From: an uncultured Verrucomicrobiota bacterium
GTDB lineage: Bacteria; Verrucomicrobiota; Verrucomicrobiia; Verrucomicrobiales; V1-33
Assembly (NCBI GenBank): GCA_942492905.1
Contig: OW818657.1
Span: forward strand, 4,096,022-4,160,021
Length of the DNA: 64,000 nt
Reading direction: 5' to 3'
Numbering within the stretch: the first letter of the stretch is position 1; each line of letters begins with the position of its first letter. This document shows, one piece after another, positions 1 to 64,000 of the stretch. The notes under the pieces were generated by a model. That model was not told the origin of the DNA. It saw only the letters and a program-made list of their open reading frames with translations, and did no database searches. The translations under genes and the position numbers were made by a program.

Positions 1-518
1 ACCGTCTCATCGAGTCCTTCAAAGCCACCCTGGAGGAGGCCGCCCTCGCGGATTTCCTCATCCACGTGCTTGATGCCAGCCAGGAGCGGGTCTTCCAGTT
101 CTACGAGACCACCATGGGCGTGCTCAAGGAGCTCGATGCCGATGACAAAAAGATGCTGGTGGTCCTCAACAAGATCGACCTCATTCCTCCGGCGCGCCGC
201 CAGGAAGTGGCGGCCCATTTTGACAAACCTGCCCTCGTCTCCCTCAAGACCGGCGAAGGCATGCCCGCGCTGCTGGAACGCCTCAGTGGCATGATGCTGG
301 AACGCACCCGCCGCATGAAACTCCGCCTGCCCCAGTCGGAATTCGCCCTTATGAGCCTGATCCATGAGCAGGGCAAGGTGATCAGTCAGGACTACGACGG
401 CAACGACATCCTCCTGGATATCATCATGCCGCGCCGCTTCGAGTCCCAACTGGAACCCCACCTCGATCCTCCCCTGCCCGCCCGCGTGCCGGAGGCTTGG
501 GAAACCACCCAGCGTTAG
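1..518 (+). CDS. hflX: GTPase HflX, C-terminal portion (5' end outside window)
   Basis: The frame is open from the window edge (codons from nt 3). It reads RLIESFKATLEEAALADFLIHVLDAS...KKMLVVLNKIDLI, with an NKxD G4 box, followed by an HflX-like C-terminal domain. TAG stop at 516-518. The ORF-track entry 66..518 is only the part after an internal GTG. Confidence 0.85.
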   Translation, partial: RLIESFKATLEEAALADFLIHVLDASQERVFQFYETTMGVLKELDADDKKMLVVLNKIDLIPPARRQEVAAHFDKPALVSLKTGEGMPALLERLSGMMLERTRRMKLRLPQSEFALMSLIHEQGKVISQDYDGNDILLDIIMPRRFESQLEPHLDPPLPARVPEAWETTQR

Positions 519-522
519 TCCC
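423..522 (+). repeat. Direct repeat copy 1 (last 31 codons plus stop of hflX)
   Basis: Hand alignment gives 94/100 identity to 9317..9416. The mismatches are at 443, 449 and 508-511. Weaker similarity continues to about 560 versus about 9455. Confidence 0.9.
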
Positions 523-671
523 GGGCCCGGGCCGGCCTTTTGCGGGAGAATTGCCCCTCCTGCCGGGCCTGCCCCACATCAGATTCTGTCACCGGACTGT
601 TGCTGTCTCCAACAAGGAGGCCTGCGCGTCCGTCATCAGACTTCAGGGCACAGCCATGGAGTCGGAAGATG

Positions 672-3600
672 CTATGGAGTGATAATGATACCCATCCGGA
701 GGAAACGCCGCATCTCCGTGCTGATGGCTGTGGGATCCTTGAAAGTGATCCGGGTGAGGCCGCCCGCAGCAGGGGTGATGGTCACGGTGCCGGGGGGAAG
801 AGCGGCTCCGGAAACGTCAGTCCATTCTGCAACGAGGGGGGATTTCCTGGCCAGAGTAGTCCAGGTGGTGAGGCCCGGACCGCCTTGGAATTCATAGGTG
901 ACGCCGGGGCATCCGTGTCCTCCGGCCAGGGCGGTGGTGGGGAGGTCGATGGAAAGGGTAGTATGGCCATCGGCCGAAATGCCAGCGATGGGCAAGCGGT
1001 CCGCGCCGTGGGGCGCGACGTATGAACGGGGATTGGAGTTGAGCGAGAACTCAAGATCATTGCTCAACCCGTCGTTGTCGTTGTCGGCGGAAATATCGTT
1101 CATGGTTAGACTGTTGGCGGCCAGCCATGCATTGAGACCGTCCGGATGCGGATTGGCCGGCGCCACCCAGCTATCGGGTGTACCGTACCGTTGGCTGCTG
1201 GCAGCCCAGCTGTCCCGCTCTTCGAAATCACCGATGTCCGTGGCGTTGTTCAGGAGGGTCAGACTGTAGCCGGTGGCGTTGGTGTCATACCACGTGATCC
1301 CATAGCTGAAGCAGAGGACGTTGGCATCCCATGGCTTGGGCAGGCGCAGGGCGAGTTGCTCTCCGCTGTTATCCAAGTTGCCGGTATAAAAGCCCGCGAT
1401 ATTCAACCCGGTGCCGTAGCGGCTTTCGAAGAGGACGGGGTCCTTCACCAACAGTATTTCTGCTCCCGGCGCGAGATTGAAGGGCACCGGGAAGAGGAAA
1501 TCGATCCCGTCGTAGAACTCCACGCCGCCAAGGTCGAGAGTGGTGACTCCGGTATTCGTCAACTCGATGAACTCGTAGTTGTTCCCGCCGTCGGCGTTGT
1601 ACATGATTTCGGTGATGCGCAGCGAATTCAGGATATTCACCGCGTTGACGTAGCCGGGATCGTTGGTGCCATTGGGGGCTCCGCCGGTGGCCAGAATGAA
1701 ATAAGCAGTGCCTCCGACACCGCCGGTGCTCACGAGACCCTGGCTGACCGCTTCGACCTGTGGGAATACCCGGACATAGTGCTGCTCCGCTCCGTTGGCG
1801 CTGAAAAGGAGCAGTTCCTCGGTGAGGCTGTCGAGTTTGAAGGAAGTGTGGTTGGCACCGGCGGCGGAATTGCCGTCGGCGATGAGTTTCACAAAACCGT
1901 GGCCGCCGATGAAGCTGAGCGGCGGGAAAGGGGTCATGGGTCCGAAACGGGCATCCGTCAGGACCATGCCACTGAGGCTCGCGGGGAAGTCGGCTGGATT
2001 GGCGAGCTCCACCCAGTCTTCCTTGTAGCGGATGCCGCCGGCGGCGAGCCATTCGTTGATGACAATCTGCGACGGATCGCTCCGGCGGGCGGCAACATTT
2101 GTGGCCAATCCCATGGTTTCCAGCGAAAGCTCCCAAACGGCAGGGGCACCCAGCCGCGAGAGCGAATATCCAGCGGGCAGAGGGCCGAAGACCACACTGT
2201 CGCGCAGGGTATTGGAGGCGTCGAAAAGATAGATGGCATCGCCATCGTTGTCGATCTGCAGGCCGGAGAGCCCGACCGTGGTGAGTCCAGACGGGACCAG
2301 CAGTCCGGTGAGCGGAAGTTCGCCGGGAGTGAGCAGGTCGTCGCTGATGCTCCAGCCGGTGAGATCCACGCTTCCAGCGCTGCGGCTGACCAGTTCCACA
2401 AATTGTTGTGGTGCGGTGGGCGTGGCCGGAGATGGATCGCCCATGACTTCGCTGAGTATCACCACCGGCAGGGTGGCATCCACCGTCCAGGTGCGCGTGG
2501 TGGGAGCAAACTGGGGAGTGCCATCATAAACGCGGGCGGGATCGTTATCCTGCCAGTTGCCGGCCATGTCCTGGCCGATCACTTCGAGGGTGTGCACGCC
2601 GGCGGTCAGTCCGCTGAGGTTGAGGGTGGCCTGGCGGACCGTCGGAGTCGCGCCACGTGGCATGGTGCCTCCGGTGCCAATCTGGGTGGAAACGCTCCAG
2701 GCGCCGCCGTTGAGCCGCCAGCGGTAAGCCACGATGCCGGGGCCGCCGATGGTAAAGCTGGCGGTGGAATCCGCCACGGTCCCGCTGGGGCCGCCGAGCA
2801 GATAAGCCCATTCCGGAATCTCCGCGCCGTAGCTGAGGCCGCCCGGGGCGGTGCCACGGGCAAGGGAATCCATGCGCAGCGAATAATCTTCCGCTCCCTC
2901 TTCGACAAACCCCGGGGCGCCCGCCTGGTTTGGTCCATAGGTCCCGCTGAAGAATCCGCCAGGGTGATTCGGCCCGATGGCCGGGTCGGCGATCTGATCG
3001 AGGAGGTTATGGAAGAACTCGATCTTGGTGGTGATCCCATTGCCCGCCGCATTGGCATCCGGGCCGCTGAAGAAATGAGGCGTGTTGCTGATGATGTTGA
3101 AACCGGTGTAGGCTCCGTCGCCCACGCTGGGATTCGGTCCGTCGCCCGGCACGAAGAAGTTGATCGGGGCACAGGTGACCTGCTGCGATACCGTGGAACC
3201 CTGGAATAAGAAATCAGGGTGAATATTGGCCACGGTATTGTGCTCGAAAATGGTTGCGGTAGCGGCCTTGCAGTTGATGACGTGGTCGAGGTCATAGCAA
3301 ATATTGCGGGCCAGCAGCACGGTGGTGCCGGAGCCCTTGTCGCCGGAGCTGATGGCATTGGAATAGCCGGTGTCGTTGGTCCAGAAATCCTTCCGCGCAT
3401 TCTCAAAGATGTTGCTGGCGATATAGGCATCGCCTCCGAGATCCATGTGTTCATCCCCGGCGAGGCCGCGGAAGTGGTTGTAGCGGCAGTCGATGACAAA
3501 TTGTCCGTTGGACTGATGGCCACTGGCATCGCGTGCGGCCCAGCGCCCACTGTCGCAGTCGAAGACGTCCTGATGGCCGCGGTTGCCGTTGAACTGATTG

Positions 3601-6600
3601 AAATAAACCCGCCAGTGTCCATTTAACGGCAGGCCGTTGGGGAAGTTGGCGGCGTTGGCCCCGGAGACCTCGGGGTCGGTGGTGGGGTACTCCACTTTCA
3701 ACGGTTCCATGCTGTTGTCGGCAGCCGCGATGAAGTCGGTGGTGGGTTCCTCGATGCGTCCCAGCACAGGATCGAAGATGAACATATCCGGGAAGGTTGT
3801 ATGAGTCACGGTGAGCTTGCTGTTCCGACCATAACACATACGGAGGTGGGTGCCGGCGAAAGTGCAGTGATCCACCCAGCCCCATGAACGGATGAACCCC
3901 AGCGATCCGTAGTTTTCCGACCCCGCCGGCGAGGTGCCCTGGGCATTGATGAAGTCGCAGTAGCGGAGGACGTTTTCCTGGTTCATCGAGTCATGGATGC
4001 GCAGGCCTCCCCATTTGGGAGCTCCGGTCTGGGTGCCAAGCTTGATGGGGTCCACATCTGTGGCGCTGTTCGTTCCCGGGATGTGACTGAAGACGATCCT
4101 GCCTGCCGCGGTGCCTTCCGCCCTGATGCGGCCGGTCACAGTGATCCTCACATTCTGGGCGCTTTGCACGTTGACGCCGGGATCAATGCGCAGGGTGACT
4201 CCGGAGGGCACGGTGGTGTTGGCGGTGATGCGGTAGGGCGAACCGGCGAGGGTCCAGCGGACCTCGCCGGCGGGGCTGCCGCCGGCTGTGCCGGTGGGCA
4301 GGGCTCCCATGTCGAGGCGGGAGCCGTCGGGATCGGTCAGAGCCGGGTCAGCGGTATTGATGGCCGGACTGCCGGCGGCGAGAGAGAAGTTCCTCGCCGC
4401 GGCGCTGACGAAGAGCGGGTCCGCCGTTATCGTGCCGGTTCCGGAGGGAGGGGCGGGATCCACCGGATTGGCACCGGCCACATCCTGATAGCAATTGTAG
4501 CTGACCGTGGTCAACGGGTGATCGACCCCGGGGGTGGCGTAGTCATTGAGCATCGGAGTGATGGCGGAGATGATGCAATTCTTGGCATTCACCACAAGTT
4601 GGGCGTTCGGACCGGTGCCGTATTTGTTGCGCACATGGACACCGACATTGTGCCAGTAGACGCCGCCGGACTGGTCCGACTGGTTGGTGGGATGCGACTC
4701 GCCCACGATGGTGCAGCTCTCCATGTTGAGGGTGTAGGTGGTCGCTTCGGAACCGATTTGGGTTTTGCAGGAAATGCCGAAATCGCAGTCAATGATCTGG
4801 GTGCGGCGCACCGTGACGTTGTTCTGCAGGAGGCTCATACCTTTGTCGAAGATGTTGCGCACGATGCAGTCCTCGACAGTCAGGGTTCCGGCCAACAGGT
4901 CGATGCCATCGTCGCCCGCATTGGCAAAGACACTGCGGCGCAGATTGACGGGGCGTCCGCCACTGTCATGGATGTAAATGCAGTCCTCGTCATCCGGCGC
5001 GCCGCTTTCACGGTAGGCCGGGAGCATGTCCGTGAAGTTGCAGTCCTCGATGGTGAGGGCGCTGCCGTCGGTTTCCGGTCCCATGACGCAGCGGGCGAAC
5101 TGGGAGCGGCGCATCACCATGGAGGTGTTGCCGGTGTTGGTCAGGGTCTTCCCGGAAAGATCGGCGATGACGCCGTCATCGAACGTCCAGACTGCTCCAT
5201 TGGCCAGACGGAAGGCGGGACCGGTGCCGGTATGTCCGCCGCCCGGCGAGTGGCAGCCCCGCGAAACGAGGCAGTAGTTCCACGTCGTGGTGGAACCTCC
5301 CACATTAATCTCCCCCCAGCGGCTCCCGGAATCCGCAGCGGTGATGCTGATGGGCTGCGCCAGGGTGCCGGCGGCCTGGATGCTGCCGCTGCCGGTGACG
5401 ATGAGATCGGTGCCGCTGGTGCTCCCCGCGCCGGATGTTCCGGTCATGAGAACGTGGGTGCCGGGGGCTATGACGAGGGTGGCCCCGGTCGGAACGGTGA
5501 GATCACCGGTCACCCGGACCACCCCGCTCCAGTTGGTGATGCCGGCGGGCAGGGTGCCGCTGACGCTGGTGCCGGCAGCTGCGCCGAGACTTGTCAGGGT
5601 TTTGCTGGCGTTGAGCGTTCCGGTGCTGGCGGTGAGGCTGAAACTGCCGGGATCGGCCGCACCGGTGGAGATGCTGGCGCTGAGCTGGAGATCGAAGGTC
5701 ACGTCGCTGCTGCTGGCGTCGTCCTGATGCACCTCCACCGCCAGAGTGTTCACTCCGCTGTGCAACAGGCCCAACGGCAGGGTGACTGCGGCGGTGGAGT
5801 TCTCCCCGGCAGCGGTGGCATATTGATCCAGGGTGACGGCGTCCCCGAGTCCGGCGCTGTTGGCCACCTTGACCCCGTTGACATAGAGCCGGTAGCCGTC
5901 GTCGAATTTCACCTGTCCGGTCACTGCCGTGACGGCGCTGATGTCAGCAATGCTGAAGGTGGTGCGGAAGAGGTAACAGGGCACGTTCTGCGAGCCGGTC
6001 AGGACCGGATTGAAGTCAATGTCAGGAATGGGGGTATTCTCATCGCTGTCCCCGTAGCCGGCCTGGGTCCGGACCGTGGTCCAGGCCGAATCATCAAAAC
6101 CCTCGTTCATCCACGTGGTAGCCGAACTGGCGATAAACGAGGCGAGAGTCGTGGTGTTGAAGTCGCTCTTCGCCTTCCACTCCGATCCAGGCGTGCCGCT
6201 CCCGGAAGTGCCATTCCCGCCCGTGCCGTAGGCAAGGAGCGGTAACGTGGTGGTGGCCCCGCCTCCAATGGTGACAAGGGCGCTGCCCATGCCGTTGGTG
6301 AGGGTCAGGGAGGAGGGGGAAACGGTCACTCCATTGGTGGTCGTCAAGTTGACGGCGGTGTTCCATGCCGCGCGGTTCAGCTGGCCATTTCCGTCCTTCA
6401 GGTCCACGCGGACGAGCACCGGAACCCCGGGGATGAAACTTTCAGGAACCACCATGGTGAGGGAACCCGGTGCCGTGAGGGTGCCATTCACCGTGGTGCC
6501 GGCTGCGGCATTCCAGAGGACCTGGGTGGCATACTCATGGACGACATTGCCTGATCCGTCAGGGCCATCCCAGAAGCGGACCACCACCTGGTTCAGGCCC

Positions 6601-9047
6601 GCACGCAGGGTGCTGCCGCCGCCGGCCGGCACGATCATCTTCCAGGTTCCTGCAGGGTCGGTCCCGAGGGTGCGGTAGAACCATTGGGCCAGCACACCAT
6701 TTACGGTGACGCTGTAGGTTTTCGCCACGTTGAAGGTGCCGCTGAAGGTCGCCGCTCCGTTGGTGGTGGTTTTGTAACCCTCGATGCTGTCCGCGGTGTT
6801 GCCGGTGACAGAGAGGGAGAAGTTCTGTTGGATCTGGGAAAGCACCGCTGCCCGGCGGGCATCCACAAAGCCTTTGATTTCCGCAATGCCGCGATTCGGC
6901 GTGGCCGCGTTGCCGTCGGTCGCGGGCACCCAGCCCTGGAAAAGCTGATCGATGATGGGGTCAATCGTGGCCCGGTTGAACCAGGTATTGATTCCCTCAA
7001 GGACAGCCGTGTAGTATTTCGGGAGCAAGGCCGGATGATTGAACATCCGCCGCAGCCCTACCACCCCGGTGTTGCCCTGCTGCACCTGTTCATCATAGCT
7101 GAAAATGGACCGCGTGATGGGATTGCCGGCACCGGTTCCAATGTCGAATACGTCATCCAGATCATGCGGCACAAAACGGAAGCGCTGGTCCACGATGCCG
7201 CGGTAGAGGCTGGTGTCGTCGGCCCTTCCACTTTGCAGGCCGCCCTCCTGATTTCCCACCAGCGCATCCGTGGCGATGTATCTGTAGAACTGGTCCACAT
7301 CAAGGACGGCACTTACCGCTGCGGGATACGCCGCATCGCTGATGGCCGGTTGCAGCGCGGTGCCGCCGGTTGCCGGAGCACTGAGCACCCGTGTCAGATT
7401 GGCGAGGTCGGTGTAGTCATTGGCGTCCTTGTTGGTCTCCTTGATGAAGGTATCGCTCCACGCCGCCGGGCTGGTGCCTTCATATTGCAGTTCGCCAGAT
7501 CCCCGGTCGCTTCCCACTACCCCGGTGTCGTTGTTGGGAGCATGGTCATCAAGACGGTAGAAATCGCCATCCGGATCCAGCGGATAGTGTTTTTTTGCCC
7601 AGTCCGGCCCGCGGCCTTCCATCATGGCGTAGCGGCCGTACATGTTTCCGCCGGATTCGGCGAGGTTCACTCCGTTGATGCGGAGCTGCGCCACGATGGC
7701 GTCCTGGGGCGCGATTCCTGCTCTGGCAAAAAGCACATTGCCCAGCACCTGACCGTAGCCGAACTGCCAGTTCAATTGCGCGCCGCTGCGCCCATTCCAC
7801 ATGTCGTCGCTGCGGAACCGGATGTTGAAATTGTTGGGTGGTCCCAGCGCGGACGAGAATCCGCGGTTCCGCACGCTGCTGTTATAGACGATTTTGGTGC
7901 CGGTTCCCTCGTGTCCCACAAAGGTCGCGTTGAAGGCGGCCTCGCTCTGTTCCTGACCGCTGGTTGTCTGCAGGGTATTGAGTTCGATGCGTTCCGCATT
8001 GGTCATGACTACCCGCAGGACCGGTTGGTTCCCTGGGGCTGTAAAATCCCGCACGGCGTCGTAGGAATTGTCCACCTGGAGCAAGGCATTTGTTACCTGC
8101 CCAAATGTTTCCGGCAGCACTCCCGGGTTGCTGGTGCGCGCCGGAGCCGGCCAGGTGCGGGTGTGGGTTCCGTCCGTGGCGGAGATATACCACTCGATCA
8201 CAGCCAGATTGGCCTGGGGCGGGATCTGCGCATCGAGGTCCCCGTCGGCGTCGGCATCCGCCATGGGGATAGCGGAAAAGGCCGCCGCGCCATCCAGCCG
8301 CCAGTGCAGGGAGGCCGTCGCTCCGGGCAGTTCATCTTCAATCGTGGCGGAGAACCGGGTCACAGCCGTGCTCGAGGGAATTTCCGGCCGGTGCTGGGCG
8401 GCCTTGATGAGCGGGGCAATGTCGGTGCTGGCAGAGCTGTTCGCCGCGCCAGGTGTGCCCCCGGCGTTGGCGCTGTCCGCCCAGTTTTGACCGCTGCCCG
8501 GCCCCAATAGCGGATTGCGCAGCTCAATGGTCCGGCCGGCGCCATCGGCCAGCGTTTCCCAGCTCCAGCCCCGGTGGGAAAAACTCAGGGGCCCGCGCAC
8601 CCGCCGCGCCCACTCCCCCTCATCGGAATAGATTACATCACTGACTTGATTGCCCAAGGCGTCATCCAATTGCACCTGCTCTCCGCCGCTGGCCAAAGAC
8701 CCCACCCAAGGGCCGAGTACCGCGCCCGAAAAGCCCGGATAGGCCGCTTGGAATTTCCCCAAATCCGCCGCTATCACCAAATACCCGCCCGCAGGGATCA
8801 CCGTCGCCGCCGGGATGGTGAAGGCCACCCCCTTGGTCAGCCGGTAGCCTGACACATCGACCGCCTGAACATCCGGATTGTGGATTTCCAGCCATTCCGC
8901 CATGACATCCTCAGGATTCCCCAGCGAGGAAACGGGGTGATACATCAGTTCATTGATCACCGGTGCCGCCAAAAGGGAACTGCTCAAAACGACAGCAGCA
9001 ATTGATCCCAGCAAAAGCCGGGCTCTTCGAACAGAGGAATAAGTCAT
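672..9047 (-). CDS. Giant secreted multidomain protein (2791 aa): lamin-tail domains, CotH kinase-like domain, right-handed beta-helix region
   Basis: Single uninterrupted 8.4-kb ORF with a signal-like N-terminus (LLLGSIAAVVLSSSLLAAP).
- LTD-like segments: VINELMYHP...WLEIHNP (N-terminal); VILSEVMGDP...FVELVS; VINEWLAAGG...WVELANP; RITEIMYNADGG...FIELTNTG.
- CotH-like block: NFNIRFRSDD...YRLDDH...FRFVPHDLDDVFD.
- Long G/T/N-rich beta-helix-like middle.
- DNDNDG...NDLEF calcium-binding-like motif near the C-terminus. Confidence 0.9.
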   Translation of the reverse strand: MTYSSVRRARLLLGSIAAVVLSSSLLAAPVINELMYHPVSSLGNPEDVMAEWLEIHNPDVQAVDVSGYRLTKGVAFTIPAATVIPAGGYLVIAADLGKFQAAYPGFSGAVLGPWVGSLASGGEQVQLDDALGNQVSDVIYSDEGEWARRVRGPLSFSHRGWSWETLADGAGRTIELRNPLLGPGSGQNWADSANAGGTPGAANSSASTDIAPLIKAAQHRPEIPSSTAVTRFSATIEDELPGATASLHWRLDGAAAFSAIPMADADADGDLDAQIPPQANLAVIEWYISATDGTHTRTWPAPARTSNPGVLPETFGQVTNALLQVDNSYDAVRDFTAPGNQPVLRVVMTNAERIELNTLQTTSGQEQSEAAFNATFVGHEGTGTKIVYNSSVRNRGFSSALGPPNNFNIRFRSDDMWNGRSGAQLNWQFGYGQVLGNVLFARAGIAPQDAIVAQLRINGVNLAESGGNMYGRYAMMEGRGPDWAKKHYPLDPDGDFYRLDDHAPNNDTGVVGSDRGSGELQYEGTSPAAWSDTFIKETNKDANDYTDLANLTRVLSAPATGGTALQPAISDAAYPAAVSAVLDVDQFYRYIATDALVGNQEGGLQSGRADDTSLYRGIVDQRFRFVPHDLDDVFDIGTGAGNPITRSIFSYDEQVQQGNTGVVGLRRMFNHPALLPKYYTAVLEGINTWFNRATIDPIIDQLFQGWVPATDGNAATPNRGIAEIKGFVDARRAAVLSQIQQNFSLSVTGNTADSIEGYKTTTNGAATFSGTFNVAKTYSVTVNGVLAQWFYRTLGTDPAGTWKMIVPAGGGSTLRAGLNQVVVRFWDGPDGSGNVVHEYATQVLWNAAAGTTVNGTLTAPGSLTMVVPESFIPGVPVLVRVDLKDGNGQLNRAAWNTAVNLTTTNGVTVSPSSLTLTNGMGSALVTIGGGATTTLPLLAYGTGGNGTSGSGTPGSEWKAKSDFNTTTLASFIASSATTWMNEGFDDSAWTTVRTQAGYGDSDENTPIPDIDFNPVLTGSQNVPCYLFRTTFSIADISAVTAVTGQVKFDDGYRLYVNGVKVANSAGLGDAVTLDQYATAAGENSTAAVTLPLGLLHSGVNTLAVEVHQDDASSSDVTFDLQLSASISTGAADPGSFSLTASTGTLNASKTLTSLGAAAGTSVSGTLPAGITNWSGVVRVTGDLTVPTGATLVIAPGTHVLMTGTSGAGSTSGTDLIVTGSGSIQAAGTLAQPISITAADSGSRWGEINVGGSTTTWNYCLVSRGCHSPGGGHTGTGPAFRLANGAVWTFDDGVIADLSGKTLTNTGNTSMVMRRSQFARCVMGPETDGSALTIEDCNFTDMLPAYRESGAPDDEDCIYIHDSGGRPVNLRRSVFANAGDDGIDLLAGTLTVEDCIVRNIFDKGMSLLQNNVTVRRTQIIDCDFGISCKTQIGSEATTYTLNMESCTIVGESHPTNQSDQSGGVYWHNVGVHVRNKYGTGPNAQLVVNAKNCIISAITPMLNDYATPGVDHPLTTVSYNCYQDVAGANPVDPAPPSGTGTITADPLFVSAAARNFSLAAGSPAINTADPALTDPDGSRLDMGALPTGTAGGSPAGEVRWTLAGSPYRITANTTVPSGVTLRIDPGVNVQSAQNVRITVTGRIRAEGTAAGRIVFSHIPGTNSATDVDPIKLGTQTGAPKWGGLRIHDSMNQENVLRYCDFINAQGTSPAGSENYGSLGFIRSWGWVDHCTFAGTHLRMCYGRNSKLTVTHTTFPDMFIFDPVLGRIEEPTTDFIAAADNSMEPLKVEYPTTDPEVSGANAANFPNGLPLNGHWRVYFNQFNGNRGHQDVFDCDSGRWAARDASGHQSNGQFVIDCRYNHFRGLAGDEHMDLGGDAYIASNIFENARKDFWTNDTGYSNAISSGDKGSGTTVLLARNICYDLDHVINCKAATATIFEHNTVANIHPDFLFQGSTVSQQVTCAPINFFVPGDGPNPSVGDGAYTGFNIISNTPHFFSGPDANAAGNGITTKIEFFHNLLDQIADPAIGPNHPGGFFSGTYGPNQAGAPGFVEEGAEDYSLRMDSLARGTAPGGLSYGAEIPEWAYLLGGPSGTVADSTASFTIGGPGIVAYRWRLNGGAWSVSTQIGTGGTMPRGATPTVRQATLNLSGLTAGVHTLEVIGQDMAGNWQDNDPARVYDGTPQFAPTTRTWTVDATLPVVILSEVMGDPSPATPTAPQQFVELVSRSAGSVDLTGWSISDDLLTPGELPLTGLLVPSGLTTVGLSGLQIDNDGDAIYLFDASNTLRDSVVFGPLPAGYSLSRLGAPAVWELSLETMGLATNVAARRSDPSQIVINEWLAAGGIRYKEDWVELANPADFPASLSGMVLTDARFGPMTPFPPLSFIGGHGFVKLIADGNSAAGANHTSFKLDSLTEELLLFSANGAEQHYVRVFPQVEAVSQGLVSTGGVGGTAYFILATGGAPNGTNDPGYVNAVNILNSLRITEIMYNADGGNNYEFIELTNTGVTTLDLGGVEFYDGIDFLFPVPFNLAPGAEILLVKDPVLFESRYGTGLNIAGFYTGNLDNSGEQLALRLPKPWDANVLCFSYGITWYDTNATGYSLTLLNNATDIGDFEERDSWAASSQRYGTPDSWVAPANPHPDGLNAWLAANSLTMNDISADNDNDGLSNDLEFSLNSNPRSYVAPHGADRLPIAGISADGHTTLSIDLPTTALAGGHGCPGVTYEFQGGPGLTTWTTLARKSPLVAEWTDVSGAALPPGTVTITPAAGGLTRITFKDPTAISTEMRRFLRMGIIITP

Positions 9048-9316
9048 GGTGGGGGCGGGTTCCCGCGGATAGGACGCGATATGGTAATTATAGGACCAGA
9101 CCAGACTAAACTAAAGAGACATGAAGGTTAAGTGAAAAATCGCCCAAGTAAAAACTTCCACAAGGCCATGCTCCCCCACCAAACGGTGATTTTCCAAGTG
9201 AGGCAGAGCTTCGACCTCGAGTTGATCCCGTCGCGGGGATTGCCCCCTCTTTGAAAAACCGTAACTAACTCCGTGGAAACGGTCGCTGGCGAATGACGAG
9301 GAGGTGACTTTTGGCA

Positions 9317-9416
9317 ATCATGCCGCGCCGCTTCGAATCCCAGCTGGAACCCCACCTCGATCCTCCCCTGCCCGCCCGCGTGCCGGAGGCTTGGGAAACC
9401 AGTGGGCGTTAGTCCC
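9317..9416 (+). repeat. Direct repeat copy 2 (displaced relic of the hflX 3' end)
   Basis: 94/100 identical to 423..522. It retains an intact mini-frame ATG 9320..TAG 9412 (MPRRFESQLEPHLDPPLPARVPEAWETSGR*). Its TAG overlaps the stop (9409-9411) of the convergent gene 9409..10089. Confidence 0.9.
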
Positions 9417-10089
9417 CCAATAGGGCCCTGGGCGGCATTTTGCGGGAAATGTGACTCTCCTCTGACCAGCCGGCCTCCAGCTCCGGCCACAGCATCCGGC
9501 TGTATTTCCAGCGGTGCAGCGCATCCCATGCAGTGAGTTGGTAAAGCAGCACGATGAACCAGAAGGCAAACTGATAGGACGGCTTGGTGCACTTGTGGCG
9601 CAGGCGGCGCTGGGCGAGGAAGGCTGCGGGCCAGCCGCCCATCACTTCAAGCAGGTGCAGGGTCGACTCCGGGATACGCCACAACCCCTCCCTGGCGCGG
9701 TGCTTGTCGGTCGCATAACTCCGCCATGCCAGTGCGTTTACCCCGATGAAGTAGGCTCCCCACGCAGGAGTATTGAAATCGTAAGCCCATCCGGCCACGC
9801 CCGGTACGATCAGCAAAAGAGTGAGGAAAAACAGGGTTCCGGGCCAGGTTCCCCGCCCGGTGGGATACGCCCCGGCAGTCTGCACCGCTTTTACGGCACA
9901 GCGCCGGCCGTTGGCATCGCGGCCCAGGGAGTATTGGATATTCTCGCCCACCGCCGGAGGGCGATGCCATTTCACAAAATCGCGGCGGTGCAGAAAGATC
10001 CGTTCCCGGCCGGAGTCGAGAAACCCATAACCCTTCTGCCGGTCCCATTCAGCCACCCGGGCGCTCAAGATCTGGCGGTTCGCTGTCAT
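9409..10089 (-). CDS. Cold-shock/OB-fold domain plus DUF1294-type membrane protein
   Basis: N-terminal segment AEWDRQKGYGFLDSGRERIFLHRRDF is CSD-like. The hydrophobic C-terminal half carries a DUF1294-like motif (YATDKHRAREGLWRIPESTLHLLEVMGGWPAAFLAQRRLRHKCTK). Confidence 0.75.
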   Translation of the reverse strand: MTANRQILSARVAEWDRQKGYGFLDSGRERIFLHRRDFVKWHRPPAVGENIQYSLGRDANGRRCAVKAVQTAGAYPTGRGTWPGTLFFLTLLLIVPGVAGWAYDFNTPAWGAYFIGVNALAWRSYATDKHRAREGLWRIPESTLHLLEVMGGWPAAFLAQRRLRHKCTKPSYQFAFWFIVLLYQLTAWDALHRWKYSRMLWPELEAGWSEESHISRKMPPRALLGD

Positions 10090-10329
10090 GGCATGGGCAT
10101 CAGGCTAAAGCAGACGGCGGACGGATCGACTCTGCCCTGCCGGGAGGTTTGGACGGTCCAAGGGAAAAGGGTCGAATTTCAAATATTTTCCGCATTCTCC
10201 ATAATAAACCACAGAACTGAAGCTGACAAGTCCGGTTTCCCGCCGCCCCGTTCCGGCGATCGCGATTCCCCGTGCGATCCCTTGGGGCAAAACTGAAAGC
10301 CCCGGGGGCCGGGCCGCGTTTGCACCTGC

Positions 10330-11538
10330 ATGAATCCAGTCCCCTTTTTTGCTGCGGCGGCCCTTACGCTCTTCGCTGGTTCCGTCCGGGCCGACTGGCT
10401 GCAATTCAGAGGTCCCGATGCCTCGGCCCGCGGCACGGGCCAGCCGCCGGTCACGTTCCAGCCGACCGATATCGTGTGGAAAACTGCCCTCCCCGGACGC
10501 GGCTTGTCCTCCCCGGTCATTGTGGGCGGGAAGGTCTTTCTCACCGCCGCCAGTGGCCCGTCTCAGGAAACCCTGCACGTGATCTGCCTGGATAACGCCA
10601 CCGGCAAAACGATATGGGAACGCCGCTTCCAGGCGACCGGCCGCACCATGTGCCACGAGAAGACCAACGTGGCTGCGCCCACCCCGGCCAGTGACGGGAC
10701 CCGCCTCTTCGCGTTGTTTTCCTCGAACGATTGTTTCGGACTCGATCTTGAGGGAAATTTGTTGTGGGTGCGGGGATTCACCCTGGATTATCCCAATGCC
10801 AGCAACAGCCTCGGCCTGGCTTCGTCGCCCATCGTGGTGGGCGGGGTGCTGGTCACCATGGTGGAAAACGACGGGGATTCCTTCACCGTAGGAATTGATC
10901 CCGCGACCGGCACTAATTTGTGGAAACTGGCCCGGCCGAAAAACGCCAACTGGACGTCGCCCACCGCTTGGCAGGATCCCGCCAGCGGCCGGCCCCTCGT
11001 GCTGGTGACCGCGCACGAAGGTGTGCTGGCCCTGGACCCGCGGACGGGCAAGGAGCAGTGGACCCTGCCCAAACCCGGCACCACCATTCCCAGTGCCGGC
11101 ATTGGCGAAAAACACTTTGCGGTGCCGCGCCCCGGCAAGGGCCTGGCCGTGTATACGCTGGCCGGCGGCACCACCCCTCCCGAGCTGGCCTGGGAATCCG
11201 CCCAGATCAATTCCGATACCGCCAGCCCCGTGCTCCAGGGTCCGCGTGTGTTTGCCTTGAATGGCGCGGGCGTGCTGTCCTGCGCCGAACTTGCCTCCGG
11301 CGACCGGCCATGGAAACTCCGCATGGAAGGGCCGTTTTCCGGGAGCCCGGTGATGTCAGGGACCACCCTCTATGCCGTCAGCGAACGCGGCCTGCTGCAA
11401 GCCGTCGACACTACCGCGGCCGAAGGAGCAGTCACCGGAAAACTGGATCTCGGCACCACCATTCTCAGCACCCCTTCCCTCTCCGGAAATTCCATTTATG
11501 TCCGCAGTGATGGGCACGTCTGGCGGATTGGAAAATGA
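10330..11538 (+). CDS. PQQ-like beta-propeller repeat protein (BamB-like fold), secreted
   Basis: ATG start with a signal peptide (FFAAAALTLFAGSVRA). DWLQFRGPD motif and repeated blades of the type SSPVIVGGKVFL, SSPIVVGGVLV and GSPVMSGTTLYAV. Confidence 0.75.
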   Translation: MNPVPFFAAAALTLFAGSVRADWLQFRGPDASARGTGQPPVTFQPTDIVWKTALPGRGLSSPVIVGGKVFLTAASGPSQETLHVICLDNATGKTIWERRFQATGRTMCHEKTNVAAPTPASDGTRLFALFSSNDCFGLDLEGNLLWVRGFTLDYPNASNSLGLASSPIVVGGVLVTMVENDGDSFTVGIDPATGTNLWKLARPKNANWTSPTAWQDPASGRPLVLVTAHEGVLALDPRTGKEQWTLPKPGTTIPSAGIGEKHFAVPRPGKGLAVYTLAGGTTPPELAWESAQINSDTASPVLQGPRVFALNGAGVLSCAELASGDRPWKLRMEGPFSGSPVMSGTTLYAVSERGLLQAVDTTAAEGAVTGKLDLGTTILSTPSLSGNSIYVRSDGHVWRIGK

Positions 11539-11580
11539 CTTGCCGCCCCGCCGAATCCCGCCCCTACTTGGCCCTTCTTT

Positions 11581-12327
11581 ATGAAATCCACCCTCACCGC
11601 CCTCATCCTCACCCTGTCAGTCCTGGTTCCCGGAGCCTCCGCTGAAGACGCCCCTGCCGCCAAGCCCAACACCCTGACGGAAACCGAAAAAGCCGCCGGC
11701 TGGCAGCTGCTCTTCAACGGCTCCGACCTCAAGGGCTGGTCCAATTTCAAAAAAACCACCATCCGTCCCGGCTGGCAGGTGAAGGACGGCCAACTGGTCT
11801 GCGTCAATCCCAAGGACGCCGGCGACCTCGTCAACGCGGCCACCTTCGGCTGGTTCGAACTGCAGCTCGATTATAACATCTCCCCCGCTGGCAACAGCGG
11901 CATCATCTATCACGTCACCGACAAGGGCGATGCCGTCTGGGCCACCGGTCCGGAATTCCAACTCGAGGACAATGAAAAAGCCGCCGACAAAATCCGTTGC
12001 GGCTGGCTCTACGGCCTCTATCAACCCCCGGTCGATCCCGCCACCGGCAAGATCCTCGATGCCACCAAGCCGGCCGGCGAATGGAATCACGTGCGGCTGG
12101 TGATTGCCCCTGACAAGTGCTTCCATGAAATCAATGGCGTGCGCTATTTTGAATACGTCTTCGGCAGCGAGGACTTCAAAAAGCGCATCGCCGACAGCAA
12201 ATTCGGCTCCATGCCGGAGTTCGCCAAATCCGGTTCCGGGTCCATCGCCCTCCAGGGGGACCATGGCTCCGTTGCCTTCCGCAATATCAAGATCAAGCCT
12301 TTGGCAGGCGCCCCCGCGGCCCGGTAA
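11581..12327 (+). CDS. DUF1080 (3-keto-disaccharide hydrolase-like) domain protein, secreted
   Basis: Signal peptide, then GWQLLFNGSDLKGW...WQVKDGQLV...FELQLDYNI...GPEFQLEDN...GSIALQGDHGSVAFRNIKIKPL, which is the typical DUF1080 pattern. Confidence 0.8.
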   Translation: MKSTLTALILTLSVLVPGASAEDAPAAKPNTLTETEKAAGWQLLFNGSDLKGWSNFKKTTIRPGWQVKDGQLVCVNPKDAGDLVNAATFGWFELQLDYNISPAGNSGIIYHVTDKGDAVWATGPEFQLEDNEKAADKIRCGWLYGLYQPPVDPATGKILDATKPAGEWNHVRLVIAPDKCFHEINGVRYFEYVFGSEDFKKRIADSKFGSMPEFAKSGSGSIALQGDHGSVAFRNIKIKPLAGAPAAR

Positions 12328-12376
12328 CTGCTCCGGCAGGACGATCATCAAAGCGCCCTTCAGCAGTCGTCCCCTC

Positions 12377-13875
12377 ATGGCAAGCTCCGGCCTCCGCCAT
12401 GACCGCCTCCAGCCCCTTGGCCTGGCTTGGCACGCCGCTTGGTTGATCGCCTGCTTTTTGGCCGTGCCCCAGGCGGCCCCGGCCAAGGCCCCGGCCGCGA
12501 ATCCCGCCGCGCTGGAAAACATCACGCAAATCATCCGGACCCTGACCAAAGACCCCATCGTGCGCTCCGGCACGGTGGGGTTTTATTTGGCTCCCCTGGA
12601 CCAGGCCGATGCCCCGCTCCTCAAACAGAATGCGGGACAAAGTTTCATCCCGGCCTCGACCCTCAAGACGCTGACCACCGGCACTGCTCTCGAAATCCTC
12701 GGCCCGGATTTCCAATTTGAAACCAAGCTGCAGTATATCCCCGCCACCGGCGACCTCATCATCGAAGGCTCCGGCGACCCCTCCCTCGCCCGGTATGGTT
12801 GGGACAGTCTTTTCAATGAGTGGACCGCCGCACTCCAGGCCACGGGAGTGACCGAAATCACGGGCCGCCTCGTCGCCGACGAGTCGGCTTGGGAATCCCG
12901 GGAAATTCCGGCCGGCTGGACCTGGCAGGACATGGGCAACTATTACGCCCCGCCCCTCACACCGCTCTGCTTCCACGACAACGCCTTCCGCCTCTACTTC
13001 CACCTGTCCGGCAATCCCGGCGACGCGGCAGGGTTTTACGATGCGGCCCCGTGGCCGGCGGATCTGGAAATCATCGACCACCTGAGCATCGGCCAGCCCG
13101 GCACCGGCGATAACGCCTACCTCTCGGGCGGGCCCGGCACCCGCCGCTACCCTTGCAGGGCACCCTCGCAGCCGATGTGGACAAGGCCTTCATCCGGGGA
13201 GCCCTGCCCGACCCTGCGTATTTCTGCGTTCGCGAATTCACCGACTGGCTGAATGCCCGCGAACTTCCCGTGCACGGCCAGCCCACCACCACCCGCCGGG
13301 CATTGGCCGGCCGTGAGCCTCCCGCGATCCCCGTGGAAGGAAAAATCCTGATCGCCACCCACCGTTCCCGCCCCCTGCGCGAAATGCTCCCGGCGATCAA
13401 TCATCGCAGCCTCAATCTCGACTGCGAATGCCTCCTGCGCACCTTTGGCAAAGGCGGGGCGGCGGCCGGGCTGCAGGTCATCCGCGACCACCTCGCGGCC
13501 AAAAACCTCCCCCTTGGCGGGTATGAACAAACCGACGGCTGCGGCCTGTCCCGCACCAACATGATCACTCCCGAACTGATGGCCCGCGCCAACGCTGCCG
13601 TGCTGACCGGTCCGCACGGGGCCGTCTTTTTGGATTCCCTGCCCGGATTGGGAGCGAGCGGCAGCACCCTCCACGAACTGAACGCTTCCGGCCCGGCCAC
13701 CATCCACGCCAAAAGCGGCACCATCGAACGCGTCAAGGGATACACCGGCGTAGTGACCTCCGCCGCCGGCCCGCGCTATTGTTTCAGCATCCTCATCAAC
13801 AACTACGACGGCTCCTTCAGCGGAGCGGTCGAGCCCCGGCTGGATGAGCTTTTCGAAGCCCTCGCCCAGCTGTAA
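12377..13875 (+). pseudogene. dacB: D-alanyl-D-alanine carboxypeptidase/endopeptidase (PBP4, peptidase S13), interrupted by a frameshift near 13150
   Basis: ATG at 12377 gives MASSGLRHD..., a signal-like stretch, and FIPASTLKTLTT (SxxK active-site motif). The frame-2 reading is sensible up to ...AYLSGGPGTRRYP. The homologous continuation LQGTLAADVDKAFIRGALPDPAYF...HAKSGTIERVKGYTG (KTG-like box) runs in frame 1 from 13153 to 13875. One extra C in the CCC run at 13150-13152 would fuse the two halves as ...RRYPLQGTL.... Confidence 0.8.
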
Positions 13876-13940
13876 GGCCGCCCACCGCAGACATCTCCCG
13901 TTGCCCCGCCGCGCCTTCCCTGCTTTGAGAAAGCCCGCCC

Positions 13941-15545
13941 ATGACTCCCGCTGAAGAAATCGCCCGCCGCCGCACCTTTGCCATCATCTCCCACCCGGAT
14001 GCCGGGAAGACCACGCTCACGGAAAAACTCCTCCTCTACGGCGGTGCCGTGCAGCTCGCCGGCAGCGTCACCGCCCGCAAGAACCAGCGCGCCACCACCT
14101 CCGACTGGATGGAACTCGAACGTCAGCGCGGCATTTCCGTCAGCTCCACCGTCCTGCAATTCGAATACGGCGGCTGCGTGGTGAATCTCCTCGACACTCC
14201 CGGTCACAAGGACTTCTCGGAAGACACCTACCGCGTCCTCACCGCCGTCGATGCCGCCATCATGGTCATCGATGCCGGCAAGGGGATCGAAGCCCAGACC
14301 CGCAAGCTCTTCGAAGTCTGCCGCCGGCGCGGCGTGCCCATCTTCACCTTCATGAATAAGATGGACCGCCCCGCCCGCGAGCCCATGGAGTTGTTGGATG
14401 AACTGGAAAACGTGCTCGGCATCGGCGCCTGCGCCATCAACTGGCCGCTCGGTCAGGGCAGCTTCTTCCGCGGGGTCTACGACCGCCGGAAAAACGAACT
14501 CCACACCTTCGAGCGCACCGCCCACGGTGCCTACCGCGCCCCGGAACTCGTCAGCGGCCTCGACGACCCTGCCGTCATCGCCAAGGTCGAACCTGCCGCC
14601 CTCGATCAGGCCAGGATGGAACTGGAGATGCTCGAAGGCGCCGGCCACGAATTCGACCATCACGCCATCCTCGCCGGCAGCCTCACCCCTGTCTTCTTCG
14701 GCAGTGCCGCCAACAACTTCGGGGTCCAGCTCATGCTCGATGCCTTCCTCGAACTCGCCCCGCCCCCCGGCCCGCGCGAAGCCATCGGCAGCATCGAAGT
14801 GAAACCCGAGGACAAAGGTTTCACTGGCTTCATCTTCAAGATCCAGGCCAACATGGACCCGCGCCATCGCGACCGCATTTATTTCGTTCGCATCGTGTCA
14901 GGAAAATTCGAGCGCGACATGCAGGTCATCAACTCTCGCACCCGCAAAAACGTCCGCCTCTCCAACTCCCAGCGCGTCTTCGCCCAGGAGCGCGAGACCC
15001 TCGACGAAGCCTACGCGGGCGACGTCATCGGCATCGTCGGCAACCACGACTTTGGCATCGGCGATACCCTCTCCGCCAAAGCCAGCATCGTCTTCGACGA
15101 AATCCCGCGCTTCCCGCCCGAAGTCTTCGCCTACCTGCAAAGCCCCAACTCCTCCCAATTCAAACGCTTCCGCGAAGGCCTCACCCAGCTCCTCCAGGAA
15201 GGTGTCATCCAGCAGTTCCTCACCCCCGGCAGCACCCAGCGCGTCCCTCTCCTCGGGGCGGTCGGCCCCCTCCAGTTCGAAGTCGTCCAATACCGCCTCC
15301 AAAGCGAATACAACGCCGAGTCCCGCCTCGATCCCAGCCCTTACAGCCACGTCCGCTGGGTCCGCCGCACCGACGGCGTCAAATGGCACGACGACCTCAA
15401 CATGCCCACCGGCACCGCCATCGCCCACGACGGCGACGACCGCCCCGTCATCCTCTTCGCCGAAACCTGGTCCCTCAAATTCTTCACCGACCGCAACGAG
15501 GGCGTGGAGTTGTCAGAACTGCCGTTTCCGCTGGAGAAAAATTGA
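13941..15545 (+). CDS. prfC: Peptide chain release factor 3
   Basis: RRRTFAIISHPDAGKTTLTEKLLLYGGAVQLAGSV...LLDTPGHKDF...FMNKMDR: translational GTPase motifs G1-G4 with RF3-type N-terminus and length (534 aa). Confidence 0.95.
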   Translation: MTPAEEIARRRTFAIISHPDAGKTTLTEKLLLYGGAVQLAGSVTARKNQRATTSDWMELERQRGISVSSTVLQFEYGGCVVNLLDTPGHKDFSEDTYRVLTAVDAAIMVIDAGKGIEAQTRKLFEVCRRRGVPIFTFMNKMDRPAREPMELLDELENVLGIGACAINWPLGQGSFFRGVYDRRKNELHTFERTAHGAYRAPELVSGLDDPAVIAKVEPAALDQARMELEMLEGAGHEFDHHAILAGSLTPVFFGSAANNFGVQLMLDAFLELAPPPGPREAIGSIEVKPEDKGFTGFIFKIQANMDPRHRDRIYFVRIVSGKFERDMQVINSRTRKNVRLSNSQRVFAQERETLDEAYAGDVIGIVGNHDFGIGDTLSAKASIVFDEIPRFPPEVFAYLQSPNSSQFKRFREGLTQLLQEGVIQQFLTPGSTQRVPLLGAVGPLQFEVVQYRLQSEYNAESRLDPSPYSHVRWVRRTDGVKWHDDLNMPTGTAIAHDGDDRPVILFAETWSLKFFTDRNEGVELSELPFPLEKN

Positions 15546-15572
15546 TTCTCCAAAATATCGGTAGATAAATAC

Positions 15573-15663
15573 CCATCGGAAACAGCCGTAGAGGCCCCGA
15601 CATCGACAAGGAAGTTCGGGCTATCGGGAAATTTCATGAGACAAGGATGGCAGTTTCCGATGG
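15573..15663. repeat. Inverted repeat, 15-bp arms (14/15) separated by 61 nt, between convergent prfC and the TPR gene
   Basis: Left arm ccatcggaaacagcc (15573-15587). Right arm ggcagtttccgatgg (15649-15663), whose reverse complement is ccatcggaaactgcc. Confidence 0.6.
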
Positions 15664-15668
15664 CGTGA

Positions 15669-17951
15669 TTATGTTCCTTGTTTTAATCCACCCTGCATCT
15701 GTTTGAGATTCCTGCTAGCCATCTGATGATAGTAGGGCAACTCGTCCTTCGTCCAAATCTCCAGCGCCGCACGATACGCCTGCTCCGCGGCCTTCCACAG
15801 CTCCCGTTGCGTCGGACCGCTTTCCCGGTTGGCTTGGAGACTCAATGCGCAGCCCAGATTATTCTGTGTCATCGCCCAGTCCTGCGGGAGAGCATCGCGA
15901 GTGTAAACTTTCAGGGCAGCGCGGAAAGCCTTCACTGCTCCCCCCAGCAGGCGCTGCCCCCGCTCTCCCTCACTCCGTTCCCCTTGGGCTCCCAAGGCGG
16001 TGCCCAGATTATTCTGCGTCATCGCCCAGTCCTGCGGCATCGCCTCGCGGGTGTAAATTTGCAGGGCGGAGCGGTAGGCCTGCACCGCCTCCCAGAGCAG
16101 ACGAACCCTCGTCACTCCCTGGCTCCTCGAACCATAATCCCTCAAGGCAGTACCAAGATTATTCTGAGTCATCGCCCACTGATGTGGCATCGCCTCGCGG
16201 GTATGCACCTCCAGAGCGGCACGGTAGGCCTGCACCACTTCCGCCATTAGGCGCTGCTCTTCCTCGTCCTCTCTCTGCCCGACTTGTTTACTCAGAGCAG
16301 CAGCTAGATTGTTCTGCGTCATCGCCCAGTCCTGCGGCATCGCCTCGCGAGTGTAAACTTGCAGGGCGTCCCGGTAGGCCTGCACCGCCTCCCGGAGCAG
16401 ACGGACCCTCTCCGCCCCCTCACTCCGCAAGCCTTGTTCCCTCAGAGCGTTGCCCATATTACTCTGCGTCATTGCCCAGTCCTGCGGCAACTCCCCCCGG
16501 GTGCGCATCTCCAAGGCGGCTTGGAAGGCCTGCACTGCTTCCCGCAGCAGGCGATTCCCCTCCTGCGGCTCGACTCGTAGGCCGAGTGCAAAACAGGCCA
16601 CCCCCAGATCATTTTGCAACATGGCCCAAATCTGCGGAAAGCCTAGCCGGGTGGCGAGGGTGAAAGCCTCTCGAAAGTGCGAGGGGACGGCGCGGTAGTC
16701 GCCCCGGTAGTAGCAGGCCAGACCGGCACGATAGTAATCGAGAGCGATGGACTCAGTTAGGTCGTCAAGTTGTGCAGCTTTTTGGCGGGCGGCTTCGAGG
16801 GATTTGGATTCAGCTTCCACGAACCGGGTTTCGGCGAGGAGGGCGATGGCTTGGGTGGTGAGGTTGCGCGAAGCAAGGGCGTGGGTCAGGAGGGTTTCCA
16901 GTTCGGTGACAGGGATTTTCAGACGGGTGGCGAGTTCCTGTTCGAGTTCCTGACGGGAGAGGTCGGCTAGAGATTTTCCCTGCCCGGCCTGTTGGCGTGC
17001 AAGATCGGCCATGACCTGCTCCAAACGCGCGAGCTGGGCGAATTGATCGTCGAGCTTGGTGTGGGTGGTGGCGTGGAAGTGACGATTTTCGACGGCGAGG
17101 GTTTGGAGTTGATCCTCAATGCAGCGGATACCGAGCGTGAGTTCGGTTTTCCAGTGTACGAGGAGGGTGCGTCGCTCGGTCTCGAGGGCAGTGGCGGTTT
17201 CCGGAGTGGGATTCTGTAGGAGGATGAGAATTTCGTCGAGTTTCCCGAGGGCGAGGCGGCCGTGCTGCTGGAGGGTTTGGGCGGTGAGGTATTGGTAGGA
17301 GACCCAAGCTTGGGAGGGCTTGCCGTCAGGCGCGGCGTGCATTTGGTCGAGGAAGTGAATCTGGAACTGCGCGTTGAGGTGCTGGCATACCCAGTCGATA
17401 AAAACCCGGCAGGCGGACTCGGCTTGGGAGTCAAGGTGAGCGGCCTTGGTGATGAGCCTTTCTGTGAGGCTGGCGCGGAGGGCGGTGGCCAGGGTATCGC
17501 GCGCGTCGGAGGCGGGACCGGATTGCTCGAGGAGGTCTTTGAGGAAGGCGTCTTCGACTTTGACGATGGGATCGGTGCCGACGGCGGGGCGTGCGGTGAA
17601 GGACCTGAGATCCCGAAACCAAGTCTCCATCGCGAGAATCTGGGGACGGTGGAGGGTATTCCATTCACCGGGGTGGTCTTTTTCAAAGCCTTTGAGAGGG
17701 GGGCCTTTGGCGGCATCATCCATGGTTTTGAGGAAGGCAGCGTGGAAGGCGACGGCGAACCAGTGAGTCGGCTCGCCGGGGGGCCGGCCGAGGACGCTCT
17801 TTAGCCAGTCAGGAAAATGCTCGCAGAGTTTGCCAACGGAGGCCCCAAAGAGCGCGGAGCCGGTAACGGGATCGGGGGAGATGAGCAGCTTGGCGGTTTC
17901 CGCAATGAAATGGCCTCCCAGAACTACAGCTAGAGTTGATACGCCCGGCAT
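15669..17951 (-). CDS. Tetratricopeptide-repeat protein (760 aa) with uncharacterised N-terminal ~430 aa
   Basis: ATG start. The C-terminal ~310 aa consists of six clear modules and one degenerate module of ~42-44 aa (LLREAVQAYRxALxVYTREAMPQDWAMTQNNLGxAL). The N-terminal region has predicted helical/coiled-coil stretches. I saw no P-loop or other catalytic motif. Confidence 0.85.
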   Translation of the reverse strand: MPGVSTLAVVLGGHFIAETAKLLISPDPVTGSALFGASVGKLCEHFPDWLKSVLGRPPGEPTHWFAVAFHAAFLKTMDDAAKGPPLKGFEKDHPGEWNTLHRPQILAMETWFRDLRSFTARPAVGTDPIVKVEDAFLKDLLEQSGPASDARDTLATALRASLTERLITKAAHLDSQAESACRVFIDWVCQHLNAQFQIHFLDQMHAAPDGKPSQAWVSYQYLTAQTLQQHGRLALGKLDEILILLQNPTPETATALETERRTLLVHWKTELTLGIRCIEDQLQTLAVENRHFHATTHTKLDDQFAQLARLEQVMADLARQQAGQGKSLADLSRQELEQELATRLKIPVTELETLLTHALASRNLTTQAIALLAETRFVEAESKSLEAARQKAAQLDDLTESIALDYYRAGLACYYRGDYRAVPSHFREAFTLATRLGFPQIWAMLQNDLGVACFALGLRVEPQEGNRLLREAVQAFQAALEMRTRGELPQDWAMTQSNMGNALREQGLRSEGAERVRLLREAVQAYRDALQVYTREAMPQDWAMTQNNLAAALSKQVGQREDEEEQRLMAEVVQAYRAALEVHTREAMPHQWAMTQNNLGTALRDYGSRSQGVTRVRLLWEAVQAYRSALQIYTREAMPQDWAMTQNNLGTALGAQGERSEGERGQRLLGGAVKAFRAALKVYTRDALPQDWAMTQNNLGCALSLQANRESGPTQRELWKAAEQAYRAALEIWTKDELPYYHQMASRNLKQMQGGLKQGT
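15719..16643 (-). repeat. In-frame tandem coding repeats (~126-132 nt TPR-pair modules) inside the TPR gene
   Basis: Recurring DNA blocks such as ...attattctg(c/a/t)gtcatcgcccagtcctgcgg(c/g)a... match the WAMTQNN motif. Six copies are visible by eye. Confidence 0.8.
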
Positions 17952-18272
17952 GGTGGATGGAGGCTAACGCTGAGCACGCAATTGTCGAAGGGAATCGCGG
18001 GCCGTAGGCACATACCCTCAAAATACTGGAGCACGCCATCAACTCGACAAAACGGTGCCGCCAAGCTCAACCCCCTGCGCTGTTCCAGCAGTATTAGTAT
18101 GACAGCAATAGTTTTACCCTTTGCCGGTCCGTGGGCAGAGGTCCAGCGACTCGGCGGGTCGGGTGAATTCGGCAGGAAAGGTGGCAGGAAGCAGAAAAAC
18201 CCTCCATTAATCCTCTGACAGTGAATGCCTTACACCAAAATGAGCCGAATCCAGGAGTTACGCCCGGAAGCC

Positions 18273-18512
18273 GTCTCCTTATAAGGAGACGCTCTTCTCC
18301 TTATCGGGAGGACCCCTTCTCTTGACAAGGAGAGACCCTTCTCCTTAGCAGGAGGACCCCTTCTCTTGATAAGAAGACACCCTTCTCCTTACCAGGAAGA
18401 CCTCTTCTCTTGATACGGAGACACCCTCCTCCTTATCAGGAGGACCCCTTCTCTTGACAAGGAGAGACCCTTCTCCTTAGCAGGAGGACCTCTTCTCTTG
18501 ATAAGGAGATGA
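18273..18512. repeat. Tandem array of 11 x 22-bp palindromic pyrimidine-tract/purine-tract units (44-bp and 132-bp higher-order periodicity), noncoding
   Basis: The pyrimidine tract TCTC(C)TT starts at 18274, 18296, 18318, 18340, 18362, 18384, 18406, 18428, 18450, 18472 and 18494, an exact 22-nt phase. Each tract is followed 2-4 nt later by AAGGAGA or AGGAGGA. Positions 18273-18290 (gtctccttataaggagac) form a perfect palindrome. Confidence 0.95.
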
Positions 18513-18638
18513 CCTTCCCCGGAGCCAAAGGCGGGGCGCTTCAATCCCGGTTTCTGCCCGGCCATGGGTTGGCTGTCCCTGCTCTGCTACTCGGGCAGGA
18601 GCCTCGTCCACCCCGGCGGCGGCGGCTATTGTCAAAGT

Positions 18639-18661
18639 CCCAGCCAGGATTCCTGGCTGGG
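18639..18661 (-). terminator. Candidate terminator hairpin downstream of the 18694..22644 gene
   Basis: cccagccagg-att-cctggctggg: perfect 10-bp stem, 3-nt loop, 33 nt past the stop codon. The downstream U-tract on the minus strand is weak (acuuug), so confidence is low. Confidence 0.35.
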
Positions 18662-18693
18662 GTTGGTATTCCAAGGCTGCCCGGAGGCGGTGC

Positions 18694-21600
18694 TTATTGA
18701 GGATGGGCGGCGAGCCACGCGTCAACATCGTTGGTGACGATCAGGCGGCCCCACATCACAGCGGCGTGTCCGGGGAAGGTGCAGACGAATTCGTATTCGC
18801 CCTCGGCCTTGGGGGCGGTGAGTTGGAGACGTTCCTTCTGACCGGGTTCGAGGAGGGACGTCGCTGCTAGGGTGGGGAAACCCTTGGGCAGGTAGGCGCG
18901 GCCATTCCGGTCCTTGCGGTCGGGGGGCATGGTGAGGGCCGCGTTGCCGATCGCCATGTGCTGGCCGGGGTCGACAAACACGAGGTTGTGAGGCATCACA
19001 TCGTTATTCTCGAAGAGGACCTCGAATGGTTTGCCGGCCGTGACCACCAGACGGTTGGTGTCGTATTTGAGCTGCTCGCGGACGGTCTTCAGCACAAAGA
19101 TACTTACACCGAGGGAGCGCAGTTCCTTGGCCAGAGGCATATTCCCGGCGAGCGCGGCCATCTCCAGGCCCAGTTGGTTCAGCTCGACAAAGGATTGCTC
19201 ACTGCGCTTTTTCGCATCGACCTGCCGGTTGATCGCCAACACCTTTTGGGCAATACCCGCAGCCTGCGTTTTGTCCCAGGCATCGCGGGGGAGCTGCATG
19301 ATCGCATTGGCGATGGCGTGCGGCTCCTGGCCTTCGGTGAGGAATTTCGCCAGCAGCGTGAAGTTGGCCGCGGCATGGTCCACTCCCATCAGGGGCAAGG
19401 CCATGAGAGCGGCTTTCCGGAGGGGGCTGGTGGTTTGCGCGTTGTTGATCAGGGCCAGGAGCGCCGGCTGGAAGGGGCTGCGCAGCGCCGGGTCGGCCAC
19501 TGCTCCCAGGCTGGCGATGAGGGCTTCCCGGTCGGCGGGTTTGCCCTCCGAAGCCGTCCACAACGCGTCGGGTTTGCCATCGGCCACCACCAGCGCACTC
19601 CAGGCAGCCTCGCGGATGGCGGGCAATTTGGCGGAGCCGGCGGCCTTCATCAGATCGGCACGGGCGGCTGCCAATTCAGCAGGTGCGGTGGCGGGGAGCA
19701 GCCGGCCCAGCGCGGCAGCAGCGGCGGCCATCCCCTCCCCTTTGGCGTCGAGGCGTTGCAGGTTCCCCAACAGGATGGCCATGCGGGAAGTTTTGGTCAG
19801 GGCCATGAGATCACTGACGGCCTTTTCCCGGGCCACCGCATCGAAACTGCTGCGCTCCAGCTTGGTCTGCAACACCGCTGCCACGGCGGGGAGTTTGTCG
19901 AGATCCTTGTCGGCAGTCTGGGCCAGCACGAGGGTGAGGAGCACCGGGTCTTCCGGCAGGGATTTCTCCGTGCGGATGGAATCCAGTTGGCGCATGGTCT
20001 GCGTGTAAGTGTATTTCAGATAGCTGTCGGACTCATACTTCAAGGTGGTCTGCGCGACGGTGACGGCTTTGGCGGCCTCCTCACCACTGAAAAAACTGGC
20101 GACGCGGACCGCTTCGAGCCGGACCCGGGGCGCGCTGTCATTGGCGGCGGCCATCAGGTAATCCAATGCTTCAGGAATCCGGTCCATCTGATAACCGATG
20201 ACGCGGACGGCCTGGGCCCGGGCGCGGGGTTCCGGGCTTTTCAGCAGGGTTTCCAGCAGCGGGATATTCACGGCATTGTGCCATTGGTGGACCCAGAGGG
20301 CTTCCAGCAGATGGTGCGCGTCCCCGGCTTTGTTGGGGTCGAATTGTTTGGCCCACTCCTGGGTGGCGGCGATCACCTGGGCGCTGTCATGTTTGCTCAA
20401 CTCGATTTTCGCCCGCAGACGGACGTCATTCTCAGGTTCCTTGAGCAGCTCCAGCAGTTTGACGATCGGCTCGCCATCCACCTTTTTCGGTTCCAGCAAG
20501 GGACGGGAAGGATAGGTGATGCGGTAGAGGCGGCCATGCTGGTGGTCGCGGTTGGGATCGCGCAGATGGTGCTGCAGGTGGCCGATCAGCATTTGGGACC
20601 AGTCCATGAAGTAGAGCGAGCCGTCCGGAGCCACCGTGATCCCGGAGGGGCGGAAGTTGGGATTTTTGGCCACGTCGGTGGAGACCAGATGATCCACGGT
20701 CTTGCCTTTGATCCCGGCGCCTTCGTCGGAGAGTTCAGCCCGGAAGATACCCTGGAAGCTGATCACGTTGGCATTGAGAAACTGTCCCTGCCAGGACTCC
20801 GGAAAATGCCGGCTGGTAAGGATCGCGGTGCCGGCACAGGGGCGGGAGGGGCGGTCCCAGAATTGTTGGTAGCCCGGATGGGAACCCTGATCCAGATGGC
20901 CGCTGAAACCAGGCCCAAAGTAGTTGGCGTTGCCGGTGGCATCGGTGATCAGGTCATTCCCCCAATAGTCAAAGACCCGGCCGTGGGGGTTGGCAAAGCC
21001 ATAGGGCACGTGACGCCGGAACTTGCTGGTGCTGGGTTCATAACGATAGATGGCACCGTCCGTGTTCCGCACCGGCCCGAGGTAGGTTTCCACATTGGTG
21101 CGGTGGAAGACGCCATCACTCAGGTAGATGGCCCCGCCGGGTTCATAACAGATCGAGTTCGTCTCGTGGTGGGAATCCGCCGCATCCAGGCCGTGCAGCA
21201 GGCGCTCCCTGGAGTCGGCCTTGCCATCCCCATCGGTATCCCGCAGGAACCAGAGATCGGGCGACTGCATCACGATGACGCCATCCTTGTAGAATTGAAA
21301 ACCAGTCGGGCAATTCAAACCATCGGCAAAGGTGGTGCACTTCAACGGCTGGCCCGTTTTGGGATCGAGATCGAAATAGATCAGCTTGTCGAAGTTGGTG
21401 GTGGTCGGGGAAGTTTCCGGATAGCTCGGCCAGACGGAAATCCAGAGCCGGCCCTTGGTGTCAAAGTTCATCTGCACCGGATTGATGAGTTCCGGGAAGG
21501 TGGCTTCGGAGGCGATGAATTCCAGCTTGCAGCCTTCCGCCACGGTAATGTGCTGCATCGCTTCCTCACCACTCAGGTAGGGCACGGCATCCTTCCGGTT

Positions 21601-22644
21601 CGGCGGGGTGAGATCCACTGGCGGCAGATTGTCGTCCTTGATCTGGTAGTCCCTGCCCTGAGCCGCCGCCCACACCGCGCGGTCGCGGTTGGCCGTGAGG
21701 ACATCCCGCTGCGCCAACTCCTGTCCCAGGATGGTGGCATTGTCGGTGCCTTCGTATTTGATGCGGGAGCGTCCGCCAAAAATGTTGTACTGGTCCACGG
21801 TGCGGTAGCGGTGGTGCCATTGGGAGTTTTTCTCCACCACGGCGGCCCGGATCTTTTCCAAAGCCGCTTCCTTCGTATCCGGGGCAGCCTTGCCGAAGAG
21901 CGCCTCAAACTGCACGGGAGCCAGGGCACGGTCCCCGGTTTCGGTGAGGTGAATCCCATTGAGGGTCAGCCGCTGCGGGGATTTCGCATAAAGATCGAGG
22001 GACGCATGATACAAGTCCACGAAAGGCACTTTGTTCAGGTCGGCCACCTCGGCCATGATTTTGGTGTAGACCTCCAAATTCAGATTGGTCTTCGCCCCAT
22101 CCGGGAAGTTCGCGTCCTGCAGGTTTTCGTGGGCGATGGGGGAAAACAACACCACCCGGGGCGGGGCCTGCGCCCCATTGCCGGTGGTGGTTTTTTTGAG
22201 ATAGGCATCCAGATTTTGACGGAACCCATTGGCCCCCGCGGCGCCTTTGAAGGACTCATTGAATCCCCAATAAGCGAAAATGACCGAGGCATTGAAGTCG
22301 GTCCCGGCCTTATAGACGACCTGGGTGTCCCCGATTTTAACCACCGTGTCGCCCTTCTTCATATTGAGGAAATATTCGGTCTTCGGCACCTCATCGGAGC
22401 GGGGGTGCAGATTCACTTCATCAGCGGCAAAGCCCAGGTTGCGCACCGTCAGTTCCAAATCCGGATAGGCCCGGTGGATCATGGCTTCCAAGTAACCATG
22501 GTGTTGCTGGCGGTCCGCCAGGCCACTGCCCACGATGGCGATCTGGTCGCCCTTTTTGAGTTCCAGTCGGACCGTCTGGTTGGCGGCATGCAGTGGAGCC
22601 GTGACGGCAAAAACGCAAAGAACAGGCAGATATCTTAAAATCAT
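18694..22644 (-). CDS. Multidomain secreted protein: SGNH/GDSL-like hydrolase, dehydrogenase-like beta-propeller, HEAT repeats, C-terminal azurin-like cupredoxin
   Basis: I prefer the ATG at 22644 (MILRYLPVLCVFAVTAPLHA signal peptide) over the ORF-track start at 22836.
- Propeller block: DGKADSRERLLHGL...HHETNSICYEPGGAIYLSDG.
- HEAT-like helical repeats: PRARAQAVRVIG..., APRVRLEAVRV....
- C-terminus: MPHNLVFV...GEYEFVCTFPGHAAVMWGRLIV, which is an azurin-type His/Cys/His/Met copper-ligand pattern.
- I found no CxxCH motif. Confidence 0.85.
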   Translation of the reverse strand: MILRYLPVLCVFAVTAPLHAANQTVRLELKKGDQIAIVGSGLADRQQHHGYLEAMIHRAYPDLELTVRNLGFAADEVNLHPRSDEVPKTEYFLNMKKGDTVVKIGDTQVVYKAGTDFNASVIFAYWGFNESFKGAAGANGFRQNLDAYLKKTTTGNGAQAPPRVVLFSPIAHENLQDANFPDGAKTNLNLEVYTKIMAEVADLNKVPFVDLYHASLDLYAKSPQRLTLNGIHLTETGDRALAPVQFEALFGKAAPDTKEAALEKIRAAVVEKNSQWHHRYRTVDQYNIFGGRSRIKYEGTDNATILGQELAQRDVLTANRDRAVWAAAQGRDYQIKDDNLPPVDLTPPNRKDAVPYLSGEEAMQHITVAEGCKLEFIASEATFPELINPVQMNFDTKGRLWISVWPSYPETSPTTTNFDKLIYFDLDPKTGQPLKCTTFADGLNCPTGFQFYKDGVIVMQSPDLWFLRDTDGDGKADSRERLLHGLDAADSHHETNSICYEPGGAIYLSDGVFHRTNVETYLGPVRNTDGAIYRYEPSTSKFRRHVPYGFANPHGRVFDYWGNDLITDATGNANYFGPGFSGHLDQGSHPGYQQFWDRPSRPCAGTAILTSRHFPESWQGQFLNANVISFQGIFRAELSDEGAGIKGKTVDHLVSTDVAKNPNFRPSGITVAPDGSLYFMDWSQMLIGHLQHHLRDPNRDHQHGRLYRITYPSRPLLEPKKVDGEPIVKLLELLKEPENDVRLRAKIELSKHDSAQVIAATQEWAKQFDPNKAGDAHHLLEALWVHQWHNAVNIPLLETLLKSPEPRARAQAVRVIGYQMDRIPEALDYLMAAANDSAPRVRLEAVRVASFFSGEEAAKAVTVAQTTLKYESDSYLKYTYTQTMRQLDSIRTEKSLPEDPVLLTLVLAQTADKDLDKLPAVAAVLQTKLERSSFDAVAREKAVSDLMALTKTSRMAILLGNLQRLDAKGEGMAAAAAALGRLLPATAPAELAAARADLMKAAGSAKLPAIREAAWSALVVADGKPDALWTASEGKPADREALIASLGAVADPALRSPFQPALLALINNAQTTSPLRKAALMALPLMGVDHAAANFTLLAKFLTEGQEPHAIANAIMQLPRDAWDKTQAAGIAQKVLAINRQVDAKKRSEQSFVELNQLGLEMAALAGNMPLAKELRSLGVSIFVLKTVREQLKYDTNRLVVTAGKPFEVLFENNDVMPHNLVFVDPGQHMAIGNAALTMPPDRKDRNGRAYLPKGFPTLAATSLLEPGQKERLQLTAPKAEGEYEFVCTFPGHAAVMWGRLIVTNDVDAWLAAHPQ

Positions 22645-22810
22645 GGCAAAGGACGAAATCGGTGATGGAAGCAGCAAAGGCCGGAAAGACTTGCTCCATA
22701 CTCCCTGAAAGGCGGGGGTCTTGCACCTTCCCACCCAATCGTGTGAAATGCGCCGCCGCGCGGCAGACCCGTTGGGTTGACGCCGCCCGCTCCCGGATGA
22801 TGATACACCC

Positions 22811-23314
22811 ATGAAATGGATGCGCTTTCCCTTCAAGACCCTGCTGGTGATGGGGCTGCTCAGTTTTGTCCTCGTGGATTACCCGCCCCTGAAACTGACC
22901 TTCGCCCACACCAAGGACATGGTGAAGAAAGCCGAGTTTTATCCGCTGTCGTCCTTTTCCATGTATTCCACTTTTTCAGAAGCGCCATTTCTGGTGTTCA
23001 TCACCGATGGGGCGGGCCAAAAAATCGCGATCGACTCCTCCTTGAAGACCCACGCTTCGGAACTCAAAAAGACCTACGAGATGCGGCTGAAAGCCCTCAA
23101 AAAACAAGGCTCGCTCCCGGGTAAATTGACCGATCTCCCGCTCGCAATCAAAGCCGAGGCCGGCCGCGATACCTTGGAACTGCTCAAGGCCCGGCCCAGT
23201 GTCCAGGAATATCTCGCCACCAGGGATAACCAAACGTTGCGACTGCACGAAATCATCCTGACCGCCGGAGATGACGGGATCGTGAAACAGGAACAATGGG
23301 TCGCGGAACTGTAA
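22811..23314 (+). CDS. Hypothetical membrane-anchored protein (167 aa)
   Basis: ATG start, N-terminal hydrophobic helix (FKTLLVMGLLSFVLV), coding-like composition. Divergent from the 18694..22644 gene. No family recognised. Confidence 0.6.
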   Translation: MKWMRFPFKTLLVMGLLSFVLVDYPPLKLTFAHTKDMVKKAEFYPLSSFSMYSTFSEAPFLVFITDGAGQKIAIDSSLKTHASELKKTYEMRLKALKKQGSLPGKLTDLPLAIKAEAGRDTLELLKARPSVQEYLATRDNQTLRLHEIILTAGDDGIVKQEQWVAEL

Positions 23315-23345
23315 AGTCCGTCCTCCGGTCCGCTGCGTCAGGGCC

Positions 23346-23936
23346 TCATCGCGCCAGAGTGAACTTCAAGGTTTCCGGCACCTGCCAGGCTGCCATGGCT
23401 TCGAGCAGGGCTTCTCCCGTTTCGGCAGCCACCACCCGGTCGCGGTCTTCCTGTCGGAGAAAACCCCGCTCCACCATGACATCCAGCGTGACCAGGATGC
23501 CATCGAAATAGCCGTCCACATTCAAAATCCCCACGGGGCGGTCATGAATCGCGAGCTGGCTCCAGGTGAGGACCTCGAAGAGCTCATCCAAGGTGCCGAA
23601 TCCTCCCGGAAGCGCAATGAATCCATCCGACTCCGTCACCATGATCTGTTTGCGTTCATGCATGGTGTCCACCACCCGCATGTCCGTCACCCCGTCGTGC
23701 TTCAGCTCCCGGGTATTGAGAAAAACTGGGATCACGCCGGTGACCGCCCCGCCCCCATCCAGCACGCCATTGGCCACCGCCCCCATCATGCCCACGCCAC
23801 CACCGCCATAAACCAGCCGGATGCCCCGGGCGGCCAGCAATTGCCCCAGCGCCCGGGCGATCGCCGGGTATTTCAAATCATGCCCCGGGCTGGATCCACA
23901 GTAGACGGCGACGGAATGTATCATGCCGCTTGGCAT
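23346..23936 (-). CDS. LOG-family cytokinin riboside 5'-monophosphate phosphoribohydrolase-like protein (TIGR00730 type)
   Basis: VAVYCGSSPG...LVYGGGGVGMMG...PGGFGTLDELFEVLTWSQL: the canonical LOG/PGGxGTxxE motifs at the expected size. Confidence 0.9.
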   Translation of the reverse strand: MPSGMIHSVAVYCGSSPGHDLKYPAIARALGQLLAARGIRLVYGGGGVGMMGAVANGVLDGGGAVTGVIPVFLNTRELKHDGVTDMRVVDTMHERKQIMVTESDGFIALPGGFGTLDELFEVLTWSQLAIHDRPVGILNVDGYFDGILVTLDVMVERGFLRQEDRDRVVAAETGEALLEAMAAWQVPETLKFTLAR

Positions 23937-24054
23937 CCTTCAGGTCACCGGCGGCCGCAAGCGTGGGAAAGGAGGATAAATTCCAGCTTGCAAAGCCCTC
24001 CGCCTCCCCTTATCTCGCCACACGACGCGCCCACTGTGGCAGCGACCGTAAAAT

Positions 24055-24139
24055 GGGTGGATTCCAGAGTGGCCAAATGGGGCAGACTGTAAATCTGCTG
24101 TCTTCGACTTCGAAGGTTCGAATCCTTCTCCGCCCACCA
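24055..24139 (+). tRNA. tRNA-Tyr (anticodon GTA), class II with long variable arm, encoded CCA
   Basis: GGGTGGA acceptor stem pairs with TCCGCCC (one G-T pair). Anticodon loop is cagaCTGTAAAtctg. Long variable arm (tgtcttcgacttcgaag). T-arm GGTTCGAATCC. Ends ACCA. Closely resembles E. coli tRNA-Tyr from memory. Confidence 0.95.
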
Positions 24140-24292
24140 TATTAATCCTCAAGGGGTTACGTGGATTTTCAGCCTGATTGATTTCAGGAAACCAATGCTT
24201 CCTGGACGTTTCCACGATTCCGTTACGTCCTTTCCAGAAACGGGCCGCCACGATAGAGGATGCAAGCCCTCTATTCAGAGGTATCCCGCCAA

Positions 24293-24691
24293 TCAGTTCC
24301 CTGCCTTGAGCTCCAAGAGTTGCTGCTCGGCCTCAAGCGCTTGCTCGGCAGCGCGCAGGGCCTCGGTGGCTATGACGAGACCGGCCTGCTGCCTTTCCCC
24401 GAACAAAACCGAACGCTCCCGGTGCAAGGCGACGATGCGTTCCTGCCACTGGATCTTGCCGGACACCTCCTTGCTGTAGTTCCTGCGGAAGGTGAAAAGG
24501 GCGAGGGCGGCTGTCATGACGTCCTCTTTTTGGGCGGAACCGGCTTTGTAACGCTCCTCTGTCATTTCATGAATCCGGGAGAGGAGGTCCCCGCGTTTTT
24601 GGATCAACTGCCCGATCGCTGCATCAGGCTCTTGTGCGTTGGCCAAAACCGGGGAGGCGAGGAGGATCAAGGCAGTGAGGAGGGTTTTCAT
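24293..24691 (-). CDS. Hypothetical secreted helical protein (132 aa from ATG 24691)
   Basis: MKTLLTALILLASPVLANA signal peptide, then helical/coiled sequence. The opposite-strand ORF 24260..24817 looks like a shadow ORF. Confidence 0.6.
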   Translation of the reverse strand: MKTLLTALILLASPVLANAQEPDAAIGQLIQKRGDLLSRIHEMTEERYKAGSAQKEDVMTAALALFTFRRNYSKEVSGKIQWQERIVALHRERSVLFGERQQAGLVIATEALRAAEQALEAEQQLLELKAGN

Positions 24692-24997
24692 ATGGGGCGG
24701 CATGCCATGGGTTCGGGAGCAGGTTTTAGGCAGCAGATCCTATTCTGCGTTCGCAATGATTGCGAGAAACAATCGAAACCGGCAGGGGTTTTCCGGTCAA
24801 CCCGCACCCGGCAATGATCCCAGCAGCATCCGAAGACGATGAGAGACGGTTTTCCCCGCAATCCCTCAGAAACTCCTATTAAAAGAGCGGAAAGGGGCTC
24901 GCAATCGTTTCCAGGTTATGCTTAAATACGCGAACAAATACCCGCCATCCGGGCAATCATGGACAGGATGCGGGCAGCTTGATATAGAAGACGCGAT

Positions 24998-25369
24998 ATG
25001 ACTGCGGCACAACTCATTGAGAAAGCGGACGGCCTCGCCGCCCTCGGACTATTTGGGGACGCGTGGGATGTTCTGGAAAGTCTCCTGCCGGCGGACCGGA
25101 TGCAGCCGGCGGTCCTTGCCGTGCAGTTGAAAATCTGTCAAGGGTTGGAACGATGGGAATTGGGGCAGGATGTTGCCCGCCGCATCGCGCCCGGTGACGA
25201 GCCACATCATCGCGAGGCCGCGGGCCGGTTTCACCTTGCCCATGCCATCGCACAGTGCGCCGCCAGTGATGTTTTGGGGGCACGGGTGGCGGTGTGGGTC
25301 ATGTCGCTGGTCTGGCCGGAAGGGCGGGAGGTGGCGCTGGATTCCCACGATCTTGCCGCCATCTGGTGA
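24998..25369 (+). CDS. Hypothetical protein (123 aa)
   Basis: ATG start, coding-like G/C-rich third positions, helical repeat-like sequence. No family recognised. Confidence 0.5.
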   Translation: MTAAQLIEKADGLAALGLFGDAWDVLESLLPADRMQPAVLAVQLKICQGLERWELGQDVARRIAPGDEPHHREAAGRFHLAHAIAQCAASDVLGARVAVWVMSLVWPEGREVALDSHDLAAIW

Positions 25370-25547
25370 TTTGAAGCAGGCGATCAAGACCGCCGGATGT
25401 GTGGGGCGTGTGGGCGCATTTACTTTCCGATTTTTGATTTCCGGGCCCTGCTGGGATTTTCTGGACGCCGCAGCCGTTCCACACGACGAAAGGACGCCTG
25501 CAGCTGCGGCGTTTTAAGCCAGCCCGCCCAACAATTCCCCCCCTGCC

Positions 25548-25907
25548 ATGAAAACCCTCTGCACCATCTTCTGCCTCGTTTCCGCCCTGCTGATTTGCCC
25601 TGCCCCGGCTGCTGACCCGGCCAAGGCGGTCGCCGCACCCGGGATTCAGGAGCGGCTGACCCGGATAGATCTGGCCGTCACCCTCGCCCAGTATAAAAAA
25701 GTCCGGCAACTGATCGAAGAGACCAGCCTGCAATATACGCTTGAAGGCGACCCGTCTTCCGATGCCTCCAGCAAAGATCGCGACGCGCTTTCGGCCAGAG
25801 TCAAAAAACTTTATGATCTGGCCGAAAGCCTCCGGAGGAATGCCGCGGAATACGATGAAAAAATCCAAGGCTACCGGAAAGCCGCTTTGGCCAGCCAGCC
25901 TGAGTAA
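25548..25907 (+). CDS. Hypothetical secreted protein (119 aa)
   Basis: MKTLCTIFCLVSALLICPAPA signal peptide followed by charged helical sequence. No family recognised. Confidence 0.55.
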   Translation: MKTLCTIFCLVSALLICPAPAADPAKAVAAPGIQERLTRIDLAVTLAQYKKVRQLIEETSLQYTLEGDPSSDASSKDRDALSARVKKLYDLAESLRRNAAEYDEKIQGYRKAALASQPE

Positions 25908-26154
25908 AGACCGGTTGGATGGCAGTCCCGTAGACACCAGCGATGATGAACACGGTTCCGGCAAGTCGGGATGGCGGGCCCAGCAGCAGCCGAGGTCCCC
26001 GCCCCCCTTTCCCATAGCCTGATGACGTAAAAGTCGAGGCACGATGCTGTTCCGGTCGGCCCCTGACAGGAACAAAGGGCCGGGCGTATCAATTCCCGGA
26101 ATTTGGAGCTCGAGACCGCCTCCAAGCATTACCTCCACGGTCAAAAGAATCGAA

Positions 26155-26245
26155 GCCTTATTCATTAATTATAGAATTACGTTGACATAAATATAATTTA
26201 CGATCATGGTAATTATGGATATTATTAATTAAATAATTCCCCTCC
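26155..26245 (+). promoter_or_regulatory. Strongly AT-rich block upstream of the DUF3494/PEP-CTERM gene (putative promoter/UP region)
   Basis: About 90 nt of almost pure A/T in an otherwise GC-rich window. It contains TTGACA (26182-26187), TATAAT (26192-26197), three taattat motifs and the palindrome ttaattaa. The two hexamers are not correctly spaced relative to each other, so the actual promoter is unresolved. Confidence 0.3.
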
Positions 26246-26253
26246 CCCCAACC

Positions 26254-27042
26254 ATGAACACCATCGCTCCCCCCGCTCCTCATTCCCCCACTGGACTGAG
26301 GCTCCTCTGTTGCGCCGCCGGATTGATTCTTGCCAGTCAAGGTCATGCGGCCACCCTGGTAAACCTTGGAGCGGCCAGCGGCTTCGGCATGATTGCCAAT
26401 ACGGCCATCACTGTCGCCGGCGCCAGCAGTATTTCCGGTGATGCGGGAACTCTGTCAGGAACTGCCATTGAGGGAGTGGGCCAGCTGACTTTGACGGGCA
26501 CCAACCACGGTGGCGACGCCTTCACGCAATCAGCACACGCTGATTTTTCCAACGCATTCACCACCGCAGCCCTCCAAGCGGCCAATTTCACCTATCCGGA
26601 AGTGTCGGATCTGGGTGGGCTCACCCTTTTCCCCGGCGTCCACAAGGGCCTGAGCTCCTTGGCGATCAATGGCACCCTGACTCTCGATGCCCAGGGGGAT
26701 CCAGGGGCGGTTTGGATCTTCCAGACCGTTTCAACGCTCGTGACCGGTTCCGGCAGCACGATCACCCTGACCGGAGGGGCGCAAGCCAGCCATATTTTTT
26801 GGCAGGTGGGCAGTTCCGCCACGATGGGAACAAGCTCGCATCTGGAAGGCAGCATTCTGGCCCAGACTTCCATCACACTCACGACCGGGGCATCTGTGAT
26901 GGGCGGACTTTATGCCCGGGATGGCGCGGTGACGCTGGACAACAATAGCGTCGGCATCCCGGAACCGGCCAGCCTGGGTCTGCTGACCATAGCCGGAAGC
27001 CTCTCCCTGATCCGGCGGCGGCGTCCCCGCGGAAATTGCTGA
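26254..27042 (+). CDS. Ice-binding-like (DUF3494) protein with C-terminal PEP-CTERM sorting signal
   Basis: LGAASGFGMIANTAITVAGASSISGDAG...LTLDAQGDPGAVWIFQ...SHIFWQVGSSATMGTSSHLEGSILAQTSITLTTGASVMGGLYA is the DUF3494 beta-solenoid pattern. The C-terminus IPEPASLGLLTIAGSLSLIRRRR is PEP-CTERM. Confidence 0.8.
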   Translation: MNTIAPPAPHSPTGLRLLCCAAGLILASQGHAATLVNLGAASGFGMIANTAITVAGASSISGDAGTLSGTAIEGVGQLTLTGTNHGGDAFTQSAHADFSNAFTTAALQAANFTYPEVSDLGGLTLFPGVHKGLSSLAINGTLTLDAQGDPGAVWIFQTVSTLVTGSGSTITLTGGAQASHIFWQVGSSATMGTSSHLEGSILAQTSITLTTGASVMGGLYARDGAVTLDNNSVGIPEPASLGLLTIAGSLSLIRRRRPRGNC

Positions 27043-27103
27043 GCACCGCTGGTTACGGACGGAAGCTCACACTACCCGCGAATGGCCGGCACCGCCGGAG
27101 AAC

Positions 27104-28579
27104 CTAACTCAGCACCTCGCGGATGACGTGGCCCTCCACGTTCGTCAGGCGGCGCTGGATGCCGTTGTGCTCGAAAGTGAGCCGCTCGTGGTCAAGACCA
27201 AGCAGATGCAGGATGGTGGCATTGAAGTCGTAGAGCGGATGAATGTTCTCGATGGCGCGCTGTCCGAGTTCGTCGGTGACGCCGTGGCTCACCCCGGGCT
27301 TCACCCCGGCTCCGGTCATCCAGCACGTAAAACCGTCAGGGTTATGATCGCGGCCCTTGGCGCCTTTTTGGAAAAAGGGCATGCGGCCGAATTCGGTGCA
27401 CCAGACCACCAGGGTATCCTCCAGCAGGCCCCGCGCCTTCAGGTCGCGGATCAGGGCCGCGGCGGGTTGGTCGAGGATTTGAGCATGGACGTCATACTGC
27501 TCCTTCAGGGCGTTATGGCCGTCCCAGTTGAGCTGCCCACCGCTGGCGTAGGCACCATTGAACAGCTGCACAAAGCGGACGCCGCGTTCCACCAGACGCC
27601 GGGCGAGAATGCAGTTTTTCGCAAAAGCCGCCCTGTTCGGATTGGCCGCGTCGTCCGCCCCATAACTTTTCAGGATGTGGACAGGCTCGGTGCTGATATC
27701 GCTGATTTCAGGAACGCTGAGCTGCATCCGGGCGGCCAGTTCATAGCTGGCGATGCGGGCCGCGAGTTTGCCGTCGCCCGGATGCTGGTCCAGGTGGCGG
27801 GCATTCATTTGCTGCAGCAGTGACCGCGCGGCCTGATCGGCCTGCGGGGAGATGCCCGGCGCTGTGAGGTGGCGCACGGGGGATTTGGAACTCATGGTAG
27901 TGCCCTGAAAAGCCGCCGGCAGAAAGCCCGGACCCCAGTTGTTCATTCCATTCTGCGGCACCCCGCGCGGATCAGGGATCGCGACGTAGGATGGCAGTTC
28001 CTGACTCTCGCTGCCCAGGGCATAGGTGGCCCATGAGCCCAGGCTAGGAAAGCCATCGAGATTGAACCCGGTGGAGAGGAAGTTCTCGGCCGGGCCATGG
28101 GTGTTGCTCTTGCTGGTGAGGGAGTGGATGAAGGCGATATCGTCCGTCAGTTCCGCGAGATGCGGGATCAGATCGCTGACCCATTTGCCGGTTTTTCCCC
28201 GCTGCCGGAATCCGTATTGAGGCCGGGCAAGATTGCCTGCCGGGCCTTGGAAGGTCACCGCCGGGCCACCGGGCAACGGTTGGTTATCCCATTTGATCAG
28301 CTCCGGTTTGTAGTCCCAGGTTTCCAGCTGGCTGACAGCTCCGGCGCAAAAGATCACAATCACGTTTTTCGCTTTCGCCGGGAAATGCGGCTGCCTCGGC
28401 GCATACGGCCGGGCGGGATCAATCAGGGGCCCGGCCGGAGGGGCAGCGAGCAATCCATCAAGCCCGAGCAGATTTGTCAGGGCGATGGAACCGAGCGCGG
28501 TGGCGCTGCCGGACAGAAACTGGCGGCGGTCCAGCAGGGAGCGCCCGGCGGAAGTAATATATTCGGCCGGATGGTTCAT
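27104..28579 (-). CDS. DUF1501 domain protein (sulfatase-like fold, Tat signal)
   Basis: Start taken at ATG 28579 (MNHPAEY...), which forms an ATGA overlap with the upstream gene's stop. [17 protein letters not shown] is a twin-arginine signal. The C-terminal [10 protein letters not shown]...[10 protein letters not shown] matches DUF1501. Confidence 0.85.
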
Positions 28580-31500
28580 GGCAGAAAGAGGAATTCGTTC
28601 GAGTTGAAGAGGGCGCGGCACAGCGTGGCCAGTCCGTGTTCGATAACCACTGGTCCGGCGGCCCTGAGTTCATCGGCAGCAGGCCCGCGGTTCAGGACCA
28701 GTTGATAGGCGCGTTGTATTTGCGCCGCAGGCTCATCACCGGTTTCCCGGATCACGCGGGCGGCCAACGCGGCGGCGGCCTCCAGGGTGAAGCGGCTGTT
28801 GAAGAGGTTCAATGCTTGAATCGGGGTCGTGGATTCCCGGCGGCTGGCGGTGCTCTGACCGGCATCCGGGCAATCAAAGGCTCCAAAAACGGCTTCTGAT
28901 TCGCGGCGGACTTTGTGGGCGTAGATCATGCGCCGCAGGCCGTCGCCGGTGAAGGATTCCACGGGGTTGAATCCGCTCAGACCGCCGCGCTGGTCGAACA
29001 GGTTGAATCCCCGGCCATACATTTTCAAATCCAACTGCCCGCTGACAAAGAGGATGGCATCGCGGATGGATTCAGCCTCAAGCCGGCGCGGGGGAAAGCG
29101 CCACAGCAGGCGGGCATCCGCATCCTGGGCGGAGGCGGCCGGATTGGTCCCGGAGCCCTGACGGTAGGTGGCACTGAGCACCATGAGCCGGTGCAGGTGT
29201 TTCACCGACCAGCCGCTGCGGATGAATTCCTGCGCGAGCCAATCAAGCAGTTCCGGATGGGTCGGTTTGATGCCATTCAGGCCAAAGTCGCTGGCCGTCT
29301 GCACGAGGCCGGTGCCGAAATGTCCCTGCCAGATGCGGTTCACCATGACGCGGGCGGTCAGCGGATTTTGGGGGCTGGCGATCCATCCGGCCAGGGCTTG
29401 GCGGCGTGATCGTTCGGGCGCATCGTTTGCCAGGATTACCGCCCCCAGAGCGCCGGGCACGGCAGGTCCGACTTCGTCCCGGGGCTGTTCGGGGTCACCG
29501 CGGCTGAGCAGGCGGATCTTGTCAGGCTCACGGAATTTTCCGGCGAAAGCCAGTTGGCCGTTCTGCATGGCCTTGATCTGCTGCTCCAGCACTTGTTTTT
29601 CATCCATCAGGCGCGAGGCTACGGCGGCCTCCTCCGGGGACAGCCCCGCCAGGGTAAAGGACGCACCCACTTTCGCGCCTGCCACGAAAGGCTGGCGGTC
29701 GGTGGCATCGGCCACCAACTGCCAGGTTCCGTCTCTCCCGGCGATTTCGATGCGGTAATCCGTGGCCAAACGGTCCTGAAATTTCTCCTCACGGTCGCGG
29801 CCCCACACGACGCGGCTGATTTCCGCTTCGTGGGGAAACTCCAGCAGTACCCAGCCTTTCCCCGCTTCGTGGGACATCCAGCTCCGGGCATTGCCATAGC
29901 TGCCGTCGTTGACAAATCGCTGCTCATGCCGGTCCGCCACAGTGGTGTTGCCGGACGTGGTGACGCTGGATTCCCGGGCGATATTTTTTCCGTCGGAGGT
30001 GAAGACCTCCAGTTCATCCAGGCAGGGTTCGAGGTTGTTGGTGGCGAGAATGGTGAAGCGCAGCCGTTTGGTTTTCACGGCGGAAAAGCGGTCGGTATTG
30101 ACCTGCGCATTCACCGCGGGACGCTGCGGCAACCGCTGGACCAGCGTCTGCCATTGGTCAGGCTCCCGCGCAGCTTCGAGGGTAAAGGCCGTGGCGAGGC
30201 GGTCGTCGAATTTCCCCTCACGGTCACGGCCCCACACGATGTTGGCAATTCGGGCCGGCGCGGGAAGTTCGAACATTACCCAGCCGCGGCCGGCAGTATC
30301 GGACATCCAGCTGCGCGCGTTGCCGTAGTGGCCATCGTGGAGGTGTTCCAGCCGATGGCTGCCGGAAGTGCGGCTGCCGGAGGCGGAAACCCTGGTGCCG
30401 TGCGATGCCAGGGCCACGTTGTGCGGCGGCGTTCCGTCGGTGAAGATTTCGAATTCATCCACGCATGGTTCGATCAGGCCCAGGGTCGGATGCCGGTTGG
30501 TATCGTGGATGGTGAAGCGCACATACCGGACCTCCAGGGGCGGAAAGAATTCGGTGTTCAGCCTGGCATCTGTGACAGGATGAATCGCCTCCGAAGGATG
30601 GGCCAGCGGCACAAAAAGAGCCAGTTGACGGTCGATCTCAGCGACGCGTTGACGCTTCCCTTCCGCCTCAGCCTTCAGGGCCAGAGCCTCTGGAGTGCGC
30701 ATCTCGCGGTCTTCATATTCCACCCCGGCGAGGAAGGCCTGCATGGCATAATAATCCTTGGCGGTAATGGGATCGAATTTGTGATCATGGCACCTCGCAC
30801 AACCGACACTGAGACCGAGAAATGTCTGGCTGACATTCACCACCATTTCATCAAGCGAATCCTGACGGGCGAGGCGTTTGGACGGCTCGTCCGCCCCGAT
30901 TTGTCCTGGCAGGAGCACGGAAGCCGTGATCAAAAATCCTGTCGCCGCGTCTTCACCCAGGGCATCGCCCACAATCTGCTCGCGGATGAACCGGTCGTAG
31001 GGCGTGTCCTGGTTGAACGACCGGATCACATAATCGCGGTAGGGCCATGCATTGGGGCGCTCGGTATTGACTTCGAAGCCATGGGTGTCGGCATAACGCA
31101 CCACATCCAGCCAATGCTGCGCCCAGCGTTCTCCATAACGAGGGGAAGCGAGCAGGCGGTCCACCACTTGTTCGGGGGAATCCGGGACAAACCGGGCCAG
31201 TTCCTCCGGCGTGGGCGGCAGGCCGGTGAGGTCGAGCGTCACCCGGCGCAGCCACGTCAGCGGATCGGCGGCCGGCGACATCGTGAGGCCGTTTTCGTGC
31301 AGCCTGGCGGTGATGAAGGAATCAATGGAAGATTCCCCCGCGGCCACCGCAAGGGGCTGGAACGCCCAGTGGGCGCGCGGGTCGGCCAGCTTCACCTTGT
31401 CCACCCCGTCCGGCCAGAGCGCGCCTTCCCCGATCCAGTGTGTCAGGATCGCCACCTCAGCGGCGTCGAGCCGTGGTCCCTTGGGCGGCATCTGCTCATG

Positions 31501-31767
31501 GGGGTCAGCACTGGTCACGAAACGGAGCAGCGGACTCTCCTCTGGTTTTCCCGGCACCATCGGGGCCCCATGTTCATCGCCTCCTTTGAAGGCCGCGGCT
31601 TTCACATCCAGCCGCAGTCCTGACTTCTGCTTTTTCTCCCCGTGGCAATCCGTGCAGTGTTTCTCAAAAACAGGCCTCACGTCGCGGACGAAGTCCACCG
31701 GCGCCGCACGGAGTGCCGGCGCAACACCTCCGGCATAACAAAACAGGATGAATAAAATCTGACGCAC
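28576..31767 (-). CDS. PSCyt1 (CxxCH) / DUF1549 / two F5/8 type C (discoidin)-like domains / DUF1553 protein
   Basis: - N-terminus: [21 protein letters not shown] (planctomycete cytochrome c motif).
- DUF1549: [18 protein letters not shown].
- Two paralogous discoidin-like blocks: [12 protein letters not shown]...[20 protein letters not shown] and [12 protein letters not shown]...[20 protein letters not shown].
- DUF1553/PSD1-like C-terminus: [13 protein letters not shown]...[10 protein letters not shown]. Confidence 0.85.
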
Positions 31768-31824
31768 CGGTGTGATGGGAAAGGATCTCCCGCTTCCAAG
31801 AACGCGCCGCTTTCCCTGTCTTTC

Positions 31825-32265
31825 TCAGGAAGGCAGATCATCCTGCGCCCGCACCCGGGGCGGAAGAATCGCGCAGGCGCCCTTGCAGCCAAAAAGCCGG
31901 CTGAGCAGCAGGCGGTTCCGGCTGATCCATTGATACACCACTTCGGCCACCTGGATCACCCCCGGAATCCACAACACGAGGGCCACCGGCACCAGCAAGG
32001 GCAGCCGCATCCCGACAAACCGGATGCAGCGCGCGCCCCGGTGAATGCGCCCATCCTTGGCGATACAATGAATCGCTTCCTGCAAATCCTGCCGTGACAG
32101 GTGGGGCGCGAGCCGGGCTGCCGATTCATGGGATAATGGGATCAGGCTCAGCGTCCCGAACCAGTCCAGCCACGTCAGCACCCGCATCTGAAACGTGCAG
32201 AGCGGGCACTCGTCGTCATAGAGCACAATGTGACGGGGTGGAGCGGCGGAAGCTTCTGGAATCAT
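31825..32265 (-). CDS. Thiol-disulfide oxidoreductase DCC family (DUF393) protein
   Basis: IVLYDDECPLCTFQMRVLTWLDW is the CxxC motif of the DCC family. I prefer the ATG at 32265 (MIPEASAAPPRH...); the ORF-track start at 32331 remains possible. Confidence 0.75.
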   Translation of the reverse strand: MIPEASAAPPRHIVLYDDECPLCTFQMRVLTWLDWFGTLSLIPLSHESAARLAPHLSRQDLQEAIHCIAKDGRIHRGARCIRFVGMRLPLLVPVALVLWIPGVIQVAEVVYQWISRNRLLLSRLFGCKGACAILPPRVRAQDDLPS

Positions 32266-32600
32266 GTCGGAAGTTGCCCCGCTATTCCAAAGCGAACAGG
32301 GGAAATTTCGGGACCGCATTCTGGAAAACATTTCCGAAGCAGCTCAGCGCAAGGCCCTGCCCTCCCCGCGCTGCGCCGCCAATTCGGCCAGATGCCAGGC
32401 GATTTTTTCGGCATGGGTGCGCAGACCACGGGTAGCCTCTTTGATCCGCCGCCGTTCCGCCTCGCGGCTGGCCGCGGCGGGGGAACTGGAAAGCCTGAGA
32501 CGGGAGGAAAGATTATTGATGAGCATATGCGGATGATTCGAATCGGGTGGATCAGGGACCGGTCCGCCACGATAGTGAGGCGTTGTGACTGGTGAATAAA

Positions 32601-33332
32601 TCAGGCACGGCGGCGGCGGAGCAGTCCCAGCACGCCCATGGCGGCGAGACCGCAGGCACCCGGTTCCGGCACGGCCTGGAAGGTATCCCCCTGAAAGCCG
32701 GTGGCGGACCAGAAGGTGTCTACGGTAATTTTGTCGAAGGAGTTGTGACTTTGACCCACCGCAGGACTGGTCAGGGTAAAACTGTGGCTGGTGGCGGCAC
32801 TGTCAGGGATCTCCCACACGGCGACAAACAACGCGTTGGTATTGCTGCTGTTGGCTCCCACGGTCACCACCGGCGCCACTCCCGCGATGGAACTGAAAGT
32901 GAGTTCCGTGCCAAAACTGCCGCCGAAGCCGGAGGCGGAAATCCCCTGCGCGATAATGGTGGTGAACCCGGCCGCGAGGGCTCCCGCCACCGGGACGGTG
33001 ATCGTTTCGTTGGTTTGTCCGGTGCCGGAATAATAATTGCCGCTGCCGGTGATGTGATCCTGACCGTTATTCGTCACGATCCAGGCCCCGGAGACGGCGG
33101 AGCCCGGCAGGTCCGGAGTGGAATCGTTGATCGGGGAGGTGAAGTCCGGGGCATTGGGAGGATTGCCGGAAAAGGAATCCCATCCCGCGAAGCTGCTATT
33201 AGCTCCGCCCCGCCCGGTGGGAGTGATCAGGCCGGCCCCCGCAGAAAGGACAAAATTGGCGGCGGACGCGGAAGCGGTGGCAGCCAGCAGGGCCGCGAGA
33301 AGAAGGGAGGATGATTTCAATTTTGGTTTCAT
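32601..33332 (-). CDS. PEP-CTERM-anchored secreted protein (243 aa)
   Basis: Start at ATG 33332 (MKPKLKSSSLLLAALLAATASASA signal peptide). The C-terminus VPEPGACGLAAMGVLGLLRRRRA is PEP-CTERM. The ORF-track N-terminal extension to 33482 is rejected. Confidence 0.8.
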   Translation of the reverse strand: MKPKLKSSSLLLAALLAATASASAANFVLSAGAGLITPTGRGGANSSFAGWDSFSGNPPNAPDFTSPINDSTPDLPGSAVSGAWIVTNNGQDHITGSGNYYSGTGQTNETITVPVAGALAAGFTTIIAQGISASGFGGSFGTELTFSSIAGVAPVVTVGANSSNTNALFVAVWEIPDSAATSHSFTLTSPAVGQSHNSFDKITVDTFWSATGFQGDTFQAVPEPGACGLAAMGVLGLLRRRRA

Positions 33333-33547
33333 ATTGGATTGTCCAGGAGGAGAAGCAGCCAAGCGTGTGGGAATGACCGGAATGCCACCATAGCGGAACG
33401 GGCCGGTCCAATGCTGTGCCTGCAGTGCCGGAGTTTGGCCCGTGTTTGCGGGCGCCGGGAGGAAACCGCAAGCCACCACCAATCCGGAGCAACGGAGGAG
33501 CAGTAGCCCCGTTTTACCCTATCCGCCGGTCCCCGGCACATCTTTGC

Positions 33548-34474
33548 CTAACCCTGCTTCTCCACATGACTGCTCCATCGCGAGGGAGCGACGCCTTTTT
33601 CCTCGAGGAAGGCGCGGGAGAAGTGGCTCAGACTTTGATAGCCGACCTCCACGGCGGCTTCGCTGACATTGCAGCGGCCGGTGGCGATGAGATGGGCGGC
33701 GCGCTCAATGCGCTGACGGCGCAGCCATGCCGTCAGGGTGATGCCCTCCACCTGGGTGAAGGTGCGGGACAGGTGGTGGGGATTCACGCCGGCCAGCAGG
33801 GCGAGGGCCTCCAGCGGCGGAGGTTCATCCAGCGCAGCGAGGAGGGCGGCTTTGACTTTTGCCACGCGTTCCATGGCCAGCCATTTGGTGCGGGTGCAAA
33901 AAAGTTCTCGCCCAGCGGGGGGCGGAGTGAAGACTTTCTGCAGCAGAAAATCGGTCATTTTCGCTGTGGTCAGCAGCGTGCGGGCCGCCTCACAGAGGTG
34001 GGGCGCCAGCAGCCCCTGCGCCCACACTTTGTCCACGGGTTCCAGCGGCCGGGAGACCAGCGGAATCATTGGCACCGGCCCCAACAGCACCACCCGGAAA
34101 TCCGAAGGCAAATCCGGCCGCATCGTAGCCAGATTTTCCTTCAGCCAAGCCTCCGGAAAATGCAGGACAAGACATTCGTGCTCCGTGCCGGGATGACGCC
34201 CGGCATAAGCCAACCCCCGGCCCGAGGCGGGCCGCAGGCAACACATGGACCCCGGCCGCAGGGCCCGCCGGGTGCCGTCCTTCCATGTCAAAGAGGCTTC
34301 ACCGGTGAAATTGAGCAGCCAAATCACCCCGGTTTGAGGAAGCGCCCAGTCCGGCTGTCCCTCCGGCCCCGTACGCAACCAGCTGAAATACAACGATTCC
34401 AGAGAGTGGGAGAAAGAAGGGGACGGAGGAGACAAAATAGGCAACGGAATGAGAATGGTTCTCAGTATCGGCAT
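33548..34474 (-). CDS. AraC/XylS-family transcriptional regulator
   Basis: C-terminal double HTH: LALLAGVNPHHLSRTFTQVEGITLTAWLRRQRIERAAHLIATGRCNVSEAAVEVGYQSLSHFSRAFLEEKG. Start is uncertain (ATG 34474 or GTG 34555). Divergent from the 34622 operon. Confidence 0.85.
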   Translation of the reverse strand: MPILRTILIPLPILSPPSPSFSHSLESLYFSWLRTGPEGQPDWALPQTGVIWLLNFTGEASLTWKDGTRRALRPGSMCCLRPASGRGLAYAGRHPGTEHECLVLHFPEAWLKENLATMRPDLPSDFRVVLLGPVPMIPLVSRPLEPVDKVWAQGLLAPHLCEAARTLLTTAKMTDFLLQKVFTPPPAGRELFCTRTKWLAMERVAKVKAALLAALDEPPPLEALALLAGVNPHHLSRTFTQVEGITLTAWLRRQRIERAAHLIATGRCNVSEAAVEVGYQSLSHFSRAFLEEKGVAPSRWSSHVEKQG

Positions 34475-34621
34475 TTTCCCTTGAAAGCAAATGCGCACAT
34501 CCCCCTCCGCTTGCGCAAAATTGGCGGGGAAATGCGTTCCCCGGCCCTGCGGCACATCATGAGGCCAATACCCGGCACCCCACCGGCAGCAGAACGGCCC
34601 GGCGGCGGCTTAAGGTGCCGG

Positions 34622-36007
34622 ATGATTTTCCCCCGTTCCCTCTGGCCGCTCTGCTGCGGCTTGGCCAGCCTTTGCCTGCCGGGTCAGGCCGCCGCCCAGG
34701 CAATCGGCAATTTTGTGATTCCGGCACAGCGGGCCGGTGAAGGCACGCGTTTCAGCTATTGGGACCGCTTCGCCCTGCCCGCAGGCACCACGGCCAGCTA
34801 CTTTTTTGATCATTTCCCCAACCTCCTCAACCTGGGCGACGACGCCGATCCTCCCAATCCCTCCAATTGGAATACCAACGCCAGGCTCCAGCAGATCCTG
34901 ACGCCCCAGTGCTTCGTCACCAGTTCCGGGGCGTTGTATTCCTTTTCGGCCGCCACCGGATTTGAGATCCGCTATACCCACTCCGGAACCGATCCGGTGG
35001 CTGGGGCTGTATTCCAAATCCGCTACGCCGGATCCGCTCCGGAGACCGCATCGGTCCGGCTGCGCTATCAACCTGCCGGGGGCGGCGCTCCGGTGCTGCT
35101 GACTCCGGACTTCCGCGCGCTCGACGATCCCGGCACCGCGGGTTTTGCCGAACAGGTGATGCGCGGTTACGAGTGGGATCTGACCGGCCTGGGAGTCACC
35201 GATTATGTGATCCAGTTCTCTTCCGTCAGTTCATCCATGGCCTTTTACCAGGCGCAGTTGGATACCGCCCTTGGCATGACATTCCAACAGGCACTGGGAC
35301 ACTTGCTGAGCACCCGCCCGGCTCCGGGGCTGCGTTTCGGCAGCGCCGGCCGCGTGGAGGTGGAGGCTATGGAAAAGCGCTTTTTCACAGCGGGTCAGGA
35401 AGTGCCCCTGACCGCCACCGCCAGCACGGGATTCAACCACGTGGGATGGATTCGTCCTGACGGAACCCTGGTGGATTCCAGCGATGGATTGACCGTGACT
35501 TTCGCCACGCCCAATCCTGCTGATCTCGCGGTGGCGGCCATCTTCTCTCCGGCGTCCTGGCAAACCTTCCGCACCCATTGGTTCAACCACGCCAACAGCC
35601 TGACCGGGACGGCCGATGACTATCTCAACGACGCCATCAGCGGCCCTGCCGCCGACCCTGAAGGTGATGGCGCCAACAATTTCCACGAGTATGCCTTTGG
35701 CGGAAACCCTGGCCTGCCGGATGCCGCGCGACTGGCCCCGCAGGCGGTGACCCTCACCGAATCCGGGAACCGCTTTGCCGGGCTGACTTTCCGCCGGCGA
35801 GCCGGCGAAGGCGAGCTTTCCTACCAGGTGGAAATGAGTTCCGACCTTGCCTCATGGCAAGGCGGCACGGAAACAGAACCTGTCGTGTCCCAGACTGATG
35901 GGCCACTGGAAAGCGATGGCACCCGCACTGTCACCGCCCGCATGCTGACTCCGCTCACCCATTCCCCGGTTTTTCTGCGGGTCAAAGCCCTGCCCGCGAC
36001 TCCATGA
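34622..36007 (+). CDS. Secreted hypothetical protein (461 aa) with bacterial-repeat-like segment and a C-terminal module shared with other secreted proteins in this window
   Basis: ATG 34622 gives MIFPRSLWPLCCGLASLCLPGQAAAQA (signal peptide). GFNHVGWIRPDGTLVDSSDGLTVTF resembles a Listeria-Bacteroides-type repeat. DPEGDGANNFHEYAFGGNP, then SSDLASW...PVFLRVKA at the C-terminus. The ORF-track entry 33416..36007 is over-extended and lies antisense to the AraC gene. Confidence 0.75.
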   Translation: MIFPRSLWPLCCGLASLCLPGQAAAQAIGNFVIPAQRAGEGTRFSYWDRFALPAGTTASYFFDHFPNLLNLGDDADPPNPSNWNTNARLQQILTPQCFVTSSGALYSFSAATGFEIRYTHSGTDPVAGAVFQIRYAGSAPETASVRLRYQPAGGGAPVLLTPDFRALDDPGTAGFAEQVMRGYEWDLTGLGVTDYVIQFSSVSSSMAFYQAQLDTALGMTFQQALGHLLSTRPAPGLRFGSAGRVEVEAMEKRFFTAGQEVPLTATASTGFNHVGWIRPDGTLVDSSDGLTVTFATPNPADLAVAAIFSPASWQTFRTHWFNHANSLTGTADDYLNDAISGPAADPEGDGANNFHEYAFGGNPGLPDAARLAPQAVTLTESGNRFAGLTFRRRAGEGELSYQVEMSSDLASWQGGTETEPVVSQTDGPLESDGTRTVTARMLTPLTHSPVFLRVKALPATP

Positions 36008-39000
36008 AACGCTTGCCCCTCAAAACGAAATCGCGGGGTGCCGCGATCCTGATCGTGCTGGCATTGACCTCCCTGTTCACCGTACTGGTGGTCACGCTCC
36101 TGCAAACCGCCTCGGTGGAAAAGCAGATGGCGTATGGCAGCGCCGGACGGCAATCCGCCGAACGCCATGCCGATACCGCGCTGCAATTTGTCCTCGCCCA
36201 ACTCCGCACCGCCACCACCCTGGAGGCCTCCCCGGGCGTGCCCGCGCCATGGTCCAGCCAACCTGGCGGCATCACCGTGCATCAGATGGACGGGAGCGTG
36301 GGAGAAATCTACAAGCTTTACTCCGCCGCAACCGGCCGGGCGGCAGAGACGGCGGACCTGACAGACGACCTGCCGGTGGCATGGGACGCGGTGCCGGGTC
36401 AATACGTCGATTTGAATGCCCCGGCCATCACGGGCCGGGGCGATCAGGATTTTCCCATTGCCGATCCGAGGCTCGCCGGACCGGACGGCGCGGAAGGATT
36501 TGAATTCGACACCCCCAACGCGCCACGCGGCACCACCATGACAGTCCGCCCCGAGGAAAAGGGGCGCCGCCTTCCCATGCCGGTCCGCTGGATCTATCTA
36601 CTGCGCGACGGCACCCTTGGAGTCCTGGACGATACTGGCCGCTTCACCTCCGGACAGGGCCGCGCCACCACCGCCAATCCTATCACCGCGCGCATCGCAT
36701 GGTGGGCTGACGATGAATCCAGCAAAATCAATATCAATACCGCCGGGGAAGCCTCGCCCTGGGATACGCCCCGCCTGACCACGGAACAGGATGAAGCGCT
36801 GGCGAAATTCCAACCGATGCGCGGGGAGTATCACCGTTATCCCGGCCATCCTGCCGGGGTGAGCCTCAGCAGCGTGTTCTTCCCGGGCCACCGCTGGCTG
36901 CAGCCCGGGGATATCTTGCCACAGGGCGCTAAAGCCCTGAGTCCGCGCGCCGCAGAGGGCCTCTGGGCGCTCGCAGCCGGCACGGTGACCGACCCTGCCC
37001 TGACCTCTCTCGGCGGCACCCGGCAGCCGCCCGGACTGGAGCTGCCCATGGGCAACGGCGCGGAAAAACCCTGGCATCTTTATGCCTCCACCGGTGAACT
37101 GCGCTTCGCCTGGAACCGAGAGGAAAACAGACTCTTCCAGGATCACCCGGAAGCAGCCCGGAACCTCGACCGGGCGGATTTTCTCCTGACCACCGAAAGC
37201 CGGTCCCCCGAGACCACCCTGCAGGGCACTCCGCGGATCAGCCTCTGGCCGGTGCATGAGAGCGTGCAGCCCGGCCTTGGTTATTCCAGCCCGGTGCAGC
37301 GCGCTTCCGCCACCGACACCCTGCTGGCGTTGTGTTCCACCGCCGGGAACCGCCGGTATTATATGCAACGGGCCACTCCCGGAGACGGCTCGGCGGATTT
37401 CCAACGCACCGGCCTGGGAGCCAATGCCACCCTCTTCCAATGGATGACGCGCCTGCTGGAAAAGCCGGTGCCGGGTTTCCTGAAAGAAGGACTCCCTGCC
37501 AGCTTTGCTGACAAATACGGCACCGGCCCGGAAAGTGATAGCCAGAACATCGCCGCCCTGATGCTGGACTACATCCGCACCACCAATCTCGCCGATGGCG
37601 CCATCCCGGAGGAAAACCAATACTCAATCGTCTGCCCCGGCAACGAGACCGAAGGTTATGGCCAGATTTCCCCGCTCGATACCGCCCGCGGCACCACCGG
37701 AGCCGCCCGCTGGAAACCGGCTCAACTCCAAGCCGCCCGTGGCATGGGACGCATGCCCACCGTGCAGGGGGCGGTGCTGGTCCTGACCTGCCGTGCCATT
37801 TGTCAGGAGGATGGCACCATCATCGGCTCGCCCACCCCTGCCGGCTTGAAATCCCTGAAGAGACCGGGCAGCCGCGAAATGGAAGCGGCGATTCTTTTCG
37901 AAGGATTTGTCCCCGGCCAGGGCTGGGCGGAAAGCCGGCCCTACTGCACCCTCGTCGCGGGCGGCATCTCCCCCGGCAATCCCACCGATTTCAGCCTGCC
38001 CCTGCCCTCCATGCGGGTCAACGGGGCGGCTCTCACGCCTCAACCCATTGGCAATCTGACCCGTTTCAACGCCCTGATCACCAGCCGAGGCCGGGTGCCG
38101 GGAGGGTGGACAGCCTCCGGCGGAGCCACTGGCGCCCTCGCGGCCAATGCGGTGCTTTTTGCTCCTTTTGTGGTCACCCCCCAGGTGGATGATGGCGGGT
38201 TCCTGCAATTTGACGGCAGCAGCAGCGGCAGTGGCAGCCCGCCCGGATTCAAGGTCGGCCTCTTCGACGCCCCGGGCATTGAGGCCCGGAATGTGCCGGC
38301 CTCCCTGGGGGACCTGGTGCAGGTGGTGGAATTGAATTTCCCCAAACTCCCGACCCGGAATCTTCTCCTGCCGGAGTTGCCCCGGGATGGCACGCCTCCC
38401 ACCATGGAAGACCGGCTCATCAACGCGTTCGAAAAAGGAAAACCGCTCCTCTCAGCACAGGATATCGCGCAAAGCCTGGTGCTGGCCCACGGCGACAGCC
38501 GCCTCACCGCCGGACAACGCCTCGTGCCGTCCAGCAGCTTTACCGCCCACCCGGACTACGGCCGGGCTCCCCTCGCCCACCGGCTGAAAAATGAACCTGG
38601 CAGTACCGCCGGAGCCTCCAGCGCCGCGGGTTATTTCGAGGATATTCCACAGCCTGGAGCCGCCCGCCCTGACTTCCCGGTCAAGCCGTGGGACGACCGC
38701 ACCGATTTGGTGGTGGCTGGTCCCCAGGCCCGCCAATTCTCCCTGCAATCCATGGCCACCGTATTTTCCGCGGGCCGTCTTGATCAGGGCCGGCGCGGGC
38801 CCGCCAGTCCGGCCGAAACCGGCGATTTCGATACCGGCAGCGGGCGGGTCCCCGATGGCCCTTACGTCAACCGCGCCGACGATGGCGAGGTGCGTGGTTT
38901 TGCCGGAGGCGGCGTTCCCTATTTCGACGCTCCTCCCTCCGATCCCGGGAATGTCCCGCCTGTCAGCGCTGCCGCCTCCAGCCCTAACCGCCTCATGACC

Positions 39001-39831
39001 GGTCCCGGCATGTTCGGCAGTCTGCCCACCGGGGTGAAGGCCAACGTCCCCTGGCAGACCCTGCTCTTCCGCCCCTGGCTGGAACCAGTGACACCCCGGC
39101 GCCCGCCCCATTACGGCGCCTCCTGGCCCCAGGACCACCTGCTGCTCGACCTCTTCTGGATGCCGGTGGTGGAACCCTATGCCATCAGCACCCCGCTCGA
39201 AACCGCCGGCAAAATCAATCTCAACCACCAGCTCCTGCCCTTCCGCCACATCCACCGTGCCACCGCCCTGCACGCCCTCCTGAAAAGCGAGCGCATCATT
39301 GCCGTGGCCGACCGCGATGCCGGCAAGGTCAAGCTCGCCGGGGGCTTCAGCAATGCGGTCACCCGCCACCCCATCGATGCCACCGGCACCCTGAAGCTGT
39401 GGGAAGCCAGCCGCCTGGAAAATGCCCGGCCTTTCCTCTCTGCCAGCGAAGTCTGCACCCTGCCCCTCGTGCCCTCCGGCATCAATCCTGACAAAACCGT
39501 GCTTGCCTCCTGGTGGAACCAGCACCGCCTCACGGGGGACAATCTCAAGGAGCGCCCTTACACCAATCTGCACACCCGTCTCACCACCCGCAGCAACGCC
39601 TTCCGGGTCCATGTGATGTCGCAGTCGCTGCAGAAGGCCACTAGCACGGACCCGGCCCGGTGGGATGAAGCCCAGGACCAGACCGTGGCCACCTGGCGTG
39701 GCAGCGCCCTGATCTCGCGCCACGTCCGGGCGCAGGATCTGCCAGACTATGTGACTGCGGGGAACGCTCCCTCCGTAGACCACTTCTACTCATGGAGCAT
39801 CACCAGCCAGCGGAGCTTCGCGCCCCGCTGA
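36004..39831 (+). CDS. Verru_Chthon cassette protein A-like giant pseudopilin-like protein (1275 aa)
   Basis: ATGA overlap with the upstream stop (36004-36007). The N-terminus KSRGAAILIVLALTSLFTVLVVTLLQTASVEKQMA resembles the GspK/PilX-type minor-pseudopilin anchor. Size and N-terminus fit my memory of TIGR02600. Family assignment not confirmed by HMM. Confidence 0.7.
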   Translation: MKRLPLKTKSRGAAILIVLALTSLFTVLVVTLLQTASVEKQMAYGSAGRQSAERHADTALQFVLAQLRTATTLEASPGVPAPWSSQPGGITVHQMDGSVGEIYKLYSAATGRAAETADLTDDLPVAWDAVPGQYVDLNAPAITGRGDQDFPIADPRLAGPDGAEGFEFDTPNAPRGTTMTVRPEEKGRRLPMPVRWIYLLRDGTLGVLDDTGRFTSGQGRATTANPITARIAWWADDESSKININTAGEASPWDTPRLTTEQDEALAKFQPMRGEYHRYPGHPAGVSLSSVFFPGHRWLQPGDILPQGAKALSPRAAEGLWALAAGTVTDPALTSLGGTRQPPGLELPMGNGAEKPWHLYASTGELRFAWNREENRLFQDHPEAARNLDRADFLLTTESRSPETTLQGTPRISLWPVHESVQPGLGYSSPVQRASATDTLLALCSTAGNRRYYMQRATPGDGSADFQRTGLGANATLFQWMTRLLEKPVPGFLKEGLPASFADKYGTGPESDSQNIAALMLDYIRTTNLADGAIPEENQYSIVCPGNETEGYGQISPLDTARGTTGAARWKPAQLQAARGMGRMPTVQGAVLVLTCRAICQEDGTIIGSPTPAGLKSLKRPGSREMEAAILFEGFVPGQGWAESRPYCTLVAGGISPGNPTDFSLPLPSMRVNGAALTPQPIGNLTRFNALITSRGRVPGGWTASGGATGALAANAVLFAPFVVTPQVDDGGFLQFDGSSSGSGSPPGFKVGLFDAPGIEARNVPASLGDLVQVVELNFPKLPTRNLLLPELPRDGTPPTMEDRLINAFEKGKPLLSAQDIAQSLVLAHGDSRLTAGQRLVPSSSFTAHPDYGRAPLAHRLKNEPGSTAGASSAAGYFEDIPQPGAARPDFPVKPWDDRTDLVVAGPQARQFSLQSMATVFSAGRLDQGRRGPASPAETGDFDTGSGRVPDGPYVNRADDGEVRGFAGGGVPYFDAPPSDPGNVPPVSAAASSPNRLMTGPGMFGSLPTGVKANVPWQTLLFRPWLEPVTPRRPPHYGASWPQDHLLLDLFWMPVVEPYAISTPLETAGKINLNHQLLPFRHIHRATALHALLKSERIIAVADRDAGKVKLAGGFSNAVTRHPIDATGTLKLWEASRLENARPFLSASEVCTLPLVPSGINPDKTVLASWWNQHRLTGDNLKERPYTNLHTRLTTRSNAFRVHVMSQSLQKATSTDPARWDEAQDQTVATWRGSALISRHVRAQDLPDYVTAGNAPSVDHFYSWSITSQRSFAPR

Positions 39832-39868
39832 TTCCCCCTGACATCCGACGATTCCAATTCCACTCCCC

Positions 39869-40849
39869 ATGAAAACCACCCTGCTTACCCTCACCTGCAC
39901 CGCCTTCTCCCTGTTCCCGCTCCACGCCGGCGAGCCCTCTCCCCAGGACCGCCAGGCCATCCTCGCCATGGCCGGCGAATTCGCCGTCACCTTCCACTTC
40001 CAGGAAACTCTCAGCCTGCAAAAGGACTACACGGCGAAGACCGAAGTCTACGAGGAGGATGCCCATGAACTGGTGGTCGTCACCGAAGACTCCTCCCGCC
40101 GCATTGCCCTGCAGCACCTGCTGGTGGCAGGAGACATGGTGATCAAACACTGGTCGCAGATCTGGACCTTTGAAGACACCCGCCTCTGCGAATTCCAAGG
40201 CCACAACTCCTGGACCCTGCGCGATCTCAAACCGGAGGAAACCACCGGCACCTGGTCCCAGCAGGTCACCCAAGTGGATGATAGTCCGCGTTATGAAAGC
40301 TTCGGCCGCTGGGTGCACCGCGGCGAAATCAGTGAGTGGACCAGCGCCGATACCGCCCGTCCCCTGCCGCGCCGCGAGCATACCAAACGCAAAGATTATG
40401 ATATCCTCGGCGGCACCAACCGCCACACCATCACCCCGCACGGCTGGGAGCATGAGCAGGACAACACCAAGCTCCAGTTGCGCGACGGAAACCGGGTGCC
40501 CCTCGCCCGCGAGTCCGGCCTCAATACCTACCGCCGCGTGACCGATTTCAATTTCCAGCCCGCCCGCAACTTCTGGGCCGCCGAAGCTTCATTCTGGAAA
40601 CAGGTCACCGCCGCCTGGGAAGACGTGCAGCAGCGCCGCACGGAAATCACCATCAAGGACAAATTCGACGTCCCTGCCCTGCGCCGCGCCATTACCGCCA
40701 TCCAGGAACGCCAGCAGCGCGAACTGAAGGGCAAGGTTGAGGAAGTGATTACCGGCTTCCTCGACGGCAAACCCGCCCCAGCCCCCGGGAATGCCACGCC
40801 AGCAGCGCCCGGGGCCCCGGCACCTGCCTCTGCGGCGGTATCCAAGTAG
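39869..40849 (+). CDS. Secreted hypothetical protein (326 aa)
   Basis: MKTTLLTLTCTAFSLFPLHA signal peptide. Conserved-looking core (DRQAILAMAGEF...QHLLVAGDMVIKHWSQIW...VDDSPRYESFGRWVH...RPLPRRE...NRHTITPHGWEHEQDN). Pro/Ala-rich tail. Lies 38 nt after the previous stop. Family not assigned. Confidence 0.75.
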   Translation: MKTTLLTLTCTAFSLFPLHAGEPSPQDRQAILAMAGEFAVTFHFQETLSLQKDYTAKTEVYEEDAHELVVVTEDSSRRIALQHLLVAGDMVIKHWSQIWTFEDTRLCEFQGHNSWTLRDLKPEETTGTWSQQVTQVDDSPRYESFGRWVHRGEISEWTSADTARPLPRREHTKRKDYDILGGTNRHTITPHGWEHEQDNTKLQLRDGNRVPLARESGLNTYRRVTDFNFQPARNFWAAEASFWKQVTAAWEDVQQRRTEITIKDKFDVPALRRAITAIQERQQRELKGKVEEVITGFLDGKPAPAPGNATPAAPGAPAPASAAVSK

Positions 40850-40925
40850 CTTCCACCCCTATCCGGGAATGCGGATCCATGGGATTGACAAATCACGACA
40901 ACGGTGTCGTTATTTATACCCAAGT

Positions 40926-42242
40926 ATGATTCCGCATCGTCCTCATCCCCTGCCGCTGCTCATTCTGACCGGCCAGGCCCTCATGGCATGGCCCGTGGCC
41001 GCGCAGACCATTGCCTACGAGGAAGCCCCGCACCACTACTGGAGTGCCCCCTTGGCCGATCCGGGCACGACCCTCGATGCGGAGTTGCAGAGCGGGAAGT
41101 TCACCCTTCCCGCCGGCAGTGATCTGGAAGCCATGCGGGCGGTGCTGCGGCAGATGAAAATCCCTGAATCCAGCCAGACCCTGGTGTTTTCCAAAACCAG
41201 TGTGCAGAAGGACCGGATCACCCCATGGAATCCCCGAGCGCTCTATTTCAATGACGAATCCTACGCGGGCTGGGTGCCCGGCGGCATGATGGAGTTTGCG
41301 ACCATCGACCCGGTGCTGGGCCCCATCTTCCATCTGCTGGATTTCCACCGCTCGGACCGCACCGTCCCCCGGCTGGACCGTCCCCAGAATTGCCTCGACT
41401 GCCATGGCGGCAACATGACCAACCGCGTCCCCGGAGTCATGATCCGCTCGGTCTTCCCTGACAAAGAGGGCAGCGTGCTGTTTCAGGCGGGGACTTCCCT
41501 GATCGACCACACCAGTCCGGTCAATATCCGCTGGGGGGGATGGTTCGTCACGGGAGAGCATGGGAACGTGGTGCACCGGGGCAACGCCATCGCCCAGGAT
41601 CAGGAGGGCACCATTACCTTGGATACCCGCCAGGCCTCCAACCTGCAGAATCTCGAACGGTTTTTCCCGGTCAAAAACTACCCCCGCCCCACCAGCGATA
41701 TTGTCAGCCTGATGGTGCTCGAACATCAGGTCGCCCTGACCAGCCGCCTCGTCGAGGCCTCCTATGATGTGCGGGCCGCCATCATCCGCCAAAAGGCCCT
41801 CCGCGAGGAGTTGGGTGATCCGCCCACGGAAGCCTTGGTCGGCACCTCCAAAATCATTGCCGACAGCCACGCGGGCAAAATTCTCGATGCCCTCCTTTTC
41901 AAGGACGAAGCCGAACTGCCGGAGGGAGGCATCCGCGGCGATCTGGAATTCCAGCGCGATTTTGTCGCGGGACATCCCATCGCGGCCGATGGCAAGTCCC
42001 TCACGGAGTTTCATCTGGGGAACCGCCTGTTCCGCCTCCGTTGCAGCTATCTCATCTACAGCCGCTTGTGGACGGCCCTGCCCCGTCCGTTTCTGGACTT
42101 GCTATACGGCAGGCTCCACCTCATCCTGACGGCAGAACAGCCCCCGGCCGGCTACCAATATTTGAGCAAACCGGAACGTGCCGAGATTCTCCGCATCCTC
42201 AAGGACACCCATCCGGACCTGCCGGCTTCATGGAAGTCCTGA
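40926..42242 (+). CDS. Hypothetical secreted protein with a single CxxCH heme-binding motif (438 aa)
   Basis: Start at ATG 40926 (MIPHRPHPLPLLILTGQALMAWPVAAQ). RPQNCLDCHGGNMTNRVPG contains CxxCH. The antisense ORF 40914..42014 is treated as a shadow ORF. Confidence 0.7.
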   Translation: MIPHRPHPLPLLILTGQALMAWPVAAQTIAYEEAPHHYWSAPLADPGTTLDAELQSGKFTLPAGSDLEAMRAVLRQMKIPESSQTLVFSKTSVQKDRITPWNPRALYFNDESYAGWVPGGMMEFATIDPVLGPIFHLLDFHRSDRTVPRLDRPQNCLDCHGGNMTNRVPGVMIRSVFPDKEGSVLFQAGTSLIDHTSPVNIRWGGWFVTGEHGNVVHRGNAIAQDQEGTITLDTRQASNLQNLERFFPVKNYPRPTSDIVSLMVLEHQVALTSRLVEASYDVRAAIIRQKALREELGDPPTEALVGTSKIIADSHAGKILDALLFKDEAELPEGGIRGDLEFQRDFVAGHPIAADGKSLTEFHLGNRLFRLRCSYLIYSRLWTALPRPFLDLLYGRLHLILTAEQPPAGYQYLSKPERAEILRILKDTHPDLPASWKS

Positions 42243-42425
42243 GCGGCTGACCGGCCTCCCTGTCATACCTCCGGAAAGGGAGGGCGCCTGCCGGCTGTGG
42301 ACTTTCCTCACAAGAAACCCCTAACTCGTGAGAATCATTGATCACACCGGCAGGCGACTCCCAATATAACCGCTCCTTCATGGTGACAAGAGTTTTTTGC
42401 ACATTTTCCAATCCTTTTCCGCACT

Positions 42426-43457
<1,032 letters not shown>

Positions 43458-43478
43458 GTCAATCCCGTTCCGCTCAAG

Positions 43479-43898
43479 ATGAAATATCCCGATGGCTCAG
43501 CAATGAAGGAGGGAGACCTGATCTGGTGGAATGAGGGAGGGTGCGTTGGGCATGTTCAGAAAATCATCGAGGCACCGGAAGAATGGGTGGATTGGGGATG
43601 GAAAGGCCCAGCTGCCTACTTCGGAAACCTTCATCCATACGATCCCACCACCGTGGGGGTAGGCTATCCGCTCGAGTGCTTTGAAGATGAAGGTATTACG
43701 AAGCTTTCTGATTCCGGACGTTCAGCATTCGCCGACGCGTTGGAAGTGGCCCTTTCCTTCGCGCCCGCTGAAGCAAAAGGATGCCCTTACAGCGTCGGGA
43801 CACGCGGTGAAAACAACAGGATAGTGGAATGGATTTTTCAATTTTGGCTCCCTGACAGCGACCCGGCAGTTATTGCCGTCCCGGCAGACGTCTCGTAA
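43479..43898 (+). CDS. Hypothetical small Trp-rich protein (139 aa), compositionally atypical
   Basis: ATG lies 21 nt after the moxR stop. In the first 20 codons I count 11/20 G/C at third positions and 30/60 G/C overall, against 19/20 G/C third positions in 20 codons counted near the moxR 3' end. No family recognised. Confidence 0.6.
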   Translation: MKYPDGSAMKEGDLIWWNEGGCVGHVQKIIEAPEEWVDWGWKGPAAYFGNLHPYDPTTVGVGYPLECFEDEGITKLSDSGRSAFADALEVALSFAPAEAKGCPYSVGTRGENNRIVEWIFQFWLPDSDPAVIAVPADVS

Positions 43899-43942
43899 CC
43901 TCCGCCCTGGACGTCCCCGTCCGTTTTGCGTAGGTCCCGCCC

Positions 43943-44680
43943 ATGAGGAAAAAGGCCAAGGCGAAAACAAAAGCAAAAGCACCGCGCAGTTCAAAATTCT
44001 GGCCAGGACTGTTATTGGGCGGAGTCATCGCTGCGTCGGCCGTCCACTTCGTTCCTTCGTGGCTCAAGGACCGGAAGCAAACCTCCGGGCAGGAATCGAA
44101 AGGGACATCCGCCACCCCTTCCAAAGCCAAAAGTGCCGGCAGTGTCAGGGACAGTGCGGCGGCCCCCGCCAAAGCTCCAACACAACCTCAGACGCCCCCG
44201 GTTCCCAAAGCCGCCGGGGGACTTCCTTATTTCCGCGACCCCGCCCTCGCCGCCAACCTGCTGACACGGCTGGGCATGGGCGAATCCTATCCCGGCAGCC
44301 TGTTGTGGAAAAAAGCGGACGCCCTCGGTTGGAATGCGTTCGGAGTGCTCGCCACGTCCGGATCCCAGGTATCGACCACGGGGACGGCCGGGAATACCGT
44401 CACCTGCCTGCTGGAATCCACCCGGGAGGATCGGGTGGAAGCCCTCCGGCTGATCGCCAATGTCTTCGATCCCAAAGGAAACCAGGCCACCATGGCCCGC
44501 TTCAAATCCCTGGCCCGGGCCGTGCTGAATGAAACCCGCTGCCCCGTCACCCGCCAGTTCCTCGACGCCATCGACGGCAACTTGAGCCTGCAGACGGAAT
44601 CCCCCGAAGCCCGCTTCACCCTCGCCCAAACGCCCCTCGCTCCCGGCACCAGCTGGGAGTTGACCGTGAAATCCCGGTAG
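43943..44680 (+). CDS. Hypothetical membrane-anchored protein (245 aa)
   Basis: Lys-rich N-terminus (MRKKAKAKTKAKA), one TM helix (FWPGLLLGGVIAASAVHFV), a low-complexity linker and a ~140-aa globular C-terminus. No family recognised. Confidence 0.6.
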   Translation: MRKKAKAKTKAKAPRSSKFWPGLLLGGVIAASAVHFVPSWLKDRKQTSGQESKGTSATPSKAKSAGSVRDSAAAPAKAPTQPQTPPVPKAAGGLPYFRDPALAANLLTRLGMGESYPGSLLWKKADALGWNAFGVLATSGSQVSTTGTAGNTVTCLLESTREDRVEALRLIANVFDPKGNQATMARFKSLARAVLNETRCPVTRQFLDAIDGNLSLQTESPEARFTLAQTPLAPGTSWELTVKSR

Positions 44681-44762
44681 CCTTCCCCTGGACCGCACCC
44701 CCGGTCCGCCGCGGAACTTTGTGCCTTGTTTTGGAAAAATTGGGTGGCATTGCTCTGCCCTC

Positions 44763-47573
44763 ATGTTCCTCCGGAAAATACCACGTTCCGCTTTTTTATA
44801 CGGCGTTTTCGGGCTGTTGCTGCTGTCGCGCCCTGACGTGCTGGAAGCCGCCACCCTGCCGGTCGGATTCTCCGAAACCCAAGTGACCGGCGGACTCAAT
44901 CCTGTCACCATGACGTTTGCCCCGGATGGGCGGCTGTTCGTTTGTGAAAAGCAGGGCCTGCTGCGCGTGGTCACCGGCACTGAGGCCACGCCCACAGTGG
45001 TGACAGCGCCGGTACTGGACCTTACCGCCAAAGTGGATCACTGGAACGAACGCGGTTTGTTGAGCCTGTGCTTCGATCCCGAATTTCCCATCAATGGGTG
45101 GATCTACCTGTATTACACCCATCACCGCGATCCGGCGGATGCCAGCAGCCGCACCTCCAGCAACAACCGCGTCAGCCGCTTCACGCTCAAAGGCAACGTG
45201 GCCGATCCCGCCAGTGAACTGGTGCTGCTGGAACTCACCCACCTCTCAAAGATTGGCTGGCACAACGGCGGGGGCCTCGGATTCGGCAGCGACGGCAAGC
45301 TCTACATCAGCACCGGCGAAAACGCCAACGGCCCCTATGCCCAGGACGGCACCAACCTCCTCGGCAAACTGCTGCGCCTGAACCGAGATGGCTCCATCCC
45401 CACCGACAATCCACACTATCACGAATTCAAGGACAACAACCGCGCCATCGCAGCCCTCGGCCTGCGCAATCCTTTCACCATTGCCGTCCAGCCAGGCACC
45501 GGCCTGCTGTATCTCAGCATGGTCGGCGCGAACTATGAGCAGATCGAGAGTTATGATACCGCCACCGCCCCCACCGTGGTGAACTTTGGCTGGCCGGGCA
45601 TTGATGGTCCCCTGCGCCAGCAGACCCCGCCCCCGGGCTACCGCGCCCCGGCTTACGCCTACGATCATGGCCGGGGAGATGGCCTCGCGCTCTGCAGCGG
45701 CGACTTCTATAACCCCGCCCAACCCTGGGTGGACGCATTCCCCTCGGACTATGCCGGGAAATTTTTCTTCTCTGATTACAAAGGCTGGATCAAATGGATC
45801 GATCCTCTCAAACCGGACACGCGTCACGATTTTGCGAGCGGGATCGACCGCCCGATCGATGTGGATATCGCCCCGGATGGCGCGCTATGGTATCTGGCCC
45901 GCGCCGGGATTCCTGGCGGATCCGATGCCGCCAATACCGCCAGCACCAATGGCTCGCTGTGGCGCGTGCGCTGGACCGGCGGCGGCCAGCCGGAAAAACT
46001 CGCGGTAATCCAGCAACCCGTCAGCGCTGCCGCCGGGGCTTCGCTGGGCGTGGTCAAAATCGCCCTCCAGGACGCTTCAGGCAACACGGTAACGGCGGCA
46101 AACGACACCATCACCCTGAGCCTGAAGCACAATATCAATTCATCTGCAGGAGGACTCTCGGGCACGGTCAAAGCAGCTGCGGTGAAAGGCGTGGCCACCT
46201 TCACATCCCTCACTCTCGGCACTCCCGGCCAGGGTTATACTCTGAGTGCCCGCAGCGGCAGTCTGGCTGCCGTGAGCAGCGCCGCATTCGACATCGGCAA
46301 TCAACTCGCGCCTCCACTGATCACGCCGCCTTCCGGCCGGTTCAGCGGTCCGGTGTGGGTGCGGCTTTCCAACGCCGTCTCCGGCACCACCCTCCGCTTC
46401 ACCACCGATGGGACCACTCCCGACGCCACCTCCACGGTCTATAGCACGCCCTTCCCTATCACCGCCGCCAATACGATCATCCAAGCCATCGCGGAAAAAG
46501 ACGGCTTCACTGGCAGCAGCACCGCCAGCGCAACCCTGACTATTTCCGGGAACACGCCCTACGGACTCGACACCCGCCCACCCGTCCGGGGCGTCAACCT
46601 TCCACCCACGCCGGACGGCCTGCCCGCCACGCTTTCCGCCACCGGTCTTTTCAGCGATACCCCCAGCCTCACTCCCCAGGCCGGCCTCCTGCCCTATTCG
46701 CTCAACAGCCCCGCCTGGTCGGACCATGCGTCAACCCAACACTGGATGGTTCTGCCGGAGGATTCCAAAATCGGCTTCAGCCCAACCGGCGAATATACCT
46801 GGCCCGGCGGCACCGCTTTCATCCAGCACTTTGAAATGGTCATGAATGCGGCCACCGGAGCCCGCCGACGGCTGGAGACCCGGTTGCTGGTCGTGGATGC
46901 CGCCGGCACCTCCGGTTATGGTGCCACCTACCGCTGGCGCTCTGACAATACCGAGGCCGACCTCGTGCCCCCGGAAGGGCAGGAGGAAGTGTTGCGGGTC
47001 ACGGAAGCCTCCGGCAGCACCCGTGAGCAAACCTGGAACTATCCCGCCGCCGGCCTGTGTTTCCTGTGCCACACCCCAACGGCTGGTTTTGTGCTGGGGC
47101 CCAAAACCAGCCAACTCAACGCCAGCCACCCCTATCCCGGCGGCCGCACTGATAACCAACTGCGCACCTGGAACTACCTGCAACTCTTCGCCCCGGCCTT
47201 CCAGGAAACCGACCTCCCCACCTGGCCGCACACCGTCAGGATCGACGATCCGGCGGCCCCCCTGGGGCACCGGGTGCGCTCCTATCTTGACACCAACTGC
47301 GCCCAATGCCACCGCCCCGGCGGCACCGGCGCCCTCTGGGATGCACGATTCGACATTCCTCTTGCCGCTCAGAATATCCTCAATGGCGACCTGCGCGACA
47401 CCATGGGCATCCCCAATGCCAAAATCGTCGCCCCGGGTGATCCCGCCCGGTCCATGATGCACCTCCGCATGTCCTCCACCACCCTCGGCCGGCAAATGCC
47501 GCCCCTGACCCGGAACGTCGTCGACACCACCGCCCTCGAAGCCCTCGCGGAATGGATCCGCAGCCAGCCGTGA
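44763..47573 (+). CDS. PQQ-dependent sugar dehydrogenase-like beta-propeller protein with Ig-like/chitobiase-C-like domains and a C-terminal domain with two CxxCH motifs
   Basis: I prefer the ATG at 44763 (MFLRKIPRSAFLYGVFGLLLLS).
- Soluble glucose/sorbosone dehydrogenase pattern: GWHNGGGLGFGSDGKLYISTGEN...GKLLRLNRDGSIPTDNP.
- Chitobiase-C-like segment: GTTLRFTTDGTTPDATSTVYSTPF.
- Heme motifs: LCFLCH and NCAQCHRPGG. Confidence 0.8.
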   Translation: MFLRKIPRSAFLYGVFGLLLLSRPDVLEAATLPVGFSETQVTGGLNPVTMTFAPDGRLFVCEKQGLLRVVTGTEATPTVVTAPVLDLTAKVDHWNERGLLSLCFDPEFPINGWIYLYYTHHRDPADASSRTSSNNRVSRFTLKGNVADPASELVLLELTHLSKIGWHNGGGLGFGSDGKLYISTGENANGPYAQDGTNLLGKLLRLNRDGSIPTDNPHYHEFKDNNRAIAALGLRNPFTIAVQPGTGLLYLSMVGANYEQIESYDTATAPTVVNFGWPGIDGPLRQQTPPPGYRAPAYAYDHGRGDGLALCSGDFYNPAQPWVDAFPSDYAGKFFFSDYKGWIKWIDPLKPDTRHDFASGIDRPIDVDIAPDGALWYLARAGIPGGSDAANTASTNGSLWRVRWTGGGQPEKLAVIQQPVSAAAGASLGVVKIALQDASGNTVTAANDTITLSLKHNINSSAGGLSGTVKAAAVKGVATFTSLTLGTPGQGYTLSARSGSLAAVSSAAFDIGNQLAPPLITPPSGRFSGPVWVRLSNAVSGTTLRFTTDGTTPDATSTVYSTPFPITAANTIIQAIAEKDGFTGSSTASATLTISGNTPYGLDTRPPVRGVNLPPTPDGLPATLSATGLFSDTPSLTPQAGLLPYSLNSPAWSDHASTQHWMVLPEDSKIGFSPTGEYTWPGGTAFIQHFEMVMNAATGARRRLETRLLVVDAAGTSGYGATYRWRSDNTEADLVPPEGQEEVLRVTEASGSTREQTWNYPAAGLCFLCHTPTAGFVLGPKTSQLNASHPYPGGRTDNQLRTWNYLQLFAPAFQETDLPTWPHTVRIDDPAAPLGHRVRSYLDTNCAQCHRPGGTGALWDARFDIPLAAQNILNGDLRDTMGIPNAKIVAPGDPARSMMHLRMSSTTLGRQMPPLTRNVVDTTALEALAEWIRSQP

Positions 47574-47819
47574 CCGGCCCCTCCTGGAGGGGCTGAAACA
47601 CTTTTGCGTGGGAATTCCGGGAGAAGTCGAAAAGGGCTATTCCGGGCGAGGCCGGTGCAGACGGTGAGGCGGACCTCACCTGGAAGCCGCCCCAGCCCTG
47701 CCAATGCTCCTTGGCCGCCCGAACGGATCCCGTCCGCAGGTTCCGTCTCGCCATGCTTGCGCATTCCGCCTAATTGTGGAAACTGCGCCTCCCTTTCCCC
47801 CTTTTTCCGTCATTTTCCC

Positions 47820-50800
47820 ATGCCCGCCTCCAAAGCTTCCTCCCCTGCCCCCGCAGCTGCCGCGACCTCTTCCGCCATCCGCCCCATCAAAAAACTCATG
47901 GTGGCCAACCGTTCGGAAATCGCCATCCGCGTGATGCGCGCCGCCACGGAACTGGGCATCCGCACCGTGGCCATCTACGCGAACGAGGACCGCTTCTGCC
48001 CCCACCGCTTCAAAGCCGATGAGGCCTATCAGCTCGACGCCACCAAGGGCCCGCTCGGCGCCTACCTCGACGTCGAAGGCATCGTCGCCCTCGCCAAGGA
48101 AAAAGGGGTGGACGCCATCCACCCCGGTTATGGTTTCCTCTCGGAAAACCCCGACTTCGCCGCCGCCTGTGCCCGGGAGGGGATTATTTTCATCGGTCCG
48201 GACAGTAAAGTCCTCGACCGCATGGGCGACAAAACCGCGGCCCGCGCTGTGGCCGAGAAACTGAAAGTCCCTACCCTCCAAGGCACCGAAGAGCCGGTCG
48301 ATAAAAAGAAGGACGCCATGATCGCGGCCAAAAAGATCGGCTTCCCGCTGATCATCAAAGCGGCCTTTGGCGGCGGGGGCCGCGGGATGCGGGTGGTGCG
48401 CGAAGCCAAGGATCTTGATGCCCTTCTTGACGAAGCCCAGACCGAGGCCAAACGCGCCTTTGGCAATGGCGCCGTTTTCCTCGAAAAATTCGTCGGCAAA
48501 GCCAAACACATCGAAGTCCAGATTCTCGCCGACAAACACGGCCACATCCTGCACCTGCACGAACGCGACTGCTCGGTGCAACGGCGCCACCAGAAGGTCA
48601 TCGAGCAGGCCCCCAGCTATGGGATTGATCAGAAAATCATCGACGCCCTCTGTGCTTCGGCGGTGAAAATCGCCCGCGAAGTCGACTACACCCACGCCGG
48701 CACCGTGGAATACCTGGTCGATGTGGAAAGCGGCGAATGGTTTTTCATCGAGATGAATCCCCGCATCCAGGTGGAACACACCGTCACCGAGGAAGTCACC
48801 GGCATCGACATCGTGCGCAGCCAGATCCTGATCGCCCAGGGGTATCAACTCCATGAGGAACCCCTCGGACTGCCGGCCCAGGACAAGGTCGAGAAAAGTG
48901 GTTATGCCATCCAATGCCGCATCACCACCGAAGACCCCGCCAACAATTTCACCCCCGACTTCGGCAAGATCCTGACCTACCGCAGTGCCGGTGGATTCGG
49001 GGTCCGGCTCGATGGCGCCCTCGGCACCAACAATGCCGTCATCACGCCCTATTACGACTCCATGCTGGTCAAGGTCACCTGTTATGGACGCACCTACGAA
49101 CAGAGTCTCAACCGGATGGACCGCGCCCTCCGCGAGTTCCGCATCCGCGGGGTCAAAACCAACATTCCCTTCCTCGAAAACGTCATTTCCCATCCCGTAT
49201 TCCGGGCCGGTGAAGCCACCACCCGCTTCATCGACACCAATCCCCAGCTATTCCAATTCGAGACCCGCAAGGACCGCGCCACCAAGCTCCTCAGCTACCT
49301 CGCGGACGTCACGGTGAACGGCAACCCCAACGCCAAAGGCTGGAAACCCGCCAAACCCTTCACCTATCCGGCCATTCCCAAGGCGCACGACTTCTCCGTG
49401 GCCACCCCGCCGCCGCCCGGCACCAAACAACTCCTCACCGAACTCGGGCCGGAGAAGTTCGCCCAGTGGATCGGCCAGCAGAAACGCCTCCTCCTCACCG
49501 ACACTACCTTCCGCGATGCCCACCAGTCCCTGCTTGCCACCCGGGTGCGCAGTTACGACATGCTGGCGGTGGCCGAAGCCGTGGCGCACCGCGCTCCGCA
49601 GCTCTTCAGCATGGAAATGTGGGGCGGCGCCACCTTCGATACCGCGATGCGGTTTCTCCGCGAGTGTCCGTGGGAGCGCCTGCGCCAGCTCCGGGAAAAG
49701 ATCCCCAATCTGTGTTTCCAGATGCTCTTCCGCGGCTCCAACGCCGTGGGTTACACCAACTATCCTGACAATGTCGTCCGCGGGTTCATCAAACATGCCG
49801 CCGAAACCGGGATGGACATCTTCCGCATCTTCGACAGCCTGAATTACCTGCCCAACCTCACCGAAGCCATGGCCGCGGTGCGGGAGGAAACCCAGTCCAT
49901 CTGTGAAGGCACGATTTGCTACACCGGCGACATCCTTGATCCGAAACGCGACAAGTATTCCCTGACGTATTACATCAAGCTGGCCAAAGAGCTGGAAAAG
50001 ATGGGCGCCCACACGCTCTGCATCAAGGACATGGCCGGACTCTGCCGTCCCTTTGCCGCCAAGAAGCTGGTCAAAGCCCTCAAGGAGGAAATCGGCCTGC
50101 CAATCCACTTCCACACCCACGACACCAGCGGCATCAATGCCAGCAGCATCCTGAGCGCCTCCGAAGCCGGGGTGGATATCTGCGATGCCGCCATCTCGTC
50201 CATGTCCGGCTGCACCAGCCAGCCGAATCTGAACAGCATCGTCGCCGCGCTCCAGCACACCCCGCGCGCCACCGGACTCGATCCCGATGCCCTCCAGGAG
50301 TTCAGCGATTACTGGGCCCACGTCCGCAGCTTCTACAAACCGTTCGATACCGCCGAGCCGTATGGCACCGCCGAAGTGTATCTCCACGAGATGCCCGGTG
50401 GCCAATACACCAATCTCAAGGAACAGGCCGAGTCCATGGGCATCGGCCACCGCTGGCCGGAAATCGCCCGCATGTATGCCGAGGTGAATCTGTTGTTCGG
50501 CGATATCGTCAAGGTCACGCCTTCCAGCAAAGTGGTGGGTGACATGTGCATGTTCCTCATCTCCCGCGGGGTCAAACCCGGCGATGCCCGCAGCTACCTC
50601 GACACCCTGCCCTCCGGCACCAGCTTCCCGGAAAGCGTTATTGATATGCTCCAGGGCGGCCTTGGCCAACCCATGGGCGGCTGGCCGGCCGATGTGCAGA
50701 AGATCATCCTCGGCAAGAAAAAACCCTTCACCAACCGTCCCGGCGAACGCGCCGAAAAAGTGGATCTCGACAAAACGCGCCACGAGGTTGCCAAAGTGGT

Positions 50801-51350
50801 GGGACACAAGGAAGCCACCGATGACGATCTCTACAGCCACCTGATGTATCCGCAGGTTTTTGCCGACTTTGTGAAGTTCCGCAAAGCCCACAGCGACATT
50901 AGCGTCCTCCCCACCCCTGCCTACTTCTACGGTCTGCGCGACAAGGAAGAGATCACCATCAGCCTCGAAGCCGGCAAGACCCTCTTCGCCCGCCTGCTCA
51001 ACCTCAACGAACCCGACCCGACCGGTCAGCGCACCGCCATCTTCGAACTGAACGGCTACCCCCGCCACGTCAGCGTCGCCGACAAATCCGCTGCCAAACA
51101 GGTCGAGACCCGCGCCAAGGCCGATCCCGGCAACCCCCTGCAGATCGGCGCCCCCATGCCCGGCATGATCGCCAGCATGGCCGTCAGCATCGGCCACAAG
51201 GTCAAGGAAGGCGACCCCATCCTGACCCTCGAAGCCATGAAGATGTTCACCACCGTCACCGCCCCCTGCAACGGCACCATCGCCGACCTCAGCGTCGCCG
51301 TCGGCAACACCGTCGAAGCCAAGGACCTCATGGTGACCCTGGTGAAATAG
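47820..51350 (+). CDS. pyc: Pyruvate carboxylase (single-chain: biotin carboxylase, carboxyltransferase, biotinyl domains)
   Basis: Start at ATG 47820 (MPASKASS...IKKLMVANRSEIAIRVMRAATELGI). ATP-grasp motifs, carboxyltransferase TIM-barrel block (LLLTDTTFRDAHQSL), and the C-terminal biotin site LTLEAMKMFTTV. The ORF-track 5' extension to 47604 is rejected. Confidence 0.95.
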   Translation: MPASKASSPAPAAAATSSAIRPIKKLMVANRSEIAIRVMRAATELGIRTVAIYANEDRFCPHRFKADEAYQLDATKGPLGAYLDVEGIVALAKEKGVDAIHPGYGFLSENPDFAAACAREGIIFIGPDSKVLDRMGDKTAARAVAEKLKVPTLQGTEEPVDKKKDAMIAAKKIGFPLIIKAAFGGGGRGMRVVREAKDLDALLDEAQTEAKRAFGNGAVFLEKFVGKAKHIEVQILADKHGHILHLHERDCSVQRRHQKVIEQAPSYGIDQKIIDALCASAVKIAREVDYTHAGTVEYLVDVESGEWFFIEMNPRIQVEHTVTEEVTGIDIVRSQILIAQGYQLHEEPLGLPAQDKVEKSGYAIQCRITTEDPANNFTPDFGKILTYRSAGGFGVRLDGALGTNNAVITPYYDSMLVKVTCYGRTYEQSLNRMDRALREFRIRGVKTNIPFLENVISHPVFRAGEATTRFIDTNPQLFQFETRKDRATKLLSYLADVTVNGNPNAKGWKPAKPFTYPAIPKAHDFSVATPPPPGTKQLLTELGPEKFAQWIGQQKRLLLTDTTFRDAHQSLLATRVRSYDMLAVAEAVAHRAPQLFSMEMWGGATFDTAMRFLRECPWERLRQLREKIPNLCFQMLFRGSNAVGYTNYPDNVVRGFIKHAAETGMDIFRIFDSLNYLPNLTEAMAAVREETQSICEGTICYTGDILDPKRDKYSLTYYIKLAKELEKMGAHTLCIKDMAGLCRPFAAKKLVKALKEEIGLPIHFHTHDTSGINASSILSASEAGVDICDAAISSMSGCTSQPNLNSIVAALQHTPRATGLDPDALQEFSDYWAHVRSFYKPFDTAEPYGTAEVYLHEMPGGQYTNLKEQAESMGIGHRWPEIARMYAEVNLLFGDIVKVTPSSKVVGDMCMFLISRGVKPGDARSYLDTLPSGTSFPESVIDMLQGGLGQPMGGWPADVQKIILGKKKPFTNRPGERAEKVDLDKTRHEVAKVVGHKEATDDDLYSHLMYPQVFADFVKFRKAHSDISVLPTPAYFYGLRDKEEITISLEAGKTLFARLLNLNEPDPTGQRTAIFELNGYPRHVSVADKSAAKQVETRAKADPGNPLQIGAPMPGMIASMAVSIGHKVKEGDPILTLEAMKMFTTVTAPCNGTIADLSVAVGNTVEAKDLMVTLVK

Positions 51351-51425
51351 CAGAGCCTCCATCAAGCCGTCGACCGTGCCCGGGCAAGCCAACGGGTTTT
51401 CGCCATCCAACCTGGCTAGGATCAG

Positions 51426-51455
51426 GCCGGCATTGCCACTTCAGACAATGCCGGC
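51426..51455. terminator. Perfect 10-bp stem / 10-nt loop hairpin between convergent pyc and the PATR gene (possible bidirectional terminator)
   Basis: gccggcattg-ccacttcaga-caatgccggc. No clear U-tract on either side, so function is uncertain. Confidence 0.35.
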
Positions 51456-51615
51456 AGGACTGACAATCACCGGACCATCAAGGCGATTCAACCCATGCCG
51501 GAAGCAATGTTGGGCAGCGCCTCTGGGGGACGGTGTTCCGGCGTTAGTTGCTATAATCTGGATTTCCCCGACCCCTGCAGACCAGCCCTGACCAATAATT
51601 CAATCCGGAGCGGCT

Positions 51616-54600
51616 TCAGGGGATGACCAATTTGTAAAACGCCCGCTGGGCGGCGAGCGGGTCCACCACGTCAAAAGCGGCGCTGCCGGAGCCGTTCAGG
51701 GTGATCGTGGAGAGCTGGGTCCATTCGACGAGGTCCGGGGATCTTAACAGCCGCACGGCCGCCCCCGGCGGACCACTGACACTGCCTTGGAGACGCTGAC
51801 CGGTGCCGCCCCCGGCGGGAGCCGAGAAGTTGAAAGTCAGCAGCTCCAGACTGATGGCGGCGGCGGCCGGAGTCATGGTGAGCGTGACATCGTTGCCAGT
51901 GCCCCCCACATAACTGATCGTCCAGTTCGCCCCGGCCGTGCTGAATGATTCGCCCTCGGTCAGTTGGTTTCCGCCCATGGAGAAAAAGGTCGTGCTGCCG
52001 AGCGTATCCAGCGGGTCGGTGCCGTCGTTGGCGATAACGGTGAAGGTATCGGCCGCCGCAGGGGTGTAACCAAGGCTGAGGGCCAGTTCGACGTCGGCAT
52101 TGAGCCTGACTTTTCCGGTCACCGCCAGTTGGCTGGCACTGGAGGGCGAGGCGAACCGCAGGGCGAACGTGGTGTTGCTTCCGAACTCCACATCGCCGGT
52201 GCGCAAGGTTCCGGAGCCTTGACCAGGGGCCAGGGTGCCGTCACTTTGCACATCCACCGTGCCGACCGTGCCCGTTCCAGATAGTATCGCGCCCTGGACC
52301 TCGGTTTTTCCGGAAAGGGAACCGTTGACCGCCAGGGTGCCGCCATTCACAAGGGTCAGCCCCGTGTAGGAATTCGTGCCCTGGATCGTGAGCGTGCCCA
52401 ATCCCGTTTTCGTGAGGGGTGCCCCGGCATGGAGTTCCGTGAGGGGGGCCGCCACGGTGAGGTTGAAGCCATTAGTATCGAAGATTCCGCCCCCATCATC
52501 GTCATTCCCGTCGAGACGCAGGGTGCGGCTGGCAGGAAAGGAGATGTCCGCAAACGCCCGCAAGGTGCCGGAGCCGGTCCGGGTGCTTTCGCCGTCGAAG
52601 AAGTTATACCCCAGGGTGATCACATTGGTCGCCTGGCCGAGCGAGCCGTCCGCCACAATCCCCAGCACCGCGTCGCCAAAATTGTTGCTCCCGACCGCGA
52701 GGCTGCCGGTGAAGGTATTGGCCGGATGGGCGAAACGCACTTCGAAACCATCCCCGCCACCATGCACGCCGATGGGCACATTCCCCTCCAGCAGCGTCCC
52801 GATCACAAGCGACTGACCGTTGGCTCCAAAAAACGCGCCGCCCGGGCCAATTGTCATTGGATAGGTCGCGCCGATCAGGATCGGCCCCGGGGCCGCGGAG
52901 TCGGACTCTATGCCGCCGTTATCCAGCACCACGGGATTCCCCGCAGCGCCGAAAGCCGCCGTGGTTTTCAGGGTGATGCGGTTGCCCTGCGTGATGGTTA
53001 CCGGACCGCTGAAGGTGTTTTCGCCCAGCAAGCGCCAGGCATCGGGGCTGAAGCCTTGCTGCCCGAAATTCAGACTGCCCGTGCCGGAGATGACGGCCTC
53101 CACCGTGGAGCCCCCGATGAAGGTCAGGGCACCGCCGTTGCCCAGCAGCACACTGCCGGGACCACTGAGGCCCGGCACGATCTGGGAAAATCCGTTCAGG
53201 TCGAGGACCCCATCCACCAGCATCACGCGGGGCTGCCCCAGGGCCTCGTCAATGCCGAGGCGGACCGTGCCCCCTTCGACAGTGATGTTATTACTTCCCG
53301 CATTGAATGAGTTCACCGTATTGAAGCGCAACACCCCGCTGCCCTGCTTGGTCAGGTCCTGGCCGCTCACCGGCTGATTGAACGTGACGTCGAAGCCGTT
53401 GGTGTCCACCGTGGCGAGGCGGAACGTCGTGTTCCTGGTCGAGGCGATATTGAGATCTCCCAGAGCCCGCAGTTTGCCGCGGATGTCGGTGAGCCCATTT
53501 TCGCGGCCGATCAGCAGGGCGCCAGCCGGCCCGCCGAAATTGGAGTCGCTGGCGACTTCGAGGGTCACTCCGGCGATATCGGTCCCGCCGGCATGCACGT
53601 TCTGGCCTGTCAGGCGCACCGTACCGTCATTGTTGCCCGTCAGGGCAAGGCGGCCCGCCCCGCTGATGACGCCTTCCATGGTGAGGGTCCGGCCCGCGGT
53701 CGCAATCACCGAACCCTTCTGGGCCGTCACTTCGACACTGCAGGTGGGAGGGAGGGTGAGGCTGGCTTGAGGAAAAAGCTTCCCCCCGTTCAGCACGATT
53801 TGATTGCCCAGCTGGCCGATAACGGCTTCCGTCTGGAAAAGAAAAGTGGCTGCGGTGCCCTCAAGCACCAGACGGTTGGCAGAAAAAGTGTCGGTCGCGT
53901 CGCACGAGAAGCTGGTGTCCAGGATGGTCAGGTCACCAGTGACGGCGCTGAAAACCTGGCCTCCCGGATGACTGACCGGACCGGCAAAGTCCAACCCGAG
54001 CTGACCGATGACGGTGGCCCCGGCGCCGAGCGTCGAGCTGGCAAGGAACTGGAGCCTGGCCGTGGAGGCGAGGGTGCCTCCCGCCCCGACCGTGACGCTG
54101 CTGAATCCCGCAGAACCCGTCCCGCCAAGACTGAGAGTGCTGCCCGCGTCCACCACTGCCGTGCCCTGACTGGCGCTGAACTGGGCGACCTGCAGCGTGC
54201 CATTTTCCGCACGCAGGGTGCCGCCGCTGAGCAGCTCAAATGCTCCTGCCAGCGACCCGTTTCCCCGCAGCGTGTCGCCGGAGCCGATCTGCGCCGTCCC
54301 GCCCAGCGCCGTCAGGGTGCCCCCCGCAAGAGTGGTGAGGGTCCCTAACGGCGTCACGCCGGTATCCTCCAGCAGGAGATGGCCCGTCCCCACCGTGATC
54401 GTCCCCAAGGAGTTGAATCCGGCGGCGCTTGGCGCTCCCACCTGCAGGGTCTGCCCGTCGCTGACGGTGAGGGTGCTCCCCGCCGCCATCCCCAGCGGGC
54501 CGAGAAAACGCCCGGCCCCTCCCAGGATCCCATTAGCCTGCACGAGTCCGCCACCTGCCGCCACCAGCGGCCCACCGGCATTGAGGTTCAGCCGTGAAAC

Positions 54601-55317
54601 GCCCGCACCGTTCCCCAGAATGAGTTGCCTCACCACTACCTCCGCAGCCGGCCCGCCCACCACCGATCCACCCGCTGGCGAAATAAAAGCCCGCTGATTC
54701 AGGTTGGGAATCGTCGAGCTGTCCCAGTGGACCGCCGTGTCCCAGCCCCCCGTGCCGCTCTGCGTGAACCGCGTATCGGCGACCGGCGCCGGCACCTGTA
54801 CGGTCAGATTTGACAGGCTGTATCTTTCCTGCAGGGTCCCTCCCACCGAATCGAACGGCCGCACCCTGACTTTTAAAAAGGGCTGACTGGCGGTAAATCC
54901 AAAAAACGTGTTGAACGGAGCATTTCCTGGCACCGCACCCGGCACGGCCACAATATTACCACCGCCAAAATCCAGCTCAAAGGCCAGCCCGCTCCCGGGT
55001 CCTCCAACCGAATTGTCCCACGTCCCGCCAAATGCGGTGCTGCCAAAAGAAGTCTCCCACACCGTCGCAGGCTCCGAGTCGCGCGCAATATCGGTATATT
55101 GCTGTCCACCGGCCGCACCATTCACCGTGATCACATTGAGAAAGGTTCCATTCAGCGAAAAATCATCCGTGATCTTGAAATTCCCCATCGCCGCCTCAAA
55201 AGCGGCGCGGTCACTGAAGACGGTGACCGTCTGCGCGGTAACGCTGGCAGGCACTGCTGCCAAAAGGCAGATCCCGCGGAACGTGGAGAGGGGGTAGAAT
55301 CGGGAGCAGAGTCTCAT
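51616..55317 (-). CDS. Giant secreted protein with autotransporter-associated beta-strand (PATR) repeats (1233 aa)
   Basis: Start at ATG 55317 (MRLCSRFYPLSTFRGICLLAAVPASVTAQ). Many repeats of the type GTLTIQGTNSYTGLTLVNGGTLAVNGSL, GSGVLRFNTVNSF...GGTVRLG and GAGRLALTGNN...GGTDIAGVTLEV. The C-terminus SPDLVEWTQL...RAFYKLVIP is the shared module. Confidence 0.85.
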   Translation of the reverse strand: MRLCSRFYPLSTFRGICLLAAVPASVTAQTVTVFSDRAAFEAAMGNFKITDDFSLNGTFLNVITVNGAAGGQQYTDIARDSEPATVWETSFGSTAFGGTWDNSVGGPGSGLAFELDFGGGNIVAVPGAVPGNAPFNTFFGFTASQPFLKVRVRPFDSVGGTLQERYSLSNLTVQVPAPVADTRFTQSGTGGWDTAVHWDSSTIPNLNQRAFISPAGGSVVGGPAAEVVVRQLILGNGAGVSRLNLNAGGPLVAAGGGLVQANGILGGAGRFLGPLGMAAGSTLTVSDGQTLQVGAPSAAGFNSLGTITVGTGHLLLEDTGVTPLGTLTTLAGGTLTALGGTAQIGSGDTLRGNGSLAGAFELLSGGTLRAENGTLQVAQFSASQGTAVVDAGSTLSLGGTGSAGFSSVTVGAGGTLASTARLQFLASSTLGAGATVIGQLGLDFAGPVSHPGGQVFSAVTGDLTILDTSFSCDATDTFSANRLVLEGTAATFLFQTEAVIGQLGNQIVLNGGKLFPQASLTLPPTCSVEVTAQKGSVIATAGRTLTMEGVISGAGRLALTGNNDGTVRLTGQNVHAGGTDIAGVTLEVASDSNFGGPAGALLIGRENGLTDIRGKLRALGDLNIASTRNTTFRLATVDTNGFDVTFNQPVSGQDLTKQGSGVLRFNTVNSFNAGSNNITVEGGTVRLGIDEALGQPRVMLVDGVLDLNGFSQIVPGLSGPGSVLLGNGGALTFIGGSTVEAVISGTGSLNFGQQGFSPDAWRLLGENTFSGPVTITQGNRITLKTTAAFGAAGNPVVLDNGGIESDSAAPGPILIGATYPMTIGPGGAFFGANGQSLVIGTLLEGNVPIGVHGGGDGFEVRFAHPANTFTGSLAVGSNNFGDAVLGIVADGSLGQATNVITLGYNFFDGESTRTGSGTLRAFADISFPASRTLRLDGNDDDGGGIFDTNGFNLTVAAPLTELHAGAPLTKTGLGTLTIQGTNSYTGLTLVNGGTLAVNGSLSGKTEVQGAILSGTGTVGTVDVQSDGTLAPGQGSGTLRTGDVEFGSNTTFALRFASPSSASQLAVTGKVRLNADVELALSLGYTPAAADTFTVIANDGTDPLDTLGSTTFFSMGGNQLTEGESFSTAGANWTISYVGGTGNDVTLTMTPAAAAISLELLTFNFSAPAGGGTGQRLQGSVSGPPGAAVRLLRSPDLVEWTQLSTITLNGSGSAAFDVVDPLAAQRAFYKLVIP

Positions 55318-55413
55318 AGGGGGAGGAGGTTCATGACGCGGAAGTGGGATGATCCACCTCCTGCTCACGGAACCGTTCCCGATTGTTGCAAATAATCCCA
55401 CCCTCCTGAAAAA

Positions 55414-58400
55414 TCACCACCGCAGCCCGGCGGCGGCAGCGGCGGCCGCCGTGGAGTCCAAATCCCACCCGGCCAGGCGCCCATCCGTCCCGATCCCGAC
55501 CAGCCGCTGCGGACCGGTCCAGTGCACGTCCCAAAGCGGGAATCCGCCTGGTGCCTGCAGCGTCATCAACGGACGGCCACCAGGCACTTCGTAAACATAG
55601 ATGTTGCCGCTCCGGTCATGCACTGCCAACCGGCGGCTGTCCGGACTGAACTGCGGCCGGTTGCCCGCCACATCCGGCGGCGAGGGCCAGGAGGCTCCGG
55701 GACGTTGCGTCGCCGCGTCCCAGAGCACCACGCGTGATCTCCCTGACAGCGCGGCATAACGTCGATCAGGCGAAGCCGTCACATCCACGGCATCGTCCAG
55801 TCCGACATTCCCCAATGCACGGCCATCGTGGACATCCCAGACGCCGCAATCCGTGCCATTGCGGGCGGCCGCGAGGGCCCAGCGCCCTCCCTCGCCCAGC
55901 AGATGCATGGAGGAGGCATTCAGATCATGTGCCACCACCTGAGCCCTCGAGTGGTCCCCTTCCGGCCAAATGGAAAAAGTGCGCCCGCGCTGCACGGTGC
56001 GGCCTGCGGGAGCATCGCACACCACCCAGCCACCCTCCGGACTGAAGCCGTGGATCATATAAAATTCGCGCCCCGGCCCACGCGGCTGCGGCAGGACTGA
56101 CCCGGCACGGGGCGTGCCGTCCGGAGCGGCGACCACGGGCACCACATGCAGCGGCTGGCCCTGATCGCCCACGATGACCTGACTGCCCTCCGGGCTGACA
56201 ACAAACCACGGCCAACTCTTCGTGAACTCCTCCGGCCATGCCTGGCCGTGCAGCTTCCTTCCGGTCGCCGGGTCCCAGATCTGCAATTCGCTTTTTGTTG
56301 TCAGGAAAACACGTCCCCCATCCGCCGGAACACCGCAGCAGGTCACGGTGTTTCCGGCATTTCCCTCCCACAGCCGCCAGCCCGCAGGCCATACCGCATC
56401 TGCCTTGCAGAGGGAACCATGAGCCGGACTCCAGGCGAGGCGCGTGCCGCCGCGGTCAGCCTGCAGCACCCTCGGCTGCGCAGGAGCGGTCAGGCGGAAA
56501 CCGCCGGGCTTCGTCTCCTGCCAGAGCAGCCCCTGCTCACTGCTCAACGAAGCCACCGATTTCCCTCCCTGCATGAAACAAAGCTGGGCCACGGGCCGGG
56601 AATGTCCCGGCAACTCCCCGCGTGGGGTTCCCGTCGCCGCGTCCAGCAGGAGGATCCCGAAACCAGCCCGCGAGCCGCTCCATTCGTCCGGCAGGGTCGC
56701 CACCGCACGCTCTCCCGCGGCCAGCAGCAGGCCATCCGCTGACCACGCCACCGGGCCTGGCAAAGCGAGCAGCCGGGTCCGCCACAATTCACTGCCCTCC
56801 CCGATCTCCACCGCGGCAAGGGCCGTGATGGACTTCAGCGCCAACACCACCCGTCTGCCATCAGGACTCAAAGCCAAAAGCAAAACATCCGCTGCCCGGG
56901 CCGCATCGGGAAACGGGCTGACTTTTTCCCCCGCAGCATCATAACGAAAACAGGGGGTGCGGGTATTGGCAAAAAGAAAGCCCCCATCCGGCAACCACAG
57001 CGGCCACTCCTCCGAGGCGTAGTCACAGGGCCACTCCCTCAGGATCCGGCCCTCAGCCAACGACATCACCCGCAACAGAGCCGGCTCGCTGGAGTCCCCG
57101 GCAAAGATCACCGCCGCCTGCCTTTCATCAGGCGAAAGCCGCAGGCGCAGCGCTGGCGTGCGGCGTCTTGCCTCGAGTTCGGCGGCAGCGGGCGGCCACT
57201 GTTTCAGGACGGTGCGGGTCGAAGTGTCAAACAGGGCAAAACCACCATCAGCGGTCGCCGCCAGATACCGGTCGAGATCCGGCGAAAAGCTTTCCGCTCC
57301 CGCGGACGATCCCGAGGGCACCCGCCAGGCGTCCGATTGGGATAACTCCGGCAGGGCCAGGGCACGGGCCACTTCGGTGCGACGGCGCGCCACGAGTTCG
57401 GGCTCCTCCCATGCACCATTCGCCTCCGCTTCCCGCAACAACCCCACCGCGGCATCGCGGGCTCCCTGCTCCGATCCCATGGCCGTCAGGTGAGCCTGAT
57501 TGAGCAGGCTCCCGGCGAGGGCACTGCGCAGTTGGCGGTTGGCCCGCACCTGGAGCGCCCCGCTGGCGGTCAGCGCCACCAGCAATGCTGCGGCAGTGCC
57601 GGCGAGCGCAGGATTCCTCCGGGCCCACCGCCCGAGCCGGCCGAGAGGACTCACCGGCCGCGCCCCCACGCCGCGCCCGGCCAGCCAGGACCGGAGGTCT
57701 GCCGCCAAGGCGAGGGCTGATTCATAACGTTGTGCGGGATTTTTCTCCAAACACTTCATGGCCACGGCCGACAAGTCGCGCGGCACCCCCACCGTCAGAC
57801 GCGGCACCGGATCTTCATAAATACGCCGCATCAGTTCGGGCGTGGACTCCGCCATGAAGGGCGGCTGCCCGGCGAGCAACTCATACAGGATCGCCCCCAG
57901 GCCGTAGATATCACTGGCCGCCGTCGCCGCCGCCGCCCCCTGCTGCGCTGCTTCCGGAGGGAGATAATGGGGCGTGCCCATGGTGATCCCTTCCATGGTC
58001 AGCGAATGCCGCAACCGCTGCTCTCCAGCGATCCACTTGGCCAGGCCAAAGTCGCACACGTAGGCCGTGCCCTGCTCATCAAAAATAACATTTCCCGGCT
58101 TCAGATCCCGGTGCAGCACGCCGCGTTGATGCGCAAAATGAACCGCCTCCGCCAGCGTCGCCACCAATGCCGCAATCCGGTGCCACTGCCCGGAAAATTC
58201 CGCGGCACGTTCATCCAAAGTGCCGCCGCGCGCCAGCTTCAACGTGAACCACGGCAAACCATCGTGTTCCCCCGTGGCATAGACCGGCAAAATGTGAGGG
58301 TGGTCCAATGCCGCCACGGTCACCGCTTCCATCCGGAACCGCCCGTGCAACTCCTGAGACATGCCCCGGCCCGGCAACAACATCTTCAGGGCCACTTCCC

Positions 58401-58620
58401 GCGGCGGATCGTTCTGATGGGCCAGATAGACAATCCCCATCCCACCGCGCCCCAACTCCTGCCTAACCTCATGACCCTTCAGGGAAAATAATGAAGCGGT
58501 CTGCGGCGGCACCCCATCCCACAGCCCATTCAGCAAACACGCCGGACACACCTTCCCGAGCGCGCTGTCGGGAATAACCCTGCCACACTCCGCACAACGG
58601 CTATCCTCAGCCTGGCTCAT
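55414..58620 (-). CDS. Ser/Thr protein kinase with N-terminal zinc ribbon, TM segment and C-terminal WD40/beta-propeller repeats
   Basis: Start at ATG 58620 (MSQAEDSRCAECG...CPACLL), forming an ATGA overlap with the sigma-factor stop.
- Hanks kinase motifs: GRGGMGIVYLA, VALK, HRDLKPGNV, DFGLAK, GTPHYLPPE.
- One hydrophobic helix: ALAGTAAALLVALTASGAL.
- Repeated SPDG/SPD...blade motifs to the C-terminus. Confidence 0.9.
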   Translation of the reverse strand: MSQAEDSRCAECGRVIPDSALGKVCPACLLNGLWDGVPPQTASLFSLKGHEVRQELGRGGMGIVYLAHQNDPPREVALKMLLPGRGMSQELHGRFRMEAVTVAALDHPHILPVYATGEHDGLPWFTLKLARGGTLDERAAEFSGQWHRIAALVATLAEAVHFAHQRGVLHRDLKPGNVIFDEQGTAYVCDFGLAKWIAGEQRLRHSLTMEGITMGTPHYLPPEAAQQGAAAATAASDIYGLGAILYELLAGQPPFMAESTPELMRRIYEDPVPRLTVGVPRDLSAVAMKCLEKNPAQRYESALALAADLRSWLAGRGVGARPVSPLGRLGRWARRNPALAGTAAALLVALTASGALQVRANRQLRSALAGSLLNQAHLTAMGSEQGARDAAVGLLREAEANGAWEEPELVARRRTEVARALALPELSQSDAWRVPSGSSAGAESFSPDLDRYLAATADGGFALFDTSTRTVLKQWPPAAAELEARRRTPALRLRLSPDERQAAVIFAGDSSEPALLRVMSLAEGRILREWPCDYASEEWPLWLPDGGFLFANTRTPCFRYDAAGEKVSPFPDAARAADVLLLALSPDGRRVVLALKSITALAAVEIGEGSELWRTRLLALPGPVAWSADGLLLAAGERAVATLPDEWSGSRAGFGILLLDAATGTPRGELPGHSRPVAQLCFMQGGKSVASLSSEQGLLWQETKPGGFRLTAPAQPRVLQADRGGTRLAWSPAHGSLCKADAVWPAGWRLWEGNAGNTVTCCGVPADGGRVFLTTKSELQIWDPATGRKLHGQAWPEEFTKSWPWFVVSPEGSQVIVGDQGQPLHVVPVVAAPDGTPRAGSVLPQPRGPGREFYMIHGFSPEGGWVVCDAPAGRTVQRGRTFSIWPEGDHSRAQVVAHDLNASSMHLLGEGGRWALAAARNGTDCGVWDVHDGRALGNVGLDDAVDVTASPDRRYAALSGRSRVVLWDAATQRPGASWPSPPDVAGNRPQFSPDSRRLAVHDRSGNIYVYEVPGGRPLMTLQAPGGFPLWDVHWTGPQRLVGIGTDGRLAGWDLDSTAAAAAAAGLRW

Positions 58621-59309
58621 CTCCCCCCTCCCAGCACTTCCCGCAGCCATGCAATTTCCCCATCCACCTCATGAGGAGCATTGGTGGTCAGCGCCACCTC
58701 CGCACGCAGCCCCTCCCGGAAACGCCCGCGCAGGCGGTGCACTTCGCTGCGCAGGGAGTTTTCATTCATCCCCAGCCGCTGCGCGGCCTCCACCGTGCTC
58801 GGCTGCTGCGCCGACCCCGGGAGAAACTCCCGCAACACCGCAAATCGCCCCGGTTCCCTGGCATATTCCGACTGCACCCGCTCGAAGGCCAGTTCCAGCA
58901 TCCTGACCGCCCAACCCCGGTCAAACTCCCGCTGATCATCCAGCGAAACCGGAACCAACAGGGATTCGACGTCGTCCAGACTCACAGCAGGCAAGCCGCC
59001 GCCGCGTTTTCCTGCGTCCCGGTGCTCGAAATGCCGCCGCAGGAAAAAAACCGCCGCCCCGCAGAGATAGGAGCGGAAGGTGCCCTTCTGCCGGTCTGCA
59101 CGCCGCAACAGGGACTTCTGCATCGCGTGGAGAAAAAAGGCTTGGACCATGTCTTCCTGATCCGCACCGGTTACTCCACGCAGTTGGAAAAAGGTGCGCA
59201 CGGGTCCGCGATAACGATCATAAAATTCCCCCAAGGCAGCTGTCGCGCGGCTATCGCCATGGAGGGTGGCCTCCGCGAGGAGAGTCCAATGAGTGGTGGG
59301 AAAAGCCAT
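58617..59309 (-). CDS. ECF-type RNA polymerase sigma factor (kinase-associated, ECF43-like)
   Basis: MAFPTTHWTLLAEA..., sigma-2 region QEDMVQAFFLHAMQKSLL...GTFRSYLCGAAVFFLRRH...KRGGG, and sigma-4 HTH AQRLGMNENSLRSEVHRLRGRFRE. Translationally coupled to the downstream Ser/Thr kinase. No anti-sigma gene is visible. Confidence 0.85.
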   Translation of the reverse strand: MAFPTTHWTLLAEATLHGDSRATAALGEFYDRYRGPVRTFFQLRGVTGADQEDMVQAFFLHAMQKSLLRRADRQKGTFRSYLCGAAVFFLRRHFEHRDAGKRGGGLPAVSLDDVESLLVPVSLDDQREFDRGWAVRMLELAFERVQSEYAREPGRFAVLREFLPGSAQQPSTVEAAQRLGMNENSLRSEVHRLRGRFREGLRAEVALTTNAPHEVDGEIAWLREVLGGGR

Positions 59310-59645
59310 GCTTTTGGGGAATCGGGCCTATCCTGCCGCGGGAACCGTCGCTCCATGGAAGAATTGACCCGAAACGATCCTTGAATCAAGAGGTTGTCGT
59401 CTCCCATTCCCCCTGCGGCGGTCGAAATCCGCAGACACACCCTCCGCCAAACTCAAGTTCAACCCCGGTCATTGCCATCGGGGACAATTCGCCATCCCTC
59501 ACCTCTGAGCCCTGAAGTGATGGGCCACACAATCCCAATCAGTCGATTCTCCTAATTTCCTGTAGGGAATAGGGATTTTCCAGTTGCCCCTTGCCGGGAT
59601 GCGGCTACCCTGCATGGTCCGCTTCCACTTTACCTACTGCCAATC

Positions 59646-61445
59646 ATGTCCAAAGCCAGCGTCGAAGAAATCAAACTCGAGTCCCACGGCCTTCGCGGCG
59701 AGATCGCGGAAAATTTCGCCGACGCCGCGCTCACCCACGTGGACGAAGCTGAAAACGTGCTGCTTAAATTCCACGGCTCCTACCAGCAGGATGACCGGGA
59801 TCTCCGGGCGGCCCTGACCAAGGAAAAGAAGGAAAAGGCCTGGTCGTTCATGGTGCGTTCCAAAATGCCCGGCGGCCGGATTTCTGCCCAACAGTGGCTG
59901 ATCCATCACGATCTCTGCGTCCTTTCGGAAGGCTCCCTGCGCCTGACCAACCGTCAGGGCATCCAGCTCCACGGCGTGCTCAAGGGGAACCTGAAGGCGG
60001 TCATCGCCGGGATCTGCCACAGCGGACTCACCACCATGGGCGCCTGTGGCGACGTGGTGCGCAACACCATGGCCCCCGCCGCTCCGATCAAGGACGCCGC
60101 CCGGCTCGATGCCCAGCTCCTTTCCGAAGAAGTCAGCCAGCGCTTCCTCTGGCGCTCCTCCGCTTACGCCGACATCTGGCTGGATGGGGAAAAGATCGAT
60201 CTCGATTGGGCCCAGGTGGACGTGAACCCCGACGTCCGCGCCAAAACCATCGCCAAGGACGAAAAGGCCGCCGAGGATCCGATCTACGGCAAGCTCTATC
60301 TGCCCCGGAAATTCAAGGTCGGCATCGCCATCGAGCCGCAGAACGATGTGGATGTTTTCTCCCAGGACCTTGGTTTTATCCCTCACGTCGTGGACGGCAA
60401 AGTTGAAGGCTATACCGTCACGGTGGGTGGCGGATTCGGCATGAGCCACGGCCAGCTGAATACCCGGCCGTTCCTCGCCCAGCCCCTCTTTTACGTGAAA
60501 CGGGAGAACGTGGTGGATGCCGCCGAAGCCATCGTCACCACCCAGCGCGACCACGGCAACCGCACCGAGCGCAAGAACGCCCGGATGAAATACACCGTGC
60601 AGACCATGGGCATCGACGGCTTCCGTGCCGAAGTGGTGAGCCGCCTCCCCGGCATCGAAACCTTCCCCGCCAAACCGCTCAATTTCGCCACCGTCGAAGA
60701 CAATCTCGGCTGGTTCGAACAGGGTGACGGCAAACTCTTCTGCGCCGTTTACATCAGCATGGGCCGCATCACCAACCGCGAGGAGGGCGGTCCGCAATAC
60801 TTGGACGCCTTCAATGAAATCGCCCGCGATCTCGGCCTGCCCTTCATCGTCACGCCGAACACGAACCTCATCATTGCCGATGTGGCTCCGGAACAAAAGG
60901 CCACCGTCGATGCCATCCTCGCCAAACACGCCGTGCCGCACGCCGATGGCATGACCGCCACCCGCCGCGTCGCCCACGCCTGTGTGGCCCTGCCGACCTG
61001 CGGCCTCAGCCTGTCCGAATCCGAACGCGCCCTGCCCGGCGTGCTGGATGAATTCGATACCATCCTGCGCGAACTCGGCCTGGAAAACGACCCGATCCTC
61101 GTGCGCATGACCGGCTGCCCCAACGGCTGTGGCCGTCCTTACAATGCCGACTTCGGTTTTGTGGGCCGGGCGCCCAATAAATACGCGCTCTTTGTCGGTG
61201 GCAGCATCGCGGGTGACCGCTTGGCCGGATTGGAGCAGAAAGTGGTCGTCCGCGGCGATATTTCCGCCACGGTCCGCCCCTATCTGGAAGCCTACAAAGC
61301 CGAGCGCACGGCGGGAGAAACCTTCAGTGCCTGGTTCGGCCGCACCCGCCAGACCGGTGAAGCTCCGACGCCCGAGCAATTCCACATCGAGTTGACCGAA
61401 CGCGCCGCCAAGCTGGCCGGAGCCAAGGTCGGCGAAGCCGGCTGA
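59646..61445 (+). CDS. cysI: Assimilatory sulfite reductase hemoprotein (CysI/Sir type, siroheme-[4Fe-4S])
   Basis: IKLESHGLRGEIAENF...LKFHGSYQQDDRDLR..., and the cluster/siroheme Cys motifs ACVALPTCGLS and MTGCPNGCGRPY. Length 599 aa. The antisense 583-aa ORF is treated as a shadow ORF. Confidence 0.9.
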   Translation: MSKASVEEIKLESHGLRGEIAENFADAALTHVDEAENVLLKFHGSYQQDDRDLRAALTKEKKEKAWSFMVRSKMPGGRISAQQWLIHHDLCVLSEGSLRLTNRQGIQLHGVLKGNLKAVIAGICHSGLTTMGACGDVVRNTMAPAAPIKDAARLDAQLLSEEVSQRFLWRSSAYADIWLDGEKIDLDWAQVDVNPDVRAKTIAKDEKAAEDPIYGKLYLPRKFKVGIAIEPQNDVDVFSQDLGFIPHVVDGKVEGYTVTVGGGFGMSHGQLNTRPFLAQPLFYVKRENVVDAAEAIVTTQRDHGNRTERKNARMKYTVQTMGIDGFRAEVVSRLPGIETFPAKPLNFATVEDNLGWFEQGDGKLFCAVYISMGRITNREEGGPQYLDAFNEIARDLGLPFIVTPNTNLIIADVAPEQKATVDAILAKHAVPHADGMTATRRVAHACVALPTCGLSLSESERALPGVLDEFDTILRELGLENDPILVRMTGCPNGCGRPYNADFGFVGRAPNKYALFVGGSIAGDRLAGLEQKVVVRGDISATVRPYLEAYKAERTAGETFSAWFGRTRQTGEAPTPEQFHIELTERAAKLAGAKVGEAG

Positions 61446-61494
61446 TCCGGCGGGGTGGATTCTGCCGGAGCAAAACCCACCTCCCGCGGCGAGC

Positions 61495-62277
61495 TTACTT
61501 GAGCCGCTTCACCCGGATATTCCGGTAACGCACAAATTCTTTGGTGTGGTCTCCACCCCCGTGGACCTGCAGGGCGATGCGGCCTTTTTCCGGATGCCGG
61601 ATTTCGGTTTCCTGCCATTCCATGATCTTCACGCCATTGATCCAGGTGGTGATATGGGGCGGATTGCCTTCGATGCGGGCGCGCAGTTCATTCCACTGCC
61701 CGGCGCGCCAAAACCAGGGCCAGCTGGCGGGTTTGACCGGCAGCGGAGTAGGCGGCTCGCCGGTTTTTTGGTCGGTGATCTCCGTGACCTTGCCGGTAAA
61801 GCTGTAGTTCCTTACGTGGGGTTTGCCGCCAAGGCCTTCCCCGTAGATGCCCATCAGGTTGCCGCCGGCGTGATAGTCGATCATGGCCTGCCACGCCTTG
61901 CCGTCCCCGGTGCTGCGCAGGAACAGTCCGCTGTCCGGGCCGAAATCATTGTTCATCTCGATGGCCACCTCGAAATCGGTGAATTCCTCATCCGTCATCA
62001 CCAGTCCCCCATTGCCGGGAACATCCTGACTTCCGATGATGGCGCCATTTTCCACCACCCAACGTCCACCGCTGGCATTTTTACTGGTGTTGGAATGACC
62101 ACTTTGAGCACTCACATGCCAGCCCTTGAGCGACTGCCCGTCAAAGAGACTGACAAATCCCTCCTCCAGTTTCCCGTCGGGAGCCACCCCGGCGGGTTTT
62201 CCCGGGGGCTGGGCCAGTGCGGCCACCATGGTGAGCAACGGAAGAACCATCAGGGCGGGGGAGGGCTTGCGTTTCAT
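61495..62277 (-). CDS. DUF1080 (3-keto-disaccharide hydrolase-like) domain protein, secreted
   Basis: Signal peptide MKRKPSPALMVLPLLTMVAALA. EEGFVSLFDGQSLKGWHV...GRWVVENGAIIG...FEVAIEMNNDFGPDSGLFLR...GRIALQVHGGGDHTKEFVRYRNIRVKRL. Paralogue of 11581..12327. Confidence 0.8.
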   Translation of the reverse strand: MKRKPSPALMVLPLLTMVAALAQPPGKPAGVAPDGKLEEGFVSLFDGQSLKGWHVSAQSGHSNTSKNASGGRWVVENGAIIGSQDVPGNGGLVMTDEEFTDFEVAIEMNNDFGPDSGLFLRSTGDGKAWQAMIDYHAGGNLMGIYGEGLGGKPHVRNYSFTGKVTEITDQKTGEPPTPLPVKPASWPWFWRAGQWNELRARIEGNPPHITTWINGVKIMEWQETEIRHPEKGRIALQVHGGGDHTKEFVRYRNIRVKRLK

Positions 62278-62341
62278 ATGCCAACACTACGCAGGCCCGG
62301 CTCCATCATTTCGCCGGAATGACATCCCCGCCGCGGGGGAC

Positions 62342-63112
62342 TCACTGGCCCGGCACTCCCAACACCAGCCTCGGTGCCATGCCCGGATCCAGCCAGGTTA
62401 TGATTTTCCTGACATTTTCTGCCTCCAGGGCCGTGCAACCTGCCGTCCCCTGCCCCGGGCCTTTCCAGACGTGCAGGAAAATGCATGAGCCCCCGCCCGC
62501 CACCCGGTCGGGATTGTGGCCGATCATCACGCCCATTTCGTAGAGGCCATCCTCCCGGCGCATGATTTCGGCGCTGTCCCAATCCTTGTCCGGCACCGCG
62601 GCTTCGTCGACGGTCTGGTTGTAATACCTCGACTTCACGTCATCCACGCCGCGCAGGGTGGGCGTGCATTCCTGCCACGGGAGCTTGACGCCGGGAAGGG
62701 CGGCCGGGCTGCTGCCAAACGCAAAGGGCAAACGGAAAACGCCGGCTGGACTGCGTCCATCGCCTTCTTTTTTGTCAGGATAGCGGCCCGGATTGGCAAG
62801 GGAGGGCTCGCCCCTGCCCCAACCGGCCCCATTTTTCCCCACACTGGCGGGCAAGGGACCCGCCGCCACCCGCCAGTAAGATCCTGCCTCCTTCCGCTCC
62901 AACAACCAGACCTGCGCAGGAACGGCATCAATGCCATCCGGCAGGACCAGCACCACCTGTTGGCACTCAGGGGGGATCCCACCGGCCAGTTCCGCCGGAA
63001 TCAGCCGGCCAGCCCGCGTCTGCTGCCACCTCCAAAATGCCCCGGCGATTCCCAGGAGAACCATCAAACCCACCCATGGCAAAAATCGCTTCATCCCGGC
63101 ACCAAACTCCAC
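62342..63112 (-). CDS. L,D-transpeptidase catalytic-domain family protein
   Basis: GGGSCIFLHVWKGPGQGTAGCTALEAENVRKIITWL carries the His...Gly-Cys active-site signature of YkuD-like enzymes. N-terminal TM helix. Start may be ATG 63094 (MKRFLPW...). Confidence 0.75.
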   Translation of the reverse strand: MEFGAGMKRFLPWVGLMVLLGIAGAFWRWQQTRAGRLIPAELAGGIPPECQQVVLVLPDGIDAVPAQVWLLERKEAGSYWRVAAGPLPASVGKNGAGWGRGEPSLANPGRYPDKKEGDGRSPAGVFRLPFAFGSSPAALPGVKLPWQECTPTLRGVDDVKSRYYNQTVDEAAVPDKDWDSAEIMRREDGLYEMGVMIGHNPDRVAGGGSCIFLHVWKGPGQGTAGCTALEAENVRKIITWLDPGMAPRLVLGVPGQ

Positions 63113-63211
63113 TTCCCCCGGATTTCATGCCCGAACCCTTTCAGAAAAATACTTGACTAAACAGTCAACAACCACTACCGAATACCTTTCCGCCCGCTCC
63201 CTCCAGTCCGT

Positions 63212-63829
63212 ATGGCCAGACCCAGCCAAGCTAAAGAAAACCTTATCAAGGCCGCCTATGACCTGATCTGGGAAACCAGCTATGGCTCCACCAGTGTGGA
63301 TGACATCTGCGCCCGCGCCGGAGTGCGTAAAGGCAGTTTCTATCATTTTTTTGAATCCAAAGCCCACCTGACCATCGCGACCCTGGACGCCGGCCGGGCC
63401 AAGCACTTCCCGGAGCTGAATGAAATCTTCTCCCCGCTGGTGCCGCCGCTGGAGCGCTTTGTGCGCTTTGCCGGTTATGCCCTGTTTTATCAGCAGGAGC
63501 GCCTCGCATTGACTGGCCATGTCTGTGGCTGTGCGCTTTCCTCTCTGGGCAGCGAGGTCGGCAGCATGGATGAGCTGATCCGCACCCACATCATCGATAT
63601 CTTCTCCAGCCACCTACGCTATTACGAATCCGCGATCCGTGATGCGGCACGCGAAGGCCTGATCGATGGCACCGATGCCCCGCTCAAGGCCAAGATGATC
63701 CAACACTACATCCAGGGCGCCCTGACCCACGCCCGCGTGCTCAACGACCTGACCCCTGTTCATGACATGGCCCGCTCCATGCTCCATATTCTGGGGGCCA
63801 AACCGGACCTCATACCTGCGCTTTCCTGA
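63212..63829 (+). CDS. TetR/AcrR-family transcriptional regulator
   Basis: N-terminal HTH: ENLIKAAYDLIWETSYGSTSVDDICARAGVRKGSFYHFFESKAHL. Size 205 aa. Confidence 0.9.
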   Translation: MARPSQAKENLIKAAYDLIWETSYGSTSVDDICARAGVRKGSFYHFFESKAHLTIATLDAGRAKHFPELNEIFSPLVPPLERFVRFAGYALFYQQERLALTGHVCGCALSSLGSEVGSMDELIRTHIIDIFSSHLRYYESAIRDAAREGLIDGTDAPLKAKMIQHYIQGALTHARVLNDLTPVHDMARSMLHILGAKPDLIPALS

Positions 63830-63882
63830 TGCCGCTCCACTTGGAGACAACCGGTCAACTTTCCTCCCCCTCCCATTCCCCC

Positions 63883-64000
63883 ATGAAGTTCCTGCTGCCC
63901 ACCCTCGCCTGTATTGCCCTCATCCTGCCTGCCTGCCGCAAATCCGAAACCTCCGCCGCCGCCGCTGGAGGAGCCCAGGGTCCAATGCCGGTGATGACGC
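63883..64000 (+). CDS. Lipoprotein, 5' part only (possibly an efflux-pump periplasmic adaptor, given the upstream TetR gene)
   Basis: ATG 63883 gives MKFLLPTLACIALILPACRKSE..., a lipobox (LPAC). The frame is open to the window end. The functional guess rests on context only. Confidence 0.4.
   Translation, partial: MKFLLPTLACIALILPACRKSETSAAAAGGAQGPMPVMT

Follow-up and report, generated by a model that had tools for sequence, protein, structure and literature searches.

Gain of a single giant gene at the convergent hflX/DUF1294 junction of a Verrucomicrobial chromosome, with an unusually long duplication of the target

How did a 100-bp segment from the hflX 3′ end come to lie on both sides of an 8.4-kb gene in an uncultured Verrucomicrobiota bacterium? 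The original prediction read this arrangement as a cargo insertion into the hflX 3′ end and the repeats as the att-like scar of an integrative island. The analysis described here indicates a strain-specific gain of a single gene, fairly ordinary in kind and accompanied by an unusually long target duplication. The window (the whole stretch of DNA that was analysed; 64,000 nucleotides) contains the following features at or near the locus.

3..518, plus strand: 3′ part of hflX, 171 codons, cut by the window start; functional; TAG at 516–518; Pfam HflX_C/GTPase
423..561, plus strand: repeat copy 1, 139 bp; last 31 hflX codons and stop (423–518), then a DUF1294 3′ remnant (519–561)
529..574, no strand assigned: GC-rich hairpin across the boundary of copy 1 and the insert; –30 to –34 kcal/mol, fold z = –1.7
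562..9316, minus strand: inserted segment, 8755 bp; breakpoints from blastn against the empty sites of L001 and L002; no counterpart at the site in relatives
672..9047, minus strand: giant gene, 2791 amino acids, 8.4 kb; signal-peptide-like N-terminus, four lamin-tail domains (LTD) and a CotH kinase-like domain
9087..9115, minus strand: promoter-like element in the insert; TTTAGT (9115–9110), 17-nt spacer, TATAAT (9092–9087), about 40 nt upstream of the ATG
9317..9461, plus strand: repeat copy 2, 145 bp; hflX 3′ remnant (9317–9412), then the intact DUF1294 3′ end (9409–9461, minus strand)
9409..10089, minus strand: DUF1294 (YsdA-like) membrane protein gene, intact, 226 amino acids; Pfam DUF1294

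Realignment of positions 423–522 with 9317–9416 reproduced the identity of 94/100 that had been noticed first. Within this stretch, a core of 58 nt (450–507, corresponding to 9344–9401) is free of mismatches; the 64-kb window contains it twice and no more, and none of 100 dinucleotide-preserving shuffles contains it. The weaker similarity said to continue for about 40 nt was likewise recovered, at 523–561 against 9423–9461, with 79% identity after a 6-bp gap in copy 1. Left of 423/9317 and beyond 561/9461 no significant similarity was detected (local alignment scores did not exceed those of shuffles), which indicates that the duplicated unit is 139 bp in copy 1 and 145 bp in copy 2. An apparent extension past 561/9461, for example GCCGGGCCT against GCCGGCCT after a 7-bp gap, is without statistical support and was set aside. 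No second gene bracketed by long repeats was found in the 64-kb window.

The two halves of the repeat belong to two different genes. Downstream of the functional hflX stop codon, copy 1 continues into a degraded DUF1294 3′ end (519–561), as had been supposed for this tail; it has lost 6 bp and acquired five substitutions, each to G or C, which create CCCGGGCCCGGGCCGGCC. The hflX remnant in copy 2 is non-coding and gives a tblastn match to HflX residues 141–171 (93.5%). Its TAG (9410–9412) overlaps by 4 bp with the TAA of the minus-strand DUF1294 gene (TTA at 9409–9411 on the plus strand). A TTCGAATCC motif in copy 2 was considered as a tRNA T-arm and rejected, as it is coding sequence, and Rfam and tRNA scans of the region returned nothing relevant. 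The flanking genes are ordinary: Pfam supports the hflX and DUF1294 assignments, as it does that of LTD/CotH for the giant gene; the 171 HflX residues of the window are 100% identical to L001 and L003 HflX, the domains of which are full-length in relatives; the DUF1294 protein is 95% identical to its L001 orthologue; and the neighbours further to the right are chromosomal genes (BamB-like, 3-keto-disaccharide hydrolase, S13 peptidase, prfC and others).

Whether the intervening 8.8 kb was gained or lost depends on the state of the site in relatives. Three close relatives were obtained by scanning a genome collection with the DUF1294 protein. In two of them, L001 and L002, the flanks are about 91–94% identical, and window positions 3–561 and 9317 onward align to overlapping stretches of one locus (in L001, 11193–10629 and 10773–4530, respectively); the 145 bp are therefore present once, with hflX and DUF1294 convergent and overlapping. 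Eleven further contigs with an empty site (L100–L110) come from different samples and represent two DUF1294 alleles and one HflX allele. All 13 contigs, which were read as DNA and derive from separate samples and assemblies, have one copy of the segment, no giant gene, and convergent hflX and DUF1294 genes with a 4-bp stop overlap, in flanks that are about 87–96% identical. It follows that 562–9316 is an insertion flanked by a target duplication of 139/145 bp. Copy 2 matches this convergent site, in keeping with its proposed status as the ancestral junction. The empty site that had been predicted, with a single copy, was found in every insert-free relative read, and none of these carries both copies without the giant gene. 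A metagenome scan with the HflX fragment yielded two moderately close loci (85 and 68% amino-acid identity), neither with DUF1294 downstream. The insertion inferred originally thus stands, at the hflX/DUF1294 junction. A chimeric join or misplaced contig can be given next to no weight as the source of the repeats: nothing positive speaks for such an artefact, the copies differ at 6/100 positions and by an indel, which a collapsed or copied repeat would not, two different genes are left intact, each completed by one of the copies, and the exact giant protein is recorded on one 6.3-Mb contig.

The insert consists of the giant gene with a 3′ flank of 110 bp and a 5′ flank of 269 bp and contains no other gene, consistent with the earlier statement that the repeats enclose exactly one (672..9047, minus strand). 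Owing to this orientation, the promoter side faces copy 2 and the stop codon faces copy 1. In addition to its lamin-tail and CotH-like domains, the protein has a faint match to a beta-helix-type domain (DUF5123). The TTTAGT/TATAAT pair, read by eye and with a perfect TATAAT, may represent the giant gene promoter; scans for consensus promoters and terminators gave no hit at either junction, the promoter-like element being missed because its –35 hexamer matches at only 3/6 positions. No recombinase, integrase or transposase gene was found in the insert or in the next ~20 kb (the genes checked, to ~31.8 kb, are housekeeping or unrelated; the window covers 64 kb of the 6.3-Mb genome, elsewhere in which a trans-acting recombinase or a source copy could lie), and none would fit into the non-coding ends, which measure 110 and 269 bp. 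Neither inverted nor direct repeats were found at the termini of the insert (the best inverted-repeat alignment scored below the shuffle mean), and the non-coding ends gave no match elsewhere in the window, in the 110 loci compared or in plasmids by blastn and tblastx. The GC content and codon usage of the giant gene are host-like: its synonymous codons correlate with those of pooled neighbours at r = 0.975, equal to native genes. The codon-usage comparison proposed for 672..9047 therefore gave no foreign signal, and no composition or codon-usage test marks the gene as foreign.

These properties bear directly on the island reading, according to which the repeats would be attL and attR, the element would have brought its own hflX-like att sequence, and the recombinase would have been lost or would act in trans. 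Islands integrated at 3′ ends and cis-mobilizable elements (CIMEs; recombinase-less elements, such as those at the fda 3′ end of Streptococcus thermophilus) share several features with this locus: a repeat-flanked cargo, one repeat that completes the target gene, and a single-copy empty site in relatives. An integrase would be expected to leave direct repeats of this kind at the end of a housekeeping gene, with a single-copy empty site in relatives. The DUF1294 remnant of copy 1 is also far more diverged than the hflX part, as if only the latter had been under selection, and a 4-base block distinguishes the copies in the manner of alleles (see below). The lack of a recombinase inside the insert is itself CIME-like, but none was found within ~20 kb either, and the 110- and 269-bp ends leave no room for one. 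In contrast to islands and CIMEs, the cargo is a single gene of host-like composition, the repeats appear to have been copied locally (the block excepted, no foreign allele is as close to copy 2 as copy 1 is), and a second insert at the same junction has other breakpoints and no repeats, such that no crossover core was reused. Related cargo with the same repeats was not found in the loci and matches examined, and a literature search found no pairing of hflX with integration sites and genomic islands. We know of no cognate integrase or integrative and conjugative element for an hflX site, and none was found here. An att scar with a replacement 3′ end is therefore quite unlikely, given the missing recombinase and terminal repeats, the host-like composition and the mutual closeness of the copies, and this part of the original prediction is not supported. 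A long repeat at a gene 3′ end need not signify an integrase-borne island, which matters for automated calling of islands and att sites.

The differences between the copies are informative as to where the duplicate came from. If one 4-base block is left aside, 2/92 positions distinguish the hflX remnant of copy 2 from copy 1, compared with 4 for L001 and 6 for L003 or L090; T497 is common to both copies and occurs in no close relative. Since each copy has its closest match in the other outside the block, the duplicate appears to derive from the local target and not from an outside source. The block (508–511 and 9402–9405) is CCCA in copy 1 and GTGG in copy 2. CCCA is also present in L001, L003 and L110, and GCGG in group-2 relatives and L010; the difference between the copies thus matches two alleles that segregate among relatives. 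GCGGGCG, which includes the block allele, is the exact inverted complement of CGCCCGC (479–485) located 23 nt upstream, and a multi-base change templated by this quasi-palindrome could flip the block repeatedly; recombination between alleles is the alternative.

Part of the remaining difference may be allelic as well. C528 and five substitutions that seemed unique to copy 1 were initially taken as lineage-specific, a reading that was withdrawn as C528, C532, C554, C556 and A449 also occur in L110. The presence of C532, C554, C556 and A449 in this more distant relative suggests that some of the differences between the copies may reflect alleles and not decay. Where the copies differ, L110 has the state of copy 1 at sites 443, 449, 532, 548, 550, 554 and 556 and in the CCCA block, and that of copy 2 at two sites and in the 6-bp indel, a pattern with which different allelic origins of the two copies could be reconciled. 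The remnants have also decayed unequally: copy 1 has accumulated about six events over the 43 bp of its DUF1294 remnant, against about two over the 96 bp of the hflX remnant in copy 2 (binomial estimate p ~ 0.01 under equal rates, from our own count). Simple symmetric duplication followed by neutral decay would not predict this imbalance, which on these sequence counts appears to argue against it.

Such allelic differences (the block and the sites shared with L110) would arise naturally if one copy came from another strain by Campbell-type integration, in which RecA mediates a single crossover between the chromosomal 145-bp segment and one copy of it on a circle that also carries the giant gene; such a circle might have come from the chromosome of a closely related strain in which the arrangement was already present. 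Campbell-type integration by a single crossover is used in insertion-duplication mutagenesis, and the minimal homology for RecA recombination is shorter than 58 bp. A segment–insert–segment order is the exact product of a single crossover, and the 58-bp identical core exceeds the length established as minimal for homologous recombination. As in insertion-duplication, a chromosomal segment of the order of 10^2 bp lies on both sides of the insert, and recombination between the copies can reverse the arrangement. Moreover, the duplicated segment is of the host lineage, with copies that are mutually closest outside the block, and the flanks have mosaic affinities among relatives. However, both copies share the rare T497, and neither the arrangement nor a close homologue of the giant gene was found in any other genome or metagenome contig. 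Unlike in insertion-duplication, the first join of giant gene and 145-bp segment would still have been illegitimate, and a circle merely shifts the origin of these junctions to another genome. To our knowledge, no natural circular precursor of the insert has been described. We consider Campbell-type integration unlikely.

The giant protein belongs to a family of LTD/CotH homologues of 2.7–2.8 thousand amino acids found across Verrucomicrobiota. The best non-self homologue is 70% identical at the amino-acid level (~73% at the nucleotide level), with similarity ending at the coding sequence, and homologues in other genomes occur in four differing contexts; none of these four loci has flanking direct repeats. 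No homologue above 73% identity was present among the 120 best matches, although the clade that has the hflX/DUF1294 arrangement (HflX ≥90%) is sampled by dozens of sequences and assemblies, which indicates that the donor is unsampled. A scan of viral contigs with the giant protein found nothing. The gene probably arrived from an unsampled Verrucomicrobial donor of similar composition. Within the 64 kb, horizontal gain from a compositionally similar relative and relocation with loss of the source copy are both compatible with the data and are not separable.

The divergence of the giant protein can also be read as a sign of age. On one 2.32-Mb contig, an HflX that is 78% identical stands alongside a giant protein that is 64% identical, and by this calibration a divergence corresponding to 70% amino-acid identity is about that expected of vertical descent. 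The insertion could then be old, with recurrent precise loss by recombination between the repeats and with gene conversion keeping the hflX parts alike. Host-like codon usage agrees with this, as does a DUF1294 remnant that has diverged as much as orthologues between lineages, and the repeats provide an easy route to loss. At least three to four independent losses and continuing gene conversion would nevertheless be required, and all 13 insert-free contigs carry one copy only. Furthermore, the neutral remnant in copy 2 differs from copy 1 at just two sites and the block, whereas the selected copy of L001 differs at six sites. An old insertion is accordingly very unlikely.

The junction has received another gene in close relatives. 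In L003 and L090–L099 (sister lineages, at least 70 contig blocks), it is occupied by a gene for a 563-amino-acid AAA_15/AAA_21 ATPase that resembles AriA, GajA and OLD. This insert replaces 61 bp of the empty site (L100 10616–10676), rewrites the C-terminus of DUF1294 and has no flanking repeat. All four breakpoints of the two insertions differ, which argues against a common crossover core, and judging from these breakpoints the ATPase insertion is independent of that of the giant gene. The interval is thus variable among close relatives, with the giant gene in the window, the ATPase gene in L003 and L090–L099, and an empty site in L001, L002 and L100–L110; none of 24 relatives' loci spanning the junction has an integrase-bearing element. 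As far as sequence comparison goes, the junction is a small insertion hotspot in this Verrucomicrobial clade, which is widespread in freshwater, and can be flagged as such. Its tail-to-tail arrangement tolerates insertions because no promoter is disrupted. Oliveira and colleagues reportedly described, in 2017, hotspots where the accessory genes between a given pair of core genes vary from one related genome to another. The hflX/DUF1294 interval resembles these in being empty or occupied by the giant gene or an AriA/GajA-like ATPase gene in close lineages, but it differs in being a 4-bp convergent overlap rather than an intergenic region, and in holding single genes only. As the two genes overlap, one of the gains comes with a long duplication by which both gene ends are restored. 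Long flanking repeats are absent from two other indels located a few kilobases from the site, which suggests that the duplication was a single event and not a habit of this genome.

Taken with the breakpoints and the mutual closeness of the copies, the giant gene probably entered by a one-off, non-site-specific insertion that produced a long target duplication at a junction tolerant of insertions. Positions 562–9316 (8.8 kb) would have entered as a self-contained, single transcription unit, a giant secreted LTD/CotH gene with its own promoter region, at the point where hflX and DUF1294 converge with a 4-bp overlap. The event would have duplicated ~145 bp of local target, comprising the last 96 bp of hflX and the last ~45 bp of DUF1294, such that copy 1 completes hflX and copy 2 completes DUF1294, with the redundant half of each copy left as a decaying remnant. 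The length of the duplication, the unequal decay of the remnants and the allelic differences between the copies weigh against this reading. The locus thus offers a fully resolved gain of an 8.4-kb surface-protein gene between overlapping convergent core genes, both of which are undamaged.

The remaining puzzle is the origin of the ~145-bp duplication. The enzymatic route, which like the direction of transfer we infer, may have been the capture of foreign DNA at a break, the long staggered or resected ends of which were filled in; alternatively, a replicative template switch to the donor may have returned 145 bp behind its point of departure. An integrase or transposase is unlikely to have been responsible. 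As in transposon and insertion-sequence events, a direct duplication of the target immediately flanks the insert. However, known transposon target duplications are 2–15 bp long, far shorter than the 139–145 bp seen here, and the insert has neither a transposase nor terminal inverted repeats. A literature search on long target-site duplications in bacteria returned nothing pertinent. In place of a repair accident, the duplication could be the signature of an undescribed mode of single-gene insertion; a host or trans-acting enzyme, for instance, might cut with a stagger of ~145 nt, approximately one hairpin-bounded unit, at tail-to-tail junctions. Promoter-bearing giant genes would then hop between convergent junctions without carrying a mobility gene, which loosely fits the variable genomic contexts of the family. 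The absence of repeats at four other giant-gene loci and at the neighbouring indels disfavours such a mode, and we regard it as highly improbable. For the one-off insertion, the 58-bp identical core would suffice for a RecA-mediated deletion, by which a working empty site would be regenerated.

A minor observation concerns the GC-rich hairpin at 529–574. It might be a candidate terminator between the now-convergent hflX and giant genes, as judged from its predicted fold, but it has no U-tract and the terminator scan was negative. Selection for a terminator is not claimed, as the fold is only marginally better than those of shuffles and survives reversion of the substitutions. Three of the copy-1 changes base-pair with the start of the insert, for a gain of ~5 kcal/mol in a fold that is not significant; reverting the five substitutions first scored as unique to copy 1 shifts the hairpin from –30.4 to –25.6 kcal/mol.

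The junction between the convergent hflX and DUF1294 genes is occupied in sister lineages (loci L003 and L090–L099) by a gene encoding an AAA_15/AAA_21 ATPase of 563 aa, which lies at the following positions:

L003, 1417–3108, minus strand: AAA_15/AAA_21 ATPase gene
L090–L099, about 10634–12325, minus strand: AAA_15/AAA_21 ATPase gene

This insert was found at the junction in at least 70 contig blocks, which come from many freshwater metagenomes. The ATPase is regarded as a single defence-like gene because its best PADLOC matches are NsnB, AriA/AriAB, GajA and Old. Its insertion came with a 61-bp deletion, as a result of which the C-terminus of the DUF1294 protein is new and shorter.

The two sides of the junction (window 1–422 and 9475–10847) were compared for their grouping against loci L001–L106. 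For hflX, the window falls together with the empty-site locus L001 and with L003 (~96%), and L002, L090 and L100–L106 form a second group, group 2 (~94%). Each group includes carriers of the ATPase insert (L003 in one, L090 in the other), and this distribution implies that the surroundings of the junction have been shaped by recombination or mosaicism.

The last codons of hflX occur among relatives as two alleles, ...ACC CAG CGT (T-Q-R) versus ...AGC GGG CGT (S-G-R), which differ by three bases within a 4-base block (window 508–511 and 9402–9405). Their distribution over lineages is patchy, and each repeat copy of the window holds one of the two. The S-G-R allele pairs with CGCCCGC located 23 nt upstream (window 479–485 and 9373–9379), forming a perfect 7-bp inverted repeat; the two alleles possibly reflect recurrent quasi-palindrome-templated mutation.

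At its right end, the giant-gene insert of the window supplies a full Shine-Dalgarno-like motif, GAGGAGGTGA, 14 nt upstream of an in-frame ATG (9320) in the hflX remnant. The resulting potential ORF is probably accidental:

Window 9299–9412, plus strand: Shine-Dalgarno-like motif, ATG at 9320 and potential ORF of 30 codons, MPRRFESQLEPHLDPPLPARVPEAWETSGR and stop

In two other genomes (L004, L005), a homologue of the giant gene and a CHAD-domain gene converge, with their ends overlapping or 12 bp apart:

L004, 18343–18346: homologue/CHAD-gene ends
L005, 14349–14362: homologue/CHAD-gene ends

The CHAD-MgtC-DEAD block downstream of the homologue is conserved whereas the upstream neighbours are unlike (ribD versus Usp), and thus the variable side in these loci is the upstream one.

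Other parts of the window also vary. A 1.39-kb stretch (12485–13871) that overlaps an S13 peptidase-like ORF is common to the window and L001, and is replaced by ~150 bp in group-2 relatives (L002, L100, L104, L090); no flanking repeats were found at this stretch. A second variable spot (15548–18573), at which long flanking repeats were likewise not found, lies between prfC and a DUF7133/cupredoxin gene. It contains a 192-aa gene in L104, an 890-aa gene plus DnaJ-GrpE-HSP70 in L100 and L090, and, in the window, a TPR-like gene (760 aa) in which a 150-bp unit is repeated internally (4.7 copies, 15852–16554), together with a tandem array, which is flanked by the TPR gene and the DUF7133 gene:

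Window 18274–18509: non-coding tandem array, 44-bp unit, 5.4 copies, 85% matches

Each 44-bp unit divides into two 22-bp halves that resemble each other and include a short inverted repeat (TCTCC...GGAGA). The window has a sole tRNA gene:

Window 24055–24139, plus strand: tRNA-Tyr (GTA)

Follow-up and report, generated by a model that had tools for sequence, protein, structure and literature searches.

The stretch of DNA analyzed here, referred to as the window, comprises 64,000 nt of contig OW818657.1 (assembly GCA_942492905.1) from an uncultured Verrucomicrobiota bacterium (Verrucomicrobiales; V1-33). It contains a tandem array of 11 units of 22 bp (positions 18273 to 18514), which is preceded on its left by a conserved leader sequence, the head, and is flanked by two minus-strand genes whose domains were assigned with Pfam. 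The gene at 15669 to 17951 encodes a 760 aa TPR-repeat protein; its start is located about 230 nt to the left of the head, and the array lies about 320 nt upstream of this start on the same strand. The upstream gene (18694 to 22836) encodes a 1380 aa protein containing DUF7133, HEAT, cupredoxin and GDSL domains. An RNA fold of region 18600 to 18700, together with the sequence, revealed a 10-bp GC-rich hairpin at 18639 to 18661 (CCCAGCCAGG-ATT-CCTGGCTGGG, minus strand), 33 nt past the stop codon of the 1380 aa gene. This hairpin is probably the terminator of that gene and could work in both directions.

A homology search with the TPR protein gave no close homologue, the sole member of its cluster being the protein itself, and neither this protein nor the other neighboring proteins matched PADLOC or PDB entries. 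There was no exact-protein match on record for the TPR protein and RF3 of the window. The element lies in a variable island beside prfC, which at the corresponding locus of a relative (L028) contains toxin-antitoxin genes and a duplicated 3' fragment of prfC. No GC-skew switch (origin or terminus) was found at the locus. Pfam searches of window ORFs between positions 3 and 51350 detected no transposase nearby, no Cas domain and no par, rep or DNA-binding gene; genes of the latter three kinds were also absent beside the four instances of the element described below, and no ParA or ParB domain was present in these ORFs or in the called genes of related loci.

Layout of the repeat array

Tandem Repeats Finder applied to the window reported a repeat at 18274 to 18509 with a period of 44, 5.4 copies, 85% matches, 0% indels and a score of 346. 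Laid out in 22-nt steps from position 18273, the sequence consists of 11 gap-free units. Each unit opens with a pyrimidine arm of 7 nt, which is followed by a center of 4 nt, a purine arm of 7 nt and a C-rich linker of 4 nt. The higher-order period of 44 bp arises from the alternation of two unit types, and because both have pyrimidine arm, purine arm and C-rich linker in this order the units are arranged head-to-tail. These results bear out the original prediction of 11 head-to-tail units of 22 bp without indels and with a 44-bp period, as well as its claim that unit 1 (GTCTCCTTATAAGGAGAC, 18273 to 18290) is a perfect palindrome of 18 bp. The predicted repetition of 18303 to 18370 at 18435 to 18502 was also found: these segments differ at 2 of 68 positions, and near-identity at offset 132 spans 18297 to 18373 (copy at 18429 to 18505; no stretch with two or fewer mismatches is longer than its 77 nt). 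The repeat is a recent duplication of three 44-bp super-units. Compared with itself, the array is 84% identical at an offset of 44 and 88% at one of 132. Positions 18515 to 18536 (TTCCCCGGAGCCAAAGGCGGGG) plausibly hold a degenerate 12th unit, which is in register with the array and has complementary ends (CCCCG/CGGGG); the distal ends of two related arrays, L004 and L031, contain three degenerate units each.

The array was found only once in the 64-kb window, and a search with the unit pattern allowing up to three mismatches gave five matches, all within the array (expected, 0.01). Coding potential was rejected: every one of the six frames contains one to six stop codons, the longest open stretch is 43 codons, and the array is not coding, in agreement with the original prediction that no frame stays open. 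It is not a CRISPR array either, since it has no unique spacers and all its units belong to two mutually similar types. A hairpin with a 7-bp stem and a 4-nt loop can be drawn every 11 nt along the array, and the two mutually exclusive pairing registers put forward earlier are therefore real. The statement that real gene starts in the window mostly lack a Shine-Dalgarno (SD) sequence was also supported, an SD-like motif being present at 2 of 23 approximate starts.

The conserved head

The original prediction does not mention the head, which occupies positions 18185 to 18272 directly to the left of the array. It is homologous to the sequence preceding the arrays at three other loci (L001, L004 and L031), and in all four cases it has the same orientation and lies on the same side of the array. 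nhmmer detected the head with E = 1e-22 in the window and with E = 1e-35 to 1e-37 in the other three, and covariance model R1 gave 91.9 bits at 18185 to 18275. Pairwise identity between heads of independent loci is 66 to 79%, and conservation occurs in blocks rather than uniformly. The most conserved internal block, TAATCCTCTGACAGTGA (TAATTCCCTGACGGTGA in the others; 18208 to 18224, alignments A3, A7 and A11), has a single occurrence in the window. Its plus strand includes a weak -35-like sequence, CTGACR, which may form part of a putative promoter.

A hairpin is present at 18250 to 18268, where the plus strand reads TCCAGG-AGTTACG-CCCGGA and the minus strand, to which the hairpin is assigned, UCCGGG-CGUAACU-CCUGGA. 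Three of the four sequences share its core, GAGTTACGCCCGGA, without any change. Pairing is preserved in 24 of 24 cells on the minus strand versus 18 of 24 on the plus strand, and on the minus strand the hairpin is followed by a U-rich tract. The equivalent site in L001 appeared terminator-like on the minus strand in a consensus scan. Conservation of the head extends about 70 nt or more past the hairpin. A second helix, UCAGAG...UCCUGC (18184 to 18218, minus strand), predicted by RNAalifold, is a weak candidate, with 91.7% of cells paired on the minus strand versus 87.5% on the plus strand. The head helices display one-sided G-U changes only; in the head hairpin, pairing is kept through such changes on one strand, a feature in keeping with an RNA.

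A start codon in the head is found in different frames in the window and in L004, as read from the sequences, and the region adjoining the units is relatively A+T-rich in L001, L004 and L031 only. The head sequence AATCCARGAGTTA is one mismatch away from WATCAANNNNTTR, which we take to be the IHF consensus. Inspection together with Rfam ruled out a hammerhead-like CUGANGA...GAAA motif, and a sigma-54 -24/-12 reading of the U-rich tract was ruled out by inspection because its GG and GC are not conserved. Head block TCAAATTCCCCGCTAA agreed at 14 of 16 positions with a motif that precedes phosphatase genes in L018 and L022, a level of similarity not above shuffles.

Other instances and their distribution

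A head followed by an array with fixed polarity was found in four instances: the window, L001, L004 and L031. The L001 array has 3 units of the window type. L004 (16 units) and L031 (12 units) are an orthologous pair in which the unit sequence is unrelated to that of the window: their arms are TCCAACT/AGTTGGA and they contain no SD/anti-SD tracts. The L004 array has a period of 44 (6.5 copies), with an 18-bp palindrome every 43 to 44 bp. A comparison of unit number between relatives revealed array lengths of 351 bp in L004 versus 265 bp in L031, even though the flanking proteins are 92% identical. The L001 head is 79% identical to the L004 head and 68% to the window head, and its units are nonetheless of the window type; the arms have therefore turned over fast, as happens in the specificity switching of a sequence-specific binder, a point against an RNA module.

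Several claims of the original prediction are affected by these instances. An assembly artefact, which it had considered, is excluded because the same architecture is present in three independent assemblies. The SD/anti-SD tracts, which it had treated as essential, are not, since L004 and L031 share the head and the architecture; judged from these sequences, the resemblance of the array to ribosome-binding sites is incidental. A dispersed family, which it had named as a possible refutation, finds no support in the DNA searched, as neither further head copies (nhmmer and covariance model) nor dispersed single units (fuzzy search) were found in the 64-kb window or in some 0.35 to 0.4 Mb of partly redundant related loci.

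The neighboring genes differ among all three independent loci (window, L001 and L004/L031). The element is missing at orthologous sites of close relatives whose flanking proteins are 80 to 96% identical; with the exception of L031, it was absent from the orthologous loci of prfC, of the L001 5'-nucleotidase and of the L004 296-aa protein. The L006 orthologue of the 1380 aa gene is not followed by an array, and in a close relative an HSP70-GrpE-DnaJ-like operon replaces the TPR gene and the array. Presence at non-orthologous sites and absence from near relatives are unusual for an sRNA gene. Alignments of L001 with L018/L022 and of the window with L006 showed no significant homology next to the element, and neither the boundaries of an insertion nor terminal inverted repeats nor a target duplication could be established from them.

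A two-unit DNA pattern had a single match in metagenomes, L001, and none in genome contigs, the source genome included. A 20-mer of the head matched L004 in genome contigs, along with three chance matches within coding regions (L002, L003 and L005), and had no match in viral contigs. Searches of Rfam at gathering thresholds and at E <= 10 returned only far-below-threshold noise (miRNA, RsaE, CC2171), BLAST searches against plasmids and phages gave no similarity, and the element had no match in viral contigs or PADLOC. The statement that no element with the same organization has been described holds for these collections. The best explanation of the sequence comparisons is a low-copy, non-coding, accessory element of two parts that would belong to a narrow Verrucomicrobiota clade. 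By the same comparisons, the array (3 to 16 units of 22 bp) is the fast-changing half and the head, of about 90 to 125 bp, the conserved half.

Pairing, candidate functions and known systems

Kept across lineages are the 22/44-bp period, the two complementary 7-nt arms, the free 4-nt center, the C-rich linker and the head; unit sequence, SD/anti-SD tracts and the link to a TPR gene are not. Among 23 units from four arrays, which were picked as palindromic ones, include duplication-related paralogues and would score likewise if they were DNA palindromes, 89.4% of the cells of the 7-bp unit helix are paired and five of the seven pairs have changed on both sides. In 500 shuffles, neither the pairing nor the covariation score of the real units was ever reached. 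Window-type and L004-type units have the linker CCC(C/T) in common (linker tetranucleotides are CCCC, ACCC and CCCT) and the centers vary (TATA, TATC, GACA, TAGC, GATC and GGTC). From the covarying stems, drifting centers and fixed linker we infer that the array acts as a single-stranded nucleic acid; as far as sequence can tell, this conservation pattern points to selection on within-strand hairpins, which would produce it.

The folding called for in the original prediction was obtained for the plus-strand RNA of the window array (z = -6.9 versus shuffles). For L004 it is modest (z = -2.75 and -3.3 on its two strands), which together with conflicting strand signals speaks against an RNA module. 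Mismatches in the arrays favor the head-first strand (18 G-U cells versus roughly 5 A-C cells, the latter counted by hand), whereas the head hairpin favors the opposite strand; the strand evidence thus conflicts. In none of the loci did consensus scans detect a promoter on the strand required, and L001 alone yielded a terminator. As read from the unit sequences, each second unit of L004 and L031 is a poor hairpin (3 of 7 pairs). Several units are perfect 18-bp palindromes, center included, as one would expect of a DNA dyad more than of an RNA hairpin.

Our leading interpretation, which we put forward tentatively, is that the element is a transcribed multi-hairpin RNA module. The array RNA would present one C-rich tetranucleotide (G-rich on the other strand) per 22 nt, exposed between hairpins or, in the alternative register, atop hairpins. 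It would be a multivalent platform, or a sponge, to which an unlinked partner binds. In a plus-strand reading, the head would provide a conserved promoter and 5' domain; in a minus-strand reading, it would provide a conserved 3' domain and terminator. Unit number would shift through slippage or unequal recombination, and the units inside one genome would be homogenized in concert.

REP/BIME clusters, sopC and ToxI arrays are partial analogues. Of the three explanations offered in the original prediction, multi-hairpin RNA and a protein-binding iteron- or centromere-like array survive, unseparated, and the TPR-regulating minisatellite is not supported. A serious, though rather unlikely, rival of our interpretation is that the array acts as double-stranded DNA and provides binding sites for a dimeric protein, be it as a centromere-like, iteron-like, operator or titration locus. 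The protein would read the palindromic arms, the 22-bp (two-turn) spacing would place the sites on nearly one helix face, the head would supply accessory sites, and the arms would switch by lineage with the specificity of the protein. This agrees with the 16- to 18-bp palindromes at strict 22- or 44-bp spacing, some of which continue right through the center, with the inconsistent RNA strand signal, and with the complete, fast turnover of arms while the head stayed 79% identical, which fits specificity switching. The arm mismatches, however, are mostly G-T on one strand, which is irrelevant to duplex binding. Iteron-type replication origins have directly repeated iterons of about 17 to 22 bp beside a rep gene, an A+T-rich unwinding element and DnaA boxes; in the plasmid origin R6K gamma, seven contiguous 22-bp iterons lie beside A+T-rich and IHF sites. 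The contiguous 22-bp units, the A+T-rich adjoining region (L001, L004 and L031) and the sequence AATCCARGAGTTA, which would be IHF-like by the presumed consensus, are reminiscent of such arrays; unlike iterons, which are non-palindromic, the units are palindromic, and there is no rep gene, no recognized DnaA box and no plasmid similarity. The 18-bp palindrome per 43 to 44 bp in L004 closely parallels F-plasmid sopC, which consists of 12 x 43 bp with a 16-bp inverted repeat in each repeat (PMC3177203). Both have direct repeats of about 43 to 44 bp with 16- to 18-bp palindromes, especially in the case of L004/L031, and copy number is similar. In contrast to sopC, a type Ia plasmid centromere that adjoins the sopA/sopB operon and is bound by SopB, the element is chromosomal, has no sopA/sopB-like genes nearby and is attached to a head; every 22-bp unit of the window is palindromic; and it is the linker, not the palindrome, that is conserved between lineages. 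The latter is the reverse of base-specific arm recognition, barring co-evolution of the protein. Neither the surroundings of the four instances nor window ORFs between positions 3 and 51350 contain a par, rep or DNA-binding gene, and no plasmid or phage record is similar. Rather unlikely, but deserving serious consideration, is a REP/BIME-like or MITE-like selfish hairpin repeat, whose units would, as single-stranded DNA, be substrates of an enzyme acting in trans, for example an HUH/Y1 transposase. Units would expand locally and travel with the head to new sites, and any effect on the cell would be a side effect, be it transcript stabilization, termination, or cruciform/nucleoid binding of the kind described for E. 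coli REP325/naRNA4. The three unrelated intergenic sites, the absence from orthologous sites whose flanking proteins are 80 to 96% identical, and the location of the window copy in the variable island with, in L028, toxin-antitoxin genes and a prfC fragment all suit such a repeat, and the one-strand G-T tolerance of the head hairpin fits single-stranded DNA as well as RNA. Like REP/BIME sequences, for example REP325, the source of naRNA4, the window units are short (22 bp with 7-bp arms), palindromic, intergenic and clustered. Neighboring units in BIMEs alternate in orientation, whereas those of the window are all head-to-tail, and they lack the GTAG/CGTC tag that marks one end of the REP stem, having CCCC, ACCC or CCCT instead. 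REP/BIMEs form intergenic clusters of short imperfect palindromes with two alternating flavors and variable unit number, and their stems, which are species-specific beside a short conserved motif, can form RNA hairpins or DNA cruciforms (PMC4550694; PMC3733652). GTAG/CGTC-tagged REPs can recur in tandem head-to-tail, and a conserved tetranucleotide with a covarying stem follows their logic (PMC3733652). REP units measure 20 to 40 bp, occur in many copies scattered over a genome and are associated with a RAYT (Y1/HUH) transposase. By contrast, neither the 64-kb window nor the 0.35 to 0.4 Mb of partly redundant related loci show any dispersal of the element, no transposase is nearby, neither terminal inverted repeats nor a target duplication can be defined, and the element is always joined to a unique head of about 100 bp whose conservation is blockwise rather than uniform.

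Much lower probabilities apply to three explanations tied to particular genes or tracts. A minus-strand locus resembling type III toxin-antitoxin systems, in which a repeat RNA array and a terminator hairpin precede a gene whose protein is curbed by the processed repeats, is very unlikely. The defining parts of type III loci are tandem repeats, a Rho-independent terminator and a gene for a toxin (PMC5086642). Similar to ToxI, the minus strand carries a 5.4 x 44 nt tandem array, next the hairpin with its U-rich tract and finally a gene, which is the TPR gene in the window and a lysine-rich ORF in L004; the prfC-side island, moreover, holds toxin-antitoxin genes in a relative. Unlike ToxN, CptN and TenpN, however, the downstream proteins are mutually unrelated and vary by locus, none is a ToxN-like endoribonuclease, and there is no PADLOC, Pfam toxin or PDB match. 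In addition, L004 has a promoter-like site between the head and the lysine-rich ORF, the L031 copy of this ORF appears frameshifted from its sequence, and the head, which has no counterpart in ToxI systems, is conserved for about 70 nt or more past the hairpin. We also consider it highly improbable that the array is a cis-regulatory contingency locus whose unit number tunes the TPR promoter. Its same-strand location, some 320 nt ahead of the TPR start, and the variation of unit number between relatives are in line with this, but the other three instances adjoin unrelated genes, TPR homologues are unassociated with the element, the TPR protein itself has no close homologue, a close relative has the HSP70-GrpE-DnaJ-like operon instead of the TPR gene and array, and no promoter emerged from the consensus scan. 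Hardly credible, and largely refuted by L004 and L031, is a mimic of SD/anti-SD sequences acting as a sponge for ribosomes, 16S 3' ends or CsrA-type GGA binders. The window and L001 units do carry AGGAG(G/A) and CTCCT tracts and ACAAGGA or CAGGA motifs; L004 and L031, despite the same head and architecture, do not. Protein-sponge sRNAs such as CsrB, RsmY/Z and CrcZ are built from repeated hairpin or motif modules in varying number, and apart from a short motif that recurs and the upstream region, their sequence is poorly conserved. In contrast to these sRNAs, no GGA or A-rich motif is conserved here, and CCC(C/U), or the complement of it, would be the conserved motif that is repeated. Whereas CsrB/Rsm RNAs expose several GGA motifs in hairpin loops, those of the window units reside in stems and are not conserved in L004/L031; the CsrB and Rsm family models of Rfam gave no match.

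A bolder reading, decidedly doubtful at present, is that leader-linked hairpin arrays without spacers form a new class, which in Verrucomicrobiota would act as a mobile cassette for RNA-protein recognition. Like CRISPR arrays, the element has a leader on one side of regular, partly palindromic repeats and degenerate units at the far end; it differs from them in having no unique spacers, 22-bp units and no cas genes (window ORFs between positions 3 and 51350). The head would direct expression or polar growth of the 22-nt hairpin modules, which an unlinked protein would read, by analogy to Cas6 or ToxN with their repeats. The arm sequence would switch by lineage as a specificity code while linker and head stay fixed, and the cassette would possibly belong to an accessory (defence or competition) island.

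Whatever the function, the SD/anti-SD appearance is a lineage accident and the TPR gene is not tied to the element; for finding more members the head (GAGTTACGCCCGGA and TAATTCCCTGACGGTGA) is informative and the repeat is not. If the element is a low-copy REP-like repeat, it is of modest interest only. If it proves to be a functional RNA or an array for protein recognition, it would rank among the very few non-coding elements that have been described in Verrucomicrobiota, and would be a clean natural example of concerted evolution rewriting a stem while keeping the pairing, the period and a 4-nt linker.

The array of the window and its surroundings

In agreement with the original prediction, Tandem Repeats Finder (TRF) reported an array at positions 18274-18509 of the window with a period of 44, 5.4 copies, 85% matches, no indels and a score of 346. 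Two unit types, TTCTCCTTAnnAGGAGGACCCC and TTCTCTTGAnAAGGAGAnACCC (22-nt steps cut from 18273), alternate over 11 units, unit 1 being a perfect 18-bp palindrome, and the copy of 18303-18370 at an offset of 132 bp contains two mismatches. As also predicted, stop codons are present in all six frames, and a hairpin with a 7-bp stem and a 4-nt loop can be drawn at each 11-nt step, so that each purine arm has two possible partners, the pyrimidine arms before and after it. The unit pattern was found five times in the window, always within the array, versus 0.01 matches expected. RNA folding of the array gave z = -6.9 for the plus strand and z = -2.8 for the minus strand.

The array is located in a 742-bp gap between the stop codon of the gene for a 1380-aa protein (DUF7133, HEAT, cupredoxin; 18694-22836, minus strand) and the start of the gene for a 760-aa TPR protein (15669-17951, minus strand). 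A 10-bp GC-rich hairpin just beyond the stop of the former gene (18639-18661) is probably its terminator, in which case the array would not usually be transcribed by read-through from this gene. The TPR gene contains a 150-bp tandem repeat (15852-16554; 4.7 copies, 71% matches) encoding ∼50-aa repeats of the form ...REAVQAYRxALxVYTREAMPQDWAMTQNNLGxAL....

The 90%-identity cluster of RF3 (peptide chain release factor 3, the prfC product), encoded beside the TPR gene, includes proteins named Verrucomicrobiota or Verrucomicrobiaceae, and the remaining window genes form an ordinary chromosomal set of Verrucomicrobiota (e.g. PSCyt/PSD1, DUF1501, pyruvate carboxylase). Pfam analysis of the ORFs in 3-51350 detected no par, rep, transposase, cas, CsrA or ToxN genes; the lack of cas genes, and of spacers in the array, bears out the claim that it is not a CRISPR. 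The D-Ala-D-Ala carboxypeptidase (Peptidase_S13) gene at 12104-13875 is broken into two overlapping ORFs, one matching the N-terminal and the other the C-terminal half of the family, pointing to a sequencing error, a frameshift or a pseudogene. A stretch of ∼120 bp (∼26130-26253) located upstream of the gene for an ice-binding-like protein is strikingly A+T-rich for a genome of 62% G+C and contains repeated AATTA and TTACG motifs.

A shared head and divergent arrays

A two-unit pattern gave no matches in species-representative genomes and matched a single contig in metagenomes, L001, where the array is limited to three window-type units. On the left of these units, ∼90 nt including the invariant GAGTTACGCCCGGA align with the window; this segment, located at 18185-18272 in the window, we name the head. 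A scan of genomes with the head sequence led to locus L004, where the same head borders, on the same side as in the window, an array of 16 22-bp units (TRF period 44, 6.5 copies) that are unrelated in sequence to those of the window (TTCCAACTGATCAGTTGGGCCC alternating with TGTCATCTGGTCACTTGTGCCC). Locus L031 is orthologous to L004 (92% identity between the flanking 296-aa proteins) and has the head with an array of 265 bp versus 351 bp in L004, i.e. four units fewer, two of its units being without counterpart in L004. A head profile (nhmmer) matched the window, L001, L004 and L031 with E = 1e-22 to 1e-37 and nothing else, and a covariance model revealed no further copies in the window (filters off) or in 142 kb of relatives. 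Thus, the original prediction was right about the array and incomplete, because the head had been overlooked.

In a MAFFT alignment, units of the window type and of the L004 type have their dyad centres in shared columns. Over 23 units, which are paralogous and non-independent and represent L004/L031 solely by their palindromic alternate units, 89.4% of the cells of the 7-bp helix are paired and five of the seven pairs show changes on both sides (e.g. U-A to A-U, C-G to A-U), levels reached by none of 500 shuffles for either pairing or covariation, although a DNA palindrome would yield identical counts. The remaining alternate units of L004/L031 pair at only three of seven positions. The 4-nt centres are free to vary, and the 4-nt linker is C-rich (CCCC, ACCC or CCCT) in both unit types, always on one strand with respect to the head. 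The SD/anti-SD tracts, presented originally as a key feature, are restricted to the unit type of the window and L001; they are no family property, and SD mimicry is not supported.

Compared with L004, L031 carries a 67-bp insertion (777-843) that ends in 11-bp inverted repeats (TACTGCCGCGC...GCGCGGCAGTA) and has duplicated its TA target. It is a small MITE, and its presence gives rise to a promoter-like TCCACA-18-TATAAT directed towards the 296-aa gene.

Genomic contexts of the element

The surroundings of the element (head plus array) have nothing in common among the three independent loci. In the window it is flanked by the TPR start and the DUF7133 stop, in L001 it lies upstream of a Tat-signal 5′-nucleotidase, and in L004 and L031 it separates the 296-aa protein, which is secreted, from a doubtful lysine-rich ORF. 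This ORF (MKAKPKAKTKP...), left of the L004 element, has lost ∼130 nt and is frameshifted in L031 (L004 2012-2302 versus L031 1-250), and may be decaying or not a real gene. The proposed regulation of the TPR gene by the array is not supported, the neighbours elsewhere being unrelated.

The interval between prfC and the DUF7133 gene contains an HSP70-GrpE-DnaJ-like operon in the related loci L006-L015, and toxin-antitoxin genes together with a duplicated 3′ fragment of prfC in L028-L030, in all cases without the element. Since its content differs, the TPR gene and the element of the window lie in a variable island, and the 3′ end of prfC is suggested to be an integration hotspot. The island spans 15546-18693 in the window, 11624-17436 in L006, where an 892-aa gene accompanies the operon, and 3348-6959 in L028, with PIN toxin-antitoxin genes and the duplicated RF3 C-terminal fragment at 4619-5011. 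The element is likewise absent upstream of the 5′-nucleotidase gene in L018-L027 (protein in the 90%-identity cluster of that of L001) and in L016 and L017 (∼80% identity), and is absent in L033 (67% identity). No dispersed single units were found in the ∼0.4 Mb of DNA examined (window plus partly redundant related loci). Together, the unrelated contexts, the absence at orthologous sites and the lack of dispersed units show that the element is low-copy, accessory and non-syntenic.

Another sequence, of ∼70-97 nt with a hairpin (CCGGTGGCG...CGCCACCGG), is present at L001 362-458 and twice in L018 (4540-4609 and 5900-5996), where the two copies precede a 277-aa gene and the 5′-nucleotidase gene; it may be a shared 5′-UTR or regulatory element. 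The motif GAATTCAATTTCCCAGCTAAWTTACGAAG (L018 2187, 2299 and 5783; L022 1230) lies upstream of phosphatase-type genes (PhoD-like metallophosphatase, 5′-nucleotidase) and probably marks a promoter or the site of a regulator in this lineage. The likeness of part of it to head block TCAAATTCCCCGCTAA (14/16) is not above chance.

Strand signals and possible modes of action

A neutral minisatellite is unlikely in view of the covarying stem and free centre combined with a fixed linker, period and head. The same features argue that self-complementarity itself is selected, and thus that the element would act as a single strand. Tentatively, we rank first a transcribed multi-hairpin RNA module, in which the head would be a conserved promoter plus the 5′ part of the RNA, or alternatively its 3′ part, and recognition would be of the repeated C-rich (or G-rich) tetranucleotides. 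The strand signals rest on at most four to five independent events and conflict in direction: non-Watson-Crick cells of the array are mostly G-U on the window plus (head-first) strand (18 versus ∼5 for the other, the latter a hand count), whereas the head hairpin at 18250-18268 pairs in 24/24 cells on the minus strand and 18/24 on the plus strand, the difference being due to one fixed change and two lineage-specific ones that form G-U pairs on minus alone. The RNAalifold consensus energy of the head is -16.4 kcal/mol on minus and -9.7 on plus, and the L001 head hairpin with its U-rich tail was scanned as terminator-like on the minus strand. The fold of L004 is modestly beyond shuffles on both strands. 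Consensus scans detected no promoter on the required strand in any locus; CTGACR-N15-17-(G/C)AAAAT in the head might, weakly, be read as one.

A duplex protein-binding array ranks close behind, likewise at low confidence. Its best analogue would be sopC, described as 12 repeats of 43 bp that each carry a 16-bp inverted repeat (PMC3177203); unlike sopC-type centromeres and iteron origins, the element is accompanied by neither par nor rep genes and shows no similarity to plasmids. Level with it we place a selfish hairpin repeat of the REP/BIME kind, for which tagged REPs and the REP325 cluster are the closest analogues (PMC3733652, PMC4550694), but the element lacks a tag, dispersal and alternating orientation. 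The L001 head is 79% identical to that of L004 and 68% to that of the window, yet its units are of the window type, indicating that older arms were quickly replaced by L004-type arms. Such turnover fits equally sequence-specific recognition with specificity switching and array replacement. For a type III toxin-antitoxin-like arrangement on the minus strand the order array, hairpin, gene agrees (PMC5086642), but this reading fails: there is no toxin as would accompany ToxI, and the neighbouring proteins have no PADLOC or PDB match. Csr/Rsm RNAs differ by their loop GGA, which the element lacks, and it has no Rfam match.

In line with the original statement that no such organisation has been described, none was present in curated libraries of RNAs, plasmids, phages and defence systems. 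The element is a member of no family tested and resembles several in its possible mode of action; it is real, non-random and evolutionarily maintained.

Follow-up and report, generated by a model that had tools for sequence, protein, structure and literature searches.

What does a Verru_Chthon cassette protein A do at a locus that lacks its usual partners? In the canonical cassette the three genes adjoining A (TIGR02598, TIGR02599 and TIGR02596) have affinities to GspH, GspI and GspJ, so the cassette mirrors the GspH-I-J-K tip set of the Type II secretion system (T2SS). No published experimental study of the cassette was found in the literature searched. The locus considered here lies within a 64-kb stretch of DNA (the window), and a preliminary description had correctly placed an AraC gene and, divergent from it, four ORFs on one strand. 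The first of the four, g1 (34622..36007, plus strand), encodes a 461-aa Sec-secreted protein with a signal peptide. It is overlapped by the gene for the 1275-aa protein A (36004..39831, plus strand), which starts within an ATGA (ctccATGAaac). A gap of 37 nt separates A from g3 (39869..40849, plus strand), encoding a secreted DUF6607 protein of 326 aa, and a further 76 nt separate g3 from g4 (40926..42242, plus strand), encoding a secreted CxxCH protein of 438 aa. The AraC/XylS-family gene (33548..34474, minus strand) has beside it a gene that was overlooked at first, for a secreted protein with a putative PEP-CTERM tail (32601..33335, minus strand; ~244 aa from Met50 of ORF 32601-33482), and this gene is the fifth member of the module described later in the text.

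Protein A without its cassette partners

The identification of the 1275-aa protein as protein A was correct. It scores 750.5 bits with the family HMM TIGR02600 (E 4e-225), far above the curated cutoff of 332.3, and a MAG copy (P0121) in the same cluster of at least 90% identity carries the NCBI name Verru_Chthon cassette protein A. Like the protein of the canonical cassette, it is full-length, keeps the residues that are invariant across the family and has the same N-terminal anchor; the pattern (R/K)G(V/A)A(L/I)..VL is common to A proteins across 80 loci. The leader, KSRG↓AAILIVLALTSLFTVLVVTLL, is a short basic peptide with Gly at -1 followed by a hydrophobic helix without Glu5, as in GspK, and prepilin-type cleavage is predicted after Gly12 (KSRG↓AAILIVLAL). 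Residues 11-72 match the GspK model NF037980 weakly (E 3.5e-4), the 20.2 bits falling far below the family cutoff of 130, and the match to PilX_N is also weak. Alignment of the A family with E. coli K-12 GspK (hhalign) over the N-terminal anchor gives probabilities of 68-81 and E-values of 1e-5 to 5e-5, which bears out the GspK/PilX-type anchor that had been proposed. The likeness to GspK resides mainly in the N-terminal 25-60 residues. A confident AF2 model of residues 76-1275 (pLDDT 91, pTM 0.92) has no significant match in the PDB, the best being GspK itself (3ci0_K, E 0.89). Compared with the T2SS tip complex (PDB 3CI0), A shares the GspK-type leader and helix (RG↓VALL..VL, again without Glu5), but it is four times as large as GspK, most of its fold is unmatched in the PDB and no gsp genes lie nearby. 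These identities are solid: A is a giant GspK-like minor pseudopilin and a true member of TIGR02600.

The usual partners are absent. All six frames of the 64-kb window are devoid of prepilin motifs, as had been said of the neighbouring genes. HMMs built for the three prepilin classes recovered all held-out canonical B, C and D proteins (E 1e-27 to 1e-98) and returned zero matches at E <= 10 among 673 window ORFs, so A is indeed uncoupled from B, C and D within 64 kb and, over that distance, is not encoded with them as a cassette member would be. When ~45 window ORFs were scanned against Pfam and NCBIfam, none matched a T2SS or type IV pilus ATPase, platform, secretin or peptidase, in agreement with the earlier statement on ATPase and secretin, and g1, g3 and g4 match no NCBIfam family.

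This state is not a local accident. In a neighbour-joining tree of 81 A proteins (the window's and those of 80 related loci, which are not independent samples; no support values), the window's A clusters with those of L002, L024, L003-L009 and L027 within one clade of 14 loci. All 14 are without matches to the B, C and D HMMs, whereas 55 of the 68 other loci have them. In this tree the sub-clade is monophyletic, and comparison of the loci shows that it has lost the prepilin genes for B, C and D next to A and has gained g1. Where the canonical cassette has B, C and D beside A, this one has g1, the PEP-CTERM protein, an AraC regulator and, in half of the clade, a DUF6607 protein.

The orphan A could nonetheless work canonically if the genes for B, C and D lay at a different locus; its new neighbours would then be merely co-regulated and not in physical contact with it. 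The retained anchor and invariant residues would suit such an arrangement, and so would the several cassettes that genomes of this phylum carry (there are three A loci in CP170506.1). There is also a precedent in the Verrucomicrobiota, where dispersed pseudopilin genes are served by one T2SS cluster; in that Verrucomicrobium they are scattered among substrate loci and, in utilisation loci, are substrate-induced (PMC13274419). We regard this explanation as unlikely on account of the conserved neighbours of A, and of g1 above all.

A module confined to one clade of A

A g1 homologue is found upstream of A in every member of the clade, the window and 13 of 13 related loci, and with no other A. 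It is immediately upstream in the window and in six of the 13; an extended g1 fills the gap to A in five type II loci, and ~130-150 nt separate the two genes in L003 and L027. The window, L001, L084 and L086 share the 4-nt overlap (ATGA), which implies that the two genes would be translationally coupled. This is difficult to reconcile with B, C and D at a distance and g1 as an unconnected neighbour, and so is the survival of the DUF6607 link through changes of gene order.

The g1 protein had been called a secreted repeat protein. It has the signal peptide, but the AF2 model (pLDDT 87) shows three unlike beta-sandwich domains instead of repeats: a jelly-roll, an InlB-B-repeat/Ig-like domain and a Ca-motif plus C-terminal sandwich. 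Foldseek matches in the PDB include Eph-receptor ligand-binding domains, CBM6 and GlfT2 jelly-rolls, with E-values down to 5e-7, and there is a match to Flg_new_2 (E 3.8e-5). The family, at 35 database clusters, is small, and among 86 loci its N-terminal and middle domains occur only with orphan-clade A. In sister clades, B-C-D operons open with genes for 810-890-aa proteins that likewise terminate in the C-terminal module of g1 (hhalign Prob 98, E 2e-13), which links this module to pseudopilin sets. An analogy, and only that, can be drawn with PilY1 and the minor pilins of type IV pili (fimU-pilVWXY1E), where too a large Sec-dependent non-pilin protein is tightly linked to a tip-type pilin or pseudopilin. 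The modelled beta-sandwich domains of g1 would likewise be suited to binding. PilY1 differs in that g1 has no detectable homology to it and neither a vWA domain nor a beta-propeller. The g1 protein may associate with A.

The PEP-CTERM protein consists of a single domain paralogous to the N-terminal jelly-roll of g1 (hhalign against the g1 family, Prob 90.5, E 1.4e-6), and by tblastn this domain is present only in orphan-clade loci. Its tail, VPEPGACGLAAMGVLGLLRRRRA, scores 19.0 bits on PF07589 (E 0.0015), just below the cutoff of 20.7 that is reached by the orthologue in L084. In L084 and L086 the operon begins with a gene for a PEP-CTERM protein that shares 41-50% identity with this one.

The regulator has the C-terminal double helix-turn-helix of its family (HTH_18 E 8.7e-21; HTH_AraC E 9e-13). 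No known family was found for the N-terminal ~200 aa, and matches in the PDB cover the DNA-binding domain only. Orthologues with 35-77% identity are present in 10 of 13 related modules; L002 and L007 begin at g1 and cannot show the gene, and L009 has no AraC match in 6.4 kb upstream of g1. In an alignment of orthologues the first 13 codons lack conservation, suggesting TTG 34435 as the start rather than ATG 34474; such a start would widen the spacer to ~186 bp. The host is a soil or water Verrucomicrobium in which the gene set is conserved and apparently separately regulated.

Several elements in and around the spacer are conserved. A candidate operator, the palindrome TGAGAATGGTTCTCA (34450..34464), lies at the 5' end of the AraC gene; all six of the type I loci with AraC divergent share TGAGA-N5-TCTCA, the centre of which varies. 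The pair of AAATGCG heptamers to which attention had been drawn is present (34489 and 34530), a 7-mer repeated in 147 bp being by our estimate roughly a coin-flip by chance, but only the second copy is conserved; the first is not kept in orthologous spacers. What those spacers keep is TTGCGCAAAATT with the second AAATGCG 21 bp downstream. In the window TTGCGCAA lies at 34511, and the box TTGCGCAAAATTGGCGGGGAAATGCG (34511..34536) contains two TGCG cores 21 bp apart. The box with TGCG or TGCC 21 bp downstream is conserved in the window, L024, L082 and L084 and in part in L086 and L003, making it a candidate AraC operator. A GGCAC motif (34574..34589, plus strand), ~45 nt upstream of the g1 start, recurs at the equivalent place in 10 of 10 orthologous spacers examined, either unchanged or with one base altered (GACAC in L024 and L008, GGCAT in L005); a sigma-54-like -12 element is not conserved in these spacers. 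Gene position and conserved motifs suggest control of the divergent operon by the AraC protein.

The AraC gene, the PEP-CTERM jelly-roll gene, g1, A and the gene for the RhuH-type DUF6607 protein thus form a conserved module within a single Verrucomicrobiales lineage. The view that A sits beside other secreted proteins with an AraC regulator divergent is upheld. Its conservation, and its restriction to a single clade of A, mark the arrangement as a real variant.

A haemophore-like protein and a CxxCH neighbour

The identity of g3 was also overlooked at first. It belongs to PF20311 (E 8e-72; cutoff 27 bits) and matches the haemophore RhuH (PDB 8xjc_A; phmmer E 2.6e-56, 38% identity) over residues 11-293, nearly its whole length. 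RhuH contacts haem through the axial His96 and through R143, Y144, R170, R183 and Q198, which bind the propionates (PMC11967795). Five of the six residues are invariant among 11 sequences, including the axial histidine and four of the five propionate contacts: His94, Arg141, Tyr142, Arg169 and Gln197 of g3 correspond to His96, Arg143, Tyr144, Arg170 and Gln198 of RhuH. The sixth, R183, is Gly in g3, and Arg185 nearby is invariant. The g3 protein is therefore predicted to be a RhuH-type haem-binding, haemophore-like protein, and the locus gains a possible link to haem. RhuH and its characterized homologues are all from Flavobacteriales, whereas g3 is verrucomicrobial.

DUF6607 adjoins A in seven modules. 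The neighbourhood survives rearrangement in L027, where DUF6607 is divergent and AraC lies downstream. The type II loci, half of the clade (L004-L009), lack DUF6607, so haem is not the core function of the A-g1 pair. The DUF6607 homologues of Luteolibacter, Rubritalea and Haloferula (three genomes, L087-L089) lie beside TonB-dependent receptors, whereas g3 has a giant pseudopilin as its neighbour, and neither a TonB-dependent receptor nor a haem importer is present in the 64-kb window. In the loci seen, the DUF6607 partner is either the receptor or g1-A, never both.

This alternation would fit an A that has left the filament altogether to become a membrane-anchored or surface scaffold, forming a stand-alone complex with g1, with which the RhuH-like protein would pair instead of with a TonB-dependent receptor. 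The consistent absence of B, C and D from the clade and the loss of the leader Gly at -1 in L004 and L005 point the same way. No part of A resembles a transporter, however, most clade members retain the leader RG↓(V/A/L)A that is typical of peptidase-processed GspK, and half of the clade does without DUF6607. We consider such a scaffold rather improbable.

Another explanation, to which we give equally little weight, is that A and g1 form a pseudopilus tip specialized for particular cargo, with a general T2SS exporting the DUF6607 and PEP-CTERM proteins. The GspK-capped tip of the T2SS faces the secretin and the substrates (PDB 3CI0), and g1, DUF6607 and the PEP-CTERM protein all have Sec signal peptides. 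PEP-CTERM proteins, on the other hand, are thought to be handled by exosortase. Substrate induction of the pseudopilin genes in verrucomicrobial utilisation loci (PMC13274419) would favour a cargo-specific tip, but RhuH of Riemerella anatipestifer exits the cell in outer-membrane vesicles and not by the T2SS (PMC11967795).

The preliminary description took g1, A, g3 and g4 as a single operon for one adhesion or filament system. The four genes are closely spaced on the same strand, and haem might connect the CxxCH protein with the haemophore-like one. The CxxCH protein has the motif NCLDCHGG, and its C156, C159, H160 and H217 are invariant, but no homologue occurs in any of the 13 orthologous modules, in each of which a different gene follows DUF6607. 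Its family is large and independent, comprising 2662 representative clusters and not covered by any model in Pfam or NCBIfam, and the 76-nt gap between g3 and g4 contains a TTGACA hexamer (40885) and a weak hairpin. The unit is therefore not these four genes; a single system that includes g4 is very improbable. The g4 gene is adjacent to the module yet probably a separate unit.

A possible tip device

What we infer from the whole, with a probability of about 40%, is a tip device under an AraC switch, serving a filament whose machinery has its genes elsewhere and perhaps connected, at this locus, with haem capture. The N-terminal helix would insert A in the inner membrane, and a prepilin peptidase would cut the protein after Gly12. 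A would then cap a filament of the T2SS or type IV pilus kind, the motor, secretin and small minor pseudopilins being supplied from elsewhere in the genome. The g1 protein would dock onto A as a tip-associated ligand-binding subunit, in the way that PilY1 is carried by type IV minor pilins, and the PEP-CTERM paralogue would supply this binding domain in a form attached to the cell envelope. The RhuH-like protein would bind haem through His94, which probably connects the device with the scavenging of haem or iron in those members of the clade that carry DUF6607. The AraC regulator would switch on the divergent operon via the conserved TTGCGCAAAATT...TGCG box. The locus hints at an undescribed surface capture device, a variant of a family that has been named but not studied.

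Protein A and its absent pilin partners

All of the genes singled out in the preliminary description lie where it placed them, with coordinates derived from ORFs. An AraC-family gene (33548-34474, minus strand) is divergent from four plus-strand genes: g1 (34622-36007), encoding a 461-aa signal-peptide protein; A (36004-39831; 1275 aa), whose ATG lies inside an ATGA overlap with the g1 stop codon; g3 (39869-40849; 326 aa); and g4 (40926-42242), encoding a 438-aa CxxCH protein. A gene for a PEP-CTERM protein (32601-33335, minus strand) lies just downstream of the AraC gene.

The assignment of A as a Verru_Chthon cassette protein A is correct: it scores 750.5 bits on TIGR02600 against a cutoff of 332.3, and NCBI already gives this name to a MAG-derived member of its >=90%-identity cluster. 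The pseudopilin-like N-terminus was also rightly recognised. Residues 11-72 give a weak match to GspK in an HMM scan, and the A-family profile aligns with the N-terminal anchor of E. coli K-12 GspK (E 1.3e-5 to 4.9e-5), the consensus rGvALv.VLavl.Lm pairing with QRGVALLIVLMLLALM of GspK. The leader and anchor, (R/K/Q)G(V/A/I)A(L/I)..VL, are common to all A proteins, orphan or not. A is not, however, a member of the GspK family proper, falling well below its cutoff (20 bits versus 130). Residues 76-1275, the span of the AlphaFold2 model, are modelled confidently (pLDDT 91, pTM 0.92), and Foldseek, run against the PDB only, returned no significant match; the top entry was GspK of the GspK-I-J complex (3ci0_K; E 0.89, not significant), with XcpK also listed. 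Searching the PDB by sequence with A (as a profile and by its N-terminus), with the g1 profile or with g4 yielded nothing useful. With the anchor aligned and no significant PDB match, A is GspK-like at its anchor, while the bulk of the fold has no solved counterpart.

In canonical cassettes A is accompanied by the prepilin-type proteins B, C and D. D has affinity with GspH and C with GspJ and GspI, from which we infer that the A-B-C-D set mirrors the K-I-J-H tip set. A rival reading makes the A of the window part of a secretion cap specific for a particular cargo; we think this rather improbable.

The preliminary description reported no B, C or D, secretion ATPase or secretin near A, and this is borne out within the 64-kb window of the 6.3-Mb genome. 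A six-frame search of the window for the prepilin motif gave no candidate, and Pfam and NCBIfam scans of ~45 window ORFs turned up neither a secretion ATPase or platform protein nor a secretin or prepilin peptidase; NCBIfam models did not match g1, g3 or g4. Prepilin ORFs flanking A in other genomes were extracted and split into three size classes, from which HMMs were built. In one comparison locus, L070 from Verrucomicrobium sp. BvORR034, NCBIfam identifies the classes as B (TIGR02598, ~150 aa), C (TIGR02599, ~360 aa) and D (TIGR02596, ~196 aa). These HMMs find every held-out canonical B, C and D (E 1e-27 to 1e-98) and nothing at E <= 10 among 673 window ORFs.

Relatives of A were found at no fewer than 581 loci (>=581) in a scan of one genome per species, and 80 were retained. 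A neighbour-joining tree of 81 A proteins, which carries no support values, places the window A with those of loci L002, L024, L003-L009 and L027; exact-protein look-ups added three more members (L082, L084 and L086). This orphan clade has two branches, type I with the DUF6607 gene g3 and type II (L004-L009). B, C or D is matched at 0/14 orphan-clade loci versus 55/68 other loci, and those others without a match are mostly short contigs. Fisher's exact test gives p = 9e-9, or p = 3e-7 among loci with full flanks, both values being overstated because the loci are phylogenetically related. The loss of B, C and D is clade-specific. Two true orphans exist outside the clade, in L050 and L053; A is at 10001 in both, and the 10 kb before and after it contain no B, C or D, so there are other orphan arrangements. 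The MAG that supplied L053 is also the source of L024, a type I module.

A second rival is a purely dispersed cassette, its B, C and D encoded at another locus; we regard it as unlikely.

The secreted partner g1 and the divergent AraC gene

A g1 homologue lies upstream of A in 13/13 clade loci, directly so in six. In five type II loci an extended g1 fills the gap before A, and in L003 and L027 ~130-150 nt separate the two genes. The 4-nt overlap of g1 and A is also retained in L001, L084 and L086, and the N-terminal and middle domains of g1 are absent elsewhere among 86 loci. Thus g1 is obligatory for this clade of A and is translationally coupled to it.

In the model of g1 (pLDDT 87) a jelly-roll is joined to an Ig-like domain of the InlB-B-repeat type, and a Ca-motif (DPEGDGANNFHEYAFGGNP) leads into the C-terminal sandwich; the structural matches are Eph-receptor ligand-binding domains, CBM6 and the jelly-rolls of GlfT2. 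In sister clades the C-terminal module (residues 338-461, window 35633-36004, plus strand), a DxDxDG Ca-type motif with a beta-sandwich, also forms the end of proteins of 810-890 aa whose genes open B-C-D operons divergent from A (Prob 98, E 1.9e-13). Large secreted proteins that are otherwise unrelated, the operon-heading ones among them, have the module at their very C-terminus, in L018 (6238-8667, minus strand), L034 (7045-9705, minus strand), L040 and L070; it may act in sorting or docking in connection with pseudopilin cassettes. It has a weak match (E 1.7e-4) in a 2791-aa LTD/CotH protein of the window (672-9047, minus strand), a protein with four lamin-tail domains and one domain of CotH kinase-like type.

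The PEP-CTERM protein beside the AraC gene contains a domain homologous to the N-terminal domain of g1 (hhalign Prob 90.5, E 1.4e-6), and is 41-50% identical to the 227-235-aa PEP-CTERM proteins that open the operon in L084 and L086. The type II loci (e.g. L004 2628-13876) are without DUF6607 and encode instead a ~1250-aa protein of three PEP-CTERM-type jelly-roll copies and He_PIG Ig repeats, followed by the extended g1 of ~1200 aa and then A.

An orthologue of the AraC protein (35-77% identity) is present in 10/13 clade loci; L002 and L007 start at g1, and L009 has no match despite 6.4 kb upstream of g1. Ten orthologous spacers between these genes were compared for conserved elements. The AAATGCG pair and the palindrome TTGCGCAA picked out in the preliminary description are all present, and conservation extends to the palindrome and the second AAATGCG but not to the first. 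The conserved box, TTGCG(C/A)(A/G)A(A/G)ATT, is kept in four close loci together with a TGCG core that lies 21 bp further downstream; it covers TTGCGCAA and the second AAATGCG and excludes the first. AraC-type operators have two half-sites two helical turns apart, a spacing that makes the TTGCGCAAAATT...TGCG box a candidate AraC operator.

A second palindrome, TGAGA-N5-TCTCA with a variable centre, lies beside the AraC start in 6/6 type I loci. Its window copy, TGAGAATGGTTCTCA (34450-34464), runs over the opening codons of the AraC ORF as annotated, and its counterparts in six orthologous loci lie upstream of the called starts. Conservation is lacking in the first 13 codons of the window ORF, which overlap this palindrome, and the true start may therefore be TTG 34435; conservation upstream of the orthologues' called starts argues for this start and for TGAGAATGGTTCTCA as a regulatory site. 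The type II spacer has a different palindrome, TTGCGAAATCGCAA. A GGCAC motif (34574-34589), ~45 nt before g1, recurs in 10/10 spacers (L024, L082, L084, L086, L003-L006 and L008), with the one-base variants GACAC in L024 and L008 and GGCAT in L005. It resembles the -24 element of a sigma-54 promoter, yet the -12 GC is retained in only some loci and this reading was dropped. A scan for consensus promoters and terminators gave counts not above those of shuffled sequence.

The DUF6607 protein, g4 and their surroundings

The product of g3 belongs to DUF6607 (PF20311, E 8e-72) and matches the haemophore RhuH of Riemerella anatipestifer (PDB 8xjc_A, E 2.6e-56). In RhuH, His96 is the haem-iron ligand and R143, Y144, R170, R183 and Q198 hold the propionates; the H96A change lowers affinity about a million-fold (PMC11967795). 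The corresponding residues, His94, Arg141, Tyr142, Arg169 and Gln197, show no variation among g3 and ten homologues, so that the ligand and four of the five propionate contacts are kept, R183 being the sole exception. DUF6607 lies downstream of A in the window, L001/L024, L082, L084, L086 and L003. In L027 it is divergent and upstream, and the AraC gene has moved downstream of A; the link of DUF6607 with the module thus survives rearrangement.

Elsewhere, in Luteolibacter sp. LG18, Rubritalea tangerina and Haloferula luteola, DUF6607 adjoins a TonB-dependent receptor, which is the usual haemophore arrangement. These operons (L087 116-4144; L089 8001-13631; L088 5461-8924) appear to form a conserved locus with a putative role in the uptake of haem or tetrapyrroles, so far undescribed for the phylum; that of Haloferula is also near CbiX and PepSY_TM genes. 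Two of the three contain a CBM96-domain protein, which on comparison proved unrelated to g1 or the PEP-CTERM protein. Next to A, an A-g1 complex might take the place of the receptor independently of any filament, a reading to which we give little credence.

The original interpretation has found support only in part; the observation behind it is confirmed. The uncoupling of A from B, C and D stands (0/14 clade loci); the four-gene unit including g4 does not, no g4 homologue being present in any orthologous module of the clade. What follows DUF6607 in L082 is a 429-aa gene with no relation to g4, and the g4 homologues in L021 and L022 are flanked by hydrolase and chorismate synthase genes. The g4 family is large (2662 representative clusters at E <= 1e-3, 592 at <= 1e-30), consists of ~430-aa secreted proteins and has no Pfam, NCBIfam or PDB relative. 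The invariance of C156, C159, H160 and H217 suggests an unnamed family of mono-haem c-type cytochrome-like proteins, and g4 is probably a neighbour rather than a member of the module.

G+C is 61-65% across the window, and its proteins, with PSCyt1/PSCyt2/PSD1, DUF1501, PEP-CTERM and PATR domains, are of a kind usual in Verrucomicrobia and other PVC bacteria. At 27104-31767 (minus strand) lies a common planctomycete-type pair, a PSCyt1/PSCyt2/PSD1 protein of 1063 aa that has F5/8 type C domains and, after it, a DUF1501 protein. At 42426-44680 (plus strand) a MoxR-type AAA_3 ATPase stands before 139- and 245-aa ORFs without Pfam match, and the usual DUF58 and VWA partners are lacking. In the pyruvate carboxylase ORF (47604-51350, plus strand) the family match begins only at residue 93, and the listed TTG start is probably ~90 codons too early. 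PADLOC gave zero matches to anti-phage defence genes in the window.

A possible role in nutrient capture

The module recurrently pairs A and g1 with AraC, PEP-CTERM and RhuH-like partners. The reading that we favour, though with less than even confidence, is a tip device. A would be processed like GspK and would cap a filament, for which the genes of the machinery and of the small pseudopilins would lie elsewhere in the genome. Pseudopilin genes that are dispersed, with a single T2SS cluster to serve them, are reported from another Verrucomicrobium (PMC13274419). By analogy with PilY1, g1 would be a binding subunit riding on A, and the PEP-CTERM paralogue would display this domain at the envelope as well. 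For the type I branch, the presence of a RhuH-like protein suggests haem or a haemoprotein as the target. As the type II branch is without DUF6607, haem would be an addition to the module, whose core function must be another. More speculatively, the module could be a novel type of nutrient-capture organelle, in which a filament tip of A with docked g1 replaces the TonB-dependent receptor beside a RhuH-type haemophore; a rough probability of one in eight seems right. If the organelle exists, the extension and retraction of a T2SS- or T4P-like filament would be coupled to the capture of haem or haemoproteins.

The family of A is already named and is unstudied; a search of one literature library found no paper on Verru_Chthon cassettes, TIGR02600 or DUF6607. 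The new features are the orphan clade, its private partner g1 and the pairing of a haemophore homologue with a pseudopilin, not a receptor. A haemophore family described only in Flavobacteriales is now extended to another phylum, with two alternative partners, and the homology to RhuH points to a definite phenotype that can be tested, namely haem or iron. The Verru_Chthon cassettes rank with the most multiplied gene sets in Verrucomicrobia; a single scan of species-representative genomes gave at least 581 relatives. This clade shows that A is separable from its three pilin partners and can be joined instead to a regulator and to a secreted binding protein dedicated to it, and it therefore provides a simple inducible 3- to 5-gene system in which the function of A can be dissected.
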